A stretch of 64,000 nt of DNA, from contig BROI01000022.1 in assembly GCA_027923505.1 (NCBI GenBank), positions 248,001-312,000 of the forward strand. The letters run 5' to 3'. This document shows positions 1-64,000 of the stretch, in pieces (position 1 is the first letter of the stretch; each line of letters opens with the position of its first letter). The position numbers were made by a program, and so were the translations under genes. The notes below the pieces were generated by a model. That model did not search any database, had not been told where the DNA came from, and saw nothing but the letters and a program-made list of their open reading frames with translations. This DNA is from Mayamaea pseudoterrestris. Its lineage: Eukaryota.

Positions 1-1104
1 GCAGCAATCAACATGAATGGCGCGCCGCCTAGCGCCTAGGCATCGACGCATCGACGCCAGGCAGTCAGGCAGTCGTCGAACGTCGAACAGACATGCAGTC
101 GAAAAATCAACCACCAGCAGCGTCAAACGTTCGTCAACGCCAACATGCAAAAAAGGAAAGCTCCTCCACGCAGCAGCCCCAACTGTTGTTGCTGCTATTG
201 TCACTTGTCCTTTGATTCCTTCAAACGCCACCTCAAGTGCTGCTACTGACAAGGAAAGAAGATTGATGTCAACGGAGCAGACACGGCTGCCGCAGCGCCG
301 CAGCAGCCGTTCCAGGTTCCTGTCGCCAGAGCCATTCTCCATACGGCATACGGTCACCTTCCTAGCCCGTTACATTCTGGCAAGTAATGATCCTCTGAAT
401 GGTGAATACAATGGTTAAAACAGCTCACTCAAACTGCTGATCTCCTTTAAACAGCAGCTGATTGCTTTAGAGAATTTGTTGGCACACCCTTGGAGACCAC
501 TCCCATTCTTGTCGCTGCTTTGGTCAAGGCTGACAGCATCTGCGCCCTTGCATTCAAGCCATTGTTGGGGCCCAGCGGTACTGTATCTTGCCATTGCAGG
601 CTGTACCAACCGCTGGGATAATCTAGTCATCAGTTCTGGTTTGGAGGTTTCAAGGCGTGGCAGGTTGTCGAATTGACGGTGGCAGATTTATGACCTTTGT
701 CAATTGAACCGCTTCACCTACAATGGTCGAAAAGAGTGCGAGTGTGTGCCGCTAGAATTGAGCACGCTACCCCTTGCGCGCATTGGCCGAAACAAAATGG
801 CAAGCTGATAGCAAGGATCCTTTCAAGTCGTTGAAGAATTCTATTGGGATTATAATATATTCCCAGTTTAGCAACCTGCAGGAATTCTAGTGGGCCTTTC
901 AATGCCTTTATGTTTAGTAAGACTAATAGTTAACACGGTATTTACGCACAAAGTGCTCGCCGACTGATATTCTTTCGTGGGGCCCGCATCGTTCGTTTTC
1001 GCTTCGGCCAATACCGCAGAGACGGAATCGGTGTCGTACCGGTGTGGTCCCTCGTCGGTCCCTCGCATGTTGTCTTCTATTCTAGAAAAGTGTGCGCGGT
1101 TCCT

Positions 1105-2040
1105 TGGTTTCCGGGTTCTTTGATCGATTTTCATCGCATCGCCATCTTTGCGCTGTATTTGCGGGACCAAGGGAGCATTCCATTGCAACCAGCATTATGT
1201 CATGATGACTACAAGGAAGCAGGGAGTATGATTCCGTTGGAAATATTGCAGCGGGACCAAAATTGAGTGTGTGAGTCGCCTTTGTTTGAACGAGGTGCAA
1301 ACTGGTGACATCTTCAATCGTCGACGCGACGACCTTAACATGCATGCTTTTGGCTGAAACAGGCGCAATATACCATTTAATATATACTTGATACAATGGA
1401 CGAGTTAATAGTCTGGTATTACAGCTGTGGCCAAGGTTGTTGTAGTGTTTCTATCGAGATGATTTGAGTGAGTTTGCAAGAATCGTCCCAGCATGACCAA
1501 AACTAAAAGTTATGTTGCAATTTCGCATCTTTGCATTCTTCAATGATATACGTAGACGATGGTATGCTCAGATTCTCTGTATCATGATTCTGGACCGAGT
1601 TTGATCCCACAGAAGTACGAACTTGCGCAATCACGGATTTTGAGAACCGATGCGACGTTATTCGATTCATGCGATGGCAAGTATCACGCGCGCGAATCCA
1701 GCTTGTAAAGCTAGCTACCCTAGCCATGCCTACCGGTAGTCAACAGTATGAACGATACAGTTGTAATTAATGACAGCGGAGGAATGAGTGTGGATGGAAT
1801 CATTAGAAATGCTGCAGCCTTGGTGCCTTCAATGTCCGGCAATGGGATCCTTACCAGTTGTCTACAATAGCAAGCTGCTGACTGAGCAAACTGGTGTCGC
1901 TGTCTCGGGCTAGCCTGGTATCCTCAAAGTAAAGTACATTGGTGATTAATGGAACATTTGAGCTTGCTATTGAATCTCTTGTTCTTGTTCGTCAATTATG
2001 CCTTGCATACAAGTTTGCCCCCCGCAACTTGCCGTAGGTA
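1105..2040. repeat. Copy A of a ~0.94-kb diverged direct (tandem) duplication, period ~1045 bp
   Basis: Colinear with 2150-3088: e.g. TTTGATCGATTTTCAT at ~1119/~2164, identical GTTGTTGTAGTGTTTCTATCGAGATGATTTGAGTGAGTTTGCAAGAATCGTCCCAGCATGACCAAAA block, and shared end TTATGCCTTGCATACAAGTTTGCCCCCCGCAACTTGCCGTAGGTA at 2040/3088. No intact ORF. Confidence 0.9.
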
Positions 2041-2149
2041 ACCAATTATGGCGGGGGGAACCCCCGCTCTTACGCTAACCCCTGAGAGGGTGTCACGGGA
2101 TTGGATTGGCTGAGTCGTGCCGCATCCCATGCGAAAAAGCGCGGCGGAC

Positions 2150-3088
2150 GCTTTCCGGGTTGGTTTGATCGATTTTCATGGCATCGTCATTTTTGCGCTG
2201 GATTTGCGGGACCAAGGATGCATTCCATTGCAACTAGCAAGATGTCATGACAACCACAAGGAAACAGGGTATATGATTCCGTTGGAATTTTTGCTGCGGG
2301 ATCAAAATTGAGCGAGTGAGTCGCCTCCAATTGCACCAGGTGCAAATTGGTCGAATCTTCAATCGTCGACGCGACAGCCTTAACATGCATGTTTTTGGCT
2401 GAAACGATCGCAATAGACCATCTAATATATACTTGATACAATGGATGAGTCAGTAGCCTGGTGTTATTGTTTTAGCCAAAGTTGTTGTAGTGTTTCTATC
2501 GAGATGATTTGAGTGAGTTTGCAAGAATCGTCCCAGCATGACCAAAATCAAAAGTTATGTCGCAATTTCGCACCATTGCATTCTTAGATAAATAACGTAG
2601 ACGATAGTATGCTCAAATTCTCTGTATCGTCTTTCTGGACCGAGTTTGATCCCGGAGAAGGACGACATGCTGAGCGAGACATTTAAGAGCCGATGGGACA
2701 CATTGTTTGGTTCATGCGACGGCAATTTTGGCACGTGGCGGCTAGCTACGTTAGCCATGCCTATCAGTAGTCAATAGCATGAATGATGCAGTTATAGTAC
2801 GTAACACCCACAATATTGGTTTGGAGGAATCAGTGTGGATGTTAGCAGTAGAAATGCTGCATACTTTGTGCATTTAATGTCCTGCAATGTGATCCTAGCC
2901 AAAAGTCTAGTGGTAGCAAGCTATCAACCAAGCAACTGGTGTCACTGCCTTGGCTAGCCTGGTACCTACCCTCAAAGTATAGTTCACTGTCAGTGATGAT
3001 TTCGAACATTATTTGACCATGCTACATTGTAAGGTCTTTCAGTTTATGCCTTGCATACAAGTTTGCCCCCCGCAACTTGCCGTAGGTA
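2150..3088. repeat. Copy B of the ~0.94-kb direct duplication
   Basis: See copy A; paired spurious ORFs (1082-1396 vs 2187-2441) show the homology. Confidence 0.9.
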
Positions 3089-3110
3089 CTATTTATGAGT
3101 ACAATTTGGT

Positions 3111-3207
3111 CATAGTGCCAAAAACTTTGAAAATCAAAGTTTTTGGCATTACACTATGGATCATAGTGCCACGAACTTTGAATATCAAAGTTTTTGGCGC
3201 TACACAT
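3111..3207. repeat. Two tandem 51-bp units, each a long palindrome
   Basis: TGCCAAAAACTTTGA-AAA-TCAAAGTTTTTGGCA (3116-3148, perfect 15-bp arms); second diverged unit starts 3162. Confidence 0.9.
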
Positions 3208-3537
3208 TAATCGATAGTGACCTCGTGTCGCACTGTGAGCGACTGTCACGCTTCAGCCTGGCGCGCGCGTTTCCATTCGAATTCGAGCTCGACGCGAGCC
3301 TTTTTTCCATGAGGCTCATCGTCCCTCTTGTTGCTAATCCGGTCAAACGAGACAAGACCAAGACCTTGTTGCGTAAAACAAGCATTGAATTAAGAAAATT
3401 CATCATACATCAGTACTGGCTAGTGCTAGAGATTGCAGGTACGCATTTAATATCATCGCCTGCGCATTATTGTCCAAGTAACCGACACAATCTTTCACGC
3501 ACAACTCGCCAAAACATAACCAAGAGACGAAAGCAAA

Positions 3538-5865
3538 ATGGAAGTCAGTAGCGAATCTAGTGGACGAGACGCAATCGATTCATATTCGAGTACGATTCCA
3601 GACAAGAAAAGTCTGATTAATTGGCTTTGCATTGTCCGCGATGAGACGCTGCTCGTTCAGTTTCCATCGCCGAATAGCAAGACTTCCAATCACAGTCACT
3701 ACGAAAACCGCGATAGGACGCATGAGGGCTCGAATCATTCCTCTACAAGCAGCGGGAGCGATACTATTGTTTTGGAAACAGCTCGAGGCTTGTTGAATCG
3801 CGAGCCATCGCACGGCTGGGATGCATTCTCAACCGTCAAGCTTTGGCAGCATGCGTCACACTCGAAAGATCTTACGTCACTGAGAGGACTTCGCTTTCAT
3901 GTTTATCAACGGTTGCGAAGAAATAATGTCGACAGTGATTCATCGATCTCCTCTCGAGTGCTGGTGTGGGTCTACGCCTGCGTCTACGATTCGTCCATAC
4001 TCTCCAAGCATCAGGCGCAAGCCTTTCTGGAAAAGACTGTACTCATTACCGAGCTCTTTCGTGAGACGGATTCAACTTGGCAGTCTAGCATCGACTTTGA
4101 AGCTTGCCAAGAAGGTTACGTTTGTATATTGGAGCAACGTGTACTCGAGTTGCAACAAGCGTGCGAGTTTGGCAATGTTGCCTCAAGCCTCGAATACAGC
4201 AAGCAAATCGTTCAGCAAAACAAGTGTATCATCAAGGAAGAGAAGCAGAGGAGCCAGCAGCATTTCGCAGCAGCTGCAGCTGCTGCTGCTACTGGTCCGG
4301 CTGCGCAGGCTACGGGCAGTCCCCAGCAAGTTTTGGAGCTCAAGGAACGATTGGCATGGTCCGTTGGAAACTTGTCGAGCAGGTTCAAGGCAATCCCACT
4401 CCCATTGCATATTACTTGGAGCGGACAAGCAAGCCATCCTTCCTCTCCGTCAAGCTCAGTCAACCAAACGGCAGAAGAGTCGGCTTTTCGTGCGACAGAT
4501 AAGGATGATTGTCAAAATTATCAAGGGCAATGCGAGACGATCCATGACTGTCATTCGCCACTGCCATTCGCGAGCGGTTCATCGCAAGGCTGCCATGACA
4601 CTCCGCCAAACCGCAAGAAAAGGATAGGAATTACTGGTTACGATTCATTCAATGTATGCGATGCTCATGACAGTCCCAAAGATATCGCCACGCAGTGTCG
4701 CCAGGAGCAGGAAAGTTGCAAAACCACGGGTGAAGCCGTCGCCATTTCGCCGTGCGCCACTGTGGGTGGTACTGTAAGGACAGACGATGGTTTTGAAAAA
4801 GTAAATGGAATCAATAAAATACTTTTCCCGCACGAGGATTCTCATTATGATTTGGATATCAGCGCTGGTGAACCGAAGAAGTTTGAAGCTGGGAGTTGTG
4901 ACATGGAATCACTTGTATCGCATGTGGATGATGGTAGCACTGATAGCACGGACGAACCAGCACTAAGTGCTGTAACAACACAAGCCCCTATTAGCAGACC
5001 ACTCGTTGCGACAAAGTCAAGTGTCATGAAGCAAATTGGCAAGGACATGGATGCTGAGGGATTAACAACGATTGGAAATGTCAACCGCCTAAATTTTAAT
5101 AAGGTTCAGCCAAAGGTTACGAGCAAAGAGATTGAAATTTTGCCGCCTTCGGCCCAAGGAAATGTTGCGGTCAAGGATGATTTTCAGGACCTCGACTTCG
5201 AGATGGACCAGACGATGGCTTTGTACGGGAACAACTCGGTGCTGTTGCACCATTCTGGGTTTGAACTTAATGCTAGTCTTATATGTGATGATGAATTCGA
5301 TGTCGCCAATTCGAAATGGCTGGTACAGCAGTCGGTTGGCGGAACGATGGCTATTGGTGATCCTCTCGCCATTGCTACAGCAACGACGGTGGACAGTGAA
5401 TGCGACGCAACAATTGACAGCGACACAAGTGTGACGCAATATGCAACGGCGAATGATAGAGACTTTGACGAAGCGGTGGGTGACATGATGAATGCTAGAC
5501 ACTGCAGCGACTCAATATCCTCATATACTGATTTAATCACTGACGGTTCGTTTGATCGATGCGAGGCGCAATCGATGCGGAATTCGCAGACAGTGAGCTC
5601 GAAACTGTCTGAAGTCGAAGAGATTTGTGATGCTTCCTCGTTGCCGTTACCTGCAATGTATCAGCAAACAACTGACGAAAGCGCCGCGGTCGCGCGCAAG
5701 ACCAATGAAACCGGCATAACAAAGGCAAGTAAGGACCTTGGGCGTTACTATGAGTTTGTGAGGTCCAGGTCAGCTTCGGATGATCGATTCGCCCAACTAA
5801 CAACGCTGGCCGTGATTGGAGCCGCTGTAATGTTTTCAAAATGGCCCCGCGGAGCGTCGAGTTGA
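3538..5865 (+). CDS. Hypothetical 775-aa protein; N-terminal longin-like (VAMP7-type) domain, long disordered acidic region, C-terminal hydrophobic tail
   Basis: Long intact ORF. INWLCIVRDETLLVQ...LRFHVY...VYACVYD...AQAFLEK resembles a longin fold, followed by SKQIVQQN (degenerate R-SNARE start); C-terminal FAQLTTLAVIGAAVMF. Coding is likely, domain call tentative. Confidence 0.6.
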   Translation: MEVSSESSGRDAIDSYSSTIPDKKSLINWLCIVRDETLLVQFPSPNSKTSNHSHYENRDRTHEGSNHSSTSSGSDTIVLETARGLLNREPSHGWDAFSTVKLWQHASHSKDLTSLRGLRFHVYQRLRRNNVDSDSSISSRVLVWVYACVYDSSILSKHQAQAFLEKTVLITELFRETDSTWQSSIDFEACQEGYVCILEQRVLELQQACEFGNVASSLEYSKQIVQQNKCIIKEEKQRSQQHFAAAAAAAATGPAAQATGSPQQVLELKERLAWSVGNLSSRFKAIPLPLHITWSGQASHPSSPSSSVNQTAEESAFRATDKDDCQNYQGQCETIHDCHSPLPFASGSSQGCHDTPPNRKKRIGITGYDSFNVCDAHDSPKDIATQCRQEQESCKTTGEAVAISPCATVGGTVRTDDGFEKVNGINKILFPHEDSHYDLDISAGEPKKFEAGSCDMESLVSHVDDGSTDSTDEPALSAVTTQAPISRPLVATKSSVMKQIGKDMDAEGLTTIGNVNRLNFNKVQPKVTSKEIEILPPSAQGNVAVKDDFQDLDFEMDQTMALYGNNSVLLHHSGFELNASLICDDEFDVANSKWLVQQSVGGTMAIGDPLAIATATTVDSECDATIDSDTSVTQYATANDRDFDEAVGDMMNARHCSDSISSYTDLITDGSFDRCEAQSMRNSQTVSSKLSEVEEICDASSLPLPAMYQQTTDESAAVARKTNETGITKASKDLGRYYEFVRSRSASDDRFAQLTTLAVIGAAVMFSKWPRGASS

Positions 5866-5935
5866 TTAATAGAAGTAGAGTCGTTTTAAATTGTGTGGAG
5901 TCTTCAAAGTACTTGTCAATAAAAGTGCGTATATA

Positions 5936-8311
5936 TTATTCCTCCACGTCTTGACTCAGAACTGTGGATTCATTATTGACCCAGTACGCTTCGATACGAC
6001 ATTGTATTCTTCCAACTTCCTTGCCATTCCTGAGCAGTGGCTCATCAATGTCAGCCTCCAACATTTCTTGATCCGAATTAATGCCGTTCAGTCCAAGAAA
6101 GCCCAGGACACTTCCTCTTCGCGACGCTCTGACCTTGCTTTTGAACGACAGACTTGAATAGGTGCGACTCGATAGCGACATTCTCGACGATGCTGCTCGC
6201 CACTTGCTATCGTCCGCCGTTAAATTCGGTAAACTAGTCATTTGTTCGTCGTCATCGTCTCCTTCTATTGCCTTATTCGCCTGGTGCATGCACTGTAGCA
6301 AGAGACTCGCCAAGTTGAACGAAAACGTCCCTATTAGTGGATGGTGTCCTTGCGTATTGCCAAGCGTTCCTTCTCCGTCCATGACGCTAATTTTGAGCAT
6401 GCTGCCTGTCAAAGGAACGGATTGGCCATCCATAGAATGCGTATGAACTTGAATCTTGACTGCTTCGTTGCCCCAGTCAGCCTCACGTGTGTGTCGACGA
6501 ACCGAAGTTCGAGGCCAGCCACCCATGGTTTTGGCAACCCTCGCCTTCGTATTGTTGTCATTGCCGGCAGGGTGACTGGTCGTCACCACAATACTCTGCC
6601 TTCGCCGTCCGAGACGAAAGATACAGCTCAACCACCGACACAACCAAAATCGTTGCGCCTGCCTTTGGACACAAGCCTCGGGACTGGCGACAAACATGAC
6701 GTATGGCGAAGGTGCCGTGTTTGGCAACGTTGTTGTTACAGCCAAGGATGCGCTGGAAATGCGCGTTGACAAAGCACCAACCATGGATCCGGTAACAGAA
6801 GACGTTTTGTGCGACGAGTCAAGACCTAAACCGTTTCGCTGCTCAGGACTTGCATCCACTTGCTGTTGCACAATCACCTTGACTTGTTGCTCAACACTCG
6901 CATTCTCTTGTAGATTGTCGTTAGGTTCAGTGTCAAGTGCATTGTCGAGGCATGCAGCGACTTGTCGCTCGACACTTGCATCAATCTGCAAAATGCCATT
7001 GCTATCAGCGGTCGCTCCCTGCGAGTGTTGGTGTAGCTGCTGCAGCATTTTGGTCCGCGCAATACGTTTCCAGAATGTATCAGCGTTTTGATTGATTTGG
7101 CATTTGATGCGCGAAACGTGAAGAATTAATTGGTCCTTGTCAAATGCTTTTGAAGCATCTTGACGATGACTCGCCATTGGCGCTGCCATGGAGAATCGTT
7201 GATGTATGATATTTGCCATGGATTTTCGCTGCGGCCAACTGTTCTGCGGTTCGAATTTTGGCCTTAATACAATTGGATCGTTGAGTTGAATTTCGTAAAC
7301 GCCTCGAACAGGTTTGTGATCGCTCGTCGTAAAGTGCTCCACGCCTTCGTAGAGCAATGGCCGCAATCGGCCATCCAAGTCGTGACTTGCTTTGTACAAG
7401 ATGCGATCCGTATAGGAGGGTCTTCGCTTGTCGACATATTTGTATCCAGGCCCTCGTTCCACCTTGAAGGTTGGTGGAAAGTTGATTGGCAGCGAATCGT
7501 TAAAGCCGACCAAGCAATCCTTGTTTTCCAGCGCTCGTTTCAGTTCGTCATGCTCTCTCAGCGTCATCCAATCCATGTCGTCTACTATTCCGCGAACCTG
7601 CTTCTTGTGATCGTCGTCGTCTTTAACCGTTTCCTTCGGAAGGTCCGTCCGAAAGTTCAAATCGCCTAGAACAAACGCATAGTGACTCGTGATTGTCGCG
7701 TCGTGCATTTCTCCAGCTGGTCTCGTTCCATGCAAAATATCAGCCATGGTGGAACATCGAATTTTGTATTTTGCCGTTCCTTCATGCGCCTCCAAGTGAC
7801 AAGTTGTGAAGGAAAGACGTAGATTGTTCTTGACAAGCAGCTGCGCTTGAATGCCTCCCTTGTTCGGCCGACCAGCCAGACCCGTATTTTGCGCTCCCAC
7901 GTGCAAGACTCTTGCCGAACAAGTTTCTGAATGACAAAAGATTTCGAGTCGCATTTCACCTCTCACGTGCTTGACGATATGCGAATAGGACGGAAGATGC
8001 CGTTGGAGCATCAGGTGCAATTTCTTGGTCCCCAAAGGATCATTGTTTTCCGACTCGCTTCCTCCAGCAAAGGTCGCTTCCTGAAATCCAAGAACTATTA
8101 GTCCTAGTGGAGCATCCGACGAAGATCGATGCATGCCAGCTGGAAGAATCATGCTTGCCGTTCCATCGTAAGGAATCCATTCCGATAAAGACGCTTGGTT
8201 TGGAGCAGTGTTGCCTAGATTGGCTGTTCCCACAAAGACGGAAATGGATGGAGACCTTGCTGCTGCTCCTGCTGCATATAAAGATTGATTCGACGAGAGC
8301 AGGGATGACAT
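5936..8311 (-). CDS. Inositol polyphosphate 5-phosphatase (IPPc domain) with C-terminal C2-like extension
   Basis: Family motifs GTANLG, GFQE, NKGG, CHLEAH, GDLNFR, PPTFK, PSYTDRILY, SDHKPV in a 791-aa ORF. Confidence 0.93.
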   Translation of the reverse strand: MSSLLSSNQSLYAAGAAARSPSISVFVGTANLGNTAPNQASLSEWIPYDGTASMILPAGMHRSSSDAPLGLIVLGFQEATFAGGSESENNDPLGTKKLHLMLQRHLPSYSHIVKHVRGEMRLEIFCHSETCSARVLHVGAQNTGLAGRPNKGGIQAQLLVKNNLRLSFTTCHLEAHEGTAKYKIRCSTMADILHGTRPAGEMHDATITSHYAFVLGDLNFRTDLPKETVKDDDDHKKQVRGIVDDMDWMTLREHDELKRALENKDCLVGFNDSLPINFPPTFKVERGPGYKYVDKRRPSYTDRILYKASHDLDGRLRPLLYEGVEHFTTSDHKPVRGVYEIQLNDPIVLRPKFEPQNSWPQRKSMANIIHQRFSMAAPMASHRQDASKAFDKDQLILHVSRIKCQINQNADTFWKRIARTKMLQQLHQHSQGATADSNGILQIDASVERQVAACLDNALDTEPNDNLQENASVEQQVKVIVQQQVDASPEQRNGLGLDSSHKTSSVTGSMVGALSTRISSASLAVTTTLPNTAPSPYVMFVASPEACVQRQAQRFWLCRWLSCIFRLGRRRQSIVVTTSHPAGNDNNTKARVAKTMGGWPRTSVRRHTREADWGNEAVKIQVHTHSMDGQSVPLTGSMLKISVMDGEGTLGNTQGHHPLIGTFSFNLASLLLQCMHQANKAIEGDDDDEQMTSLPNLTADDSKWRAASSRMSLSSRTYSSLSFKSKVRASRRGSVLGFLGLNGINSDQEMLEADIDEPLLRNGKEVGRIQCRIEAYWVNNESTVLSQDVEE

Positions 8312-8602
8312 GATTCAGAAAAAGAAGGGTTGGCTTTTGAGTTGTGATAAGGAACAAACGAAGCAAGGAGGTGAATTTGACGACGGACAAAGAGCCGAGC
8401 CGCGCGCCCGAGGAGGGTGCAGGCTGACGTGGAGTGAATGACCAAGAAGAGAACTAATGACGAGCTTCAACTATTGCCCCGGTCGCATGTCCGAGTCATT
8501 TAACGATAGTTCGTTTGAAAACTATACACTCGAGCTGATAGTCATAAAGAAACGCTGCGACATGATTTTGGGCGAACCAAACATCATCGATCACCATGAA
8601 GG

Positions 8603-10699
8603 ATGAAGATTGCTCGCCCACAAGACCAGCAATCCCATCCTTTAACGTTTATAATTATGATGCATGCACAAAGAAGACTACGAGCACTGCTTAGCATCTG
8701 GGTTACACTCGCAATTCATATTGCCGAAGCTCGTCCATCTAGTAGCAAGAGCAACGAATTTTATTCTCAGCAATCTACTCCTTCATATTCTTCTTCCACG
8801 TTTCATCGAGGATCATCTTCCCTGCAACCATTGCAACAACGCAAGTCACTCTTGGATGGAATCATAACATTCTTACAGCGATGGAGGCACCGTCGAGGCA
8901 GGGGAAACGTGGACGTTAGCGAATCGTACTTGGAGCAGCAGCCGCCGCCGTTACAGCAAGAGCACTCGCAACACTTGCCGCATGACTCTATAACATCATC
9001 GCCTGCTGCGGAACAAACTCAAGCAGTACCATACCAAGCATCTCAACAGCCATACAATAGTGTCTTGCAGTCGACTGCTCGACAGCTGCAGCATCATTCG
9101 CAGTCGTTACAATTTCCTCCGCCCCGAAAACTACTTTCCATCGCAGCATCGGGCGTGCAGATTGGACTCTTGTGCTGGCTTGGAAACATGGTTTGGAAGG
9201 CATTCATGGAAGTTTTGGAGGAGTACAGTCAGGAAATTACGTCGCAGGAGGATCCACTGCTTTGCAAGCGAGACCAAGTGACTCAAGTCGTGAGCTTTTT
9301 GCAGCAAGACCCAACGGTAATGCAGAACCAACTGGACAGCAAGAAGAAACGCGACAATCTTCCGCCGATGCATTTGCTGCAGATTGCCCGCCAATTGGTC
9401 ATGGCGGGGTTACCACTGACGGCGCCGGCAACAGATCCAAGTGCTACTTCGGTACAATACGTGTTGTCACGCATGACCAAGACGCAAGCGAATATGCTGC
9501 AGCAATGCCTTCGAACGGCGTCGACGGCAAAACCAAGTACAAAATCTAATTCACCTTGGGATCAAGTGATTGGATTGGAGCCCATCAAGGAGCGACTCGT
9601 CTCGGCTTTGGCCTTGACGGTGAACGCACATGGAGACGGTGGAAAGCAGGCGCACCAAAATCACAGACATGCGTTTCGCTCCTTGTTTGACCATTCCGCC
9701 ATGACTGGCATCTTGCTATACGGTCCACCCGGATGTGGCAAGACTCTACTCGTCAAGTCACTTGCGTCGGCTGCTCGCTTGTCCTGCTTGGTGGTGGCGC
9801 CATCGGTGCTTTTGCGCAAATATGTTGGCGAAACAAACGCGCAAGTCAAGGCTCTCTTTGGATTGACACAGCTGCTTGCGCCCTGTGTCGTTTGTATCGA
9901 TGAGCTGGACGGATTATTTCGGGAGCGACGAGACGATGAACATGAAGTGAGTCGAGACTTGAAGACGGAGTTTCTACAGTGGTGGGATGGTTTGCTGCAT
10001 CCGTCTAGTGGAAGTGACGCGACGGCATCCTCATCCTCTACCGGCAGCATTAACAAGAAGCGCATTATTATCATTGGCGCTACAAACCGACCGTTTGATG
10101 TTGACGCAGCTGTTCTTCGCCGACTGCCGCAGTCTCACTTTGTGGGCCTGCCCGATGGATCGGTCCGCGCAGCTCTGCTCAAGCAACTCTTGGCACATAT
10201 TCCCAATACGTGTTTGTCGGATGCTGATGGCATGAACGAGATTGTTGCCATGACGGAGCGGTATACTCCCAGCGACCTTAAGCAAGTTTTGCAGACGGCT
10301 GCTTTGATGGGACCGATGCGTGAACCGACTGCCAGGCCATTGACGACGGACGATGTGCGGCGGGCGCTACAAAGTACTCCGCCAACCCCATTGTCGTTGG
10401 CGTACCGCAAATCGCTCGCTATGTTTTGTCAGCAGCAGTCTCAACTGCAGGCTCAACAGCCGCAATCGTTTTTGCCGTTTGATGGCGTGACACATGCGGG
10501 ACCCGATGCCTTTATTTTACAGCCAAAATGGGAAACAGACATTGGCAACTTTTACAATGTTGGATCGATTGGGGTTGATCATGATACCTTTGACGCGCTG
10601 TCGTTTCTTGTAGACTTGATGGATTCGAGCGATGCATCGGATCACGATGGCATTTCCGACCTTGAGGATGACAATTTTTCGGACGAGGGCGATCCATAG
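8603..10699 (+). CDS. AAA+ ATPase, Msp1/ATAD1 (meiotic clade) type, with predicted signal peptide and TM segment; start may be ATG 8657
   Basis: Walker A GPPGCGKT, pore loop KYVGE, Walker B CIDELD, EHEVSRDLKTEFLQWWDGL, SRH ATNRPFDVDAAVLRRLP. Confidence 0.9.
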   Translation: MKIARPQDQQSHPLTFIIMMHAQRRLRALLSIWVTLAIHIAEARPSSSKSNEFYSQQSTPSYSSSTFHRGSSSLQPLQQRKSLLDGIITFLQRWRHRRGRGNVDVSESYLEQQPPPLQQEHSQHLPHDSITSSPAAEQTQAVPYQASQQPYNSVLQSTARQLQHHSQSLQFPPPRKLLSIAASGVQIGLLCWLGNMVWKAFMEVLEEYSQEITSQEDPLLCKRDQVTQVVSFLQQDPTVMQNQLDSKKKRDNLPPMHLLQIARQLVMAGLPLTAPATDPSATSVQYVLSRMTKTQANMLQQCLRTASTAKPSTKSNSPWDQVIGLEPIKERLVSALALTVNAHGDGGKQAHQNHRHAFRSLFDHSAMTGILLYGPPGCGKTLLVKSLASAARLSCLVVAPSVLLRKYVGETNAQVKALFGLTQLLAPCVVCIDELDGLFRERRDDEHEVSRDLKTEFLQWWDGLLHPSSGSDATASSSSTGSINKKRIIIIGATNRPFDVDAAVLRRLPQSHFVGLPDGSVRAALLKQLLAHIPNTCLSDADGMNEIVAMTERYTPSDLKQVLQTAALMGPMREPTARPLTTDDVRRALQSTPPTPLSLAYRKSLAMFCQQQSQLQAQQPQSFLPFDGVTHAGPDAFILQPKWETDIGNFYNVGSIGVDHDTFDALSFLVDLMDSSDASDHDGISDLEDDNFSDEGDP

Positions 10700-13115
10700 T
10701 TGACGAATGATGAAGATAATGTATAGTTACTTTACATATAACATTTTTACTGTTATAAATAAACTGGTGTTAGCGGCTGAATCTTACGTTACACAATACG
10801 TTGCGTCGTATTTCAATCGTTATACGTAAGTCGCGCACATATTCAGCTGCACTAGGTGTAAGGGGTTTCGAGGTACTTGGTACGGCTGGAACGGCTGTTG
10901 ACTCCACGTATATATAAAGAATCCAAGGCGGTCACTTTCTGTGATTGAATTGTAAATCAGGCCATCGAACGTGGCAACTAGTGGACAGCCCAGTAAATAC
11001 TTGATTATTCAACACCTTTGCCAGCACTAGACCGTCAAATCGCTTACAAAAGCACGCATGGCTGCGACATCCACGTATTAGACAGGCGAGTGGGTTGATT
11101 GCTGCGTTGGTGAATGCATTGTATAAATGATCGTTACGGTGGCCGATTGTATTGTTTATGAAAGAACAAGGCGAAAACGAAGCATCCACAGCTACTTGTG
11201 AACTAGTTCAACTCGGCGAGCAGATAAGCCACTCCCAGGCCCGTGCACGGCTGTCGCATCCATTTGAAAGAGCAGTGTTGGAGCTGATCGTGTAGAGTGA
11301 CAGTCAAAGCTGCGAAAGGTGTCGGCCGAAACATAACGAGGCAGTCAGTCCTAAACGGATGCAGTAGCTCAACCGTCGTTTGAAAGCACTCGCGAACAAT
11401 GTTCCAAAATGCATGCTAGCAGCCAATTCAGCTGAGAATTCAAGTAGCTGCCTAGACTTTAACATACCATGATGTCACGCTCTGTGTACCGCAGGCCAAG
11501 CTAACCAACAAGACAGCCGATATATGGAGGCATCCCCTCCAGATTATTCGTTATATTCTCAGACGAGCAAGGGATGCTTATCACCGCATAGATGACTGTT
11601 TTTGTATCGAATTGTCGCAGTCATAGCTGATTGTGGTAAATAGCACTTGGAATACAGAAATGCACCGGCAATGCACAACCGCTGACTTGCCATGTCCGAA
11701 TCGCTCGACAGGCATGAATCAGTGTCACGTCGTCATTGTTACGGCTGAAGCTGCTGTAGAGGAGCTTCATGAGAGTTGACAAGCAACTCGCATTGTGCTC
11801 ACAGCAGCAGGTGAGCAGATACAAGTCAAAATGCTGACCACTTTCATTGCAAAACGACACGCATCGATGAGCGGCGTTGCAAGCCAAACTCGGACTATGC
11901 CGCCAGCCCAGGCCGCACACCAGCGATTCACATCAGCACCGAACCCTCCCACCGCTTTCCAACAGCATGTATGGCTGACACAACAATACAAACACCAGAT
12001 GTGGCTGTTGGATGCTGCGAACGAGCCGTCGTTGTCGCAATAAAAGCAAGAAATGTCCTTCATGACATCCGCCATCGAAGCTTGCCGCACCCAACCGGCT
12101 GCTTATCGCACCAGACTATCATCGCTCCCTGCTACAGGAGACTGTGCTCCAGCAATTGTGTCATTGAGTCAAGGAAAACCTGACCCGTCGGCAAGACATC
12201 AGTTGTCCGCTTTAAACTTGCCGTTTCAAAGCAATGCGTCAACTCGACCAAGTCATCGGGATGAAGCAATGTCGCATCGTTTTGGAGAGCCGTGCTCGAA
12301 AATTATAAAACCTTCGTATCAACGACTTGTCAAAGCAAACACGAATTGATATTTTTTCATTCCATTTCAAAGTTTGTGCGAAAATGAAGAGATAGCAATG
12401 GTGGCTCGGTAACAGGATCGTTGTAGCAAAAATTACTAGTACAGACCAGATGCCGATTGACTGGCATGGCATGGTATGAAGCTATGCGAGCGCCAAGCTC
12501 ATTCAGCGATATTCTTGCTTCAGCAGACGTGCGAGTCAATCAGTTTGTCAAGCCAAGACTCATTCTCGAAAAGGTTTGTTCCGAGCCAACGAATTGCCGA
12601 TGTTGATGCAGCACTTAGATTTACGTTGAAACTGTTGTTGCTTCGCTCGCAATCAATACTATTAATAGCAGCATGATTGGAATCCGATTTACTTGAGTGT
12701 CGACAATTGTAGCGTTGATTTTTCATTGCCACTGTCGGACTGACTGCATCAAATGTGCGCTTTTCTGCACAAGTGAATAGGAAAAAAACGTCATGTAGTT
12801 TCCTAGGCAGTCCCCTCCATAGCAGTTGTCAATTACCAGTGTGTTTCGGAGTTCCCATTAGCGTGGAATTCGATAACATGTCTACTGCTGTTTTGCTTTT
12901 CCGTTCGCTGGCTGCGACGAGATGGTTTTTATTCGCCTTTCGTCCGTTCTTCTTGAATGCTCATCGATATTGCATGACTTAGAAACATGTCGTTTTGCAC
13001 TCTCAATCTATCAATAGTAGGCTCTGTATGTTCGCCATGCTATTGCTTGTTCATGCAGGCCAAGCAGAGATGTTGTTGTGCTGCTGACAATGGAGCGTGA
13101 TAATAGGACGACATA

Positions 13116-13620
13116 AGGCAATAGTATGAAACGAGTGCCAGTGTCAATTACGTCATGAGGCAATAGTATGAAACGAGTGCCAGTGTCAATTACGTCATGA
13201 GGCAATAATATGAAACGAGTGCCAATGTCAATTACATCATGAGGCAATAGTATGAGACGAGTGCCAGTGTCAATTACGTCATTAGGCAATAGCATGAAAC
13301 GAGTGCCAGTGAAAACTGCGTCATTTAGGCAATAGTGTGAAACGAGTGCCAGTGAAAACTACGTCATCAAGGCAATAGTATGAAACGAGTGCCAGTGTCA
13401 ATTACGTCATGAGGCAATAGTATGAAACGAGTGCCAGTGTCAATTACGTCATGAGGCAATAATATGAAACGAATGCCAATGTCAATTACATCATGAGGCA
13501 ATAGTATGAAACGAGTGCCAGTGTCAATTACGTCATTAGGCAATAGCATGAAACGAGTGCCAGTGAAAACTGCGTCATTTAGGCAATAGTGTGAAACGAG
13601 TGCCAGTGAAAACTACGTCA
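13116..13620. repeat. Minisatellite, 12 x 42-43 bp, organised as two copies of a 254-bp six-unit higher-order repeat
   Basis: Consensus AGGCAATAGTATGAAACGAGTGCCAGTGTCAATTACGTCATG; variants of units 1-6 recur in order in units 7-12 (second block starts 13370). Confidence 0.97.
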
Positions 13621-13630
13621 GAAGCTTACG

Positions 13631-13715
13631 TGATTTTGATTTTTCAAAGCTACTGGCACTATAGTTCAGAGTGTAGTGCCAAAAACTTTGATTTTCAAAG
13701 TTGTCAGCACTATAA
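13631..13715 (-). repeat. Second locus of the 51-bp palindromic repeat family (inverted relative to 3111-3207)
   Basis: Reverse complement reads TATAGTGCTGACAACTTTGAAAATCAAAGTTTTTGGCACTACACT...TATAGTGCCAGTAGCTTTGAAAAATCAAA; GCACTATA recurs at 13656 and 13707 (51 bp). Confidence 0.85.
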
Positions 13716-13800
13716 GTTAAGGTGTACAGCAATTCCTGTTCAGAGTTGAACGCAAGAGCCAAGCAAACCATATTGCCGCATCTAAACATGCCGATCAACC

Positions 13801-15012
13801 ATGAACGCCGTCTCTTTAGGGCATCGTGCAACGAAACATGTTGCATCCAAGACAGCAGCAAGTCTTGCAGCCTGCTGTATCGTTGTAGCAGCGACTCGAG
13901 AGGAAGTTGATAATGCGACGATTGCGACCAGACGGATGATGAATGAACGAAGGCGAATTGCTCAATGTGAACCACTAGATGGAAACCATCATTTGCCTGC
14001 GGCATCACTGCAAACGCCTTCACCTCCTCCATCCTCTGTTTCAACTTATCGCAAACTACTCTACAAGCTAAACATGTATTCGCTTCCAATTCCGCGACTG
14101 CTGCAGCCTCATGATCCCGACTTGACTTTGGCGCCTCGACTCGTTGAGCAACGCTCGAAAGACGACGCTGAAATACGAAACCTTCAAACTCTCATTCTCC
14201 ACGCGATTCAAAGTCAAAATAAGGAGGATATGGCAAAGCTATTGACTCGAACGTATGCTATACTGTACGGCAAGCCAAGCAAGAAGGACGCAGCGTTGGA
14301 TTCAGTTTGTTTCAATCCACAGGATCGACAAAACTTTTTGCAACAGTTTGGATGCACTGGATGGACCGAGGAGGCTCTGTTGACGATTTGCGAGCTTGCA
14401 AAGGATCGAGGAATCGTAGAAATTGGAGCCGGGCAGGGACAATGGGCGCGAGCATTGACGGAGCGATATGCAAGTTTAACTTTAGCTACCGACAATTGCA
14501 ATGAGCAGTTGCAATCAAACCAGCACCAACAGCAGCAGCAGCAAATTGACACTCTCAAGGAGCCAAGCCGAAGCAGGAACAAGAAGCACTTTGAATTTGT
14601 TCTTGCTTTTGACGACTACAGCGCCCTTCCGCTGAATCCAGATATTTACCACTCCAAGACGGTTGCGCACCATCAATACTTTTACGACAAGGTTCAAGAC
14701 TGCAGCAAGACATCCATATCTACCATTTTGCGATCATGGCCTTGTCGAGGAAGGGTCTTGCTGCTAGTCTATCCTCATCAAAATGACATGGCGATTGATG
14801 CCTTGAAAGCCTACCAACAGGCTGATCCAATCCGCAACGATACAATTGTATACATTGGAGAAGGCCGCGGTGGCGTAAATGCCAATGAAGCATTCTTTGA
14901 CGCATTGGAATCGGGCCAATGGATGCTGGAGCGAATAATTCCAGTGCGAGTCTTTGGTACCAAGGGATATGAACGATTGTACATTCTACGAAGGAGGCAG
15001 CCAGCGCATTGA
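13801..15012 (+). CDS. Conserved hypothetical class I SAM-dependent methyltransferase-like protein
   Basis: Motif I IVEIGAGQGQWARAL, LAFDD, LLLVYP, VYIGEGRGGVNANEAFF in a 403-aa ORF; start uncertain. Confidence 0.75.
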   Translation: MNAVSLGHRATKHVASKTAASLAACCIVVAATREEVDNATIATRRMMNERRRIAQCEPLDGNHHLPAASLQTPSPPPSSVSTYRKLLYKLNMYSLPIPRLLQPHDPDLTLAPRLVEQRSKDDAEIRNLQTLILHAIQSQNKEDMAKLLTRTYAILYGKPSKKDAALDSVCFNPQDRQNFLQQFGCTGWTEEALLTICELAKDRGIVEIGAGQGQWARALTERYASLTLATDNCNEQLQSNQHQQQQQQIDTLKEPSRSRNKKHFEFVLAFDDYSALPLNPDIYHSKTVAHHQYFYDKVQDCSKTSISTILRSWPCRGRVLLLVYPHQNDMAIDALKAYQQADPIRNDTIVYIGEGRGGVNANEAFFDALESGQWMLERIIPVRVFGTKGYERLYILRRRQPAH

Positions 15013-15504
15013 AGCATGACGACGACGGTTGGTGACGGCATGGTACGTTTCATCTGCACCTGCGCCCTCTTTAATCAGCAGCGTACACTCTCTGTCGTCA
15101 AATGCATTCGCATGTTTGGACGAGTCGTTGAGAGAACCACGCGATATAAAGCATTGCTCGACTTTCTCCATTGACTTGCTCGCTGATAGCGTGATTGATT
15201 CTCACTCATCTTGCAAACATATTTATGCTTTTTTGGCAGACGACCCTTCATCGCAAGGATGCTTTTGCGTCTAAAGTATGCATGATCTTTTATGTCACTC
15301 TATGCCATTGCCACGGCGGTAAAATGCCATAGCGCGCCAGCTTTGGCCTCTGCTGGAAGCGGATGCGATTCGACCCATGACTTGTTTCTAATGCCACAAC
15401 TTGTAAACACTATTGACCAAAGTTGTTTTAAAATGTAAGCCTTCTTATATACATATATCCAGTGACAAAGGCCAACTAGTGTGCTTGTTTAAACATACGT
15501 CGCT

Positions 15505-17393
15505 TCACACCAAATCATCCTGTAGGTTCTCCTGCAAATCGCCATCTCGATGCTGCTGAAAAAAATCAAGTACTTGCTCCGAGCATGTATTGTTCCGCAC
15601 CGCCATATCCAATGGCGTTTCACCATGAAAATTGTGCTCGTATATGGCTTGCGGGTACGCTCGTAGGATTAACTCGACCACTTGCGGAGATGGCTTTGCT
15701 ACACGCACCGCCGCATGCAGCGGCGTGTTGGACTGCTTGTCGCAGACTTGCGCAGCCTCCGGATTTGTTTCAAGTAATAGCTGAATCACTCGCGCGTCCC
15801 GCTCAAGCGCAATCGCCGTGGCCAAAGCGGTGCACCGATCCGGTCCATCCGGCAAGGCGATGACGTCCGGACCTGTTTGCGCCAGCAACGACAATATTTC
15901 GTAGCAGGCATTGTACTTGAGCGCAATGTTGAGCGGGTAGTGGAAACGTTCCTGCGCGCGCTGCTTTCGTGTTTGGTTCTTATTTTCGCTGCTACTACTC
16001 GAGGCGGACATTGCGGATGTGGCACCTTCAAAACTGCTTTCACTCGTCGTGTCACCACCAACGCCCTTCATGCAGCAGACAATGGAAATTGGTCGCCGAA
16101 CTGCCTCGGGATCCATGGCAATGGCCGACTCGACGACTGCCACCGTGTCGGGGTCTGTTGAGAATGGAGAATAAACACTTGAGTTTCTCGCTACCCGATC
16201 TATACAATCCCTTGTAATCGACATCGAATACACTTACACAGCTTGCACGAATTGTGCAACAAGGAGCTCCCATCCATGCTTGCAAAGAGCAGTTTGGGGT
16301 TGCTTGCTGACTCGCGCGCAAATGTCGAAGCAAAGCCATACTTGAAGCTTGATCCATTCGGTGTTGGTCGCTTTCTGGAAGGCTCCAATGAAGCAAACAA
16401 TGCTTGCTGCTGCTGTTGTTGCTGTTGACGCATTTGCGATAACGGAGAAGGCTTCGAATCGTCAAAAATGGAGGCGAACTGATGAACCTGCTTGTTTGGA
16501 ACGCCAAATGCAGAATGATTCTTCGTTGCTGCTTGTAGCGAGTGATTTTGCAATGGTTGTTGTTGCTGATGCTGTTGCGATGGACGCATGTTTCCCTGCA
16601 ATTGAGCCAAGAATGGATTAGGTCGAGCTGATGCTTGCGATGAATTCTGAAAAGACGCATTCTGCATGGCTCCGCCTTGCTGCATTTGATTCAAAAAGGG
16701 ATTGCTCGACTGGGCCGAGGAAAAGTTTGGAGTCGATTGCGCAGCATGAGCGAGCGAACGTTGCTGCTGTTGTCGCTGGAGCTGCTCCTGAATTTGTTGA
16801 GTTGGAAAAACCGAGTTCCCTTGGAGACTTGGTGGCTGTTGAAGCGTCCTGCTACTCGTATGATCCGCTCCACTGAGAGTCGCAAAGCTCACCGTCTTTT
16901 GTCGCTTGGCTTGCTGCTGATGCTGTTGCTGCGAGTCGTCGTCATGATCAAACTTATTGAAATGCTTTTGCGATACCTGATTGTTCATCTGATTGCTTGT
17001 ATTATTCGAGTGATTCATTGGAGCTTGCATTTGATTCAAATGATTTCCTCCAGGCGCTGCTGGATGTTGCGGCTGCTGCTGATGGCTCGCGCGAGCGGCA
17101 GCGCTTCGATGCATGGCTCCCTCCATGCCGGCAAACAAGGGATTATTCTGAAGCAGACTCGTCAAGCCTCGACCTCCAATGGGGACTGGGTCCCAGTTAC
17201 TGTTCGCTTGAGGCTGCTGCGGCTGTTGGGAGGCGAACGCGTTGGCGACAGCCGCGCTGGTAGTCCCTCCACCTCCAGATCGATTCACTGTCAATTGCAT
17301 CATGCTCTGGCCTCGCGGATTTCCATTGTTTGCAAAGCGGAGATTATGCCATGAATGTGCATGAGTAGGTGGTAGACCATTGCTTTGATTCAT
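15505..17393 (-). CDS. Gln/Asn-rich N-terminus + ankyrin-repeat C-terminus; 2 exons (17393-16238, 16154-15505)
   Basis: GTAAGT...TCTCAACAG intron 16237-16155 (83 bp) joins LLHNSCKL|YPDTVAVV in frame; ankyrin motifs YPLNIAL, NTPLHAAV, GETPLDMA. Confidence 0.85.
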
Positions 17394-17928
17394 GGTCAAG
17401 GACGAGTCGAAACGAGAGCAAAAAGTACTGAAATCAAAATCCCAAACCAACAGCAGGCAGGAGAGGTGCAGACGCGACCTTGATCCTTCTCGTTCGAGAG
17501 GCAACCACCTCAATCCATTCGCTGCCAGCGTCACAGGCGTCACACTTTTCAGGATAAAACTTGAAGTTGAATTCAATTTCAACCAATAGGAGGGACCTAC
17601 GTTATGTCGAACGAGTTTATCAATTGGTCATTGCACTATCAAGGCTTTAGTAAATAAGTCACGCCTGATGGAAGACCGAAGAATGTTCTTCTTTTCTTTT
17701 TAGGCAATAACAGAAGACTCAGAAGCGCACCACTATTGGCGAAGTAGTACTAAAATTACTTATGCGTCACCTTTTCGATCGTGCCAACTATCATACCGGA
17801 AGTGCGGTACGGTACGTAGATGCTCGTCCGCGACGACGCATGTCAGAATAGTATAATACTACTCATCATGTTTTACAAAGCTTTATTCATCATTATATTA
17901 CTTCCATTGCTCTTATGTTTGTGATTGC

Positions 17929-19008
17929 TCAAATGAACCAGCATCCAGCGACAAGATCCGGATTGGCTTTGAGAAAGTCGTTCCACTCGCCCCAGCAATC
18001 CCTCGGAACATAGTTGAGCGGCGTGTAGTTGCGATTGTCCCCTATCAATAAAAAGTCGGGACACTCGTGGAGGATTCGCTTGACGCTGACAAAGTTGGGG
18101 GAGTTTGTCCAACAAGCGTCGTGCAAAGGGGTTCGACCACTGGCACAGCAAACACGAAGGCTTAGCTTGGCTTTTACCAACAAGAAATCCAGCATTTCAT
18201 CCAATCCCCGACGCGCAACAGTATGAAGAATGCTTTCATAGAACCGGTTGCAGCACTGAAGCTCCTTGCCCGATGCGTACATTTCTTGCAAGCCTACAAA
18301 GTCGTTCGACCGGACCGCCGTCATTACCTTTAGATCGTACGCCGCAATATGGTGCTCGTCATGCTGGAAAAAGTCTCTGACTGTTTCGTTCCGAACAGGG
18401 TCGGTTGATCGACCAAGCGACTCGCGTATCTGTTTCAAAGTTTCCATAGGACTGACATTTCCCAATGGATGTTCCGCCTTTGACTTGTCGTAAAACGTCT
18501 GCGTCGGAAGGGAGGTTTGGATGCACATGGCAAGTCGAGCCTCCTCCTTGGAATCGTGGTTGGATGAGCCAATTGCGTCATTGGCTGACCCGCGTCGCAT
18601 GACAGGATGAACTGGGAGTGCTAGCTCGGTCAAATACGTCAAGTTAGAATCGCTCGCATTCTTCTTTAACAGGTTATTCAATACACTTGAAACGAAAACA
18701 CCGCCAGCTCGCTGCTGCGCTTGATGCGCCATGTTGAGACGGAGTTCCTGCTCAAGCGCCGCATTTGCTTCATCGTCGGCCGAATCATAGTCATCACTCG
18801 AGTACTCGCTCTCGCTTTCGTCATCATCATCATCGTCCGATTCTGAATAGTTTGACGCGGAATCCTCTGCGTCCGACGATCCATCATCCGAGCGTTCGTC
18901 GGTTGTAGTAAGAGATGTTCCTTCATCTGCTTCAATCTTGTTTGGCTGCTTGCTCATGATGGCGGGAATAACAGTTGGCATGAGCTCGACGATGGCAACG
19001 CTAGCCAT
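17929..19008 (-). CDS. Ankyrin-repeat protein (diatom-type) with acidic N-terminus
   Basis: CCNRFYESILHTVARRG, GRTPLHDACW, NYTPLNYV in a 359-aa ORF. Confidence 0.88.
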   Translation of the reverse strand: MASVAIVELMPTVIPAIMSKQPNKIEADEGTSLTTTDERSDDGSSDAEDSASNYSESDDDDDDESESEYSSDDYDSADDEANAALEQELRLNMAHQAQQRAGGVFVSSVLNNLLKKNASDSNLTYLTELALPVHPVMRRGSANDAIGSSNHDSKEEARLAMCIQTSLPTQTFYDKSKAEHPLGNVSPMETLKQIRESLGRSTDPVRNETVRDFFQHDEHHIAAYDLKVMTAVRSNDFVGLQEMYASGKELQCCNRFYESILHTVARRGLDEMLDFLLVKAKLSLRVCCASGRTPLHDACWTNSPNFVSVKRILHECPDFLLIGDNRNYTPLNYVPRDCWGEWNDFLKANPDLVAGCWFI

Positions 19009-19690
19009 TCTCCTCGTCAGTCAATCGTTCGCAGTAGCTGTCCAATCTCGATACCCTGAGATTCGGACAATAAAGTTTTTGCGAAACAATGGACATCGTG
19101 CTTGAAGAACTTGACATGATGGGAAGACAGACGTATGATGCCCACCACGCATCGGACGCATGGAAGGGCAGCAGGCGGAATCAAATGAGAAACCGCCACC
19201 GTACTGTCGAGGATGCTCATTGGCTTATTTATTTCAAATCCATCGAACGAACGACATTCTACATGACTCCTGTACCGTTCGCAAAATGTCAAAGTCGGTG
19301 CACGCATATAGCTAATCAGCCATTGTCAGTCGCTATGCGAGTACCAAGAAGGATCAAACTGCCCTTGTCCAAGAAAACGGACGATGGCTTTGGTGTAACT
19401 CATGCGACGTCAGGTGAGCGGCCAATTACTCGAAGCGACGCACCATGCATATCTGCCTCTTCAACAGCAAAACGTCATGCGGCCACTTGCGGTCATGGGC
19501 CGTGATGCTCACGCGTCGAAACATGCGTGACGATGACCGAGACGACGTTCGTGGAAAGCATGATACCCTACTCATTTAGCTATCATATATACCGAGTGTT
19601 ACGTTTACCAAAGCTTTTACAATCATCAATTTTACTACGGACCTGCTCGCATAGTCGGACACCTCCGGTCCTACCGACAAGACTTATACA

Positions 19691-21715
19691 TTACTTCAAC
19701 AGACTTTCAACACCCTCAGGCTTGACGACTGGAAGCTGCTTGATGGCTTCCTTGGCCGCCTTGTCGTCCTCTCGTGCGACAAAGAGGGAATGCCCATACC
19801 CACACGCGACTTGCATCATTGGAATGCCACTGAGCGCTTCAACAAAGGCTGGCTTGGAGCTTGATTTTTGGTCTTTCAAACCCAACTCGCCGTACGGACC
19901 TTGTCCCCAAGCCACAGTGTTACCAATATCCGTCGCACACACAACAGACTGAAACCCGCTCGCGCAGTGCGCAATAACATGCTGGTTCGTCGCCAATTGT
20001 TCGATCAGAATAGGTCGCATAGTCGCTTCGCCTACCGATCGATGCTTGCCATTGTAGTAAACGTGCCCATTTGCCGTTTGAATCAAGTTGCAGCTCGCTC
20101 CGGCTGCAACTTTTGCATTCGACGTGTCGCAAGTCATGGGCAGCTGCTGCATTTGACGAGGATAGTATTCATCAACCTGTCGACCATGCCCTAGGCAACC
20201 GTAGTTGCCACAGCCCTGTGATTGATGGAAATATGAAACAGAAAGAGTCAGAAAATCATGTCGTAATCGTGGCAAATTGGCACAACATAAACTCACCCAC
20301 GTAAAGAGACGAGGCTTGTCGTCGGTGCTCTCCGCTTCTAGCGCAATCGTATGATGCTTTCCGCAAGCAATCGACTGGATCCGAACACTAGCTGCATCTG
20401 GCAAAAGCTCCAAGACCACGTTTGGTTGCGAAGACGCAGACGCATTTGGTTGCGGTTGATAGTACCAGTGGTCGGAGCGTCGCGTAAACACTGTAGCATT
20501 AGCAAAGGCCAATTTATTGGCCTGAACAAAATACTCGCCCGTCTCTCCATTGCCAAGTTGACCAAACTCCGAACTTCCAGTCGAGTACACGTAACCGTCA
20601 GTATCAAGCAAGACGGAAAAGTCGTCACCGCACGAAATCATGCGGGGCGTGACGGCGTCCAGAGCAGAATTGTTTTCGTCCACAATAACGCACTTGCGCG
20701 GTCGAGGAACTGTATCTGACGTCGTCTTGACGCCGCACTGCCCCACCTTGTTGGCGCCCATTGCATAGACGGTTCCATCCTGCATTAAGAATAGCGAGTG
20801 CCCCTTGCCTGTTGCCGCTTGCTGCAGAGTCGACGACGCGTTTCCCGAGCCAGGAAGGTCCAATAGCGTCGGCAAGACAACATTTGTCGGCAGATTGGAT
20901 CCAAGCTGGTGCGTCTCGTTGCGTCCCCATCCGTAAATACTTCCATTTTGAGCCAATGCAATGGAGTGGCAGGAATTGCAACCTGTAAAGACGGCAGCAA
21001 TCTTGGTTTGTGGCATGATTTGCGAAGGAATAGCGCAGTGATAAACCTCCAACAGTTTATTCTTGGTTCGACCGACAATGCTCGAGTCCAATGTACCAGC
21101 TTGGATCAAAACTCCGGCCGCGAGCTTGGTTTTTTTCGCCTTGCCGGATGGAGTGGCAATGCTTTGGAGTTGGTAAGCTCGCTTGGACTTGCTGGCGGAG
21201 GCAGAGGCTGCCGCACTGGCATTATTCGTCACTCCCTCCTCGCCAAGAAAGTCGGCCCATGCCGAGGATTCCGCAGCTGCTGCATTCGAATCTTCATCAG
21301 CTTGCTTGGGGCCTCCCCTGGTAGAGCTGCGCGATCCGCTTCCACGATCACCCTTGGCTCGCATCATGTCTTGCACAACGTGCACTTGTAAACCCAGCTG
21401 ATCCGCGAGACGAGTCACGTCCTTTGCTGTTCCGAATCCAGGAGCAACGATTGGATCGTGCTCAAGCACTGGAAAAGCGGAAAGGAGAAACGTATAATGA
21501 GCTAGCGTGTGCGGAGCGAACGAATACGCATGGCAAGTCTCACCTCGAGCAGAACGCCGTTTTGGTTTTGCTTCCTGCCTTTTATCCAGCAACGAATCAA
21601 TCTCGAGCTCTTGTTTAATAGTACTACTACCAATAGTCTTGGTCGGTGTCGAATCGATGCTGTTGCAGCTGACTTTCGAAGATTGCTGCAGCTGCTGCTC
21701 CTTCTTGCTAGACAT
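19691..21715 (-). CDS. RCC1-repeat beta-propeller protein, RCC2/TD-60-like; probable introns 21543-21469 and 20296-20216; start uncertain
   Basis: Repeats YGWGRNETHQLG, GANKVGQCG, GSSEFGQLGNG, TW|GCGNYGCLGH, WGQGPYGELG; both introns have GTGAG donors and pyrimidine-rich CAG acceptors. Confidence 0.88.
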   Translation of the reverse strand: MSSKKEQQLQQSSKVSCNSIDSTPTKTIGSSTIKQELEIDSLLDKRQEAKPKRRSARGETCHAYSFAPHTLAHYTFLLSAFPVLEHDPIVAPGFGTAKDVTRLADQLGLQVHVVQDMMRAKGDRGSGSRSSTRGGPKQADEDSNAAAAESSAWADFLGEEGVTNNASAAASASASKSKRAYQLQSIATPSGKAKKTKLAAGVLIQAGTLDSSIVGRTKNKLLEVYHCAIPSQIMPQTKIAAVFTGCNSCHSIALAQNGSIYGWGRNETHQLGSNLPTNVVLPTLLDLPGSGNASSTLQQAATGKGHSLFLMQDGTVYAMGANKVGQCGVKTTSDTVPRPRKCVIVDENNSALDAVTPRMISCGDDFSVLLDTDGYVYSTGSSEFGQLGNGETGEYFVQANKLAFANATVFTRRSDHWYYQPQPNASASSQPNVVLELLPDAASVRIQSIACGKHHTIALEAESTDDKPRLFTWVSLCCANLPRLRHDFLTLSVSYFHQSQGCGNYGCLGHGRQVDEYYPRQMQQLPMTCDTSNAKVAAGASCNLIQTANGHVYYNGKHRSVGEATMRPILIEQLATNQHVIAHCASGFQSVVCATDIGNTVAWGQGPYGELGLKDQKSSSKPAFVEALSGIPMMQVACGYGHSLFVAREDDKAAKEAIKQLPVVKPEGVESLLK

Positions 21716-22136
21716 GCAGGATGAATTGAACCGACCGACTGCTTGACTGAGACTACCGGTTATTACGGAGAGCTGTCTTTCTTGTCCTTCTTCTTCTCTT
21801 TCACGCTTTAGTCGACTGCTTGTACTGCTCGTATCGCTCAAGAATCCAATGGCGTGAGTGTGAGCGAGTTTGGCGTGGCAAGGCGGCGCGCCTTGGTGCG
21901 CGCGAGTGGACGCTCGCAGCGGCAATGGTTGCGACACTCACAAGTTAAGCGCGACTCGGCCACGTCACGGAAATTTCGCCTCCACCATGACGAACAAGTC
22001 AAAACCCAGACTGACTCGAATCTCGAATGACACTCCTCACTCGCAAACGGCTCTGTAAGCATAGTACAGGCGTTATTCACAATCATTGACGGCGAACAAA
22101 GCAACGTCTACGGCACGACTCGTCATTGACCAACGA

Positions 22137-25100
22137 ATGAGGAAACATCATTCTCTGCTCTTGGCGAGTCTTTTCGTCGGACAAGCCATTGGCTTTCGTT
22201 CTTTTGCTGCATTTCCATCCAAAACCACGACAAATCGCCCAACGTTTCAACCAAAAATCAGATTAACTCAACTGCAGTTATCACTAGAAGATAGCTGGGA
22301 GGAAGCTCTCAAGTATATACCAACTGATTCCGTCAATTTGGAGTCCATTTCGCGACGACTCGCCGACACGAGATGGACGACACTCTTTAGCCGCGAATGG
22401 TTCTCTGATGTCTCACTCGCCGCCAAGGAAATGCAGGAACTCTACCTGCTGCTTCCACTCTGGGCAGAAGCTGGAATCATTGCTGCTCCTGTGCTAGCAG
22501 CAATCGGTGCGACACTGTACAAGCTTTCCTTTCCACACGACGACTATCGCAAAAACATGGAACCGTATCCACGAGGAGACTACGACCCAGTTGCAGCCCG
22601 AGCATACTACGCAAGATATCCCAAACTGGTTGCTCAACGTTGCTTGCAGCTATTTCGACTGGCAAACAAATTTATATTTAATATTTTACTGGACAAGTAC
22701 ATTTTGAAGCGCGAAGAAGCCATGATTTTGGTCCGGGCGAATGAATTGCTGGAGCTCATTACGCAGCTCGGACCGACGGCTATCAAAGTTGGGCAAGCTC
22801 TTTCGGTTCGTCCGGACTTGATTCCATCAGAATATGCGTCGGCACTGTCGACATTGCAGGATCAAGTACCTCCGTTCGACGGCCAAGCAGCCAAAGAAAT
22901 TTTGCTTCGCGAACTCGGATCAACTGCGTACGCTCAACTTAAGGGGCTAGGACTGGATGGTGGCGGCGGCAAGTCTAGCAAGGGGCCCATTGCATCCGCG
23001 TCAATCGGGCAAGTGTACAAGGCCAGCTTGGATGGCAAACATGTTGCCGTCAAGGTGCAACGACCAAACGTTTTGGCGGAGATTGCACTTGACTTGTATA
23101 TTGTTCGCGAGATTGGTGCGCCTCTCTATCAAATGTTTACCAATACGGCTTCTGATCTGCAGGGATTGGCGAATGAGTGGGGGCGCGGTTTCATCGCAGA
23201 GCTTGATTATGTGCGAGAAGCAAACAATACTATTCGTTTCAACCAGGGCTTGCGTGAGCGCAATCTTCTAGCCGTCTGCGCGCCGACAGTCCTTACGAAC
23301 TACGTTACGGAGCAGGTTCTTGTCACAGAATGGGTGGATGGCGTGAGGTTGGATCAGTCAGCCGCCGAGGATATTCCAAGATTGTGCAGCGTTGCCCTGA
23401 ACGCTTACTTGGTCATGCTACTCGAGGTACGTCGCGTGCCTTATCGACAAACGGCAGACGATCCGTTTACTGACGCGGCATCAATCTCACTCACTTTTCT
23501 GTTTTCTCCCTGCAGTTAAGGAGTCTGCATTGCGACCCACATCCAGGTGGGTGACTGGTACCTTCTGACTTTTTCTTGTTCGACTAAATCAATTCTTGCT
23601 CACGACGAAGTCTTCGTTTCCAGGAAATCTGTTGCGCACAACTGATGGTCGGCTATGTATTCTTGACCATGGCATGACGCTGGATATTGACCCCAACCTC
23701 CAGTATTCTTTACTGGAGTTTGTTGCGCACTTGACATCCAACAATTATCAGCAGCTACCCGAAGATTTGGTCGCTCTCGACTTTTTAAAGGCAGATAAGC
23801 TAGACTTTATTCGCCGTAGTGGCGCCTTGGAACCGTTCAAATATGTGTTGAAACAAGCGGGCCAGGGAGGCGGTGCCAAGGGCGTGCGTGAGCGCATTTT
23901 CCAAGACTATCGCGCAAAGTATGGCATCGACGCCACCGAGGATGAGCTCCGAGTAGAAATGAGGAAGGAAATGAAGGTATGCTTGGTTTCTGGGTTTGCC
24001 TCGCAAATAGCGCCTGCATGTTATATCCCGGTCGACCGTATTCCTACCCATTTTTTCTGTTGTCTTCACAGCAACAAATGGCAGATATTGTGGAGCGAGA
24101 AAGTGTAGCGACTGGGATCACATTGGAAGTGGAAGAGCTTCAAAGGCGGAATCAAGATGCGTTTAGAATTCCTGAGTGGTTTCTATACACGTAAGTGGGT
24201 AATACACGCTGCTTTATTTCGGCAGGAGTTGCGTCGCTCTATTCACATTCTCAATCAATTTTACTCAAAACTCAGATCACAAGCATTTCTCACGCTTGAA
24301 GGAGTGAGCTTGCAAGCAGATCCAAACTACAGCATCATTAAGAGTTGCTTCCCCTACATTGCCAAGCGGCTCGTCGGCGACAATGATCCTAGGGCCCGCA
24401 AAGCTCTCCGCGAGTTGCTGTATGGAGCTACGAATGCATTGGACATAAATCGCCTCACAGATCTTGCAGATGGCTTTTCGTCGTATACAACCACAACCAA
24501 AACCATCAACGAGCAAGCAGGTACAAAGCTTGATGAAATCAAATCGACGAGTGGCGAAATCGAGATGATATCAAAGGACCGCCAGCGGAAGACAAAGATG
24601 TTGGAAGCCGAAGCAGCTATTACGCTTGCCAAGGACACAGCCGATATTTTGCTAAAGCCCAATGACAATCTCATTCAAAGCGTGCTTATTGAGGAAGGTG
24701 TCTTGGCTGCGTCTGCCAATGTGAAAGATTCTATTCGACGGACCATGGTCACTGGCCCACGCAACCTTCGTGACTCGCTGCCTATGAATATTGGTTCCAT
24801 GCTTCCTCCACTACCGTTTGAGTTGCAGTTAGATCCATTTCTTGTCAAGACTGCACAAGAAGTGAAGGCTCAAGCGCTGACGGAAAGGCTTATGACTGTT
24901 ACAAGTCGACAGCTTCCAAATGCGGATCCAGAGTCGGCGGAAAACGCTCGCAAGGCCCTGCTAGACAGTTTGAAAAACCTTGACGCTGAACAGGCCGCGC
25001 TAATCTTGAAGGAAATTCGCGAAAATGTCCCTAAATTTTATCCCCTCTTCGGTCTGGTTGGAAGCAAGTTTGCTGCAAAGATGCTTCAAACTTTCAGCCA

Positions 25101-25221
25101 TAATATTGACACTACTTTGGATGAGCTTGCTCATTCCAATGCAAAACCCAATCGGTTATTATCAGCCGCTGCTAAACAACTCTCTGTGGTGGCACAAAGT
25201 GGAGCATCAACACTATCATAA
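22137..25221 (+). CDS. ABC1/UbiB atypical protein kinase, plastid-targeted; exons 22137-23426, 23516-23546, 23624-23976, 24072-24190, 24276-25221
   Basis: LGPTAIKVGQ, LQDQVPPF, ASASIGQVY, VAVKVQRP, ELDY, EWVDG, spliced LHCDPHPGN, LDHG; four GT-AG introns keep the frame; signal peptide + GFRSF leader. Confidence 0.93.
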
Positions 25222-25478
25222 TATGCTGCAAGTTTTGTTTTTAAAAAATGGACGAGCTTAATCATCATGTCTGTACTTTGTAAGATAGGTTGCCAGAGCT
25301 ACTGACGGTACCTGTCATCTAGAATGCCAGATCAGGCTTGGTAAGATGTCAATTCTGCAGCATCCTTTTGTAGTGAGTCATCATTAGGGAGCCAAAGAAG
25401 GATCTCCATGACAATTGTAAATTTAAGCGGAATGCATCATGCTATACCTAGTCACACAACGTAAGGAACATGGGTAAG

Positions 25479-28400
25479 CATGGAAATGGTCTGCAGGCTG
25501 GGTGTGGCCAACACCCCAAATTATGGAATCATACCACTACAATGCCCCGTGCCCTGGCCACCCAACAACCCAATGAGTCAGGCAAAACATGTCCAGGGTG
25601 TGCCATTGACATGAGGATGGTCTGAAATGGTGCACAACAGACTGCCGAAAGGCCTACACCATGGAATGGTCTGCAGGCTGGGGGTGGCCAACACCCCAAA
25701 TTATGGAATCATACCACTACAATGCCCCGTGCCCTGGCCACCCAACAACCCAATGAGTCAGGCAAAACATGTCCAGGGTGTGCCATTGACATGAGGATGG
25801 TCTGAAATGGTGCAAAACGGACTGCCTGGAGGCCTACACCATGGAATGGTCTGCAGGCTGGGTGTGGCCAACACCCCAAATTATGGAATCATACCACTAC
25901 AATGCTCTGTGCCCTGGCCACCCAACAACCCAATGAGTCAGGCAAAAGATGTCCAGGGTGTGCCATTGTCATGAGGATGGTCTGAAATGGTGCAAAATGG
26001 ACTGCCTGGATGCCTACACCATGGGTACGGCCTCCACGGTGGGTATGGCCAACACCACAAGTTGCAGATTCTCCCCTGTCAAACGCCCCATGCCCTGACC
26101 ACCCAGATACCCAATGAGTCAGGCAAAACATGTCCAGGGTATGCCATTGACAGGTGAAGAAACTCAAATGGTGCAAAAAGGACTGCCTGGAGGCTGACAC
26201 CATGGGTACGGCCTCCACTGTGGGTATGGCCAACACCACAAGTTGCAGATTCTTCCCTGTCAAACGCCCCATGCCCTGGCCACCCAAAAACCCAATGAGT
26301 CAGGCAAAACATGTCCAGGGTATGCCATTGACAGGTGCAGAGTCTCAAATGGTGCAAAACGGACTGCCTGGAGGCTGACACCATGGGTACGGCCTCCACT
26401 GTGGGTATGGCCAACACCACAAGTTGTCGATTCTGACCTGTCAAACGCCCCATGCCCTGGCCACCCAAATACCCAATGTGTCAGGCAAAACATGTCCAGG
26501 GTATGCCATTGACAGGTGCAGAGTCTCAAATGGTGCAAAAAGGACTGCCTGGAGGCTGAAAACATGGGTACGGCCCTCCACTGTGGGTATGGCCAACACC
26601 ACAAGTTGTCGATTCTGACCTGTCAAACGCCCCATGCCCTGGCCACCCAAATATCCAATGAGTCAGGCAAAACTTGTCCAGGGTATGCCATTGACAGGTG
26701 CAGAGTCTCAAATGGTGCAAAAAGGACTGCCTGGAGGCTGACACCATGGGTACGGCCTCCACTGTGGGTATGGCCAACACCACAAGTTGCAGATTCTTCC
26801 CTGTCAAACGCTCATGCCCTGGCCACCCAAATACCCAATGAGTCAGGCAAAACATGTCCAGGGTATGCCATTGACAGGTGCAGAGTCTCAAATGGTGCAA
26901 AAAGGACTGCCGGGAGGCTGACACAATGGGTACGGCCTCCACTGTGGGTATGGCCAACACCACAAGTTGTCGATTCTTACCTGTCAAACGCCCCATGCCC
27001 TGGCCACCCAAATACCCAATAACGCAGGCCAAACGTGTCCAGGTTATGTCATTGACAGGTGCAGAGTCTCAAATGGTGCAAAAAGGACTGCCTGGAGGCT
27101 GACACCATGGGTACGGCCTCCACTGTGGGTATGGGCAACACCACAAGTTGCAGATTCTTCCCTGTCCAACGCCCCATGCCCTGGCCACCCAAATACCCAA
27201 TGAGTCAGGCAAAACATGTCCAGGGTATGCCATTGACAGGTGCAGAGTCTCAAATGGTGCAAAAAGGACTGCCTGGAGGCTGACACCATGGGTACGGCCT
27301 CCACTGTGGGTATGGCCAACACCACAAGTTGTCGATTCTGACCTGTCAAACGCCCCATGCCCTGGCCACCCAAATACCCAATGTGTCAGGCAAAACATGT
27401 CCAGGGTATGCCATTGACAGGTGCAGAGTCTCAAATGGTGCAAAAAGGACTGCCTGGAGGCTGAAAACATGGGTACGGCCTCCACTGTGGGTATGGCCAA
27501 CACCACAAGTTGTCGATTCTGACCTGTCAAACGCCCCATGCCCTGGCCACCCAAATACCCAATGAGTCAGGCAAAACTTGTCCAGGGTATGCCATTGACA
27601 GGTGCAGAGTCTCAAATGGTGCAAAAAGGACTGCCTGGAGGCTGACACCATGGGTACGGCCTCCACTGTGGGTATGGCCAACACCACAAGTTGCAGATTC
27701 TTCCCTGTCAAACGTCCCATGCCCTGGCCACCCAAATATCCCATGAGTCAGGCAAAACTTGTCCAGGGTATGCCATTGACAGGTGCATAGTCTCAAATGG
27801 TGCAAAAAGGACTGCCGGGAGGCTGACACAATGGGTACGGCCTCCACTGTGGGTATGGCCAACACCACAAGTTGTCGATTCTGACCTGTCAAACGCCCCA
27901 TGCCCTGGCCACCCAAATACCCAATAATGCAGGCCAAACATGTCCAGGGTATGCCATTGACAGGTGCAGAGTCTCAAATGGTGCAAAAAGGACTGCCTGG
28001 AGGCTGACACCATGGGTACGGCCTCCACAGTGGGTATGGCCAACACCACAAGTTGTCGATTCTGACCTGTCAAACGCCCCATGCCCTGGCCACCCAAATA
28101 CCCAATGAGTCAGGCAAAACATGTCCAGGGTATGCCATTGACAGGTGCAGAGTCTCAAATGGTGCAAAAAGGACTGCCTGGAGGCTGACACCATGGGTAC
28201 GGCCTCCACTGTGGGTATGGCCAACACCACAAGTTGCAGATTCTTCCCTGTCAAACGCCCCATGCCCTGGCCACCCAAATACCCAATGTGTCAGGCAAAA
28301 CATGTCCAGGGTATGCCATTGACAGGTGCAGAGTCTCAAATGGTGCAAAAAGGACTGCCTGGAGGCTGACACCATGGGTACGGCCTCCACGGTGGGTATG

Positions 28401-31400
28401 GCCAACACCACAAGTTGCAGATTCTTCCCTGTCAAACGCCCCATGCCCTGGCCACCCAAATATCCAATGAGTCAGGCCAAACATGTCCAGGGTATGCCAT
28501 TGACAGGTGCAGAGTCTCAAATGGTGCAAAAAGGACTGCCTGGAGGCTGACACCATGGGTACGGCCTCCACGGTGGGTATGGCCAACACCACAAGTTGTC
28601 GATTCTGACCTGTCAAACGCCCCATGCCCTGGCCACCCAAATACCCAATGAGTCAGGCCAAACATGTCCAGGGTATGCCATTGACAGGTGCAGAGTCTCA
28701 AATGGTGCAAAAAGGACTGCCTGGAGGCTGACACCATGGGTACGGCTTCCACGGTGGCCGTCCAACACCACAAGTTGTCGATTCTGACCTGTCAAACGCC
28801 CCATGCCCTGGCCACCCAAATACCCAATGAGTCAGGCCAAACATGTCCAGGGTATGGCATTGACAGGTGCAGAGTGCAAAAAGGACTGCCTGGAGGCTGA
28901 CACCATGGGTACGGCCTCCACGGTGGGTATGGCCAACACCACAAGTTGTCAATTCTGACCTGTCAAACGCCCCATGCCCTGGCCACCCAAATACCCGATG
29001 AGTCAGGCAAAACATGTCCAGGGTATGCCATTGACAGGTGCAGAGTCTCAAATGGTGCAAAAAGGACTGCCTGGAGGCTGACACCATGGGTACGGCCGTG
29101 GTCGTGCCTTTAACGGGTATGTGGGCCCAACACCACAAGTTGTCGATTCTGACCTGTCAAACGCCCCATGCCCTGGCCACCCAAATACCCAATGAGTCAG
29201 GCCAAACATGTCCAGGGTATGCCATTGACAGGTGCAGAGTCTCAAATGGTGCAAAAAGGACTGCCTGGAGGCTGAAAACATGGGTACGGCCTCCACGGTG
29301 GGTATGGCCAACACCACAAGTTGTCAATTCTGACCTGTCAAACGCCCCATGCCCTGGCCACCCAAATACCTGATGTGTCAGGCAAAACATGTCCAGGGTA
29401 TGCCATTGACAGGTGCAGAGTCTCAAATGGTGCAAAAAGGACTGTCTGGAGGCTGACACCATGGGTATGGCCTCCATGGTGGGTATGGCCAACACCACAA
29501 GTTGTCAATTCTGACCTGTCAAACGCCCCATGCCCTGGCCACCCAAATACCCAATGAGTCAGGCCAAACATGTCAAGGGTTAGTTATTGACAGGTGCAGA
29601 GTGCAAAAAGGACTGCCTGGAGGCTGACACCTTGGGTTCGGCCTCCACGGTGGGTATGGCCAACACCACAAGTTGTCAATTCTGACCTGTCAAACGCCCC
29701 ATGCCCTGGCCACCCAAATACCCGATGTGTCAGGCAAAACATGTCCAGGGTATGCCATTGACAGGTGCAGAGTCTCAAATGGTGCAAAAAGGACTGTCTG
29801 GAGGCTGACACCATGGGTATGGCCTCCACGGTGGGTATGGCCAACACCACAAGTTGTCAATTCTGACCTGTCAAACGCCCCATGCTCTGGCCACCCAAAT
29901 ACCCAATGAGCGGGTATGCCATTGACAGGTGCAGAGTCTCAAATGGTGCAAAAAGGACTGCCTGGAGGCTGACACCATGGGTATGGCCTCCACGGTGGGT
30001 ATGGCCAACACCACAAGTTGCAGATTCTGAACCTGTCAAACGCCCCATGCCCTGGCCACCCAAATACCCAATGAGTCAGGCCAAACATGTCCAGGGTATG
30101 CCATTGACAGGTGCAGAGTCTCAAATGGTGCAAAAAGGACTGCCTGGAGGCTGAAAACATGGGTACGGCCTCCACGGTGGGTATGGCCAACACCACAAGT
30201 TGTCAATTCTGACCTGTCAAACGCCCCATGCCCTGGCCACCCAAATACCCAGGCAAAACATGTCCAGGGTATGCCATTGACAGGTGCAGAGTCTCAAATG
30301 GTGCAAAAAGGACTGCCTGGAGGCTGACACCATGGGTAGGCGTCTGGATGGCCAACACCACAGGCAATTCTGACCTGTCAAACGCCCCATGCCCTGGCCA
30401 CCCAAATACCCAATGAGTCAGGCAAAACATGTCAGAGGGTATTTGCCATTGACAGGTTGCAGAGTCTCAAATGGTGCAAAAGGACTGTCTGGAGGCTGAC
30501 ACCATGGGTAAGGCCTCCATGGGTGGGTATGGCGCAACACCACGTTGGCTTCTTCCGGACCTGTCAAATGCCCCATGCCCTGGCCAACAAATACCCAATG
30601 AGGTCAGGCAAAACATGTCCAAGGAAGCCATTGACAGGTGCAGAGTCTCAAATGGTAAAGGACTGCTCTGGAGGCTGACACTATGGGGACGGTCCCTCCA
30701 CGGTGGGTATGGCCAACACCACAAGCTGTCGATTCTGACCTGTCAAACGCCCCATGCCCGGCCACCCAAATACCCAATGAGTCAGGCAAACATGTCCAGG
30801 GATGCCATTGACAGGTGCGTCTCAAATGGTGCAAAGGACTGCCTGAGGCTGACACTCATGGGTACGGCCTCCACGGTGGCATGGCCAACACAACATGTTG
30901 TCGATTCTGACCTGTCAAACGCCCCATGCCCTGGCCACCCAAATACCCAATGAGTCAGGCAAAACATTTCCAGGGTATGCCATTGACAGGTGCAGAGTCT
31001 CAAATGGTGCAAAAGGACTGCCTGGAGGCTGACACCATGGCATGGCAGGTGGCCAACACCACAAGTTGTCGATTCTGACCTGTCAAATGCCCCATGCCCT
31101 GGCCACCCAAATACCCAATGAGTCAGGCCAAACATGTCAAGGGTAAGCCATTGACAGGTGCAGAGTCTCAAATGGTGCGACTGCCTGGAGGCTGTGACTA
31201 CAAATGGCCTCCACGGTGGAAATGGCTAACACCACAATTTGTAGAACCTGTCAAACGCCCCATGCCCTGGCCACAAATACCCAATAATTCAGGCCAAACA
31301 TGTCCAGGTATGCCATTGACAGGCAGAGTCTCAACAAAAAGGACTGCCTGGAGCTGACACCATGGGTACGGCCTCCACGGGGTATGGCCAACACCACAAG

Positions 31401-33788
31401 TTCGCATGCCCTGGCCACCCAACACCTGATGAGTCAGGCAAAAACATGTCCATCGATGCCACTGACAGGTAAGTCTCCAAATGGTGCAAAAGGATGCCTG
31501 GAGGTGAAACGGCCTCCACGGTGGGTACATGGCCAACACCACAAGCTGTCGATTCTGACCTGTCAAACGCCCCATGCCCTGGCCCCCCAAATACCCAATG
31601 AGTCAGGCAATAACACGTCCAGGGTATGCCAATGACAGGTGCAGACAAATGGGGCAAAGGATCGGCCTAGGCTGACACACCATTGGTACGGGGCATCCAG
31701 GGGGGGGGTATGGCCAACACCACAAGTTGTCAATTCTGACCTGTCAAACGCCCCATGCCTTGGCGACCCAAATACCCAATGAGTCAACCCAAACATGTCA
31801 AGGGTATGCCTTTGACAGGTGCAGAGTCTCAAATGGTGCAAAAAGGACTGCCTGGAGGCTGACACCATGGGTACGGCCTCCACGGTGGGTATGGCCAACA
31901 CCACAAGCTGTCGATTCTTACCTGTCAAACGCCCCCATGCCCCTGACCACCCAAATACCCAATGAGTCAGGCCAACATGTCCAGGGTATGCCAGACAGGT
32001 GCAGAGTCTCAAATGGTGCAAAAAGGACTGCCTGGAGGCTGACACCATGGGTACGGCCTCCACGGTGGGTATGGCCAACACCACGCCAAATGTGATTCTG
32101 ACCTGTCAAACGCCCCATGCCCTGGCCACCCAAATACCCAATGAGTCAGGCTAAACATGTCCAGGGCTTCCACACACAGGTGCAGAGTCTCAAAATGGTG
32201 CAAAAAGGGACTGCCTGGAGGCTGACACCCATGGGACGCCCCCGGTATGGCCAAAACCACAAGTTGCCGACCTGACCTGTCAAATGCCCATCCTCACACA
32301 CCAAATACCCAATGAGTCAGGCAAAACATGTCCAGGGTATGCCATTGACAGGTGCAGAGTCTCAAATGGCAAAGGACTGCCTGGAGGCTGACACCATGGG
32401 CACGGGCCTCCACGGTGGAAATGGCCACCACAATTTGTAGATTCTGACCTGTCAAACGCCCCACATGCCCTGGCCACCCAAATACTCCACAATCAGGCCA
32501 AACATGTCCAGTGGGTATGCCATTGACAGGCAGAGTCTCAAATGGTGCAAAAGGACTGCCTAGGCTGACACCATGGGTACGGCCTCCACGGTGGGTATGG
32601 CCAACACCATGTTGTCGCCCGCCCTGGCCACCCAAAATACCTGATGAGAGTCAGGCAAAACATGTCCACTGTATGCCAGAGCTCAAATGGTGCAAAAGGA
32701 CTGCCTGAGGCTGACACACAATGCCTCCACGGTGGGTAACAGCCAACACCACAAAAATGATTCTGACCTGTCAAACGCCCCATGCCCTGGCCACCCAAAT
32801 ACCCAATGAGTCAGGACACAACACGTCCAGGGTATGCCATTGACAGGTGCAGAGTCTCAAATGGTGCAAAAAGGACTGCCTGGAGGCTGACACCATTGGT
32901 ACGGCCTCCAGGGTGGGTATGGCCAACACCACAAGTTGTCGATTCTGACCTGTCAAACGCCCCATGCCCTGGCCTGCCCAAATACCATAATGAGTCAGCC
33001 AAACATGTCGGGCGGGCATGCCATTGACAGGTGCAGACTCAAATGGTGCAAAGGACTGCCTGAGGCTGACACCATGGGTACGGTCTCCACGGTGGGTATG
33101 GCCAACACCATTAAGTTGTGACCGACTCGTCAACGCCCCCATGCCCTGACACCCAATACCCAATGAGTCAGGCCAACATGTCCAGGTAGCCATGGGAGTG
33201 CAGAGTCTCAAATGGTGAAACGGAGGCCGGGGGATGGCCACCACAAGTTGTCGATTCTGACCTGTCAAACGCCCCATGCCCTGGCCACAAATACCCAATG
33301 AGTCAGGCCAGCCATGTCCAGGTTGCCATTGACAGGTGCAGAGTCTCAAATGGTGCAAAAGGACTGCCTGGGAGGCTGACACCATGGGTACGCTCCAGGG
33401 TGGGTATGGCCAACACCACAAGTTGTCGATTCTGACCTGTCAAACGCACCATGCCCTGGCCACAAATACCAATGAGTCAGGCAAAACATGTCCAGGGTAT
33501 GCCATTGATACAGGTGCAGAGTCTCAATGGTGCAAAGGACTGTCTGGAGGCTGACACCAAGGGTACGGCACGGGTATGGCCACACCATGTTGTCACTTGC
33601 TGTCAACGACCCACATGCCCTGGCCACCAAATACCCAGAGTCAGGCAAAACATGTCCAGGGTATGCCATTGACAGGTAGAGTCTCAAAATGGTGCAAAAA
33701 GGACTGCCTGGAGGCTGACACCAAGGGTACGGCCTCCACGGTGGGTATGGCCAACACCACAAGTTGTTGATTCTGACCTGTCAAATGC
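25479..33788. repeat. Satellite 1: tandem array of ~46 x 181-bp monomers (first three are a 180-bp divergent subfamily)
   Basis: Unit CCATGGGTACGGCCTCCACTGTGGGTATGGCCAACACCACAAGTTGTCGATTCTGACCTGTCAAACGCCCCATGCCCTGGCCACCCAAATACCCAATGAGTCAGGCAAAACATGTCCAGGGTATGCCATTGACAGGTGCAGAGTCTCAAATGGTGCAAAAAGGACTGCCTGGAGGCTGACA repeated head-to-tail; noisy after ~30200. Confidence 0.99.
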
Positions 33789-34289
33789 TAATGTCTATTC
33801 CCCAAACTTATACAGTGATTTGCATGACCACCAAGTTCTTGATTGACCTTACCAAAAGCATAATGATAGGTGGAGATACTTCAAATGATAGGGATCACCA
33901 ATTCTGTGGGTGCTGCCCTCCATACGTGATACAGTCACACGGAATAAGCGTATCTACTCCTGTTTGCCAGAAACATGGAGTTGTCAACATTATGAAGTGC
34001 TATAAGTTCCTCATGTATACCTTGTCAAAAGGTGGCAATGGCTTAAAGACAATCACATCCATAGTTTGATTGGTTGGTTATAGGCATCTTGTTGTTTCTA
34101 TTTGGCCCATCTACTCACAGCTTTCCCAAAACTTAGGCTTGCCAGGTTTATTTTGGGTTTGTTGGCCTCATTGATACTTTGGCTGAAAGTGGCAATGTTT
34201 GTAATTGATGGGGATGCCCAGCGGACCTGGTGGTGTAGTGTGGCAACGTATGAGATACTCCAGCTATGTGGAAGCAAGCTTATAAATTC

Positions 34290-37200
34290 CCCAACAACTT
34301 GTTGGATTTGCATCAGTCCACCTTAAGGGACTTCTTGCCAGAACGCGATTTTGGAATACAAAGAACATTATGTTTCAAATTAAGGGGACTCAAAGGCTTG
34401 TCACCTTGGGTGTGGAAACCATCATTTTCCAGAATGATGGGGATGCCAGCGGTGCACCTTTTTGCACAGGGATCATCAGCGCTGCCTGCGCTGCCTGAAA
34501 TCCTTTCAATTCATGGGTCATGATGAGCCAATGCTTTGGTCAGTTGCACCCATTCCAGTCTCCAACACCACGTATGCCATGGTGAGACTCAGCTTGCAGA
34601 TCCAACAACTTGTTGGATCTGCTAGCAGTGCACCTCAAGTGGCATTTCTGACTGCCAGAATTGCCTGCCAATGGTCTGAAAAAATATCTATTGATAAAGG
34701 CTTGTCACCTGGTGCTACCACCATCATACGTGACCATTGGCCTCATGGTTGAATGTGGCAGCTGTGCACCATGTTGGCTATTGGGATTATCAGCGCGTGC
34801 CTTCAGAGGCCTCTGGGAAAACCCATTCATGTTGGTGACATGATGGGCCTATGATTTGGTCGGTTGCACCCATTTCAGACTCCAAACACGTGTGCCATGG
34901 TGAGACTCATCTTGAAGTTCAAACAACTTGTTGGATCTGCTAGTACCAGTGGCACTTCTTGACTGCAAGCAACGGCCTGCCAATTCTGGAATACAAAGAA
35001 CATTTTTCGGTTTGGCCAATCAAAGGCTCGGCTTGTCACCTTGGGGTGTGGAAACCTCTTTTGCCAGTCACCGTGCATTCCCAAGATAATGTCTGCGGCC
35101 AGTGGGTGCAGCGTATGGCTGCCTCAGCGCTGCCTTCTGAGCCCTGAAATCCTTTCCAATTCATGTTTGGTGTCATGATGGGCCAATGCTTTGGTCAGTT
35201 GCATCCATTTCAGTCTCCAACACCACGTATGCCATGGTGAGACTCAGCTTGCAAATTCAACAATTTGTTGGATCTGCTAGCAGTCCACCTCGAGTGGCAC
35301 TTCTGACTGCCAGAACGGCCTGCCAATTCTGGAATACAAAGAACATTATGTTTCAAATTCAAAAGGACTCAAAGGCTTGTCACCTTGGGGGTGGAAACCA
35401 TCCTTTTGCCAAGAAACACCGCACATTCAACCAATGGTTGAATGTGCCAGTGGTGCACCCTTTTTGGCTACAGGGATCATCAGCCATGCATTCTGAGCCC
35501 TGAAATCCTTTCCGATTCATGTTTGGTGTCATGATGGGCCAATGATTTGGTCAGTTGCACCCATTCCAGTCTCCACCACCACGTATGCCATGGTGAGACT
35601 CGGCTTGCAGATTCAACAACTTGTTGGATCTGCTAGCAGTGCACCTCAAGTGGCATTTCTGACTGCCAGAATTGCCTGCCAATTCTGGAATACAAAGAAC
35701 ATTATGTTTCAATTTGATTGGGACTCAAAGGCTTGTCACCTTGGGTGTGGAAACCATCATTTTGCCAAGAGACTCCGCACATTCAACCAATGGGGTGGTT
35801 GAATGTGCCAGCGGTGCACCTATTTTGGCTACAGGGATCATCAGCGCTGCCTTCTGAGCCCTGAAAACCTTTCCAATTCATGTTTGGTGTCATGATGGGC
35901 CAATGCTTTGGTCAGTTGCATCCATTTCAGTCTCCACCAACACGTATGCCATGGTGAGACCCAGCTTGCAGATCCAACAACTTGTTGGATCTGCTAGCAG
36001 TGCACCTCAAGTGGCACTTCTGACTGCCAAAACGGCCTGCCAATTCTGGAATACAAAGAACATTCTGTTTCAATTTGATTAGGACTCAAAGGCTTGTCAC
36101 CTTGGGTGTGGAAACCATCATTTTGCCATGAGACTCCACACATTCAACCAATGGTTGAATGTGCCAGCGATGCACATATTTTGGCTACAGGGATCATCAG
36201 CGCTGCCTTCTGAGCCCTGAAATCCTTTCCAATTCATGTTTGGTGTCATGATGGGCCAATGATTTGGTCAGTTGCACCCATTCCAGTCTCCAATACCACG
36301 TATGCCATGGTGATACATGGCTTGCAGATCCAAATATTTGTTGGATCTACTAGCAGTGCACCTCAAATGGCATTTCTGACTGCCAGAAATGCCTACCAAT
36401 TCTGAATACAAAGACATTCTGTTTATATTTGATTAGGAGTCAAAGGCTTGTCACCTTGGGTGTGGAAACCATCATTTTGCCACGAGACTCCGCGATTCAA
36501 CAAATGGTTGAATGTGCCAGTGGTGCACCCATTTTGGCTACAGGGATTATCAGCGCTGCCTTCTGAGCCCTGAATCCTTTCCAATTCATGTTTGGTGTCA
36601 TGATGAGCCAATGGTTCAGTCAGTTGCACTCATTGCAGTCTCTACCACCATGTGTGCCATGGTGAGACTCAGCTTGCAGATCCAACAACTTGTTGGATCT
36701 GCTAGCAGTGCACCTCAAGTGGCACTTCTGACTGCCAGAACGGCCTGCCAATTCTGGAATACAAAGAACATTATGTTTCAAATTCAAAAGGACTCAAAGG
36801 CTTGTCACCTTGGGTGTGGAAACCATCATTTGCCAAGAGATTCCGCACATTCAACCAATGGTTGAATGTGCCAGCGGTGCACCCATTTTGGTGACAGGGA
36901 TCATCAGCGCTGCCTTCTGAGCCCTGAAATCCTTTCCAATTCATGTTTGGTGTCATGATGGGCCAATGATTTGGTCAGTTGCACCCATTCCAGTCTCCAA
37001 TACCACGTATGCCATGGTGATACTCGGCTTGCAGATCCAAATATTTGTTGGATCTGCTAGCAGTGCACCTCAAGTGGCACTTCTGACTGCCAGAACGGTC
37101 TGCCAATTCTGGAATACAAAGAACATTATGTTTCAATTTGATTAGGGCTTAAAGGCTTGTCACCTTGGGTGTGGAAACCATCATTTTGCCATGAGACTCC

Positions 37201-39313
37201 GCGATTCAACAAATGGTTGAATGTGCCAGTGGTGCACCCATTTTGGCTACAGGGATTATCAGCGCTGCCTTCTGAGCCCTGAAACCTTTCCGATTCATGT
37301 TTTTGGTGTCTTGATGGGCCAATGATTTGGTCAGTTACACCCATTCCAGTCTCCAACACCACGTATGCCATGGTGAGACTCAGCTTGCAGATTCAACAAC
37401 TTGTTGGATCTGCTAGCAGTGCACCTCAAGTGGCACTTATGACTGCCAGAACAGCCTGCCAATTCTGGAACACAAAGAACATTATGTTTCAAATTCAAAA
37501 TGACTCAAAAGCTTGTCACCTTGGGTGTGGAAACCATCATTTTGCCATGAGACTCCACACATTCAACCAATGGTTGAATGTGCCAGCGATGCACATATTT
37601 TGGCTACAGGGATCATCAGCGCTGCCTTCTGAGCCCTGAATCCTTTCCAATTCATGTTTGGTGTCATGATGAGCCAATGGTTCAGTCAGTTGCACTCATT
37701 GCAGTCTCCACCATGATGTATGCCATGGTGATACTCGGCTTGCAGATCCAAATATTTGTTGGATCTGCTAGCAGTGCACCTCAAGTGGCACTTCTGACTG
37801 CGAGAACTGCCTGCCAATTCTGGAATACAAAGAACATTATGCTTCAAATTCAAAAGGACTCAAAGGCTTGTCACCTTGGGTGTGAAACCCATCCTTTTGC
37901 CATGAGAATCCGCACATTCAACCAATGGTTGAATGTGCCAGCGGTGCACCCTTTTTGGCTACAGGAATCATCAGCGCTGCCTTCTGAGCCCTGAAAACCT
38001 TTCTGATTCATTTTGTTGGTGTCATGATGGGCCAATAATTTGGTCAGTTGCACCCATTCCAGTCTCCACCACCACGTATGCCATGGTGAGACTCGGCTTG
38101 CAGATCCAAATATTTGTTGGATCTGCTAGCAGTGCACCTCAAGTGGCACTTATGACTGCCAGAACGGCCTGCCAATTCTGGAACACAAAGAACATTATGT
38201 TTCAAATTCAAAATGACTCAAAGGCTTGTCACCTTGGGTGTGGAAACCATCATTTGCCAAGAGGTTCCGCCAGCGGTGCACCCATTTTGGTGACAGGGAT
38301 CATCAGCGCTGCCTTCTGAGCCCTGAAATCCTTTCCAATTCATGTTTGGTGTCATGATGGGCCAATGATTTGGTCAGTTGCACCCATTCCAGTCTCCAAT
38401 ACCACGTATGCCAAGGTGATACTTGGCTTGCAGATCCAAATATTTGTTGGATCTGCTAGCAGTGCACCTCAAGTGGCACTTCTGACTGCGAGAACTGCCT
38501 GCCAATTCTGGAATACAAAGAACATTATGTTTCAATTTGATTAGGGCTCAAAGGCTTGTCACCTTGGGTGTGGAAACCATCATTTTGCCATGAGACTCCG
38601 CACATTCAACCAATGGTTGAATGTGCCAGCGGTGCACCCATTTTGGCTACAGGGATCATCAGCGCTGCCTTCTGAGCCCTGAAATCCTTTCCAATTCATG
38701 TTTGGTGTCATGATTGGCCAATGCTTTGGTCAGTTGCACCCATTCCAGTCTCCAACACCACGTATGCCATGGTGAGACTCGGCTTGCAGATTCAACAACT
38801 TGTTGGATCTGCTAGCAGTGCACCTCAAGTGGCACTTCTGACTGCCAGAACGGCCTGCCAATTCTGGAATACAAAGAAAATTATGTTTCAAAATAAAAAT
38901 GACTCAAAGGCTTGTCACCTTGGGTGTGGAAACCATCATTTGCCAAGAGACTCCGCACATTCAACCAATGGTTGAATGTGCCAGCGGTGCACCCTTTTTT
39001 GGCTGCAGGGATCATCAGCACTGCCTTCTGAGCCCTAAAAACCTTTCTGATTCATTTTTTTGGTGTCATGATGGGCCAATGCTTTGGTCAGTTGCACCCA
39101 TTCCAGTCTCCAACACCACGTATGCCATGGTGAGACTCAGCTTGCAGATCCAACAACTTGTTGGATCTGCTAGCAGTGCACCTCAAGTGGCACTTATGAC
39201 TGCCAGAACGGCCTGCTGATTCAGGAACACATAGAACATTATGTTTCATATTCAAAATGACTCAAAGGCTTGTCACCTTGGGTGTGAAACCCATCCTTTT
39301 GCCATGAGACTCC
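34290..39313. repeat. Satellite 2: tandem array of ~14 x ~356-bp monomers, each a diverged dimer with two 27-bp palindromes
   Basis: TCAT(G/T)TTT anchor at 35161, 35517, 35878, 36234, 36586, 36941, 37295, 37652, 38008, 38340, 38696, 39052; degenerate copies to the left. Confidence 0.98.
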
Positions 39314-39329
39314 TGACACGATGCAGTTC

Positions 39330-40691
39330 CAGTTCGTACGGCTGCAACGATTCCTCACCCTCTGTAGTCGGTTTCCAAGTGAGCGGGATGATCAGTCCTT
39401 TACCTTGGTTTATCCTACAGGGGTCTTATTCTACAAAACGCTAGTTGATTAAGCAGTTCTCTAGAAAGTGAGTTGATTTACGATCTGTCGAGAAAGAGTG
39501 ATTGATCAGATGGCTCTTTCAAGACCATTCACGATAGTGAATACTAATCTTGTTTAATCGTGCCTGCGGCTGGCACACATGCAATATTTCAATGACGTAG
39601 TTGTGAGTAGATGTCTTTTCTGGTACCGCAACGGAGGTTCGAGTACTATGCTCGTTCGCCCCCGGCGACGTCTAGGTTCGCGTCAAGCGACTGGACTAGA
39701 TCGTCATTGTGACAACGTCAGCGCCATTCATTTGCACTAGCCTTGCTAGAATCAAAGACCTGCGTGCCTTGCTTGCGACAACTTTCCTGCAAGCGAATTT
39801 TTGCGCGAAGCTTGGTTGCGTTAACTGTCAAAGCAGACTTGTCCATTGTAGAGCTGTCTCCATCGCCAGACGCATTGGATTCAAGTTCCTTGGAGTCAAA
39901 AGCCTCCTGCTCGCTGTCCATCTTGACCTTGGCTGGCTGCTTGCGGCTGCCTTTCTGTGGCATGCTTGTGCGCTTGAGAGACTTGCTGGCACTGTTACCA
40001 ATACTGGGATTGACAACGGAGTCACTGCCACAAGCTTGCTTGGGAATAGCACCAATGTCAACGGTGTTGGAAGCAGCGCTGGGAGCAGTCGTGCTCATAT
40101 CCAAACAAATCTTTGACGCATGCGGCTTGTACTTAAAATGATTGCTGGTGCTGACGGCTTCATTCGAAAGGTTTTCCTTGAGTGGAACAACTTGCAAAAT
40201 GACATGGAAGAGCCCATCTTTCTGCGGCAAAGCTGTTGACAAGGCATTCTGCGTGGTCCAGCTGTCGTACAAATCAATGAGTTCAAGGTCACCGTTCTTT
40301 CCAAGGAGATACACCTCGAAACCAAACTTGTTGATCAGAGTTGGCAGATTTTGCGGATCACCACCCGTCTTGGCGACGCGCCATCCGTGACTGACTTGGG
40401 TCCCATAATCATCCATCGTTTCAAGCGTCTCAAGGAGGATGGCGATGATGGTGCCGTCTTGGAGAATGGATCAAACAAGACTTTTGCGCAAGGTGTAGTG
40501 ATTGTCAATGACATTCTCTTGACTGCACTGATGATACTATCATTGCCGTCAATGACCTTCTTCATTCCCAGACAACTTGTGTTCAAGCTTGTCTTGTCGT
40601 TGCTTTTGTCCATGGAATGTCCAGTGGCTTGATGTTTTGCATGCGCTTCAGGCGTGAGGAACGCCAGCTTGGTCGTGACAACATCAGCCAT
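39330..40691 (-). pseudogene. Disrupted ORF of unknown family (gene or TE accessory gene relic) running into satellite 2
   Basis: ATG 40691 frame shifts near 40520 into the 39718-40416 frame (SAVK/ENVIDNHYTLRKSLV*SILQDGTIIAILLETLETMDDYG); TGA stops at 40473, 39720 and 39521 interrupt protein-like sequence. Confidence 0.55.
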
Positions 40692-43560
40692 GATGAAGGT
40701 GAATGCAGTAGTTTGATGAGGAGGATGTGATACAAGACGAGTGCAGGGAGTAGGCAAGGCATGTTGGCAAGTTCACTTTGCTGCAGGTCAGGTTTTTTGA
40801 AATGGTCGTTGCCTAGCCGCGAAAGCGAGGCTTGGCGCGGCGCGCGTGCAATGACGGTCACATTTATAAACCAACCAATCAAAACTCTACACATTGACTT
40901 CATGCCATTGATTAGCTAACTCTTGTAAGCCAGAAAATGAAAAAGTCACAACAAGACTCCAGCGTGGAATTGTTATGTATACAACCTATTTACGTGAATG
41001 TATAGATAGCACGATAATAAGCATCTTTGAAATGGGTACTTCCTATAATGTTACAAAGATCCAAATAGTGGGTAGCTAAAAGTTGCTGCGAACAACATCA
41101 TGGGAGCCAAGCACGTTCGCAGAAGAGCCACGCATCGACGTCTTCCACCTTGAATATGCACTGGCAAACAGCAGCGCTGCAGCATAGTGGAAAGCAAAAT
41201 CGATGAACGCCTTGTCCTTGGCAGCATGTGTCGACACCGTTGACATCTTGGATTGATGGGTTGGATGCATGCCTTGCTTTGACTCCCATTCACAAGGCCA
41301 GTGTTAATTTGGGAAGGCACGTTTTTGTTTGATGGCTCTTTGCGATTTGCCTCGTTTGCTACATCTCAAAATCAAGAGTGAATGGTGAGCGTATCATAAT
41401 GGCAATGATATACGCAAAGAGCTGGCATTTTTCCTCGACGGCGGCAATTTCCATGCAAAGCGACGTTTGCTCCCTTCTTGCCTTCACGACACTATTCTCC
41501 CTGCATTACACGCCATTCCAAGTTTGAAATCTTTGCACAATACCAGGACAAAATGAACCATTGGTTGATTCCCGACTTGACACTGCCCCCATTTCCAGCA
41601 CGATTTGCCCGCGTCTTGCTTTCAAAATGTTTGTCAAGCGTTTGCCGGAGCAAAGTTAGAAATGTGTCACGTGCACTTCACGCAGTCCCAAACACCGCTT
41701 TTCCTGCAAAACCAATCATTACCAGCAGGTGGTTTCCGCTGCATTGCGGTCATGCATGGAGAGCTTCTCTCTGCCGTACATAATCTGTTGACCATTACCT
41801 ATCGACCCCGATGCACTTACCGGTGTGACTATTGGAAAGAAGAATGTTTTGCTTTTGCTCTGGTGACCGTTTAAAGATGATGTTATTGAAGTGACCTTGA
41901 TTGTGGTTGAAGTAGCTCAACACTGTCGTCACTTAAAGAGCTCGATAGTCCAAGGAATCGTGTGCTACATTTTGAGTCAATAGATTTGCAAAGTTATCAT
42001 TGGCTTGAAGAGAACTACACATGCTCCGCTCCATTGCTACTCAAGCAGTTATAGAGCAAACATAGAGTTAAACGATTTGGTTTGGATGATCATGGTCGGG
42101 CCTTGTTTGACATGGGCATCAAGGACTCCATTGACAATTCAATTTGAATGACGCAGGCCGGCCGGGCCATTTTCAATCCAACTGACAAGCGCCAAAGTGT
42201 TACCATCCTAAAACAAGTCATTGACCACCAGGAGTCTTTTACCGTTTGCGGGAAAAGCCACCTTGATTTACAAGCGACGACACAAAAACTTGACTTATAA
42301 GACTACAACTACAATGGGCGATATCATGCCTCGAGCTGTCGACACATTGCCAGCCGAACAGGGGGCACTTGCGTCGCGACGAAACGACAGGCGCAGGCCA
42401 CACCAGTCCAATAATCTGCTCCTGCTGCCACCAAGAGCAAGGTCCAATTCCACCTCGATGAGGAGGAAGGTAATTAATTTGTTTGTATTCGCGATATTCG
42501 AGCATCCAAGCGTAAAGGAGATCATTGAATCCAACACACTTGAAGCGCAATTATCTTGCTGACAATCAAGCTACTGTACTGAGCATCTAGGACAATTTAA
42601 TACAACCAAGGAACCAGCAGAGGTTTGCCGGCTAACGATTTAAAAAGTAGGTACTGGCAGTGCAAGTAATTTTGTTGTTAAATATTCATTTATTTGTGTA
42701 TTGACGTACCACATTTACCCAGCACAAGCATGTTATTTGTAGAAGTCGGCCAATGCGCATCTTGAACACGATCTGTATTTCAAAGGCCCATCAACTCATT
42801 TTTTATTGAAGCATTTACTGAAAGCCAAGACATTGTACTGATCAGGATCGTAAAGTACAATCTCCCACGATTCGCAGACGACAATCGCCTGCAACTTTCC
42901 GCAACTTAATCGCAGCAAGCTGTGGCGCTTCTTCCATCTCTGCATCTTTTATATTGTCCAAAGTCCAGATTGCAATCGCCTGTATGGCGTGGCGCATTAA
43001 CGCCAATGACCAGCGGCATCCTCTGTGCATCGCACCAATCACCAACCAATACGTTGCAAATTTTATTGCCTGCACCCAAAATTGAATGGCACAACAAAGT
43101 CAATGCTCCAAGGCACTGTGAGACAGTTCGTGAACGGCCAAATGCAACAGTACGTTGCGCAATCCACCCAATTATTGTGCGGTGCAAAGCATTGCGAAAA
43201 CACGTGGGCCGGCTCAGCGAATAGTTCATCCAGTTTCATCAAGTGAAAATAAGAGGCGTATTTGAAAACACCCAAAGATGCACTGTCTTGTTTGTCCCAT
43301 CCATAACATGTACATGCCTTTTACATATTATAGACAAGATGCTAGTCAGCTGTAAAGTAATGTGCAAATGTTGATTGCAAGAACAAAACGAATCTTATGA
43401 AATGCCGACAAAACAGCTGGGCGTCGTTTGACTTTTTGGTTTTCATGTCGCTGTGAGCCACCCAAAGATGCGCGCATTCCAAAATGAAGGCGAACAGAAC
43501 ACATCCCTCCTCAAAATTCATCGGCCACTACTATCACTCTCCCGATCACTCTGGTACAAA

Positions 43561-45282
43561 ATGTTCCTGCATCGTCCCCTCCTATCGCTACGAACAGCAG
43601 CAGCAAGTCGCTCCTCGCTATTGTCAAAATGTCGCCCTGCCTCGTCATCATCACCGCACCTTGCCACCACATTCTTTTTGCCGGATCCATCCGACGAAAA
43701 TGCCCATCGCCACCACCAGCAACTCACCAAGATTGTCGCCACCATTGGACCAACCTCGGAGCAGGCGGAACCAATGTTGCAGGTTGTATCGGCAGGCATG
43801 ACGGTGATGCGACTCAACTTTTCGCACGCGACGGTGGAGGAAGTGGAGTTGCGGTGCGCCAATCTGCAAGCGGCGCAGCAAGCAGTTGGTGTAGACAATA
43901 ACATGCGCGCAATATTACTTGATACCAAGGTGAATATATGAAATTGAGGATATTGCGTGAAATATGATTGTCACTACTTTGCTCACTCTTGAATTCTTGT
44001 ACAGGGACCCGAGATTCGCACCGGAAAGCTCGCCAACGATCACAGCGGACACGAAACCATGACACTCACGGCTGGCAATACTATAACGCTGCATACCAGT
44101 CAAGACATTCGCGATGCTGGAAGCACTGAGAGTGATTTATTCATTGACTATCCTGGATTAGCAAAGTGCCTCAAACCATCCATGAAGGTACTTTTGGATG
44201 ATGGTGCCATTCTATTGAATGTCCAATCCACCAATATTGAGCAAGGAACTGTCACTTGCACCATTCAAAACACTGGCGACTTGAGGTCACGGGCCGGCAT
44301 CAATCTACCACTCGCTGACATTAGTGACTTGCCTGCCATGTCGGCCAAGGACAAGGCTGACATTATGTATGGCATGACCAAGGACATTGACTTTGTCGCG
44401 GCCAGCTTTGTCCAAAACGCCCAAGCCGTTCGTGACATTCGAGCGCACATTCAAGACTGCGCCAACCAGCTTGGCTGGACCAGCAATGAGCCTCTTCCGC
44501 TGATTGTCAGCAAGATTGAAACGGCCGGTGCGCTCACACAGTTTGACGAGATTCTGCAGGAATCGGATGCCATCATGGTCGCCCGCGGTGACTTGGGCGT
44601 GGAGATTCCACTGGCGCAGGTGACAAACGCACAAAAGGAAATGGTGGCTGCCTGCAACGCGTCGGGCGTTCCGGTGATTGTTGCGACGCAAATGCTGGAA
44701 AGCATGAGCAAGAATCCGCGACCAACGCGAGCCGAAGTGAGTGATGTCACGAATGCAGTCTATGATGGAGCCGACTGTGTCATGCTTTCTGGTGAGACAG
44801 CAAAGGGAAAGTATCCGTCGGAAACAATTACTTTCATGAATGAGATTATATTAAGTGCGGAGCGATATGCTGATTCCGGCGCGCTTGGACGACCAGCGAC
44901 GCACTCGTTTCTGGCGAGCCCCATGTCGCGCGACTCTGCCGTGGCGCGGGCGGCTGTGGCATCGTCGGAGGAGCGACCGGATGCGGCAGCCATTTTGGTG
45001 TTGACAAACAAACTGGATACTGGTCTGCCTAAACTGGTGTCATCGTTTCGGCCAAATGTGCCCATTTTGGCGTTTGTGTCGTCAGCCAAGCTAGGACGCC
45101 AGTTGCAGCTACACCGCGGCATTATTCCCATTGTTGGTCTAGATAATGTAACCAATGCGGAAAGGTTCAAGCAAGCTGTTGGCATGGCGTGCAGTATGGG
45201 CTACGTCAAAAGTGGGAACGAAGTCGTAGTTATCTCGGTGACCGACGACAAAGAAGCGACAATGAAGATTGTAACAGTCTAA
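43561..45282 (+). CDS. PK: Pyruvate kinase with mitochondrial-type presequence; intron 43930-44004
   Basis: TKIVATIGP, RLNFSH, spliced LDTK|GPEIRTG, SKIET, MVARGDLGVE, ATQMLESM, PTRAEVSDV, MLSGETAKG; Arg/Ser-rich acid-free N-terminus MFLHRPLLSLRTAAASRSS. Confidence 0.97.
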
Positions 45283-45471
45283 TAACTGTATTACCTTTTA
45301 TTGTGTGTTATCTTTCTAAAGATACCTAGCTCTTAGTCTTACAAAATGGAGCTTTACCTCGCTCACATAAATTTGGTAGAATACTGCCCCAATCGGGGTG
45401 GGTCAGTAAAAATGATTGTTTCTAGTACTAGACGCTTTAAACCGACCAAAATATACGCAAGCAGTGCCTGA

Positions 45472-46689
45472 TTAGAACAAATACTCTGCAATGAGCAGTC
45501 GCTCACATCCATTTTCTCCTTGCACTCGTAGCTGTCCGTCGCTCTGTATATCCACTGTCACAACCTCTTCTCCAGAGTGAGATCCATTCTCCTCATTTTC
45601 AACATCGCCTCGTAGCACATATCTTGTTCCAAACTCGGCGAATGACTTCCAGCGATCAATGACTTTTTGCTCTCGCAGCTGCTTATCACCAGCCTTGTCC
45701 ATGACCCAGTCGACGAGAGCGTGCGCCAAGTCACTTGCCAAGACGGCTGCTGCGGTGGAAGGTAGCGATTTTCTACAATGCTCCTGAAGGCAGGTAGCTG
45801 GTCGGATCGACCTGCCGGGCGACTGGCTCAAGTCTGGTGCAAAGGCAACATTGACGCCAATGCCAATTAGGAACCAAGTCTTGTTGTTGACAATTTCATT
45901 TTCAATCAGAGTGCCTGATAGTTTGCAGTCGTCAATTAACACATCATTGGGCCACTTGACAGTCACTTTTGAGAGTGGTGTCTTAGCATGAGAATCGTCG
46001 CCCATTGTATCGCAAGCGTCAAGCATTTGCTTCGCTCGCTCGGCAATCAGCACGGCAATCTGCAGTGGCAGCAGCGTCAATTGTACGGGTATTTCGTCGT
46101 ATGGAATACAAATTGTCAAGTACATATTTCCCGTTTCGTTTCCTTGGCCGCCTTCCCAGTGGCGTCCCTGGGTGCCTCGGCCTTGCCGTTGAACGTCGGC
46201 CAGGACGGCTAGAAAAGGCTGAAGTGTAGAGGGTTGATCTCCTTGTGGATCGACTGCCACGTCGACTGTAGCAGCCCGCTCGTGCAGAAGCCTCCGGGCT
46301 TCATCCTGCGTCGATTGTATAGGAATCTTGATATGCTCCCAATGTATAAGATGAGATTGCTGCAAAACGTCAGTCGAAGAAAGCATGCGGTCGAGAATCG
46401 TCTTGTTCTTTGGCGAAAACGCAAAGGCCGAAACAATGTATCGTTTCGAAGTGAGAAAGGCAAGCGCTGCAATTCTTCCGACCAGGTTTCGTCGATATTG
46501 TACAATCATTGAGACTAGAGGAAGGCCCGGTTTGCTTAGTTGCCTCAATGGAAGCGCTGATTCGAGCTGTTGTGATTGTCGTCGCAAAGAAAATGTCCAT
46601 GAAACGGATGTCGCAAAGAGTATCGCTGCGACGGATATGAAGAAGCGCGCAGTGTGTGAGCGGGACCCACAGCTAAAATCCACTACCAT
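45472..46689 (-). CDS. Biotin--protein ligase (holocarboxylase synthetase); alternative starts 46509 and 46386
   Basis: STQD, QRQGRGTQGRHW, GNMYLT, KWPNDV, KLSGTLIE, IGIGVN, C-terminal DIQSDGQLRV. Confidence 0.93.
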   Translation of the reverse strand: MVVDFSCGSRSHTARFFISVAAILFATSVSWTFSLRRQSQQLESALPLRQLSKPGLPLVSMIVQYRRNLVGRIAALAFLTSKRYIVSAFAFSPKNKTILDRMLSSTDVLQQSHLIHWEHIKIPIQSTQDEARRLLHERAATVDVAVDPQGDQPSTLQPFLAVLADVQRQGRGTQGRHWEGGQGNETGNMYLTICIPYDEIPVQLTLLPLQIAVLIAERAKQMLDACDTMGDDSHAKTPLSKVTVKWPNDVLIDDCKLSGTLIENEIVNNKTWFLIGIGVNVAFAPDLSQSPGRSIRPATCLQEHCRKSLPSTAAAVLASDLAHALVDWVMDKAGDKQLREQKVIDRWKSFAEFGTRYVLRGDVENEENGSHSGEEVVTVDIQSDGQLRVQGENGCERLLIAEYLF

Positions 46690-46805
46690 TCTTCAATACT
46701 ATGTGATTTACTATGTAGGAGTCTAATGCAATGATAAAGTGGACCATCGGGTTTGTATACCATGCGAATCTTCAACATATTTCATGTGAACCCGAATGCA
46801 TGCTA

Positions 46806-47942
46806 TTATTCTTCTACGTAATGCTCGTGCTGGTCTTCATGATCCTCGTGATGCCCCTCTTCTTCCTCATAAAATTCTTCGGGTTTTTCGTGATATTCAG
46901 TCTCATGCTCGCCGTAGTGTTCTTGTTCGTGCTCGTGTTCGTGTTCGTGCTCGTGCTCGTCCTCGTCCTCGTGCTCATGCTCGTGTGCGCCTTCGTGCGC
47001 ATGCTCGTCAAAATGCTGCTCCTGCTCGTGTCCGTACTCGTGTTCCTCGACATCCCCATGTTCGATTTGATCATGCTGACTTTCGTCAAACGTTTCTTCA
47101 TGCTGATGATCTCTCATATCGGTTTCCGCTTGGGCTTCATGTTCGTGTGTACCGTCATAGGCAACCTCCTCGACAGGAATGTCACCTTGCACTTCCTCTT
47201 CGATGCGCTGCTCTTGGATATGCTCCTCGTTAACGTTTGGAGTCTCTTCCGGAGTATCCTTGTCTCGCTCATCCGCGTTCTCGGCACCGAACGCATAACT
47301 CATAGGAACGGATCGATCCGGATAGACAATGTAATCGACAGCCTTATACTTTCCATTTTCATCCAAACTGTAAATTTCCAACGCCAAGGTTGCAACCTTG
47401 CCTTGATCCTTTTCATATTGCGCAAATCCCCGCGACCAGTGAAGCATGGGGGCAATCATGGGCGTTATAAAGGAGCGCCAAGGAATGCTTGCCTTTAATA
47501 CTTGACTGTTTGGAATGCGAATCGCCTTGATGGTAGCGCCGACGCCAGCAGCCGATCCCTGAGCCGCAATCAAGCGAGCCTGCTTGAAATCGGCTTGAAT
47601 TAACCAACCGGCCGACCAATGTGGATTGCTAGTTTCGGTGGGGTCATCAAAATACATGCCCACGGCAACCTTTTCCCCTTGCTGGCCGTAATATTGCGCA
47701 GCCTCTTTCATGAATCTTGCTCCATCTGGAGACGTCAGTATGGCTGCTTCCGCTGCACCCAAGGCTGACGTGATCTTGTTGGCAATCCTCGGATCTTTCG
47801 ACGTGGCAACAATGGCGATTAGATCGCCTTGGGATGCCGTTAAAATCGAGTCATGATACTCAAAGGATGGTCGATCAAAGATGCCAACGAAAAAGAAGAG
47901 GACAGCCAGTAGACCAACGATGATTGGAACCAAGGGACCCAT
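46806..47942 (-). CDS. Membrane-anchored GyrI-like domain protein (TEX264-like) with His/Glu-rich C-terminal tail
   Basis: N-terminal hydrophobic anchor, VGMYFDDP, VLKASIPWRSFITPMIAPMLHW, ALEIY, then ~150-aa E/H-rich disordered tail with (HE)n. Confidence 0.75.
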   Translation of the reverse strand: MGPLVPIIVGLLAVLFFFVGIFDRPSFEYHDSILTASQGDLIAIVATSKDPRIANKITSALGAAEAAILTSPDGARFMKEAAQYYGQQGEKVAVGMYFDDPTETSNPHWSAGWLIQADFKQARLIAAQGSAAGVGATIKAIRIPNSQVLKASIPWRSFITPMIAPMLHWSRGFAQYEKDQGKVATLALEIYSLDENGKYKAVDYIVYPDRSVPMSYAFGAENADERDKDTPEETPNVNEEHIQEQRIEEEVQGDIPVEEVAYDGTHEHEAQAETDMRDHQHEETFDESQHDQIEHGDVEEHEYGHEQEQHFDEHAHEGAHEHEHEDEDEHEHEHEHEHEQEHYGEHETEYHEKPEEFYEEEEGHHEDHEDQHEHYVEE

Positions 47943-48232
47943 GGTGACTTAATGTGAGCCGTCAGGATAAATGCAGTCGACCTGTTGGGTTCGACAGGTC
48001 ACGTCTTGTCACGAGAGAATCGTGAGATCCGCCGCGGCGTCGCGCCAAATGACTCTGTGACTGTCGCATTGAGAACCGTTCGGACAGGCGCTACTTGTCG
48101 TTCCTTTCCATCATGAGACGACAGAGAAGTGGGCCCAAGTCGTACGGTACGTACGCGTCGCACAAAAGTAGCAGAAACAAGCGATGCAACACTTTACTCA
48201 GGTAAACGCATATCGCAGATTTATGATTTGAC

Positions 48233-49654
48233 TCATGCAGCTGACCGCGCAACTTCCTCTTCGGTTCCTCGTTTTGTTGACGACACATCGAAAGACTCTG
48301 GCCCAAAGATTGCTCGAAGACCTTCGTTGCTATTGAACATGAGACTATGATCATGTGGAACTCCCGGAACAATGCTTCGATGATAAGGAATTCCGAGCAA
48401 CTCCATCGACCTAACATAACGCTCATGACGCTCGAGTCGCGTTCGTCCCTGCATCATATCGGAGCACGTGGTTTCCAACCCATGCGAGTCGCACCACCCC
48501 GCGTCGTGTCCCGGAACGTTGCAAACATCGAGGCTTCCTGCAAGGTATACCATGTTTCGGCTTCGAAGTCGTTGCAGCAAATGGTCCGTGCCGAGTGTTT
48601 GTAACACTTTTGCGACATACGAAACAGTGTCGTTTCCAACGCCCATATACAAACCATGGCCCCAATCATTATATTCGGGGCATGTCTTGACAAAAGGTTG
48701 CATCCACTCGCCACCAATCCAGCGTAAAGGAGTCAAATACGCATAGGAGGACGGATTGGCAACGACTCCATGAAAGAGTGAATCATTCCAGGAAGAAGTC
48801 ATGAGCGCCCATCGCTGCACAAACTGACCACCAGAAGAATGGCCAACAATGGCCACTCTCTGAAGAGATGTATAATTGGATGTATTGACTGTTTGGATTA
48901 AAAGATCAATAGCTTGAAACGAGCTGAATGAGTCGCTCTGCAGCTCCAAAGGGTACATCGCTGCCTCTCCATAGCGCCATGCACCGTCTGCTTCATTACT
49001 CCAACGTATAGCAGTCCCATTATCAATAATTTCCAATTCATCATCGTCCATGTTTGGAAACCGTGGAGCCACAAGAAGAACATTTTCTGGATCAAAGTGG
49101 GACTGTTGCTTTATTGCCGCCGTGCTTGCACAGAAATAATCGTCGGCGTTTCTCCCTGCACGGTGAATGACAATCAGAATCATTTGTACGCGGGCAACAG
49201 CATCTGTTTGGTGCAATTTTCTCAAGTCTCCATGACTGGAATAGTAGACAAACTTGGCGTCTTCATTCTTGTCATCATTTCCAGCCGGCAGTCCATACAA
49301 AGCTTGTGCTTGACCTTGGCACAGCTTATATCGTGGCAACACTTGAACCAAGGGATCCATTATCAAAGTTTCCGCTAAACACAGGTAGTTTTCAATGCAT
49401 TGATAGCCATAGGCGCATCCAGTCCGTTCATCGTCGCGGCAGCATGTAGCATTGTAGGAACCGAGATCGTTCGGTATGCAAAAGGAGGTTGTCGTCGTCG
49501 CATCCGCGGCGCTGTCACCCGCCAAAGCCGCGCAGCAAGTATTTCCCGTCGGGCAAGAGCCTCCTCCATTTTCCACAGAACAGCTTTCAAACGAGATAGC
49601 TACTGGTAAGCTAACAATCAAGACAGCAAACAGCAACCAATGAAGCAGCTTCAT
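48233..49654 (-). CDS. Secreted alpha/beta hydrolase with N-terminal granulin-like Cys-rich module
   Basis: Signal peptide MKLLHWLLFAVLIVSLPVAIS; CPTGNTCC...CIP...ATCCRD...GCAYGYQC; nucleophile elbow VGHSSGGQF, VVANPSSY, GSLD, VPGVPHD. Confidence 0.82.
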   Translation of the reverse strand: MKLLHWLLFAVLIVSLPVAISFESCSVENGGGSCPTGNTCCAALAGDSAADATTTTSFCIPNDLGSYNATCCRDDERTGCAYGYQCIENYLCLAETLIMDPLVQVLPRYKLCQGQAQALYGLPAGNDDKNEDAKFVYYSSHGDLRKLHQTDAVARVQMILIVIHRAGRNADDYFCASTAAIKQQSHFDPENVLLVAPRFPNMDDDELEIIDNGTAIRWSNEADGAWRYGEAAMYPLELQSDSFSSFQAIDLLIQTVNTSNYTSLQRVAIVGHSSGGQFVQRWALMTSSWNDSLFHGVVANPSSYAYLTPLRWIGGEWMQPFVKTCPEYNDWGHGLYMGVGNDTVSYVAKVLQTLGTDHLLQRLRSRNMVYLAGSLDVCNVPGHDAGWCDSHGLETTCSDMMQGRTRLERHERYVRSMELLGIPYHRSIVPGVPHDHSLMFNSNEGLRAIFGPESFDVSSTKRGTEEEVARSAA

Positions 49655-49818
49655 GATCGACGAAATCTCTCGTCGCAAAGAACAAATTTGAGTACCGGTA
49701 AGATTTAGCTTAGCCATACCAACCACAATGCCGACTTGTACTTGGCATTACTATGCCATTCCTAAATACGAGACCCAAGTAGCGAAATAGAGCTTGTAAA
49801 CTTTATTATTATTGTTTA

Positions 49819-52520
49819 TTACTTGCTCTGCCAGCTTGGGCCGCCAGTGTTCCATCCACCACCTCGCGCCGTCTGCTGCTGATTCGACCATCCACTGGAC
49901 TGGTTTGATGTACTGGCCGCCTGGTTTTGCATTCCAAACGGCTGCTGCTGTCCAAGTTGTGGAGGAGGGCCCTGCTGCTGCTGTTGCTGGAATTGCGGAA
50001 GTGGACCACCACCGCCACGGCCGCCTCCCTTTCTTCCTCGATGCTGGTCGTCGCCACCAGCGCCTTGCTGATGCACTTGTTGCTGTTGCGGCGGGCCGTA
50101 AGGGTCTTGCATATTGCCGTATCCGCCGCGAAAGTCTTGCTGGTAGCCCATGCTATACTGCGGTTGACCGCCATAGCCGCCTTGAGGATATTGACTATGA
50201 GTCTGGTATTGCTGCTGCTGGTTGTTGTTCCGCCCGCGATAGCCTCCATTGTTAGAATTGTTGTTAGTATTGTTGTTCTTTTGCTGGTATCCGCCGCCGC
50301 CTCCACCAACTCCACTTGCTGAACCACCAGAATGATTTTGGTCGTCGGCATAGTGAGGGTATCCACCGCCTTGCTGCATGCCTTGCGGGTAGCCAAAGCT
50401 GCCTTGCACACCACCGGCAAACTGACCGCCGTAGCCATAATTGTAGCCAATGCCACCTTGGTGCTGTCCCATGTGGAAGGGCGGCTGTTGACCGTAATAT
50501 CCATACGGAGGCATGTTTGGCATACCAGGTGGCATGCCAGCTTGATGAGCCGAGTCATTCGCACCTGGGCCAGTCGTCAAGCCGCCAGGTGCATTGCCCG
50601 ACGAAGGCGCAGAACCAGCACTTCCGTAAAGACTTGGAGGAGGTGCCTGCTGCGGCTGGTGCAGTTGATCGGGCTTGTTGTCCTGCGGGTGAATACCTGT
50701 GCCAAGGACGGGTCCAGCGGGCGTAGGACCAGGGAAACTTGGGAAACTGCTATTGTTGTAATTGTACATTCCCATGCCGTATTGACCGCCATATCCTTGC
50801 TGCGGCGGAGGCATGTACGAGGTCGCAGCCGGATTGTATTCACTTGGTGCAGACTGTGGCGGAAACGTCATTTGGTTGTCGTGACTCGACATAGGCTGGT
50901 GAACGTTGAGTGAAGTTTCATCAAGCTTGTTTTCCAACTCGTGCACAAGGACTGCATTCGTTGGCATGGGAGGCATGCCTCCAATTGAAAGTCCCGGTGG
51001 CGGCCGAGCTGGCGAGGCAACGCCTGGCGGCGGGGGATGCGGAAGACTCTCCTGCTTGGCAGACGCAACGACATCAGCACCCGTCGTGTCAAGACTTGGT
51101 CCGTCGTTGTCATTTCCAAAAGATCCAAATCCAAAATCAAGATTGTCGTCGGCATCGCCCGTTTCCCAGTGGCCCATGTTGAGTACACTCGCAGGTTTTT
51201 GTGGCGGCTTTGGAGCTCTTGGCTTCGGAGCCTTGCTCTCAACAGGAGCGCCCATACCCATCTCTAATTGAACTGGAGCTTCACCCCATGCAGGGGCACT
51301 AGGTACCGGTGCCGGGGGTGGTACAACAGACTGTGGCAGTGGTGCTGGCGATGAAGGAGCAATTGGTTGCTGCACAGGAGGCGGAGAAATGGCTTGCACA
51401 GGAGTTACATGCTGTGTACGAGGTGGAGATGCAGGAGGCGGATTGAAACTGGCGGGAGGTTCTGGAGGAGATACTGGCTTTGGCTTTTCGTTGCGAATCA
51501 AATGCGCCGATCCCATGGTTGCCCAAACATTTCCTCCTGGACGAGGAGCTTGCGTCGGAGGACCGACAGGCGCGGGTGGAGCATATACTGACTCGAGCTC
51601 TCGTGCAGGCGAAGGAGGCAAAGTGACTGGTAAAGGCTCAGGTTCCTCAATCTCTGGCAAAGGGGCTGGAGTTGGTGCAGGAGGAGCAGCAGCTTCCGTC
51701 TTTTTGGCCCACGCACCTTGAGGCGCGCGAACATTGCTGACCGCTGGAAAACCAGCCGGCGCAGCAGGAGCAGTTACTTCATCCTTGACTTCCTTAGCTC
51801 CATTCTCTGGCTTTGTTGGTACAGGCGATCGGCTTCGAGTAGAACTTTCTCGGCCTCGGCCAGCACCTCGACCGCCTTCTCGTCCAGCAAAACGCTCACC
51901 CCGTCCTCGACCACCGCGACCTTCCGAGCGACCACGGCCTTCGGAACGACCACGACCTCCAAAACTACCGCCTCGTCCTCCGCCAGAAGGTTTCGCAGCA
52001 GCAGCAATTGCCTTGGCAGGAGCTCGCTTGTTGACATCCTCCCACTCTTCCTCGGCCGGTGTTTCAGGCTCCTCCCACCAAAGCGAAATGGCAGCTCGAA
52101 TCTTTGCCTCGTCGCCCTTTAACGATTTCACAAGCTTGTCAAGATCATTGATTTTGTGTGGAGGACAAGCTTCCTTCAACTGCAGTAGATTGAAAATGTC
52201 AGAAAAGTAAGAGGTGAGTTGAAGCGAAGCGACGGTCATTTTTTCACTGCACTTGAACAAATGACATAAAGAAGAGAGCAAACGTCATAATTTTCTTCAA
52301 ACTAATTTTCTCTCCAAAGTGATTATAAAAAGCGATATTTGCAAAACATTTCGCATCACTTCCTACGATAATGTCAATTCCATGGACAGCTCGACAAAAA
52401 TCTTGTGCAACAACGACTTACACTTTCCGTCAGCTTTCCATAATTACTGGCGCCGCCACGCCCACCTCTGCCGCGACTGGATCTTCCAGATCCAGCAGCA
52501 GTGCTCGTTGGTCCTGCCAT
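49819..52520 (-). CDS. UBAP2L/Lingerer/Def1-like low-complexity RNA-granule protein; exons 52520-52422 and 52179-49819
   Basis: MAGPTSTAAGSGRSSRGRGGRGG...KLTES|LKEACPP joined by a phase-0 GTAAGT...CTGCAG intron; UBA/CUE-like helical segment, WEDV, RGG boxes, Pro-rich linker, LDFGFGSFG, Q/G/Y prion-like C-terminus. Confidence 0.8.
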
Positions 52521-52882
52521 TGCTAATTTTTAGTTAGAGAAAATGTATATCAGAGTGATGCTATCGCTCGAGTTTGTTTCCGCAGCTGCTTCCATCCGCG
52601 CGCAGCCACCGCGATTGGCGCGCCGTGGCGGCTCTGTGCAGACACGTTAGTAGGCGGCTGTACTTTCGTGTGGATGGCTATCATTGAGTCGAACGAGTCG
52701 GATTGTGGACGGTTTGCAATATGACTGACATTTAAGATTTGGGCTTTCACGATGTGACAAAACGGCTGGAACTTCGGAAGAAACGATCGTAATGGTTACA
52801 GCCGTTTCCGTTGAAAGGTATCTTTTGTGTCCAAAACGCACAAGACGTTTTCGCATCAGGCCTCGTCATTAACCCGACGACC

Positions 52883-54514
52883 ATGGCGAACCGAGGAAGC
52901 CGTCACGACGATGATGCTTCCATCGAGGCTCCATACGTGTCCATCAATGTCCAAGATGGAAGCGGATATACTTACAATAATCAATATGAAAATCCAACCG
53001 TGCCTCCCGTCATGGACATGAGCAGCGACGAGACCGATGACGACGAGGACAATCATTCAATAAGTAGCGTTCTCACAGCGGAAGGGATTCATGATATTGT
53101 CGGTTTCTACTGCGTCTGCCTCGTTATTCTGATTGGAGATATGTCTCGCGGCGTCATGTTTCCAAGCATGTGGCCTTTGGTCGAGTCGCTGGGCGGCGAT
53201 CAAGTGCTGCTTGGATATGCAGTGGCTGCTTTTTCCTTTGGCAGAGTCCTTGTAAATCCGCTCTTTGGGGCGTGGAGTCATCAATTTGGATACACAAAGA
53301 CGCTTGTATTGTCGACGACTATACTCTTGTTCGGTACCTTGACGTACACGCAAATCCAAACTGTTGGAAGGCCCGAATTTCTGATAGTTTCCCAGACAAT
53401 TCTCGGTAGGAAGATGTGATAATACTACGCGTACCTCATGTACTCTTTCGTTAAACGCTCAACTTGTTTAACACCTCTTTCCGTCCAGGCATTGGGAGTG
53501 GAACGTTGGGAGTGACCCGCGCCTTTGTCGCCGATGTCACGGCCAAGCGACAGCGAACCGTTTACATGGGCTTGATTACTGCCGTCCAATACGGTGGGTT
53601 CACCGTAACGCCGATCTTTGGCGCTCTTTTCAACTATCTTTTCCAGGACGACGATTACCGTATTCCGTTCCTGCCATTTATAAGTTTCAACAAGTTTACC
53701 ATGCCAGCAATCTTCATGGCAACCATTGTTGCCTTTACTTTATTCATTCTTCTCACCTACTTTAAAGACCGTCATCGGATAACGACTCTGAAGGAAGCAA
53801 AAAAGCCATCACTAAAGAGGCAAGCAATCGACGAAGTCGCCAATGCACCAACATGCCTGTGCCTGACCGTGTACGACTGCTGCATTTTGGGATGCATGCT
53901 ACTCAATGTTTCGACCAAGGGAAGTATTGCGGCTTTTGAAACACTAGGCATTGCCATTGCCGAAGCACAGTTTGGCATGGTGTCATCGCGTGCAGGATTT
54001 ATTGTTGCTTTGTGCGGATCCCTTGGGGTTGTTTCGCTACTGAACATGGACAAGTTGGCCTTGTTTCTTACGGACCTGCAAATGATCATGGGTGGAATGA
54101 TTGTCATGTGCATTGGCATTCTATCACTTGGTCTAGCGGGTGACTCACAGTGGATCTATGTCTTTGCCATGCTCATGATTTACAGCATTGGTTATCCCGT
54201 CGGCCATACTGCCGTGATTGGGCTTTTTTCTAAGAGTGAGTGAACATAATCGTCTGGTTTTGGAAGATGATAGGTGTACTTGCTCACATCTGCGACCCTT
54301 TGCCTTAGTCGTCGGCCGCCGACCTCAAGGAACCTTGCTAGGCTATTTCGCATCGGCAGGATCGGTTGCTCGCATGTTGTTTCCGGTCATGTCGGGATAT
54401 ATTGCCAGGTATAGCGCCGTTGATACACTGTTTTGGGTGCTTATGGTGGTTCTCCTCGTGTCAACAGCCTTTGTTGCCGTCTACCGCAACATCCTTTCCT
54501 TGCTTTCATCGTGA
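52883..54514 (+). CDS. MFS transporter, MFSD8/CLN7-like; introns 53406-53488 and 54236-54308
   Basis: Multiple TM helices; PSMWPLV, LGYAVAAFSFGR, spliced ILG|IGSGTLGVTRAFVA, LFSK|IVGRRPQG, GSVARMLFP; acidic N-terminus with YVSI sorting-type motif. Confidence 0.9.
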
Positions 54515-54943
54515 TGTATGAAAGCTATGATATTGAGAATACACTTTTATTCCTACGAAAGCGGCTCACTGCAGCAGTCAAGTCTGGAAATTATCGCTCG
54601 CTCAAACACGATGAACATTCGGCCAGCCTCGGCCAATATCAACATGCAAATGAACACACATACGTAGCTACTTATACAACAAATTGTTAATTACCAGAGA
54701 TGAAAATATAGTACGGTTCGGTTACGTACAAAAAGAGGATATGCCATACGGGTAGTGCCATAGATAGATATCGTCGTAGCGTGACTCCTATGACACGAGA
54801 CGGATTGCATGACAAAACGCAAACCGTCGACCCTTCTTGCGAGCCAATCACTGCCCAGTTTACTCATCTAAAACAACCTCGTTCGACTGAAAAATTGATC
54901 CAGCTTGCCTCTGCACTATATATGTTCGTTAGTTCTTGCTTAA

Positions 54944-55897
54944 ATGTCGTCTGAAGGTCTCTCATTTGCGAGGGAGGATTGCCGTCGGCTCGTCACAGCA
55001 CTAAAAGACGCCTTGCGTGATTTGAAAATGTATTCGGATGACGAAGAATCTTTAGAGACTTTAATCGAGTCCGATTTATACAGCTTGAATCTTGCCAAAA
55101 AGTTACTGGGAGGTATGAGTGATTGCAGCTCTTGGGATCAGCTGGTGAGCCGAGCAAGCAACATGCCGCCCTGGCTGACTGGACTTTTTCTGGAAGAAAC
55201 ACCGCAGCATTCTTCAAAGTTAGAGGCTTTACTATTCATGGCCATGACGCTACAGCAGGAACGATTGAATTGTCGAAAAGATGGCGAAACTGAGATTCCA
55301 ACAGATGTAATAGAACATGTCCCTACTGAAACGATGGAACCAAAATCCAAACTTTTCGAGCACCTGCCTGATTTCTTGTCGGAGAAGCAGCGCATTGCGA
55401 TACAATCATGCTACACACATTTGCAAGCAGACTATGACAATCGGCGAAACGGGCTGTACATGCGAATGGGGATTTTGGAAACCTCCTTTACCAATGAACA
55501 AGGTCCGACATACAAGTCGACCACCCAAGAAGCTCATGCTCCAGCACTTTGTACATCAGCCGAGTCGTTACTTGATCATTTTTCGAAAGCTCATTCAATC
55601 GCTTCAAAGGCAGCTCACATGGCGGCGAAATCTAATGGAATTGCCGCACGTTCCGTCGCCACCAAGGATCGCGGCGGACGACTTGACGATGTTTCGCGCG
55701 TCGAAATGCCGGAATGGACAGAAGCAGGAACGACGGCGACGAAACCTACGAATGGCAAAACAAGTGATGAGATTGCAGGAAATAGCAAGAATTTAGAGTC
55801 GGCCATTGCTGCAGACCATCAACAGCGAAAGCGAGGTAACGGAGATCCAAATAAACCACACTCGCCCCGGAAGAAGAATACTGATAGCAAGAGCTAG
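54944..55897 (+). CDS. FAM98: FAM98 family protein (DUF2465; tRNA-ligase complex subunit-like)
   Basis: LQADYDNRRNGLYMRMGILETSF and KDRGGR...EMPEW match the FAM98 C-terminal signatures. Confidence 0.7.
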   Translation: MSSEGLSFAREDCRRLVTALKDALRDLKMYSDDEESLETLIESDLYSLNLAKKLLGGMSDCSSWDQLVSRASNMPPWLTGLFLEETPQHSSKLEALLFMAMTLQQERLNCRKDGETEIPTDVIEHVPTETMEPKSKLFEHLPDFLSEKQRIAIQSCYTHLQADYDNRRNGLYMRMGILETSFTNEQGPTYKSTTQEAHAPALCTSAESLLDHFSKAHSIASKAAHMAAKSNGIAARSVATKDRGGRLDDVSRVEMPEWTEAGTTATKPTNGKTSDEIAGNSKNLESAIAADHQQRKRGNGDPNKPHSPRKKNTDSKS

Positions 55898-56142
55898 TTA
55901 CAGAGAGTATTGCCGTGTTGTCTCTACTTATTTATAAGTAACAAGCTGTCATAACATATGGTGATATCGCGAAAGCTCGTCCCGTCAGATTTATGATTGT
56001 TGGTCTCGTCGGAGTATGCTCGCTACTCCACGGCCAACAAAGCGTTTGCCATTACACAACCGATAACACGCGCTACTGTAGTGTAGTAAAGTCACCATCA
56101 GTTCATTCAAGGTTTACTATATTAGGCCGTCATAATCAATGC

Positions 56143-56590
56143 CTACTTTATTCCAAGCTTCCACTTGGCAATAGCTTCATATCCTTCATGCGAAATATCG
56201 TCACCCGTTTTCTCCAAAATCTCGTGAATGTCTGCCATGCATGGAGCAATAACGCCCTGAAACTGCTTTAGTTCGTTCTCGTGCTGCTTGGAATCAAGTT
56301 CCGCCTTTTTCTTTTCGAAAAACTTCTTCTCCTGCTCCTTAATGAATCGTTCCTCTTCCACCTTTTTCTGCAAATATATAGATTTGATAGACGAGTCAGC
56401 CAAGGTTAGTAACTATCACAGTACTTGCTTCCGCAGCTGGCGACTCGTTCATGGTCATTCAACGAGACATGTAATGTACCTTAGATTGAAGCGTATCGGA
56501 AAGAGCAAATGATCGCGTCGCCACGGACTGAGGAACCGAGCGGCTAACGACGCGAGCGGATCCCTTGACGAGGGTAGAAGCAAACATCAT
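56143..56590 (-). CDS. Small mitochondrial protein, F1Fo-ATPase inhibitor (IF1)-like, 111 aa; intron 56479-56368
   Basis: Exon 1 MMFASTLVKGSARVVSRSVPQSVATRSFALSDTLQSK (presequence with RSF) spliced in phase 0 to KKVEEERFIKEQEKK charged helix. Confidence 0.72.
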
Positions 56591-56802
56591 GGTTGTATCA
56601 GTTGATGTATTTGCAGCGACAGGAGTTGGTTTGTGCGGCAGTCTCGATTCGCGTTGGCTGTCGACGCGATGATGCGAAGAATCACGAAGAAGCTCGGCTT
56701 GACGTCAGCGAAAGATTTGCGTTTGTCGCACCGCAACAGGGCGATCTGACGCTTTTGTCTTGCACATCCAATTGCCATGTCAAATTCCAAGCCAAATACA
56801 AT

Positions 56803-58275
56803 ATGGGCAACAGAGAACCATGGGTTATTCGTGGAAGTATTGTGACGGTTGCTGATCAGCCGTTTGGAAGCAAAGCGGTTCCCAGAGAAACGGACATTGC
56901 AATCGACCTTGGTGCTGGAATCTCAATTTTGCTGGATCATGTGCTTTCTGTCGACAAGGATGGCTTCATAATCCGGCTAATTCCAGCAAGATCACTTCAA
57001 CAGACTGAAATCGATTCCTTTCAGACGCTGGACAGTTTCATTCAGCTTGAAAATGATGAGTTTCTTTGTCCAGGAATGATTGATTTGCACATTCATGCGC
57101 CGCAATATGCCTACACAGGAACCGCAACGGATCGACCACTCATGGGAGAAAATGGTTGGCTCGAATCATATGCCTTTCCTGCGGAGCAACGACTACAAGG
57201 CAACCCAGAATTGGCTCGACAAGTGTTTGATGGTGTCGTGCAAAGGACGCTGCGAACGGGTACTACAACGGCAGTCTATTATGGGACTTTGCACCTGCAG
57301 CCTTGTCAACAATTCTTCGATGCAGCCATGCACTTTGGACAGCGAGCTCTAGTTGGCAAAGTATGCATGGATAGAAACTCTCCGGACAACTACTGTCAAA
57401 CACTGGAGGAGAATATATCAGAGACTGAGCAATTTATTCAATATATTCACGCCAAGGCTGGAAAAAGGGTGCGCTCAAATGATTGCCCTTTGCCTCTCGT
57501 GTTACCCGTTGTAACACCTCGATTCATTCCAACATGCACTCCGGAGCTGTTGACGTGGCTTGGCAAGATGGCAGCTGTTTATGATTGTCACGTTCAGACT
57601 CATTTGAGCGAATCGCATGATGAGGTTTCCTATTCACGGCAACTAGATGCTACACAAGACTACAAGGACGGCATTGGCCGGACCGACGCTGAAATATTAG
57701 ACTCGCATCAGTTGCTGACCGAGCAGTGCATTCTAGCCCACGCCGTGCACATGACTACGGCTGACATGGATCTATTGAAACGCCGTGGGTCTGCCGTCGC
57801 CCATTGTCCACTCTCCAACATGTTTTTCGCTGGAGGCTCGCTGCACTGCCGCATGCTAATGGAGCGAGGCAACAAGGTTGGCCTCGGAACGGACGTGGCT
57901 GGTGGCTACAGTCCGTCCATGCTAGATTCGTGTCGAACAGCCGTCATAGCTTCGCGGGCCATTGAGCATCAATGCTTGGCTCATGGGCAAACGCAGGAGC
58001 TGCAAGCGCAGCAGCATGTCATGGATTATCGGCATGCCTTTTACTTGGCCACCGTCGGAGGAGCAAAGGCTTTGGGCTTGGAAGGCAAGATTGGTAACCT
58101 GCAAGTTGGTGCAGAGTTTGATGCCATGATCTTGTCGACCAATGTGCAACAAAGTTCCGTGCAAGTCTTTGACGACGATACGTTGGCCGATATCTTTCAA
58201 AAACTGCTAGTCTTGGGTGACGATCGCCACGTTAAGCGAGTCTTTGTGCAGGGTCGCGATGTCACCGTTGATTGA
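56803..58275 (+). CDS. GDA: Guanine deaminase (amidohydrolase superfamily)
   Basis: PGMIDLHIHAPQY, GKVCMDRN, TPRF, QTHLSES, AHAVH, HCPLSN, GLGTDVAGG, GDDRHV; likely start MGNREPW at 56803. Confidence 0.96.
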   Translation: MGNREPWVIRGSIVTVADQPFGSKAVPRETDIAIDLGAGISILLDHVLSVDKDGFIIRLIPARSLQQTEIDSFQTLDSFIQLENDEFLCPGMIDLHIHAPQYAYTGTATDRPLMGENGWLESYAFPAEQRLQGNPELARQVFDGVVQRTLRTGTTTAVYYGTLHLQPCQQFFDAAMHFGQRALVGKVCMDRNSPDNYCQTLEENISETEQFIQYIHAKAGKRVRSNDCPLPLVLPVVTPRFIPTCTPELLTWLGKMAAVYDCHVQTHLSESHDEVSYSRQLDATQDYKDGIGRTDAEILDSHQLLTEQCILAHAVHMTTADMDLLKRRGSAVAHCPLSNMFFAGGSLHCRMLMERGNKVGLGTDVAGGYSPSMLDSCRTAVIASRAIEHQCLAHGQTQELQAQQHVMDYRHAFYLATVGGAKALGLEGKIGNLQVGAEFDAMILSTNVQQSSVQVFDDDTLADIFQKLLVLGDDRHVKRVFVQGRDVTVD

Positions 58276-58556
58276 TGATGCTGTTAAGAGGATTAGGAAG
58301 CTATGCTAAAATAATAGTTGTGGAGCATTTCAATAAGTTCCGTACTTGCTAGACGGATGAAGTAATACTTCGGTTATTGCTTCACGGACGGTGCGGCGCT
58401 AGATGGATGTGATTGTAAATATGTTCTACAATATGTAAAGTTTCAATAACAAAGATGCCTTAACAAAGTATACAGCTATGGCATAAGGATCGTATGCAAT
58501 TCCATTTCCAATTTCCAAGGCGCGCGCGCCACCAAAATGAACGTTATCAACACTAT

Positions 58557-58949
58557 CTAACCATTGATACTCAACGAAGACGGAGCCGCTGACGGAGCCG
58601 CTTTCGAACCTTTCGAACCCTTGGATACTTTGGGCGCAGCACTCGGAACCTTGCTCATCAAAGCAGGCGCAACACTTGGAGCCTTGCTGATGGCGACGGG
58701 CGCGGTGGTTGGGTCGCACGGAAAGATTCTCGTTCCAGCCTTGCGAAAGAACTTCTTTCGGAGCACCTTGCATCTCGCGTTGCCCGCCGTCTTGGTGGGG
58801 CAGTCCCTGGTGATGCAGTACTCAAAGCAGAGCGCCAAGGGACGGCGACCTTCCAAGCTGCTGCAGGGATCCGGCTTCTTCATACCCATGCTTCCCTTGC
58901 CGTAGACCATGACCATGACAGCCGAGAGAATCAACGCAAACAACTTCAT
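58557..58949 (-). CDS. Small secreted basic protein (130 aa): six-Cys module + Lys/Ser/Ala/Pro tail with KxxK motifs (silaffin-like)
   Basis: MKLFALILSAVMVMVYG signal peptide; KGSMGMKK; six Cys; SKAPSVAP, SKVPSAAP, KVSKGSKGSKAAPSAAPS. Confidence 0.75.
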   Translation of the reverse strand: MKLFALILSAVMVMVYGKGSMGMKKPDPCSSLEGRRPLALCFEYCITRDCPTKTAGNARCKVLRKKFFRKAGTRIFPCDPTTAPVAISKAPSVAPALMSKVPSAAPKVSKGSKGSKAAPSAAPSSLSING

Positions 58950-59326
58950 ATCAAAAGGTTTGTGGTTTGCTGAGGTGAGATATGGAAGAATATGGAGGTT
59001 ATGAGAAGATATGAATGAATGAGCGATTTGATTTGTGACCTCACACATGGCTTTTTCGGCGTTTCTGACTTGCATTCGGAAAAGGGGCAATTGGCAAGAT
59101 TTAGGAATTTGGAATCCAATCACTTGGATGAATACTACCGTTTCCACAGCCACGAAAGATCGAGTCGTGTGAAGGATACCACGTTGCGCCGGCCGAAATC
59201 TCGAATGACCGCGCGATGACCGGTCGAGTCGCACGTATGCCGACGACGGATGGAGCAGACTTGCACCAGCAGCAACATCCTTCGTCCATTGTGTATCTAT
59301 CTTCGGAACTCTACTCTTGATCAGTC

Positions 59327-60547
59327 ATGGTAGCCATCAACAACCGTCGCGTCCGCGCAGGTGGACTCATGAGGGGCTTGGTGGGCTTGATCGGCGATAT
59401 ATTTTTCTATGCACTCATGTTCTTGGCACTTTTGCTAATGACGATCAATCTCAAGGAAACGTTCGACTCAATCTATCATTCCGTGGATCTCACACAGATC
59501 AAAAGCAGCTTGAAGAGTGTCGTCAAGACATCGCCTACATCCATGACGGATGCTCCGGTTGTTCCGGTCAACATTGAAAGTTGTACAGCCGCTCAGCTAT
59601 CAACAATCCAAGTACAACTACCCAGCAAAGAATGTTTGGAGAACAAGGACCAACCGTACAGTTACGGAGGCATGTGCTCCTTCTCATACGCGACTCGCTG
59701 TCCCCAGCCGCGCTGGCTCCATGATTACTACAAGGGTCTTAAAGCGACAGGCCAGCAACGACAAGCGATTTATGTGGGTTCCAGCAGAGGGATTGACGCG
59801 ATCAACACCATGCGCATGCTCAGCTCCAATTCGACGTACGACAAGGCTCAATGGAGGCAGGTTGTATCTCAAAATATATTTGCATTAGAGAGTTGTCAAA
59901 GTCGAGTTGATCCAATTTACAGCATACCGGCAGAGGCGCCAATCTCGCAAGTCGAAATGCACTTGTTTGATACGACGCCCGAAGCAGTCAAGGAGCTCGT
60001 TCGAACACATGAAGCTCTCAAATTCGGATCAAACTTGAAAATTGTACACGCCAATGTCGCTTCGAGTGATGGAACGGTCAAGGCATCGGATGGGTCTGAC
60101 GTGAAGCAGTACAGACTGGACACTTACGCCAAGGCCAACATGGATTTGACTCGCCCCATCGACATGATGATCCTCAACCTTGGAGCAAATGATGTGCTAG
60201 TCTTGGATGCAGCGGTAGAGACGCTAGCCAAAACAAATTACTTTGAAATGGATTACAACTGGAAGGATGGCTGGTCACAGTACTCCCTGTCGCCGATTAT
60301 TGCGCGCCTCAAAAGAAACGACTTTGTCTGCTACTGGCCAGGAACAGGCGGCAATCTTTGGCGCATTACTGATTGCTTTCAAGATTACTACAATATCAAA
60401 ATGTGGTCACGTTTCGCTTGCGTCAAGAAGAGTCACGCCGGTCTGTTCAACATTATGGAGGACTACTTTAACAAGACGCTCGAAGCTGGCGCTCGCATTC
60501 AGTACAAGGATCGTAACACTGCTGAAACTAATGGACGAGGCATATAA
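59327..60547 (+). CDS. Type II membrane FkbM-family (Methyltransf_21)-like protein
   Basis: N-terminal TM helix; IYVGSSRG, RLDTY, IDMMILNLGANDVLVL, YFEMDYNW, FVCYWPG..LWRITDC...W pattern. Confidence 0.75.
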   Translation: MVAINNRRVRAGGLMRGLVGLIGDIFFYALMFLALLLMTINLKETFDSIYHSVDLTQIKSSLKSVVKTSPTSMTDAPVVPVNIESCTAAQLSTIQVQLPSKECLENKDQPYSYGGMCSFSYATRCPQPRWLHDYYKGLKATGQQRQAIYVGSSRGIDAINTMRMLSSNSTYDKAQWRQVVSQNIFALESCQSRVDPIYSIPAEAPISQVEMHLFDTTPEAVKELVRTHEALKFGSNLKIVHANVASSDGTVKASDGSDVKQYRLDTYAKANMDLTRPIDMMILNLGANDVLVLDAAVETLAKTNYFEMDYNWKDGWSQYSLSPIIARLKRNDFVCYWPGTGGNLWRITDCFQDYYNIKMWSRFACVKKSHAGLFNIMEDYFNKTLEAGARIQYKDRNTAETNGRGI

Positions 60548-61441
60548 ACTATAGGTTAAGCAGTCAGAAAGTGAGAAGATGCATTTATGTTTATGGGCCT
60601 TTAGTTTGTAGTGTATAAATCGGTTCTGTAATTGTAAGTAAATATGAGTACATGACCTTGGGTGCATGCATGCTATGAGGTTTGAGCGCGACAGCTCCGC
60701 TGAAATGATTCAAAAGAGTAATGAATGGCTTCTTTCTATTTGATGTACTTGGATCGAGCCTTGTCAAAGGTCGTGGATTTGGTTGTCGCAACCATGTGAG
60801 CCTTCCACATGCTATGCAGCAAGGTTGCGTCTACGGTATCTTCTTGGAGAGGCGACCGTGTTGGGCGAAGCTGCGCTGGATGACAACGCTGCGGAGCCTT
60901 GGGTGCAATCATTCCAGACAGCTTTGGTGAGCGAACGAGTCGCCACATGTTAAAAAGGGTTTTCAGCGAGAAATCCCGGGTTTATCGTCACTTCTTGTCG
61001 ACGTTGTAGGTTTGAGCAACGCTAATTCTCGAGCTGCGGAGAGGAAGTTCAAATACAACCCGCAAGTTCGATTCAGATCTAGCATTAACCAGCGTTTATT
61101 CAAAATTGCTTATGCGATTGATTGTATTGGACGTTGTGGAATGGCTTTGATGCAAGGCTTCACATCAATCTCGTCGTGTCATCGTCGTCGTCGCGCTTTG
61201 ATGCGATGAATCTGGATGCTGGCACGTTTGAAATGAAAACGTCATATTCGTCATAATGACCTAAATGAGTCATGTGAGTTACTCCAGTTACGAATGAAGA
61301 ACAAGCGGGATCAAAATGACCTTCTGTTTGCGGTTCGCGTCCTTGACATCGTTTTGCAGTCAAATTTTGACACAAGGTTGCAATGCACAGTCTGCTCTTA
61401 GCATTGGCATTTCAAAAGACAATTAACAGCGATAACGAAAC

Positions 61442-61891
61442 ATGATCAAGAAGGTGTCCCATCGTGTCTTTGCCTTGGGTCTTTTGGGTTTAATGACCAA
61501 TCTGCATTGCTTGGACGCTCTGGCTTTCTCGACCCGACGAGGCGTCATGACACCAAGCATGACCATCGCCTTACCATCCGAAAAGGGAGACAGATCCATC
61601 TTTCCTCGCCAACAGAAGAATAGCTACGACAATGCTCCACTTGTTTCTACACGCATCGTCGTACCTGCTCCGCTGGAGTCGATACCACAAGCAACAGTCC
61701 AACCATTGGTATCAACAATGCTCGAGCTACCTCGACGACAAGTACTGCTAGATGTAATAGAAAGCCAAGATGATTTCATGTTTCAGTCAGAGATTGTCAT
61801 TGGTCGAATCGTCATGATTGGTATGATTCTTGCCATGGCCGGAGACTTGATTGCCAGCATTGGTTGCTCGGATTCGCTGCTGCCTCAATAA
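61442..61891 (+). CDS. Small plastid-targeted protein with a single degenerate LHC-motif helix (OHP/HLIP-like)
   Basis: Signal peptide ending ...LDALAFS; C-terminal SEIVIGRIVMIG resembling ExxNGRxAMxG followed by a hydrophobic helix. Confidence 0.6.
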   Translation: MIKKVSHRVFALGLLGLMTNLHCLDALAFSTRRGVMTPSMTIALPSEKGDRSIFPRQQKNSYDNAPLVSTRIVVPAPLESIPQATVQPLVSTMLELPRRQVLLDVIESQDDFMFQSEIVIGRIVMIGMILAMAGDLIASIGCSDSLLPQ

Positions 61892-62662
61892 CGAAAATCA
61901 CTCATGCCTTGGCTTTCCCATCGCCTTGCACAAGCTGCACGCGCTAGAATACATTTCAAGAATAAATCATAATGTACTGATTACTCTCCATGCTAGCCAA
62001 ATTGATCGATTTTACTATCAAGTGTGTACGGAATGCGAGTGGGGTTTTAGTGACTATGATGACAAGCGCCTGAATAGTCCGTTAGTTCATTTTAGAAACG
62101 AGCCGTCTACTGGATACAAGCCTGGTGTATAGCGCCGGTCCAGGTCTTGCCCGTCTTGAAAATCCCAACTCGTTTAGCAAAGCAGCTTGAGAAATATTTT
62201 AATCTCCAATGACGACCAGGGCATCTCCGAGGACCAGCACTAACTGTAAACGCTAAGGATGAATATGCTGGCTGGCTTGCTGCCAGCGGATGATAGTTGT
62301 TCTTGTACTACCGCTGCTCTTTCCTAGCTAGTATATCTCAGAAAGAAGGAAAACTTTGCAATGTGTTGTCCACCGCGTGCAAGGCAACACTCAAATATCA
62401 CATGATTTTATCGGGTAATCTCGTAATGTACTCGGTATACGAAGAGCATGTACTTTTCAAAACCAACAAAGCTGAAACTAATTTAATCTCCAGTGTGAGC
62501 AACTCTAGTAGTAAACCACCACGACATTTCTTGGCGCATGACGGCTGCTCTCCATTTGTTGTGGATTGCTAAGACAGTGTCGACGCTTCAAATTCTTTTG
62601 TTTTGGTCTAACTTTTTCATCGCTAAGAGTAAAGTCAACTGTAACACCAAACTGTATAATTA

Positions 62663-64000
62663 TTATGTCGCACTGTTTGCGGAATTAGCTTGGCTACCAT
62701 TCTGCCTTTCGCGAATCACTCGCATGCGCTCCTGGTGCCTTTGCAAAGCAATCTCGTTACGCATCTGGAAAGATGCGGCTGACGACGCCCCTCCATATCG
62801 TTGCGTCATCTTTTCTAACAGCAACGCCTCCTTTCCCTTGAATTTCTCCATGATAATGTCGATCCGGTCAACTTTGGCTTGGTCGTGCTGCTCCAGAAGT
62901 GCCAGCACTTGCTCCCGAATCTTCAGCGTCTCATCTCTTTCAGACGCAGCAGTGTCAACTGGAGCTGCTGACTCGTTTGCTACCTTCGAACTAGACACTA
63001 ATGCGGCCGGTGTCTGCGCTCGCGTCGGGGTTGACATTGTGGGTCTTGGCCTTGAGCCAAGTACTTCATCGCGCCTTGCTCGCACGTTGGATGCAGCATG
63101 ACCAGTCCTCTCCTGACGCAGTTTCTTGCTGGCAGTATCCAGCTCGCTCTCCTTTTCTTCAAGCTTGCGCTCAAGCGTTCCAATCTTGCTCTTCATCTTG
63201 CCAACCTGTTGTTGCAGCGTACGCTGCTCTTGGCGAGCAGTTTCGAGTTCGTCCGCCACTGCCTCTCTTGCTGATTTCTCCTTCTGCCAGCGAGCAGCCA
63301 TGTCATCGTTATTCTTTCTTAGCATTTCAAGCGTCTTGCTGTCTGTCTTGCTCTGGGATCGCGTTGTAGATAGATTCTTTAGCTTGTCCTGCACTCGCGC
63401 ATTGTCGCGCTTAAGGCTGTGCAGCTGGGTCTCGCTGCGCTCTTTCGCGCGCGTTAACGCCTTCATCTCTTCTGTCAGAGCCTTGACAGTCTCTTCAAGG
63501 TTTTTGCTAGTAACATTTCGCTGAGCGGCGCCAATCTGGATGCGACGCACTCTGGTGGCAAACTGCAATGCGTGAACGGACTCATCATACGAATGGTCAT
63601 TCGGACAAATGGCAACAATCATCATTGTTCTGGAATTGCCACCAAGTGAATCTTGCAATAGGTACGTAAGTTTACTGTCTCGGAAAGGGATGTGCGAAGC
63701 CTTTCGGTCTAACGCTTCCATGACATTTCCAAGCGCTGAAAGACTCTTGTTGATGAAGCCAGCCTCTTTCAACTGATCGCCTGATACATTACTCTTGCGG
63801 ACACGCTCGGAACCCGCCAGATCCACTAGGTACAGCGTCCCATTATTCGATATTTCTTTTCCGGTTCCCGACGTGACCTGCACCATTAGAACCATGTGCG
63901 AGCGACTACTATGCTCATTGAGGTCTGTCGCTGCAGTGGCCCGATTGGAATTACCGCGCTTGAGAAGCTCCATTACCTCCTGAATGCTGTGCACTTTCTC
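62663..64000 (-). CDS. Kinesin motor protein (kinesin-14-like) with C-terminal coiled coil; 5' end outside the window
   Basis: NEHSSRSH, LVDLAGSER, INKSLSALG, HIPFRDSKLT, DSLGGNSRT, FATRV. Confidence 0.95.
   Translation of the reverse strand, partial: EKVHSIQEVMELLKRGNSNRATAATDLNEHSSRSHMVLMVQVTSGTGKEISNNGTLYLVDLAGSERVRKSNVSGDQLKEAGFINKSLSALGNVMEALDRKASHIPFRDSKLTYLLQDSLGGNSRTMMIVAICPNDHSYDESVHALQFATRVRRIQIGAAQRNVTSKNLEETVKALTEEMKALTRAKERSETQLHSLKRDNARVQDKLKNLSTTRSQSKTDSKTLEMLRKNNDDMAARWQKEKSAREAVADELETARQEQRTLQQQVGKMKSKIGTLERKLEEKESELDTASKKLRQERTGHAASNVRARRDEVLGSRPRPTMSTPTRAQTPAALVSSSKVANESAAPVDTAASERDETLKIREQVLALLEQHDQAKVDRIDIIMEKFKGKEALLLEKMTQRYGGASSAASFQMRNEIALQRHQERMRVIRERQNGSQANSANSAT

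Follow-up and report, generated by a model that had tools for sequence, protein, structure and literature searches.

Existing descriptions depict diatom genomes as satellite-poor and their centromeres as short, AT-rich and free of repeats, a view that underlies the design of diatom episomes and artificial chromosomes. The locus described here, in Mayamaea pseudoterrestris, a proposed freshwater model with a compact genome, consists of two satellite arrays lying next to each other between genes, and raises the question of what kind of chromatin such a block forms and whether it could be part of a centromere. All positions refer to the window, i.e., the whole 64-kb stretch of DNA that was analysed.

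Two satellites between genes

Read along the plus strand, the block comprises array A (25477..33785), a spacer (33786..34289) and array B (34290..39321), the two satellites being unrelated by sequence and both running head to tail on the same strand. Array A contains one partial and 47 head-to-tail monomers of about 181 bp (8,309 bp, 54% GC). Tandem Repeats Finder reported a 181-bp array at 25544-31402 (32.9 copies, 90% matches), with a degraded continuation to 33785, and all 48 matches of the monomer profile were on the plus strand within 25477-33779. Array B contains one partial and 14 monomers of about 356 bp (5,032 bp, 47% GC; Tandem Repeats Finder, 34745-39313, 13.0 copies, 87% matches), and its profile gave 15 plus-strand matches, all within 34290-39304. 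Neither profile matched elsewhere in the 64 kb, so the window holds no solo copies of A or B. The first-pass annotation had described an 8.3-kb array of 181-bp units and a 5-kb array of about 356-bp units, some 0.5 kb apart and starting about 260 bp after a gene, and these dimensions are borne out, the spacer being 504 bp long and array A starting 255 bp past the end of the preceding ORF (25221).

That ORF (24109..25221, plus strand, from the ORF list; 370 aa), which bears a weak PH-domain match in Pfam, lies outside the satellite block. The left junction (25222..25476) is unique sequence where CpG depletion sets in: by blastn it matched only itself in the window and resembled neither the A nor the B consensus, and the CpG observed/expected ratio (o/e), about 0.9-1.1 over the left boundary gene region up to 25000, falls to 0.52 at 25001-25250 and 0.34 at 25251-25500. 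The spacer (42% GC) is likewise unique, with only a self-match within the window and nothing significant against either consensus, and is as CpG-poor as the arrays. On the right, also outside the block, lies MPSEU_000912900 (39721..40691, minus strand), an annotated orphan of 300 aa in two exons (40691-40524 and 40458-39721) with 100% identity to its NCBI protein; a second contig carries an annotated protein identical to it. It is followed by the pyruvate kinase gene MPSEU_000913000 (43561..45279, plus strand; Pfam PK and PK_C, mapped by tblastn), 100% identical to a M. pseudoterrestris protein on a 668,940-bp contig. The gene-free span is thus 14.5 kb (25222-39720) and not the 18-kb gene desert first claimed, nor is the sequence up to 43.4 kb decayed, since 39322-43431 is free of direct and inverted repeats and of A or B profile matches (blastn was also run on the first 399 bp), has a normal CpG o/e of 0.85 and contains MPSEU_000912900. 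No transposase, integrase or reverse-transcriptase domain was found in the 16 ORFs tested at 39.7-43.9 kb, and Pfam marks the genes of the left flank as ordinary cellular ones. Active genes at 255 and 400 bp from the arrays, without a transposon-rich zone, are unusual for classical heterochromatin.

The nearest contig end is 25 kb or more from the locus, and genes flank it over at least 25 kb in either direction. The 64-kb window contains no TTAGGG dimer, and neither consensus contains TTAGGG or CCCTAA; the absent telomere motifs and the flanking genes speak against a subtelomeric position of this block.

Within array A, the left-edge copies A1-A3 (25545-26085) are diverged, the identity to the consensus rising from 78.9 through 82.2, 87.8 and 94.5 to 98.3% over A1-A5. 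They are followed by a homogeneous core, A4-A18 (26086-28798), in which 15 of 15 monomers measure 179-182 bp, and by A19-A47 (28799-33785), a stretch rich in deletions where 20 of 29 monomers lack at least 5 consensus positions, as against 0 of 18 in A1-A18. These deletions (5-46 nt) are discrete multi-base events, not scattered single-base errors. No higher-order period was seen in A, the mean identity staying at 0.894-0.903 at lags 1-12; its longest A/T run is 7 nt and its inverted repeats are internal only. Array B is also diverged at its left edge (B1-B3) and ends abruptly on the right, with identities of 82.9, 84.4, 89.7 and 94.9% for B1-B4, 97.5% for B13 and 92.9% for B14. In both arrays, therefore, the inner copies are homogenised and the left-edge copies progressively diverged.

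Between the two halves of the B monomer blastn gave only a 23-nt match. Global alignment of consensus positions 1-186 with 187-356, in contrast, found 113 of 163 aligned pairs identical and scored 13, above every one of 40 shuffles (-15.4 +/- 4.8, maximum -4), so that the B monomer is, by this alignment, an old, diverged dimer of 186- and 170-bp subunits (about 178 bp), in agreement with the first view of it as 2 x ~178. Both subunits carry 13-nt inverted termini, consensus positions 344-356 being the exact reverse complement of positions 2-14, and the junctions therefore read arm, one base, arm, which places a 27-nt palindrome (13 + 1 + 13) every 170-186 bp, as exemplified from consensus self-complementarity by the B7/B8 junction (36845..36871). 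Of the 13 junctions, 6 have both arms intact and 8 show no more than one mismatch, and the palindrome forms a hairpin in both the minimum-energy and the centroid DNA fold. A central palindrome marks the boundary between the two subunits (37027..37061 in B8): consensus positions 170-204 match their own reverse complement (35 nt, 91%), 4 of the 14 monomers have a perfect 13 + 1 + 13 core and 7 have a core with no more than one mismatch, and a minus-strand self-match of the B profile is seen once in every monomer. Five of the 14 monomers (B6, B8, B10, B11 and B12) have a variant centre, and over B5-B10 the two centre types alternate, giving a weak 712-bp period.

A and B are non-coding satellites, with monomers in the 150-500 bp range and the head-to-tail tandem arrangement that define satellite DNA. 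On each strand, the consensus trimer has 3-4 (A) or 9-16 (B) stop codons, with all frames hit, and the array ORFs tested in translation had no protein relatives except one satellite-derived environmental ORF. A tandem array of RNA genes (5S rDNA, snRNA, tRNA) was ruled out by Rfam, where a search of 25000-44000 with an E cut-off of 1 returned a single chance-level lncRNA match (E 0.81), and by an ARAGORN search, which found 0 tRNA genes. As single-stranded DNA, A and B fold better than their shuffles (z = -3.3 and -3.25, respectively); a 10-bp WW periodicity is absent from both monomers (p about 0.4).

CpG depletion and the abundance of family A

The CpG content of the block departs sharply from that of its surroundings. 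All 14 of the 1-kb windows in 25001-39000 have a CpG o/e of 0.22-0.33, while all others lie at 0.69-1.30; by element, the ratio is 0.26 in A, 0.23 in the spacer and 0.27 in B, versus 1.06 and 1.02 in the flanks. The boundaries fall at about 25.0-25.5 kb and 39.25-39.3 kb, the ratio being back to 0.69-1.25 from 39251 on. This four-fold depletion is confined to the span of about 14 kb formed by the arrays and the spacer, and is accompanied by an excess of TpG and CpA (o/e in the A and B consensus monomers, 2.1 and 1.78 for TpG, 1.49 and 1.74 for CpA). With only 4-5 CpG sites per consensus as their basis, the C-to-T rates are higher at CpG than at other Cs in both A (0.108 vs 0.019) and B (0.118 vs 0.043). 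Transversions at CpG are also raised in A (0.125 vs 0.027), so deamination is not the sole process there. As a control, a 42-bp minisatellite at 13108-13624 has a CpG o/e of 1.05. We infer that the arrays and the spacer carry the signature of long-term cytosine methylation; in the available text of PMC9998398, CG methylation of diatom transposons depends on DNMT5a.

The abundance of family A was estimated from the contigs of two sequencing runs belonging to two studies, X1 (possibly from the same strain as the assembly) and X2, placed on the left flank, which served as single-copy reference, and on three A monomers (45,427 of 555,133 contigs placed in X1 and 6,065 of 182,933 in X2). For the three A bins, summed contig depth averaged 3.10, 2.61 and 4.55 million in X1, against a flank of about 129, and 504, 459 and 525 thousand in X2, against about 28.6. 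Depth in A therefore exceeds that of the flank about 1.6-3.5 x 10^4-fold across runs and monomers, a ratio of summed contig depth and not a copy number, whose conversion to copies is rough because about half of the placed contigs fit two places. Depth within the monomers is also very uneven, position 25908 reaching only 25,491 in X1 and 327 in X2. The 24 loose contig ends listed are all A-like except one in the flanking gene. Contigs of both runs (X1 record 8, 22171-25514; X2 record 15, 22043-25514) bridge the left junction between gene and satellite, which had been named as a point to verify in raw reads; these short-read contigs end 38 nt into the first partial monomer, and none spans array A.

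The published genome figures are 27-31 Mb (30.6-Mb assembly) and 19% repeats, and Table S3 of the genome paper has a 'Satellites' entry of 0 elements and an 'Unclassified' one of 2.26 Mb. Judged by contig depth, A is probably a major satellite that is largely missing from the 30.6-Mb assembly. Being far commoner in the raw data than one locus explains, it points to hidden silent chromatin, and this hidden A-bearing chromatin might include the centromeres.

Silent heterochromatin, centromere or by-product

We give about an even chance to the reading that the block is compact, silent, cytosine-methylated satellite heterochromatin in an otherwise gene-dense chromosome stretch. In such a scenario, the arrays would grow, shrink and homogenise through unequal exchange and gene conversion, both least active at array edges. 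The block would be kept CG-methylated, as diatom transposons are, via DNMT5-type maintenance, deamination of methylated CpG would then erode CpG, and methylation would give way a few hundred bases or less from the flanking genes. The majority of A copies would reside in large blocks that are lacking or collapsed in the 30.6-Mb assembly, the 47 local copies being either a small interstitial outpost or the collapsed image of a larger block, and the role of the block would be that of structural or selfish heterochromatin. The original proposal of a centromere or a heterochromatic knob is thereby shifted towards heterochromatin, which the four-fold CpG depletion and the abundance of A both favour indirectly, while its centromeric part stays a candidate: family A is the obvious candidate (peri)centromeric repeat of the species, and the locus itself at most a putative centromere.

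Dyad symmetry is enriched at centromeres, and the folding of both satellites beyond their shuffles, together with the 27-nt palindromes of B at nucleosome spacing, accords with a block that is a centromere or the immediate pericentromere, in which CENH3 would bind to A, present as a single large array on each chromosome, and B would be a flanking pericentromeric satellite. Such a regional centromere of the satellite type, in contrast to the short AT-rich ones of Phaeodactylum, would also suit the nucleosome length of the A monomer (181 bp) and of the B subunits (170-186 bp), the extreme abundance of A and the position of the locus inside a contig with genes on both sides. Against it stand the 54% GC of A with its longest A/T run of 7 nt, the missing WW periodicity in either monomer, and an abundance heuristic that fails for maize knobs and is not known to have been tested in stramenopiles. 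It also goes against the P. tricornutum centromeres, the only ones known to be experimentally defined in diatoms, which, in the accessible part of 10.1101/096016, combine GC below 33% over 500 bp or more with long A+T runs and an absence of repeats, and against the predicted ones of Fistulifera solaris (36-42% GC, without highly repeated elements). Taking from the same source the criteria of at least 500 bp below about 33% GC and a cluster of 100-bp windows at or below 32%, we found a lowest 500-bp GC of 41.8% in 25477-39321 (in the spacer) and 40% in the whole 64-kb window, and no 100-bp window at or below 32% GC in any 3-kb window over the arrays (at most 2 elsewhere). A Phaeodactylum-type centromere is thereby rejected for this window, the locus being all repeats with only short A/T runs in A. 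The lack of a low-GC candidate within the 64 kb speaks for the satellite centromere, but the window covers less than 10% of the contig, and a low-GC centromere may lie elsewhere on it. Our literature search found no CENH3 mapping in M. pseudoterrestris, and two metagenome scans bearing on the number of arrays per chromosome were blank. On balance, we regard a centromere at this locus as possible but doubtful. The broader proposition, that the centromeres of M. pseudoterrestris lie on a megabase-scale, GC-rich, CG-methylated 181-bp satellite with the palindrome-studded B alongside, seems to us, from sequence and depth, unlikely.

The contrast between a depth of at least 10^4 times single copy and 47 assembled copies raises the question of whether the assembly is partly an artefact, in which a longer A array was collapsed or two A-bearing loci were joined through the repeat, so that the array would not truly measure 8.3 kb, and the left genes might not be linked to the spacer, B and the right genes. 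According to the consulted parts of the genome paper, the nanopore read N50 is 8.6 kb, close to the array length, and haplotigs were purged with coverage cut-offs (-l 5, -m 25, -h 80); the change in mid-array from the clean A4-A18 to A19-A47, with deletions in 20 of 29 monomers, and the short-read contigs that stop 38 nt into the first partial monomer point the same way. However, the edges of A look natural, with graded divergence on the left and degraded copies on the right, its deletions are unlike scattered single-base errors, the left gene-to-A junction is backed by two runs, and the spacer is CpG-depleted too, as expected if A, spacer and B had long been one methylated domain. We consider such an artefact rather improbable, and a collapse would alter the size of the block, not its nature. 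Very improbable, in our estimate, is that the arrays are mere by-products of mobile elements with no chromosomal role, B having been amplified in tandem from a short MITE-like element, some 178 bp long and bounded by terminal inverted repeats, and A stemming from another element. The 13-nt inverted termini that bound each B subunit fit an MITE origin, the identical copy of the neighbouring orphan gene on another contig hints at recent duplication or mobility, and satellites derived from MITEs and retrotransposon-borne repeats are reportedly documented elsewhere (PMC7004042 and PMC10048060). Yet the remaining 50 kb of the window are free of solo A or B copies, the arms are separated by a single base with no target-site duplication to be seen, and the ORFs and genes on either side are free of transposase, integrase and reverse-transcriptase domains (the 16 ORFs) or ordinary cellular ones (left flank); a mobile origin would, moreover, be compatible with a present role as heterochromatin.

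If the heterochromatin reading is true, the block would be a clean, sequence-defined piece of diatom heterochromatin whose methylation has sharp limits, set a few hundred bases away from active genes, and would be useful for the study of how such limits arise. If A really amounts to at least 10^4 depth-equivalents, the published size and repeat content of the genome (27-31 Mb, 19% repeats, 'Satellites 0') would be too low, and whether all diatoms share the Phaeodactylum type of centromere would become directly testable in M. pseudoterrestris. Satellite centromeres, if true, would give diatoms their first regional centromere of the satellite type, with an origin inside the raphid pennates, the lineage of Phaeodactylum and Fistulifera with their short AT-rich centromeres, and would mean that the published 30.6-Mb genome misses several megabases of centromeric DNA. 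Even if non-centromeric, A would still be the first major diatom satellite family described, as far as the literature searched shows.

Comparison with known satellites and centromeres

The centromeric repeat of Arabidopsis is about 178 bp long, and A resembles such plant and animal centromeric satellites in its tandem, non-coding monomer of about 180 bp and, judged by contig depth, its very high copy number, the Mayamaea arrays further sharing the homogenised core with diverged edges, the putative CG-methylation signature and the short dyad symmetries. They differ in that A has 54% GC and is not AT-rich, lacks a higher-order repeat, and that active genes come to within 255-400 bp of the arrays, a transposon-rich pericentromere being absent. 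Maize knobs are built of a 180-bp knob repeat and the 350-bp TR-1, and their likeness to satellites of about 180 and 350 bp lying side by side at an interstitial site concerns sizes only and may be coincidence. Maize-type knobs are defined by their cytology, neocentromere activity and a driver kinesin, and in Mayamaea A and B are mutually unrelated; in maize, the tandem repeat of highest abundance is that of the knobs and not of the centromere (Melters et al.).

With the centromeres of P. tricornutum and the predicted ones of F. solaris the locus shares a non-genic position between genes in a compact pennate genome. Those centromeres, as far as the available sources describe them, are short, of low GC, with long A+T runs and repeat-free, in contrast to the 47-54% GC and all-repeat make-up seen here, so that the first-pass remark that the locus is not typical of model diatoms stands. 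Among other stramenopiles, Phytophthora parasitica also has two satellite families, PpSat1 and PpSat2, of which PpSat2 is GC-rich (57%), and the accessible portion of PMC7290008 proposes the more abundant one as centromeric on abundance alone, its array lengths being unresolved in the assembly. In that account, the PpSat2 monomer is 142 bp, a length other than those in Mayamaea, the high-copy arrays of PpSat1 are found where transposons are many and genes few, unlike the Mayamaea arrays, which abut genes, and assembled copies number in the hundreds, against at least 10^4 depth-equivalents for A. The repeat of about 98 bp in Ectocarpus, as given in the available part of PMC11541908, adjoins telomeres and contains telomere motifs, unlike the Mayamaea monomers, which contain no TTAGGG motif and lie in a window free of telomere repeats, among genes on both sides.

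Anatomy of the two satellite arrays

The 181-bp satellite (array A, 25477-33785 on the forward strand) covers 8,309 bp, made up of a 66-bp partial unit and 47 monomers (A1-A47, numbered from the left), and the 356-bp satellite (array B, 34290-39321, forward strand) covers 5,032 bp with a partial unit and 14 monomers (B1-B14). A spacer of 504 bp (33786-34289) separates them, and the leftmost A unit starts 255 bp past the end (25221) of the final left-side ORF; the array sizes, the gap of ~0.5 kb and the gene-to-array distance proposed in the first-pass annotation all agree with these measurements. Tandem Repeats Finder placed the 181-bp repeat within 25544-31402 (32.9 copies, 90% matches), beyond which a degraded extension reaches 33785, and the 356-bp repeat within 34745-39313 (13.0 copies, 87% matches). 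Profiles built from the monomers gave 48 matches for A, all 48 on the forward strand at 25477-33779, and 15 forward-strand matches for B at 34290-39304, with none for either elsewhere in the 64 kb.

Within array A, identity to the consensus climbs inward from the left edge over A1-A5 (78.9, 82.2, 87.8, 94.5 and 98.3%), and the 15 monomers A4-A18 all measure 179-182 bp and match the consensus at 92-99% identity. From A19 to A47, 5-46 consensus positions are missing in 20 of the 29 monomers, compared with none of the 18 in A1-A18. No higher-order period was found in A, the mean identity being 0.894-0.903 at each lag from 1 to 12. The GC content of the array is 54%, as against 47-50% in the flanks; its monomer carries several short inverted repeats and, when folded as single-stranded DNA, surpasses 100 of 100 shuffles (z = -3.3). 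Since the consensus trimer contains stop codons (four on one strand and three on the other), the single Rfam match over the array region is at chance level (E 0.81) and tRNA genes are absent from that region, array A is not a gene array.

The monomers of array B approach the consensus from B1 to B4 (82.9, 84.4, 89.7 and 94.9% identity), and the right end is abrupt, with copies near the consensus (B13 97.5%, B14 92.9%). A blastn comparison of the unit halves returned almost no match and suggested that the unit is not 2 x 178, a view overturned by global alignment of consensus positions 1-186 with 187-356, in which 113 of 163 aligned pairs are identical and the score is 13, against -15.4 +/- 4.8 with a maximum of -4 in 40 shuffles. 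A score above every shuffle shows B to be an old dimer, and the 2 x ~178 structure claimed at first reading is thereby upheld. The B subunits possess 13-nt inverted termini at both ends, so that each junction consists of an arm, one base and an arm, that is, a 27-nt palindrome every 170-186 bp. Both arms are intact at 6 of the 13 monomer junctions, the central palindrome is perfect in 4 of the 14 monomers, and the DNA fold, with z = -3.25 against 20 shuffles, shows both palindromes as hairpins. A variant palindrome centre is present in five of the 14 monomers (B6, B8, B10, B11 and B12), which alternate with the other type across B5-B10, and this alternation suggests a weak 712-bp period in B.

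No homology was detected between A and B (best blastn E 0.09, global scores inside the shuffle range), and the two families are unrelated; the spacer is unique and bears no relation to either. Elsewhere in the window lie a 42-bp minisatellite (13108-13624; 12 copies, 90% matches, GC 42%), which also shows a higher-order period of 254 bp (2 copies, 97%), and a largely palindromic 51-bp unit repeated 2.2 times (3110-3219, 85% matches), located where GC is lowest in that region.

CpG depletion and the boundaries of the block

The CpG observed/expected ratio, 1.06 for the left flank and 1.02 for the right, falls to 0.26 over A, 0.23 over the spacer and 0.27 over B. In 1-kb steps, all 14 windows in 25001-39000 lie at 0.22-0.33 and every other window at 0.69-1.30; the drop sets in at 25.0-25.5 kb, and the ratio recovers at 39.25-39.3 kb, where B stops. 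TpG and CpA are in excess in both consensus monomers (1.5-2.1 times expectation), and C-to-T changes are 3-6 times commoner at CpG than at other Cs, counts that rest on 4-5 CpG sites per consensus; A also shows more transversions at CpG, alongside C-to-T. The 42-bp minisatellite at 13.1 kb, which served as a control, has a normal ratio of 1.05, and therefore the depletion is not general to tandem repeats. Judged from the sequence, such a pattern is what CG methylation maintained over a long time would be expected to leave behind; in diatoms this kind of methylation targets transposons and depends on DNMT5a (PMC9998398).

The right boundary differs from that drawn in the first-pass annotation, in which decayed sequence continued to 43.4 kb. 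The segment 39322-43431 contains neither internal repeats nor a match to the A or B profile, its first 399 bp have no blastn similarity to A or B, and its CpG ratio of 0.85 is near normal. It also contains an annotated two-exon gene, MPSEU_000912900 (39721-40691, reverse strand), and the supposed 18-kb gene desert therefore shrinks to a gene-free span of 14.5 kb (25222-39720). The product of this gene, which adjoins array B, has 300 aa and no Pfam or protein atlas match; a protein 100% identical to it is encoded by MPSEU_000350100 on another, 1.24-Mb contig, and the adjacent pyruvate kinase gene is present once. Taken together with the abrupt, near-consensus end of B and the return of CpG to normal immediately past it, the identical copy and the single pyruvate kinase suggest that a recent duplication or insertion truncated array B. 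The 16 ORFs tested at 39.7-43.9 kb carry no transposon domains; their only domain matches are a sub-threshold Med12 and the first exon of pyruvate kinase. The divergent intergenic region of 2.9 kb between MPSEU_000912900 and pyruvate kinase (40692-43560) is long for this genome, repeat-free and near normal in CpG, and GC over 500 bp reaches its minimum for the whole window there (40% at 42471).

Among the flanking ORFs, all of an ordinary eukaryotic kind, are those for an RCC1-repeat protein, an ABC1 kinase, an AAA ATPase and an amidohydrolase. The M. pseudoterrestris pyruvate kinase is matched at 100% identity by the ORF at 43993-45282, whose next-best matches are from other diatoms. Frames of 781 aa (3520-5865, forward strand), 504 aa (48233-49747, reverse strand) and 821 aa (49819-52284, reverse strand) have no Pfam match, and the last of these sits where GC is highest in the window, at 56-58%.

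Abundance of the A family and integrity of the assembly

Seven coded sequencing runs were found, all in the form of contigs, and for depth the contigs of four were placed on 19000-26085, a segment that comprises left-flank genes, the junction and three edge monomers of A, and no B. In run X1, with 45,427 of 555,133 contigs placed, the flank depth is 108-187 (typically 129) and the three A bins reach 3.10, 2.61 and 4.55 million. In run X2, which comes from a different study (6,065 of 182,933 contigs placed), the A bins stand at 504, 459 and 525 thousand over a typical flank depth of 28.6; its flank is flat across genes and intergenic DNA (20.6-40.8) and its contigs break as in X1, so that X2 behaves as DNA. 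Each bin value is the position-weighted mean of summed contig depth (140.8 recomputed versus 140.9 tabulated for flank bin 19711-19947). The A/flank ratio is 2.0-3.5 x 10^4 in X1 and 1.6-1.8 x 10^4 in X2, with the proviso that summed contig depth is not copy number and that half of the placed contigs fit two places. At face value, and as orders of magnitude only, there would be ~2 x 10^4 A monomers if contigs were placed at every fit and 5-8 x 10^4 if they were placed once, or roughly 3-14 Mb of A in total. Depth varies greatly inside the monomer, with only 25,491 (X1) and 327 (X2) at position 25908, and the loose contig ends among those listed are all A-like except one in the flanking gene.

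As 47 local copies cannot yield such depth, the qualitative conclusion that the A family is a major genome component is safe. Coverage-based purging discards contigs of very high depth, and k-mer estimators of genome size ignore very high-copy k-mers. The genome paper reports purging by coverage cut-offs (PMC9724779), and A is probably under-represented in the assembly. According to the same source, the nanopore assembly (read N50 8.6 kb, 52x) totals 30.6 Mb over 41 contigs, k-mers put the genome at 27.2 Mb, and repeats, for the most part Ty1/Copia, make up 19% (PMC9724779). Its main text is without the words "centromere", "satellite" and "telomere", and its Table S3 gives 0 elements under Satellites and 2.26 Mb of Unclassified repeats, figures that set no usable bound on A (PMC9724779).

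The check proposed at first reading, that sequence should span the satellite-to-gene junctions, succeeded on the left side, where X1 record 8 (3,343 nt, 22171-25514) and X2 record 15 (3,472 nt, 22043-25514) each continue from the left gene into the partial A monomer for its first 38 nt; no contig was seen spanning the arrays. The assembled 8.3-kb A may represent a longer array in collapsed form, as the read N50, the abundance of A and the change of array character at A19 would all allow. Collapse alone would not alter the nature of the block, and a true mis-join of array-bearing loci strikes us as quite improbable. Within the left flank, 19566-19743 is represented by two allelic contigs (depth 72 and 78 in X1, 19 and 10 in X2), at about half the neighbouring depth, which fits the heterozygous diploid of the genome paper.

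In runs X6 and X7, which are labelled as two other organisms and belong to the same study as X1, the flank is found only in short scattered pieces at a contig depth of ~2-7, and the depth on A (25545-26085) is 7-26 thousand. We read this signal as trace DNA of M. pseudoterrestris and not as a satellite conserved in other species, and the A satellite is a very sensitive marker of such traces in other libraries. The best-conserved 22-mers of A and of B each had 0 matches in JGI metagenomes, from which the species may be absent. An ORF of 180 aa from array A retrieved 1 protein among 17 candidates, an environmental catalogue ORF, and an ORF of 138 aa from array B had 0 matches in 1.84 billion representatives, neither result being a measure of abundance. 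The environmental ORF retrieved with array A, the 101-aa "protein" P0121, is 79-83% identical to the reverse strand of 25453-33788 across 1.67 A monomers and is spurious, a translated A repeat; a related A variant occurs, then, in an environmental data set.

Heterochromatin, centromere and known satellite systems

We file the block as putative satellite heterochromatin, an already known category. That it is a centromere, as first proposed, is a possibility we regard with some doubt. The nucleosome-sized unit lengths, the dyad symmetry in both satellites and the great abundance of A speak for it, and the 64-kb window, less than a tenth of the contig, offers no AT-rich alternative; however, the nucleosome-type 10-bp periodicity is absent from both monomers, the WW signal being not above shuffles (p 0.40 for A and 0.37 for B). 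Centromeres of P. tricornutum are characterized by <33% GC over at least 500 bp, by clusters of 100-bp windows at or below 32% GC, by long stretches of A+T and by a lack of repeats (10.1101/096016). In Fistulifera solaris, GC is 36-42% in the predicted centromeres, which are without highly repeated elements. The arrays depart from both on every criterion: no 100-bp window in them is at or below 32% GC, the lowest 500-bp GC of the array-spacer span is 41.8% and falls in the spacer, and A/T runs in A reach at most 7 nt. A subtelomeric identity of the locus is excluded by the absence of telomere repeats or motifs from the window and the monomers, together with genes over at least 25 kb on both sides.

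A search of the literature outside subscription journals found no diatom satellite family or satellite centromere, a result that is not proof of absence, and it found nothing on the repeats of M. pseudoterrestris. In a recent centromere atlas of 325 genomes (10.64898/2026.09.17.752431), the words diatom and stramenopile are absent. If CENH3 binds the block, it would represent a new form of centromere. Among the stramenopiles, the closest precedent is provided by the satellites PpSat1 and PpSat2 of Phytophthora parasitica.

Follow-up and report, generated by a model that had tools for sequence, protein, structure and literature searches.

Palindrome arms that differ in mirrored fashion are usually read as proof of a selected structure. 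Templated mutation of the Ripley type belongs with quasi-palindrome correction and short template-switch mutations, and the CENP-B box is a conserved box in a satellite family. In quasi-palindrome correction, the reverse complement of one arm of an inverted repeat is copied onto the other, which makes the arms perfect; several apparently compensatory changes arise at once, and bases can be gained or lost at the switch points. A single template-switching event can yield both perfect stems and multibase compensatory changes (Monttinen and Loytynoja 2022; PMC8794818). The process is known from microbial reporters, RNA genes, miRNAs and promoters, and a literature search at the level of listings returned no template-switch correction in satellite monomers. 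The monomers of centromeric dyad satellites carry inverted repeats for which stable hairpins or cruciforms are predicted; the survey by Kasinathan and Henikoff (2018; PMC5889037) reports dyad symmetries as common in centromeric satellites and dyads of <10 bp at known centromeres, and the words "compensatory" and "covari" are absent from its text. In diatoms, the centromeres of Phaeodactylum tricornutum (10.1101/096016) and the predicted centromeres of Fistulifera solaris (10.1101/2021.11.10.468027) are short, low in GC and without highly repeated elements. No paper devoted to diatom satellite DNA was found in the literature searched, and a catalogue of the satellite family described here, together with the locations of its arrays, would therefore be new for diatoms and could bear on centromere construction in diatoms beyond the model species. 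The main text of the Mayamaea pseudoterrestris genome paper does not use "satellite", "tandem" or "centromere"; its Supplementary Table S3 (repeat classes; PMC9724779) may list satellites.

The window analysed here is a stretch of 64,000 nucleotides of M. pseudoterrestris DNA; the assignment to a diatom is backed by a protein with 100% identity to one named from this species, while the pyruvate kinase ORF gave no useful taxon in a protein atlas. It contains a tandem array, satellite 2, for which Tandem Repeats Finder (TRF) reports a period of 356 bp and 13.0 copies with 87% matches and a score of 6695 (Table 1). The initial annotation let the array begin at 35161; TRF places the start at 34745, and decayed copies reach back to ~34285. 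Anchor-to-anchor distances are 354-361 in nine of the 14 intervals, and 14 monomers were aligned for the consensus. As tandem satellites go, satellite 2 of this raphid diatom is ordinary: it is non-coding, copies of one unit follow each other head to tail, and many further copies lie elsewhere in the genome. One monomer matches 1870, 671, 122 and 42 contigs in the runs X1, X2, X4 and X6, respectively, and the summed contig depth, which is not equal to copy number, exceeds the depth of the single-copy flank by a factor of hundreds. There is no ORF of at least 150 aa within 34-39.3 kb, and Rfam returned 0 matches at gathering score over 25000-44000, hence no known RNA family. The GC content is 46-48% in the array and 46-55% in 2-kb windows of the two-satellite block. 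A 401-bp repeat at 39314-39714 starts with TG and ends with CA, and a solo LTR was considered; it has neither a target-site duplication nor an ORF.

The satellite 2 monomer holds two related 27-bp palindromes, A and B, each with 13-bp arms around 1 nt. The example sites of the initial annotation are both perfect palindromes with a 1-nt centre, its spacing of ~169/~187 bp compares with consensus values of 170 (A to B) and 186 (B to A), and the consensus arms of A and B do differ at three of 13 positions (4, 7 and 12), each difference being mirrored in the partner arm. Its wording that each monomer has the perfect palindromes proved too broad: A is perfect in only four of the 15 recognisable copies, and B in five of the 11 copies that keep the right arm. 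One further B copy has 13-bp arms and a 6-nt loop formed by a 5-nt insertion at the centre, and B is deleted from the monomer at 38223-38552; two old monomers have likewise lost it or retain it in decayed form. In the rest of the window, outside 34285-39170, no copy of A or B was found within six errors. A degenerate 27-nt palindrome pattern gave 0 matches in JGI metagenome contigs, which suggests that the organism is absent there, and the palindrome letters had no match in the published literature searched.

Table 1. Coordinates of the satellite 2 array, its palindromes and related features in the window.
Feature	Position	Strand	Evidence
Satellite 2 array, 356-bp period, 13.0 copies	34745..39313	+	TRF; monomer alignment and consensus
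Satellite 2, decayed copies to the left, monomers of 304 and 331 bp	34285..34744	+	anchor spacing, direct repeat families, alignment
A, decayed: other sequence in place of the left arm, 1 change in the right arm	34285..34311	.	7/13 paired
A, perfect 13/1/13	34596..34622	.	inverted-repeat scan, copy alignment
A, 3 left-arm changes, right arm intact	34914..34940	.	10/13 paired
A, 2 left-arm changes and centre change, right arm intact	35251..35277	.	copy alignment
A, left-arm C7T variant (T opposite G)	35607..35633	.	copy alignment
A, perfect	35968..35994	.	inverted-repeat scan, copy alignment
A, ATA-T variant and one right-arm G>A	36324..36350	.	copy alignment
A, perfect (example in the initial annotation)	36676..36702	.	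inverted-repeat scan; predicted DNA hairpin of -16.2 kcal/mol (z -8.2)
A, ATA-T variant with a 7-nt loop between 10-bp arms	37031..37057	.	scan; fold -12.9 kcal/mol
A, C7T variant	37387..37413	.	fold: + strand -12.7, - strand -10.4 kcal/mol
A, ATA-T variant	37742..37768	.	inverted-repeat scan, copy alignment
A, ATA-T variant	38100..38126	.	inverted-repeat scan, copy alignment
A, ATA-T variant	38430..38456	.	inverted-repeat scan, copy alignment
A, C7T variant	38786..38812	.	copy alignment
A, perfect	39144..39170	.	inverted-repeat scan, copy alignment
B, decayed: other sequence in place of the left arm, 1 change in the right arm	34732..34758	.	5/13 paired
B, perfect	35421..35447	.	inverted-repeat scan, copy alignment
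B, 5-nt centre insertion: 13-bp arms, 6-nt loop	35777..35808	.	inverted-repeat scan
B, outermost left base G>A	36138..36164	.	copy alignment
B, chimeric: left arm as in A (T7) but one base shorter, B-type right arm	36492..36517	.	
B, perfect (example in the initial annotation)	36845..36871	.	scan; -12.6 kcal/mol, z -6.0
B, chimeric left arm as at 36492	37201..37226	.	fold only -5.5 kcal/mol
B, outermost left base G>A	37557..37583	.	copy alignment
B, perfect	37912..37938	.	inverted-repeat scan, copy alignment
Deletion junction, entire palindrome B gone from monomer 38223-38552	38268..38271	.	alignment gap; sequence
B, perfect	38600..38626	.	inverted-repeat scan, copy alignment
B, perfect	38955..38981	.	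inverted-repeat scan, copy alignment
Block homologous between the halves, example in A form: TGCCATGGTGAGACTC-AGCTT-palindrome A-TAGCAGTGCACC	36655..36714	+	local alignment; nhmmer
Block homologous between the halves, example in B form: TGCCAAGAGATTC-C-palindrome B-CAGCGGTGCACC	36831..36883	+	local alignment; nhmmer
Most conserved monomer stretch (example): A right arm and 22 nt of 3' flank; consensus 248-282	36690..36724	+	
GCTT at outer edge of A left arm, dyad extension onto right flank	39140..39143	+	fold; contig depth

The blocks that carry the two palindromes share ancestry, as had been proposed. A profile built from the A halves finds 10 of 10 B halves with E values of 1.6e-7 to 2e-5, and the flanks that had been called homologous, TGCCA[T/A]G..GAGACTC and AGC[A/G]GTGCACC, align between the halves. 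The common core measures ~51-60 nt (51 nt in the pairwise local alignment, where 38 of the 47 bases aligned are the same), and 56-100 nt by the nhmmer profile; whole-half local alignment yields z-scores of 3.7-6.8 over three scoring schemes, and 0 of 500 shuffles reach the score under any of them. Outside the core the flanks of the half-units are not significantly alike, shuffles scoring as high in 184-445 (left) and 10-50 (right) of 500 cases, and TRF reports no period of ~178 for the array. The description of satellite 2 as a hidden dimer holds only in part, since clear homology is confined to the ~56-100-nt block round each palindrome and could not be demonstrated for the remainder of the 178-bp halves: two homologous landmarks do lie at about half-period spacing (170/186 in the 356-bp unit), but the halves do not align over most of their length as those of a dimeric satellite do. 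Because the homology spans only ~56-100 of 178 nt, satellite 2 may have originated by duplication of a block inside the unit, and not as a full dimer. The 181-bp satellite 1 was considered as the ancestral half-unit and rejected, with nhmmer E values of at least 0.18 in both directions and with 19 (forward) and 79 (reverse) of 200 shuffles scoring as high in Smith-Waterman comparisons; the two satellites have only a weak likeness of 19-20 nt, located at the palindrome.

Covariation among the copies, which the initial annotation had put forward as a check, is not found within the array: there are 0 mirrored variants within A (14 copies aligned) or within B (10 copies aligned), and five stem pairs depart from pairing by unpaired cells alone. 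The mirrored pair changes, those affecting both sides, number three, and because all of them fall on the single split between A and B, they may represent one or two events; double changes on several independent branches, the mark of compensatory evolution, do not occur among these copies. Nor are both arms less variable than their surroundings; the right arms alone are conserved. Among 11 monomers, variation amounts to 9.1% in the left arm of A and 14.7% in that of B (deletion counted) versus 5.3% in the rest of the monomer, to 0.7% (1 of 143 cells) in the right arm of A, to 0.5% (1 of 220 cells) in its 20-nt 3' flank and to 5.9% in the 3' flank of B. In the 11 good monomers one G>A and one deletion are the sole departures in either right arm, and over the 15 copies of A there are 24 differences from the consensus in the left arm and two in the right. 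Counted by hand as distinct site changes, with replaced arms dropped, 11 lie on the left and three on the right (two-sided binomial ~0.06), a marginal asymmetry because the variants in 14 related monomers of one array, the whole sample for arm variation, represent few independent events. One-sided variants have been amplified, namely ATA-T to five copies, C7T to four and the chimeric left arm of B to two. Variant left-arm states resemble the other palindrome in three of five changes at differing sites (hand count), which is not significant, and the read-contig data contain no variants inside the palindromes among the 40 of 95 rows listed. The proposal that symmetry rather than sequence is maintained draws on the three mirrored differences, and the covariation test fails inside the array; of the original interpretation, the shared ancestry of the blocks is supported, upkeep of symmetry is possible but doubtful, and its second option, strand switching, fits better.

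Between A and B the alignment continues gap-free past the right arm into its flank, but on the other side a 4-nt indel sits precisely where the left arm ends outwardly. The four bases, GCTT, are present in A but not in the B half, and many genomic copies lack them too, the bases being missing in 30% (X1), 19% (X2), 66% (X4) and 15% (X6) of the summed contig depth; because they are missing in 15-66% of the depth across four runs, the left-arm edge appears to be an indel hot spot. GCTT of A pairs with (T)AGC of the right flank, giving 17-nt arms with one T.T, and the dyad of A continues into the flank (16/18), the polarity of the indel being judged from the B half and the four runs. The indel is suggestive of a template-switch footprint, in which the extension has a mismatch and the form without GCTT likewise pairs one extra base. 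The summed contig depth itself reaches 753,010 and 643,419 at the palindrome bins in X1 versus 43,110-67,524 between them, and it peaks at both palindrome bins in all four runs, where loose ends reveal diverged subfamilies with shared cores. Because of these peaks, the palindrome cores appear to be the best-kept part across the diverged subfamilies. The peaks extend rightward from the palindromes (bins 38960-39049 and 39140-39199).

The explanation that we prefer, and to which we give an even chance, is that the left arm is a shadow of the conserved right arm and flank, renewed by template switching, as judged from two paralogous cores. The 356-bp monomer would hold two old copies of a ~60-100-bp block with one 27-bp palindrome apiece; the conserved part of each block would be the right arm with its 3' flank, and the left arm its reverse-complement shadow, recopied occasionally off the right arm by short-range template switching in replication, that is, by quasi-palindrome correction. 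As the blocks diverged at three right-arm positions, the recopied left arms would have followed, so that one or two events, without any selection on the structure of the DNA, would suffice for the apparent three compensatory changes. In the intervals between recopying events the left arm would decay freely, and imperfect variants would spread by ordinary satellite amplification. The right arm and flank might be conserved as a sequence-specific protein site or through biased conversion. Counting for template switching are the restriction of all three mirrored differences to one split with none within A or B, the lopsided variation and amplified one-sided variants, and the indel at the left-arm edge with the dyad continuing into the flank. 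Counting against it, the depth peaks at both palindromes also fit selection on the palindromes, and the T.G pair of C7T is a classic wobble intermediate of a selected stem.

If the symmetry itself were under selection, as a cruciform or hairpin or as the site of a homodimeric protein, with roughly one such element for each nucleosome-sized interval and possibly in a satellite-based centromere, the three mirrored differences would be true compensatory evolution. The perfect 13-bp arms in both cores despite differences at three of 13 positions agree with this, as do the predicted DNA hairpins, for which 0 of 200 shuffles are as good: both palindromes are dyads with a stable predicted fold, as expected of a non-B DNA satellite. 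The amplified variants point both ways, given that C7T forms a T.G wobble and retains -12.7 kcal/mol on the + strand and ATA-T keeps a 10-bp stem, while imperfect forms have nonetheless spread, one monomer lacks B and two carry the chimeric B with its far weaker hairpin. The spacing of the palindromes is close to the nucleosome repeat, and diverged subfamilies keep the cores in four runs; still, mirrored variants are missing within A and B, the left arms vary no less than the remainder of the monomer, and conservation is asymmetric about the dyad, running from the right arm into the 3' flank. A centromeric role is further at odds with the low-GC, repeat-free centromeres of the model diatom, given the GC content of the array. 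We hold selected symmetry to be possible but doubtful.

Unlikely in our view is that the right arm and 3' flank alone form a sequence-specific protein site, a candidate conserved box, and that the left arm is a functionless by-product. Within the monomer, variation is lowest in the 35-nt stretch of A right arm and flank, the right arms are almost unchanged, the depth peaks extend rightward, and such boxes are known in otherwise diverged satellites, for example one of 19 bp in Meloidogyne (PMC8097292); yet the 3' flank of B is not especially conserved, and the mirroring of the left arms stays unexplained without a template-switch step. Since it needs that step, the box refines the template-switch explanation and is not an alternative to it. 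Less likely still is a palindromic box common to a satellite superfamily that marks chromosome landmarks, possibly centromeres, its symmetry read by a cruciform or homodimeric protein about once per nucleosome; if true, a diatom would have satellite-based landmarks, in contrast to the model diatom with its low-GC centromeres free of repeats, and the A/B pair would be a natural case of compensatory evolution in DNA and not RNA structure. Coincidence, or an independent origin of the two palindromes, has nothing but the small sample in its favour and is extremely improbable: three right-arm differences would fall at mirror positions with complementary bases with a chance of ~1/286 x 1/27 = 1.3e-4 (hand arithmetic), the window contains 54 perfect inverted-repeat matches (arms of at least 10, loop of at most 8, nested ones counted) versus 0-4 in 20 shuffles, and these results, together with the half-alignment and the profile matches to all B halves, contradict it.

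Compared with described systems, the locus resembles diatom centromeres in belonging to the same organism group and in occupying a gene-poor stretch between genes, and differs from them in being a two-satellite block of 46-54% GC; many 100-bp windows of at most 32% GC free of repeats are not present, as judged on 2-kb windows, and the comparison is with low-GC, repeat-free examples, the only ones in the literature consulted. Like dimeric and higher-order satellites, satellite 2 has two related blocks per monomer near half-period spacing, but only about a third to just over half of each half-unit aligns, without a TRF half period and with flanks that are not significantly similar. As in satellites with conserved boxes (CENP-B box, the 19-bp box of Meloidogyne), a short stretch is kept while the monomer drifts; unlike the boxes compared, this stretch overlaps a palindrome and is a candidate protein site only. 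With the centromeric dyad satellites of that survey it shares inverted repeats whose predicted folds are stable hairpins or cruciforms, and it differs in its arms of 13 bp (17 with one mismatch) and in lying at a locus that is not known as centromeric. With two paralogous palindromes and amplified one-sided variants all in one array, satellite 2 is a compact case for telling selection on symmetry from symmetry-creating mutation. What suggests quasi-palindrome correction is that the three differences are mirrored and fall on a single split and that one arm has a 4-nt indel at its edge, the case here being drawn from two paralogous cores, and satellite 2 is a new example of an already known kind of system.

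Satellite 2, a tandem satellite with a 356-bp period, forms a single array in the window, which falls into 14 monomers when the sequence is cut at a conserved anchor. Successive anchors lie 304, 331 and 344 apart where the array is decayed on its left side, then 354-361 apart, with a single spacing of 330. The start at 35161 in the initial annotation proved too late, because decayed copies extend leftward to about 34285. The array lies directly downstream of an unrelated satellite, with which it makes up a 13.8-kb repeat block between genes; this neighbour was considered as the missing ancestor of one half of Satellite 2 and rejected, as its 181-bp unit is not significantly similar to that of Satellite 2. 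On the right, the array adjoins a 401-bp element that is repeated elsewhere in the genome and may represent either a solo LTR or an insert of organelle origin. Its contig depth is ~76 times (sequencing run X1) and ~53 times (X2) that of adjoining single-copy DNA, all four public runs used here carry it at 99% identity, and in X4 it lies within a 4.7-kb contig. The window is otherwise gene-dense with long open frames, one of which encodes a pyruvate kinase 100% identical to a Mayamaea pseudoterrestris protein, the next matches being to other diatoms. The M. pseudoterrestris genome is given as 30.6 Mb in 41 contigs with 19% repeats, chiefly Ty1-Copia, and the words satellite, tandem and centromere are absent from the main text of the genome paper (PMC9724779).

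Coordinates of Satellite 2, its internal features and other features of the window
Position	Feature	Details
3110-3219	51-bp tandem repeat	2.2 copies; unit with another long palindrome
3116-3148	One copy of the 51-bp repeat	Perfect 15-bp arms around AAA
3520-5865, 16200-17627, 48233-49747, 49819-52284	Long frames	475-821 aa; no Pfam match at E <= 0.001
13108-13624	42-bp tandem repeat	12 copies, 90% matches; 254-bp higher-order period, 2 copies, 97%
25544-33785	181/362-bp satellite	Period 181 bp, 362-bp higher-order form; ~33 regular copies, then decayed ones; 53-55% GC
34745-39313	Satellite 2 (Tandem Repeats Finder)	Period 356 bp; 13.0 copies; 87% matches
36369-36393	Third dyad of the Satellite 2 monomer	GGCATTTCTG-ACTGC-CAGAAATGCC; perfect in one copy only, imperfect in the consensus
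36699-36713 and each copy	Right-arm end of palindrome A	Overlaps perfect 10-bp palindrome CTGCTAGCAG, then GTGCAC
38223-38552	Monomer with palindrome B deleted	
39140-39143	GCTT	Outer edge of A left arm
39314-39714	401-bp element	TG start, CA end; no ORF, no target-site duplication
46927-47008	Short 6-bp and 24-bp tandem repeats	Within overlapping long open frames

The consensus monomer contains two related 27-bp palindromes, A (GCAGATCCAACAA-C-TTGTTGGATCTGC) and B (GCACATTCAACCA-A-TGGTTGAATGTGC), spaced 186 bp from B to A and 170 bp from A to B. As initially described, their arms differ at 3 of 13 positions (4, 7 and 12), each difference having its mirror image in the opposite arm. The number of long perfect inverted repeats greatly exceeds chance expectation (54 hits, nested ones counted, versus 0-4 in 20 shuffles), and the predicted single-stranded folds of A (-16.2 kcal/mol) and B (-12.6 kcal/mol) were equalled by none of 200 shuffles. 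It was an overstatement that every monomer has the two palindromes. Of the 15 recognisable copies of A, four are perfect, five carry the ATA-T variant, three carry the left-arm change C7T (T opposite G) alone, a fourth carries it with other changes, and two show decay of another kind. Among the 11 copies of B that retain its right arm, five are perfect, the others having a 5-nt insertion at the centre (1), a G>A change at the outermost left base (G1A; 2), a chimeric, A-like left arm (2) or decay (1); besides the one deletion, two old monomers carry a decayed B or none.

The interpretation of the monomer as a hidden dimer holds only in part, in that it contains two related blocks. Local alignment of the two 178-nt halves covers 51 columns with 38 of 47 aligned bases identical and extends across the palindrome, with GAGACTC at one end and GTGCACC at the other; with each of the three scoring schemes, none of 500 dinucleotide shuffles attained its score (z 3.7-6.8). 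When 11 A halves were made into a profile, it matched all 10 B halves along 56-100 nt (E 1.6e-7 to 2e-5), adding TGCCATG at the left and, at lower confidence, a rightward stretch with one gap. Flank likeness beyond the block is not significant (184-445 of 500 shuffles score as high on the left, 10-50 of 500 on the right), and Tandem Repeats Finder reported no half period. These alignments show that a block of roughly 60-100 nt was duplicated within the monomer long ago; the whole monomer possibly originated as a dimer.

To assess covariation, 24 cores (14 A and 10 B, without the two copies that have decayed furthest, at 34285 and 34732) were aligned and the 13 stem pairs counted. Both-sided changes occur in three pairs, all of which separate A from B, while five pairs deviate solely through unpaired cells. 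The covariation among copies that the initial annotation had named as a test did not appear: there are no mirrored variants within A and none within B in this array. The covariation score was reached by 1 of 500 shuffles, a value that related rows can give without structure and that here reflects one split. Because all three pairs fall on this single A/B split, they do not represent three independent tests, and the mirrored differences could stem from one or two events.

Variation between copies is distributed unevenly over the arms. Across the 15 copies of A, 24 cells of the left arm deviate from the consensus versus 2 of the right arm, and in the 11 copies of B the right arm deviates at one cell; counted as distinct site changes with two replaced arms dropped, there are 11 on the left versus 3 on the right (two-sided binomial, about 0.06). 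In the 11 well-kept monomers, A varies by 9.1% in the left arm, 0.7% in the right arm and 0.5% in the 20-nt 3' flank, B by 14.7% in the left arm and 7.7% in the right arm, the latter figure coming entirely from the monomer without B, and the remainder of the monomer by 5.3%. The longest near-invariant run (consensus 248-282) spans the right arm of A and continues into its flank. There is no sign of purifying selection on the left arms in this array, and an imperfect form, ATA-T, has been amplified together with a linked flank change. In the two chimeric copies of B, the left arm is the T7 form of the A left arm minus one base and the right arm and left flank are B-type, which would be either the remnant of an ancestral left arm or the product of a short conversion involving the two blocks. 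Both the chimeric B and the C7T form of A thus combine a left arm in the state of the other palindrome with a right arm in its own, as expected if change begins in the right arm and reaches the left arm later; changes at the differing sites match the other palindrome in 3 of 5 cases, counts too small to test.

Between the A and B blocks, the right arm and the adjoining right flank are homologous without gaps (TAGCAGTGCACC versus CAGCGGTGCACC), and a 4-nt indel falls precisely on the outer left-arm edge (GAGACTC-AGCTT-GCAG in A versus GAGACTC-C-GCAC in B). The extra bases of A pair with the right flank, extending the dyad to 17-nt arms with one T.T mismatch (GCT-T-[13]...[13]-T-AGC). A template switch leaves inserts of this sort, which are the reverse complement of sequence lying past the opposite arm; the footprint here is modest, with three added pairs past the mismatch, and the GCTT-less form also gains one pair. 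As to the dyads themselves, the 10-mer overlaps the end of the right arm of A and is followed by GTGCAC, so that the conserved box holds three dyads crowded together; the 10-mer is without counterpart in the B block.

Contigs of the four runs were aligned to the last monomer and its unique flank, and Satellite 2 was present in all of them (1870, 671, 122 and 42 aligned pieces). In X1, summed contig depth, which is not copy number and in which short contigs from variable parts are perhaps under-represented, peaks in the bins of B with its right flank (753,010 and 399,342) and of A with its right flank (643,419 and 547,295), compared with 43,110-67,524 between the peaks and 159 for single-copy DNA. 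Loose contig ends reveal diverged subfamilies with cores in common. The palindromes and the sequence at their right are the best-kept part across the family. GCTT is missing in 30%, 19%, 66% and 15% of depth in the four runs; none of 40 variants listed (55 further ones exist) lies inside the palindromes, from which nothing is concluded.

The explanation we favour, with about an even chance of being right, is that the right arm and its 3' flank constitute the conserved box and that the left arm is its shadow copy, which would decay between events and occasionally be renewed through short-range template switching with the right arm as the source. Such a model explains why both paralogues have perfect arms, why the mirrored differences lie on a single split, and why variants are one-sided and mainly in the left arm, whose edge is an indel hot spot. 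The sequence patterns themselves are observed; template switching, its polarity and the reason for the conservation of the box are what we infer from them. The mechanism is established in other systems: one template-switch event can yield perfect stems and multibase compensatory changes, as PMC8794818 describes, and homogenisation of inverted repeats is the subject of related work (PMC5453318, PMC8604942, PMC13100816).

Selection might instead act on the symmetry itself, through a cruciform or a dimeric protein and possibly at a centromere. In favour of this explanation are the conservation of the cores across the genome, the stable predicted folds, the wobble intermediate and the palindrome spacing; we nevertheless consider it rather unlikely in view of the variation within the array and the asymmetric conservation. 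That a protein recognises a one-sided box seems more doubtful still as a separate account, and it would refine template switching rather than exclude it. Chance, finally, is a vanishingly improbable source of the mirrored pattern, being excluded by the shuffles of the half alignment and of the inverted repeats and by the matches of the A-half profile to B halves.

Dyad-symmetric satellites, conserved boxes in satellites and template-switch maintenance of hairpins are already known. Our literature search found no paper on diatom satellite DNA and none printing the Satellite 2 palindromes, which offer a tidy natural case for distinguishing a process that generates symmetry from selection acting on it. 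The centromeres of the model diatom are described in 10.1101/096016 as low in GC and without repeats, in contrast to the block of two satellites with 46-55% GC, and predicted Fistulifera centromeres, according to 10.1101/2021.11.10.468027, have no highly repeated elements. The centromere arrangement of this species possibly differs from those of other diatoms. Lastly, PMC5889037, in which the words compensatory and covari are absent, reports dyads under 10 bp at known centromeres, whereas the arms of Satellite 2 measure 13 bp.
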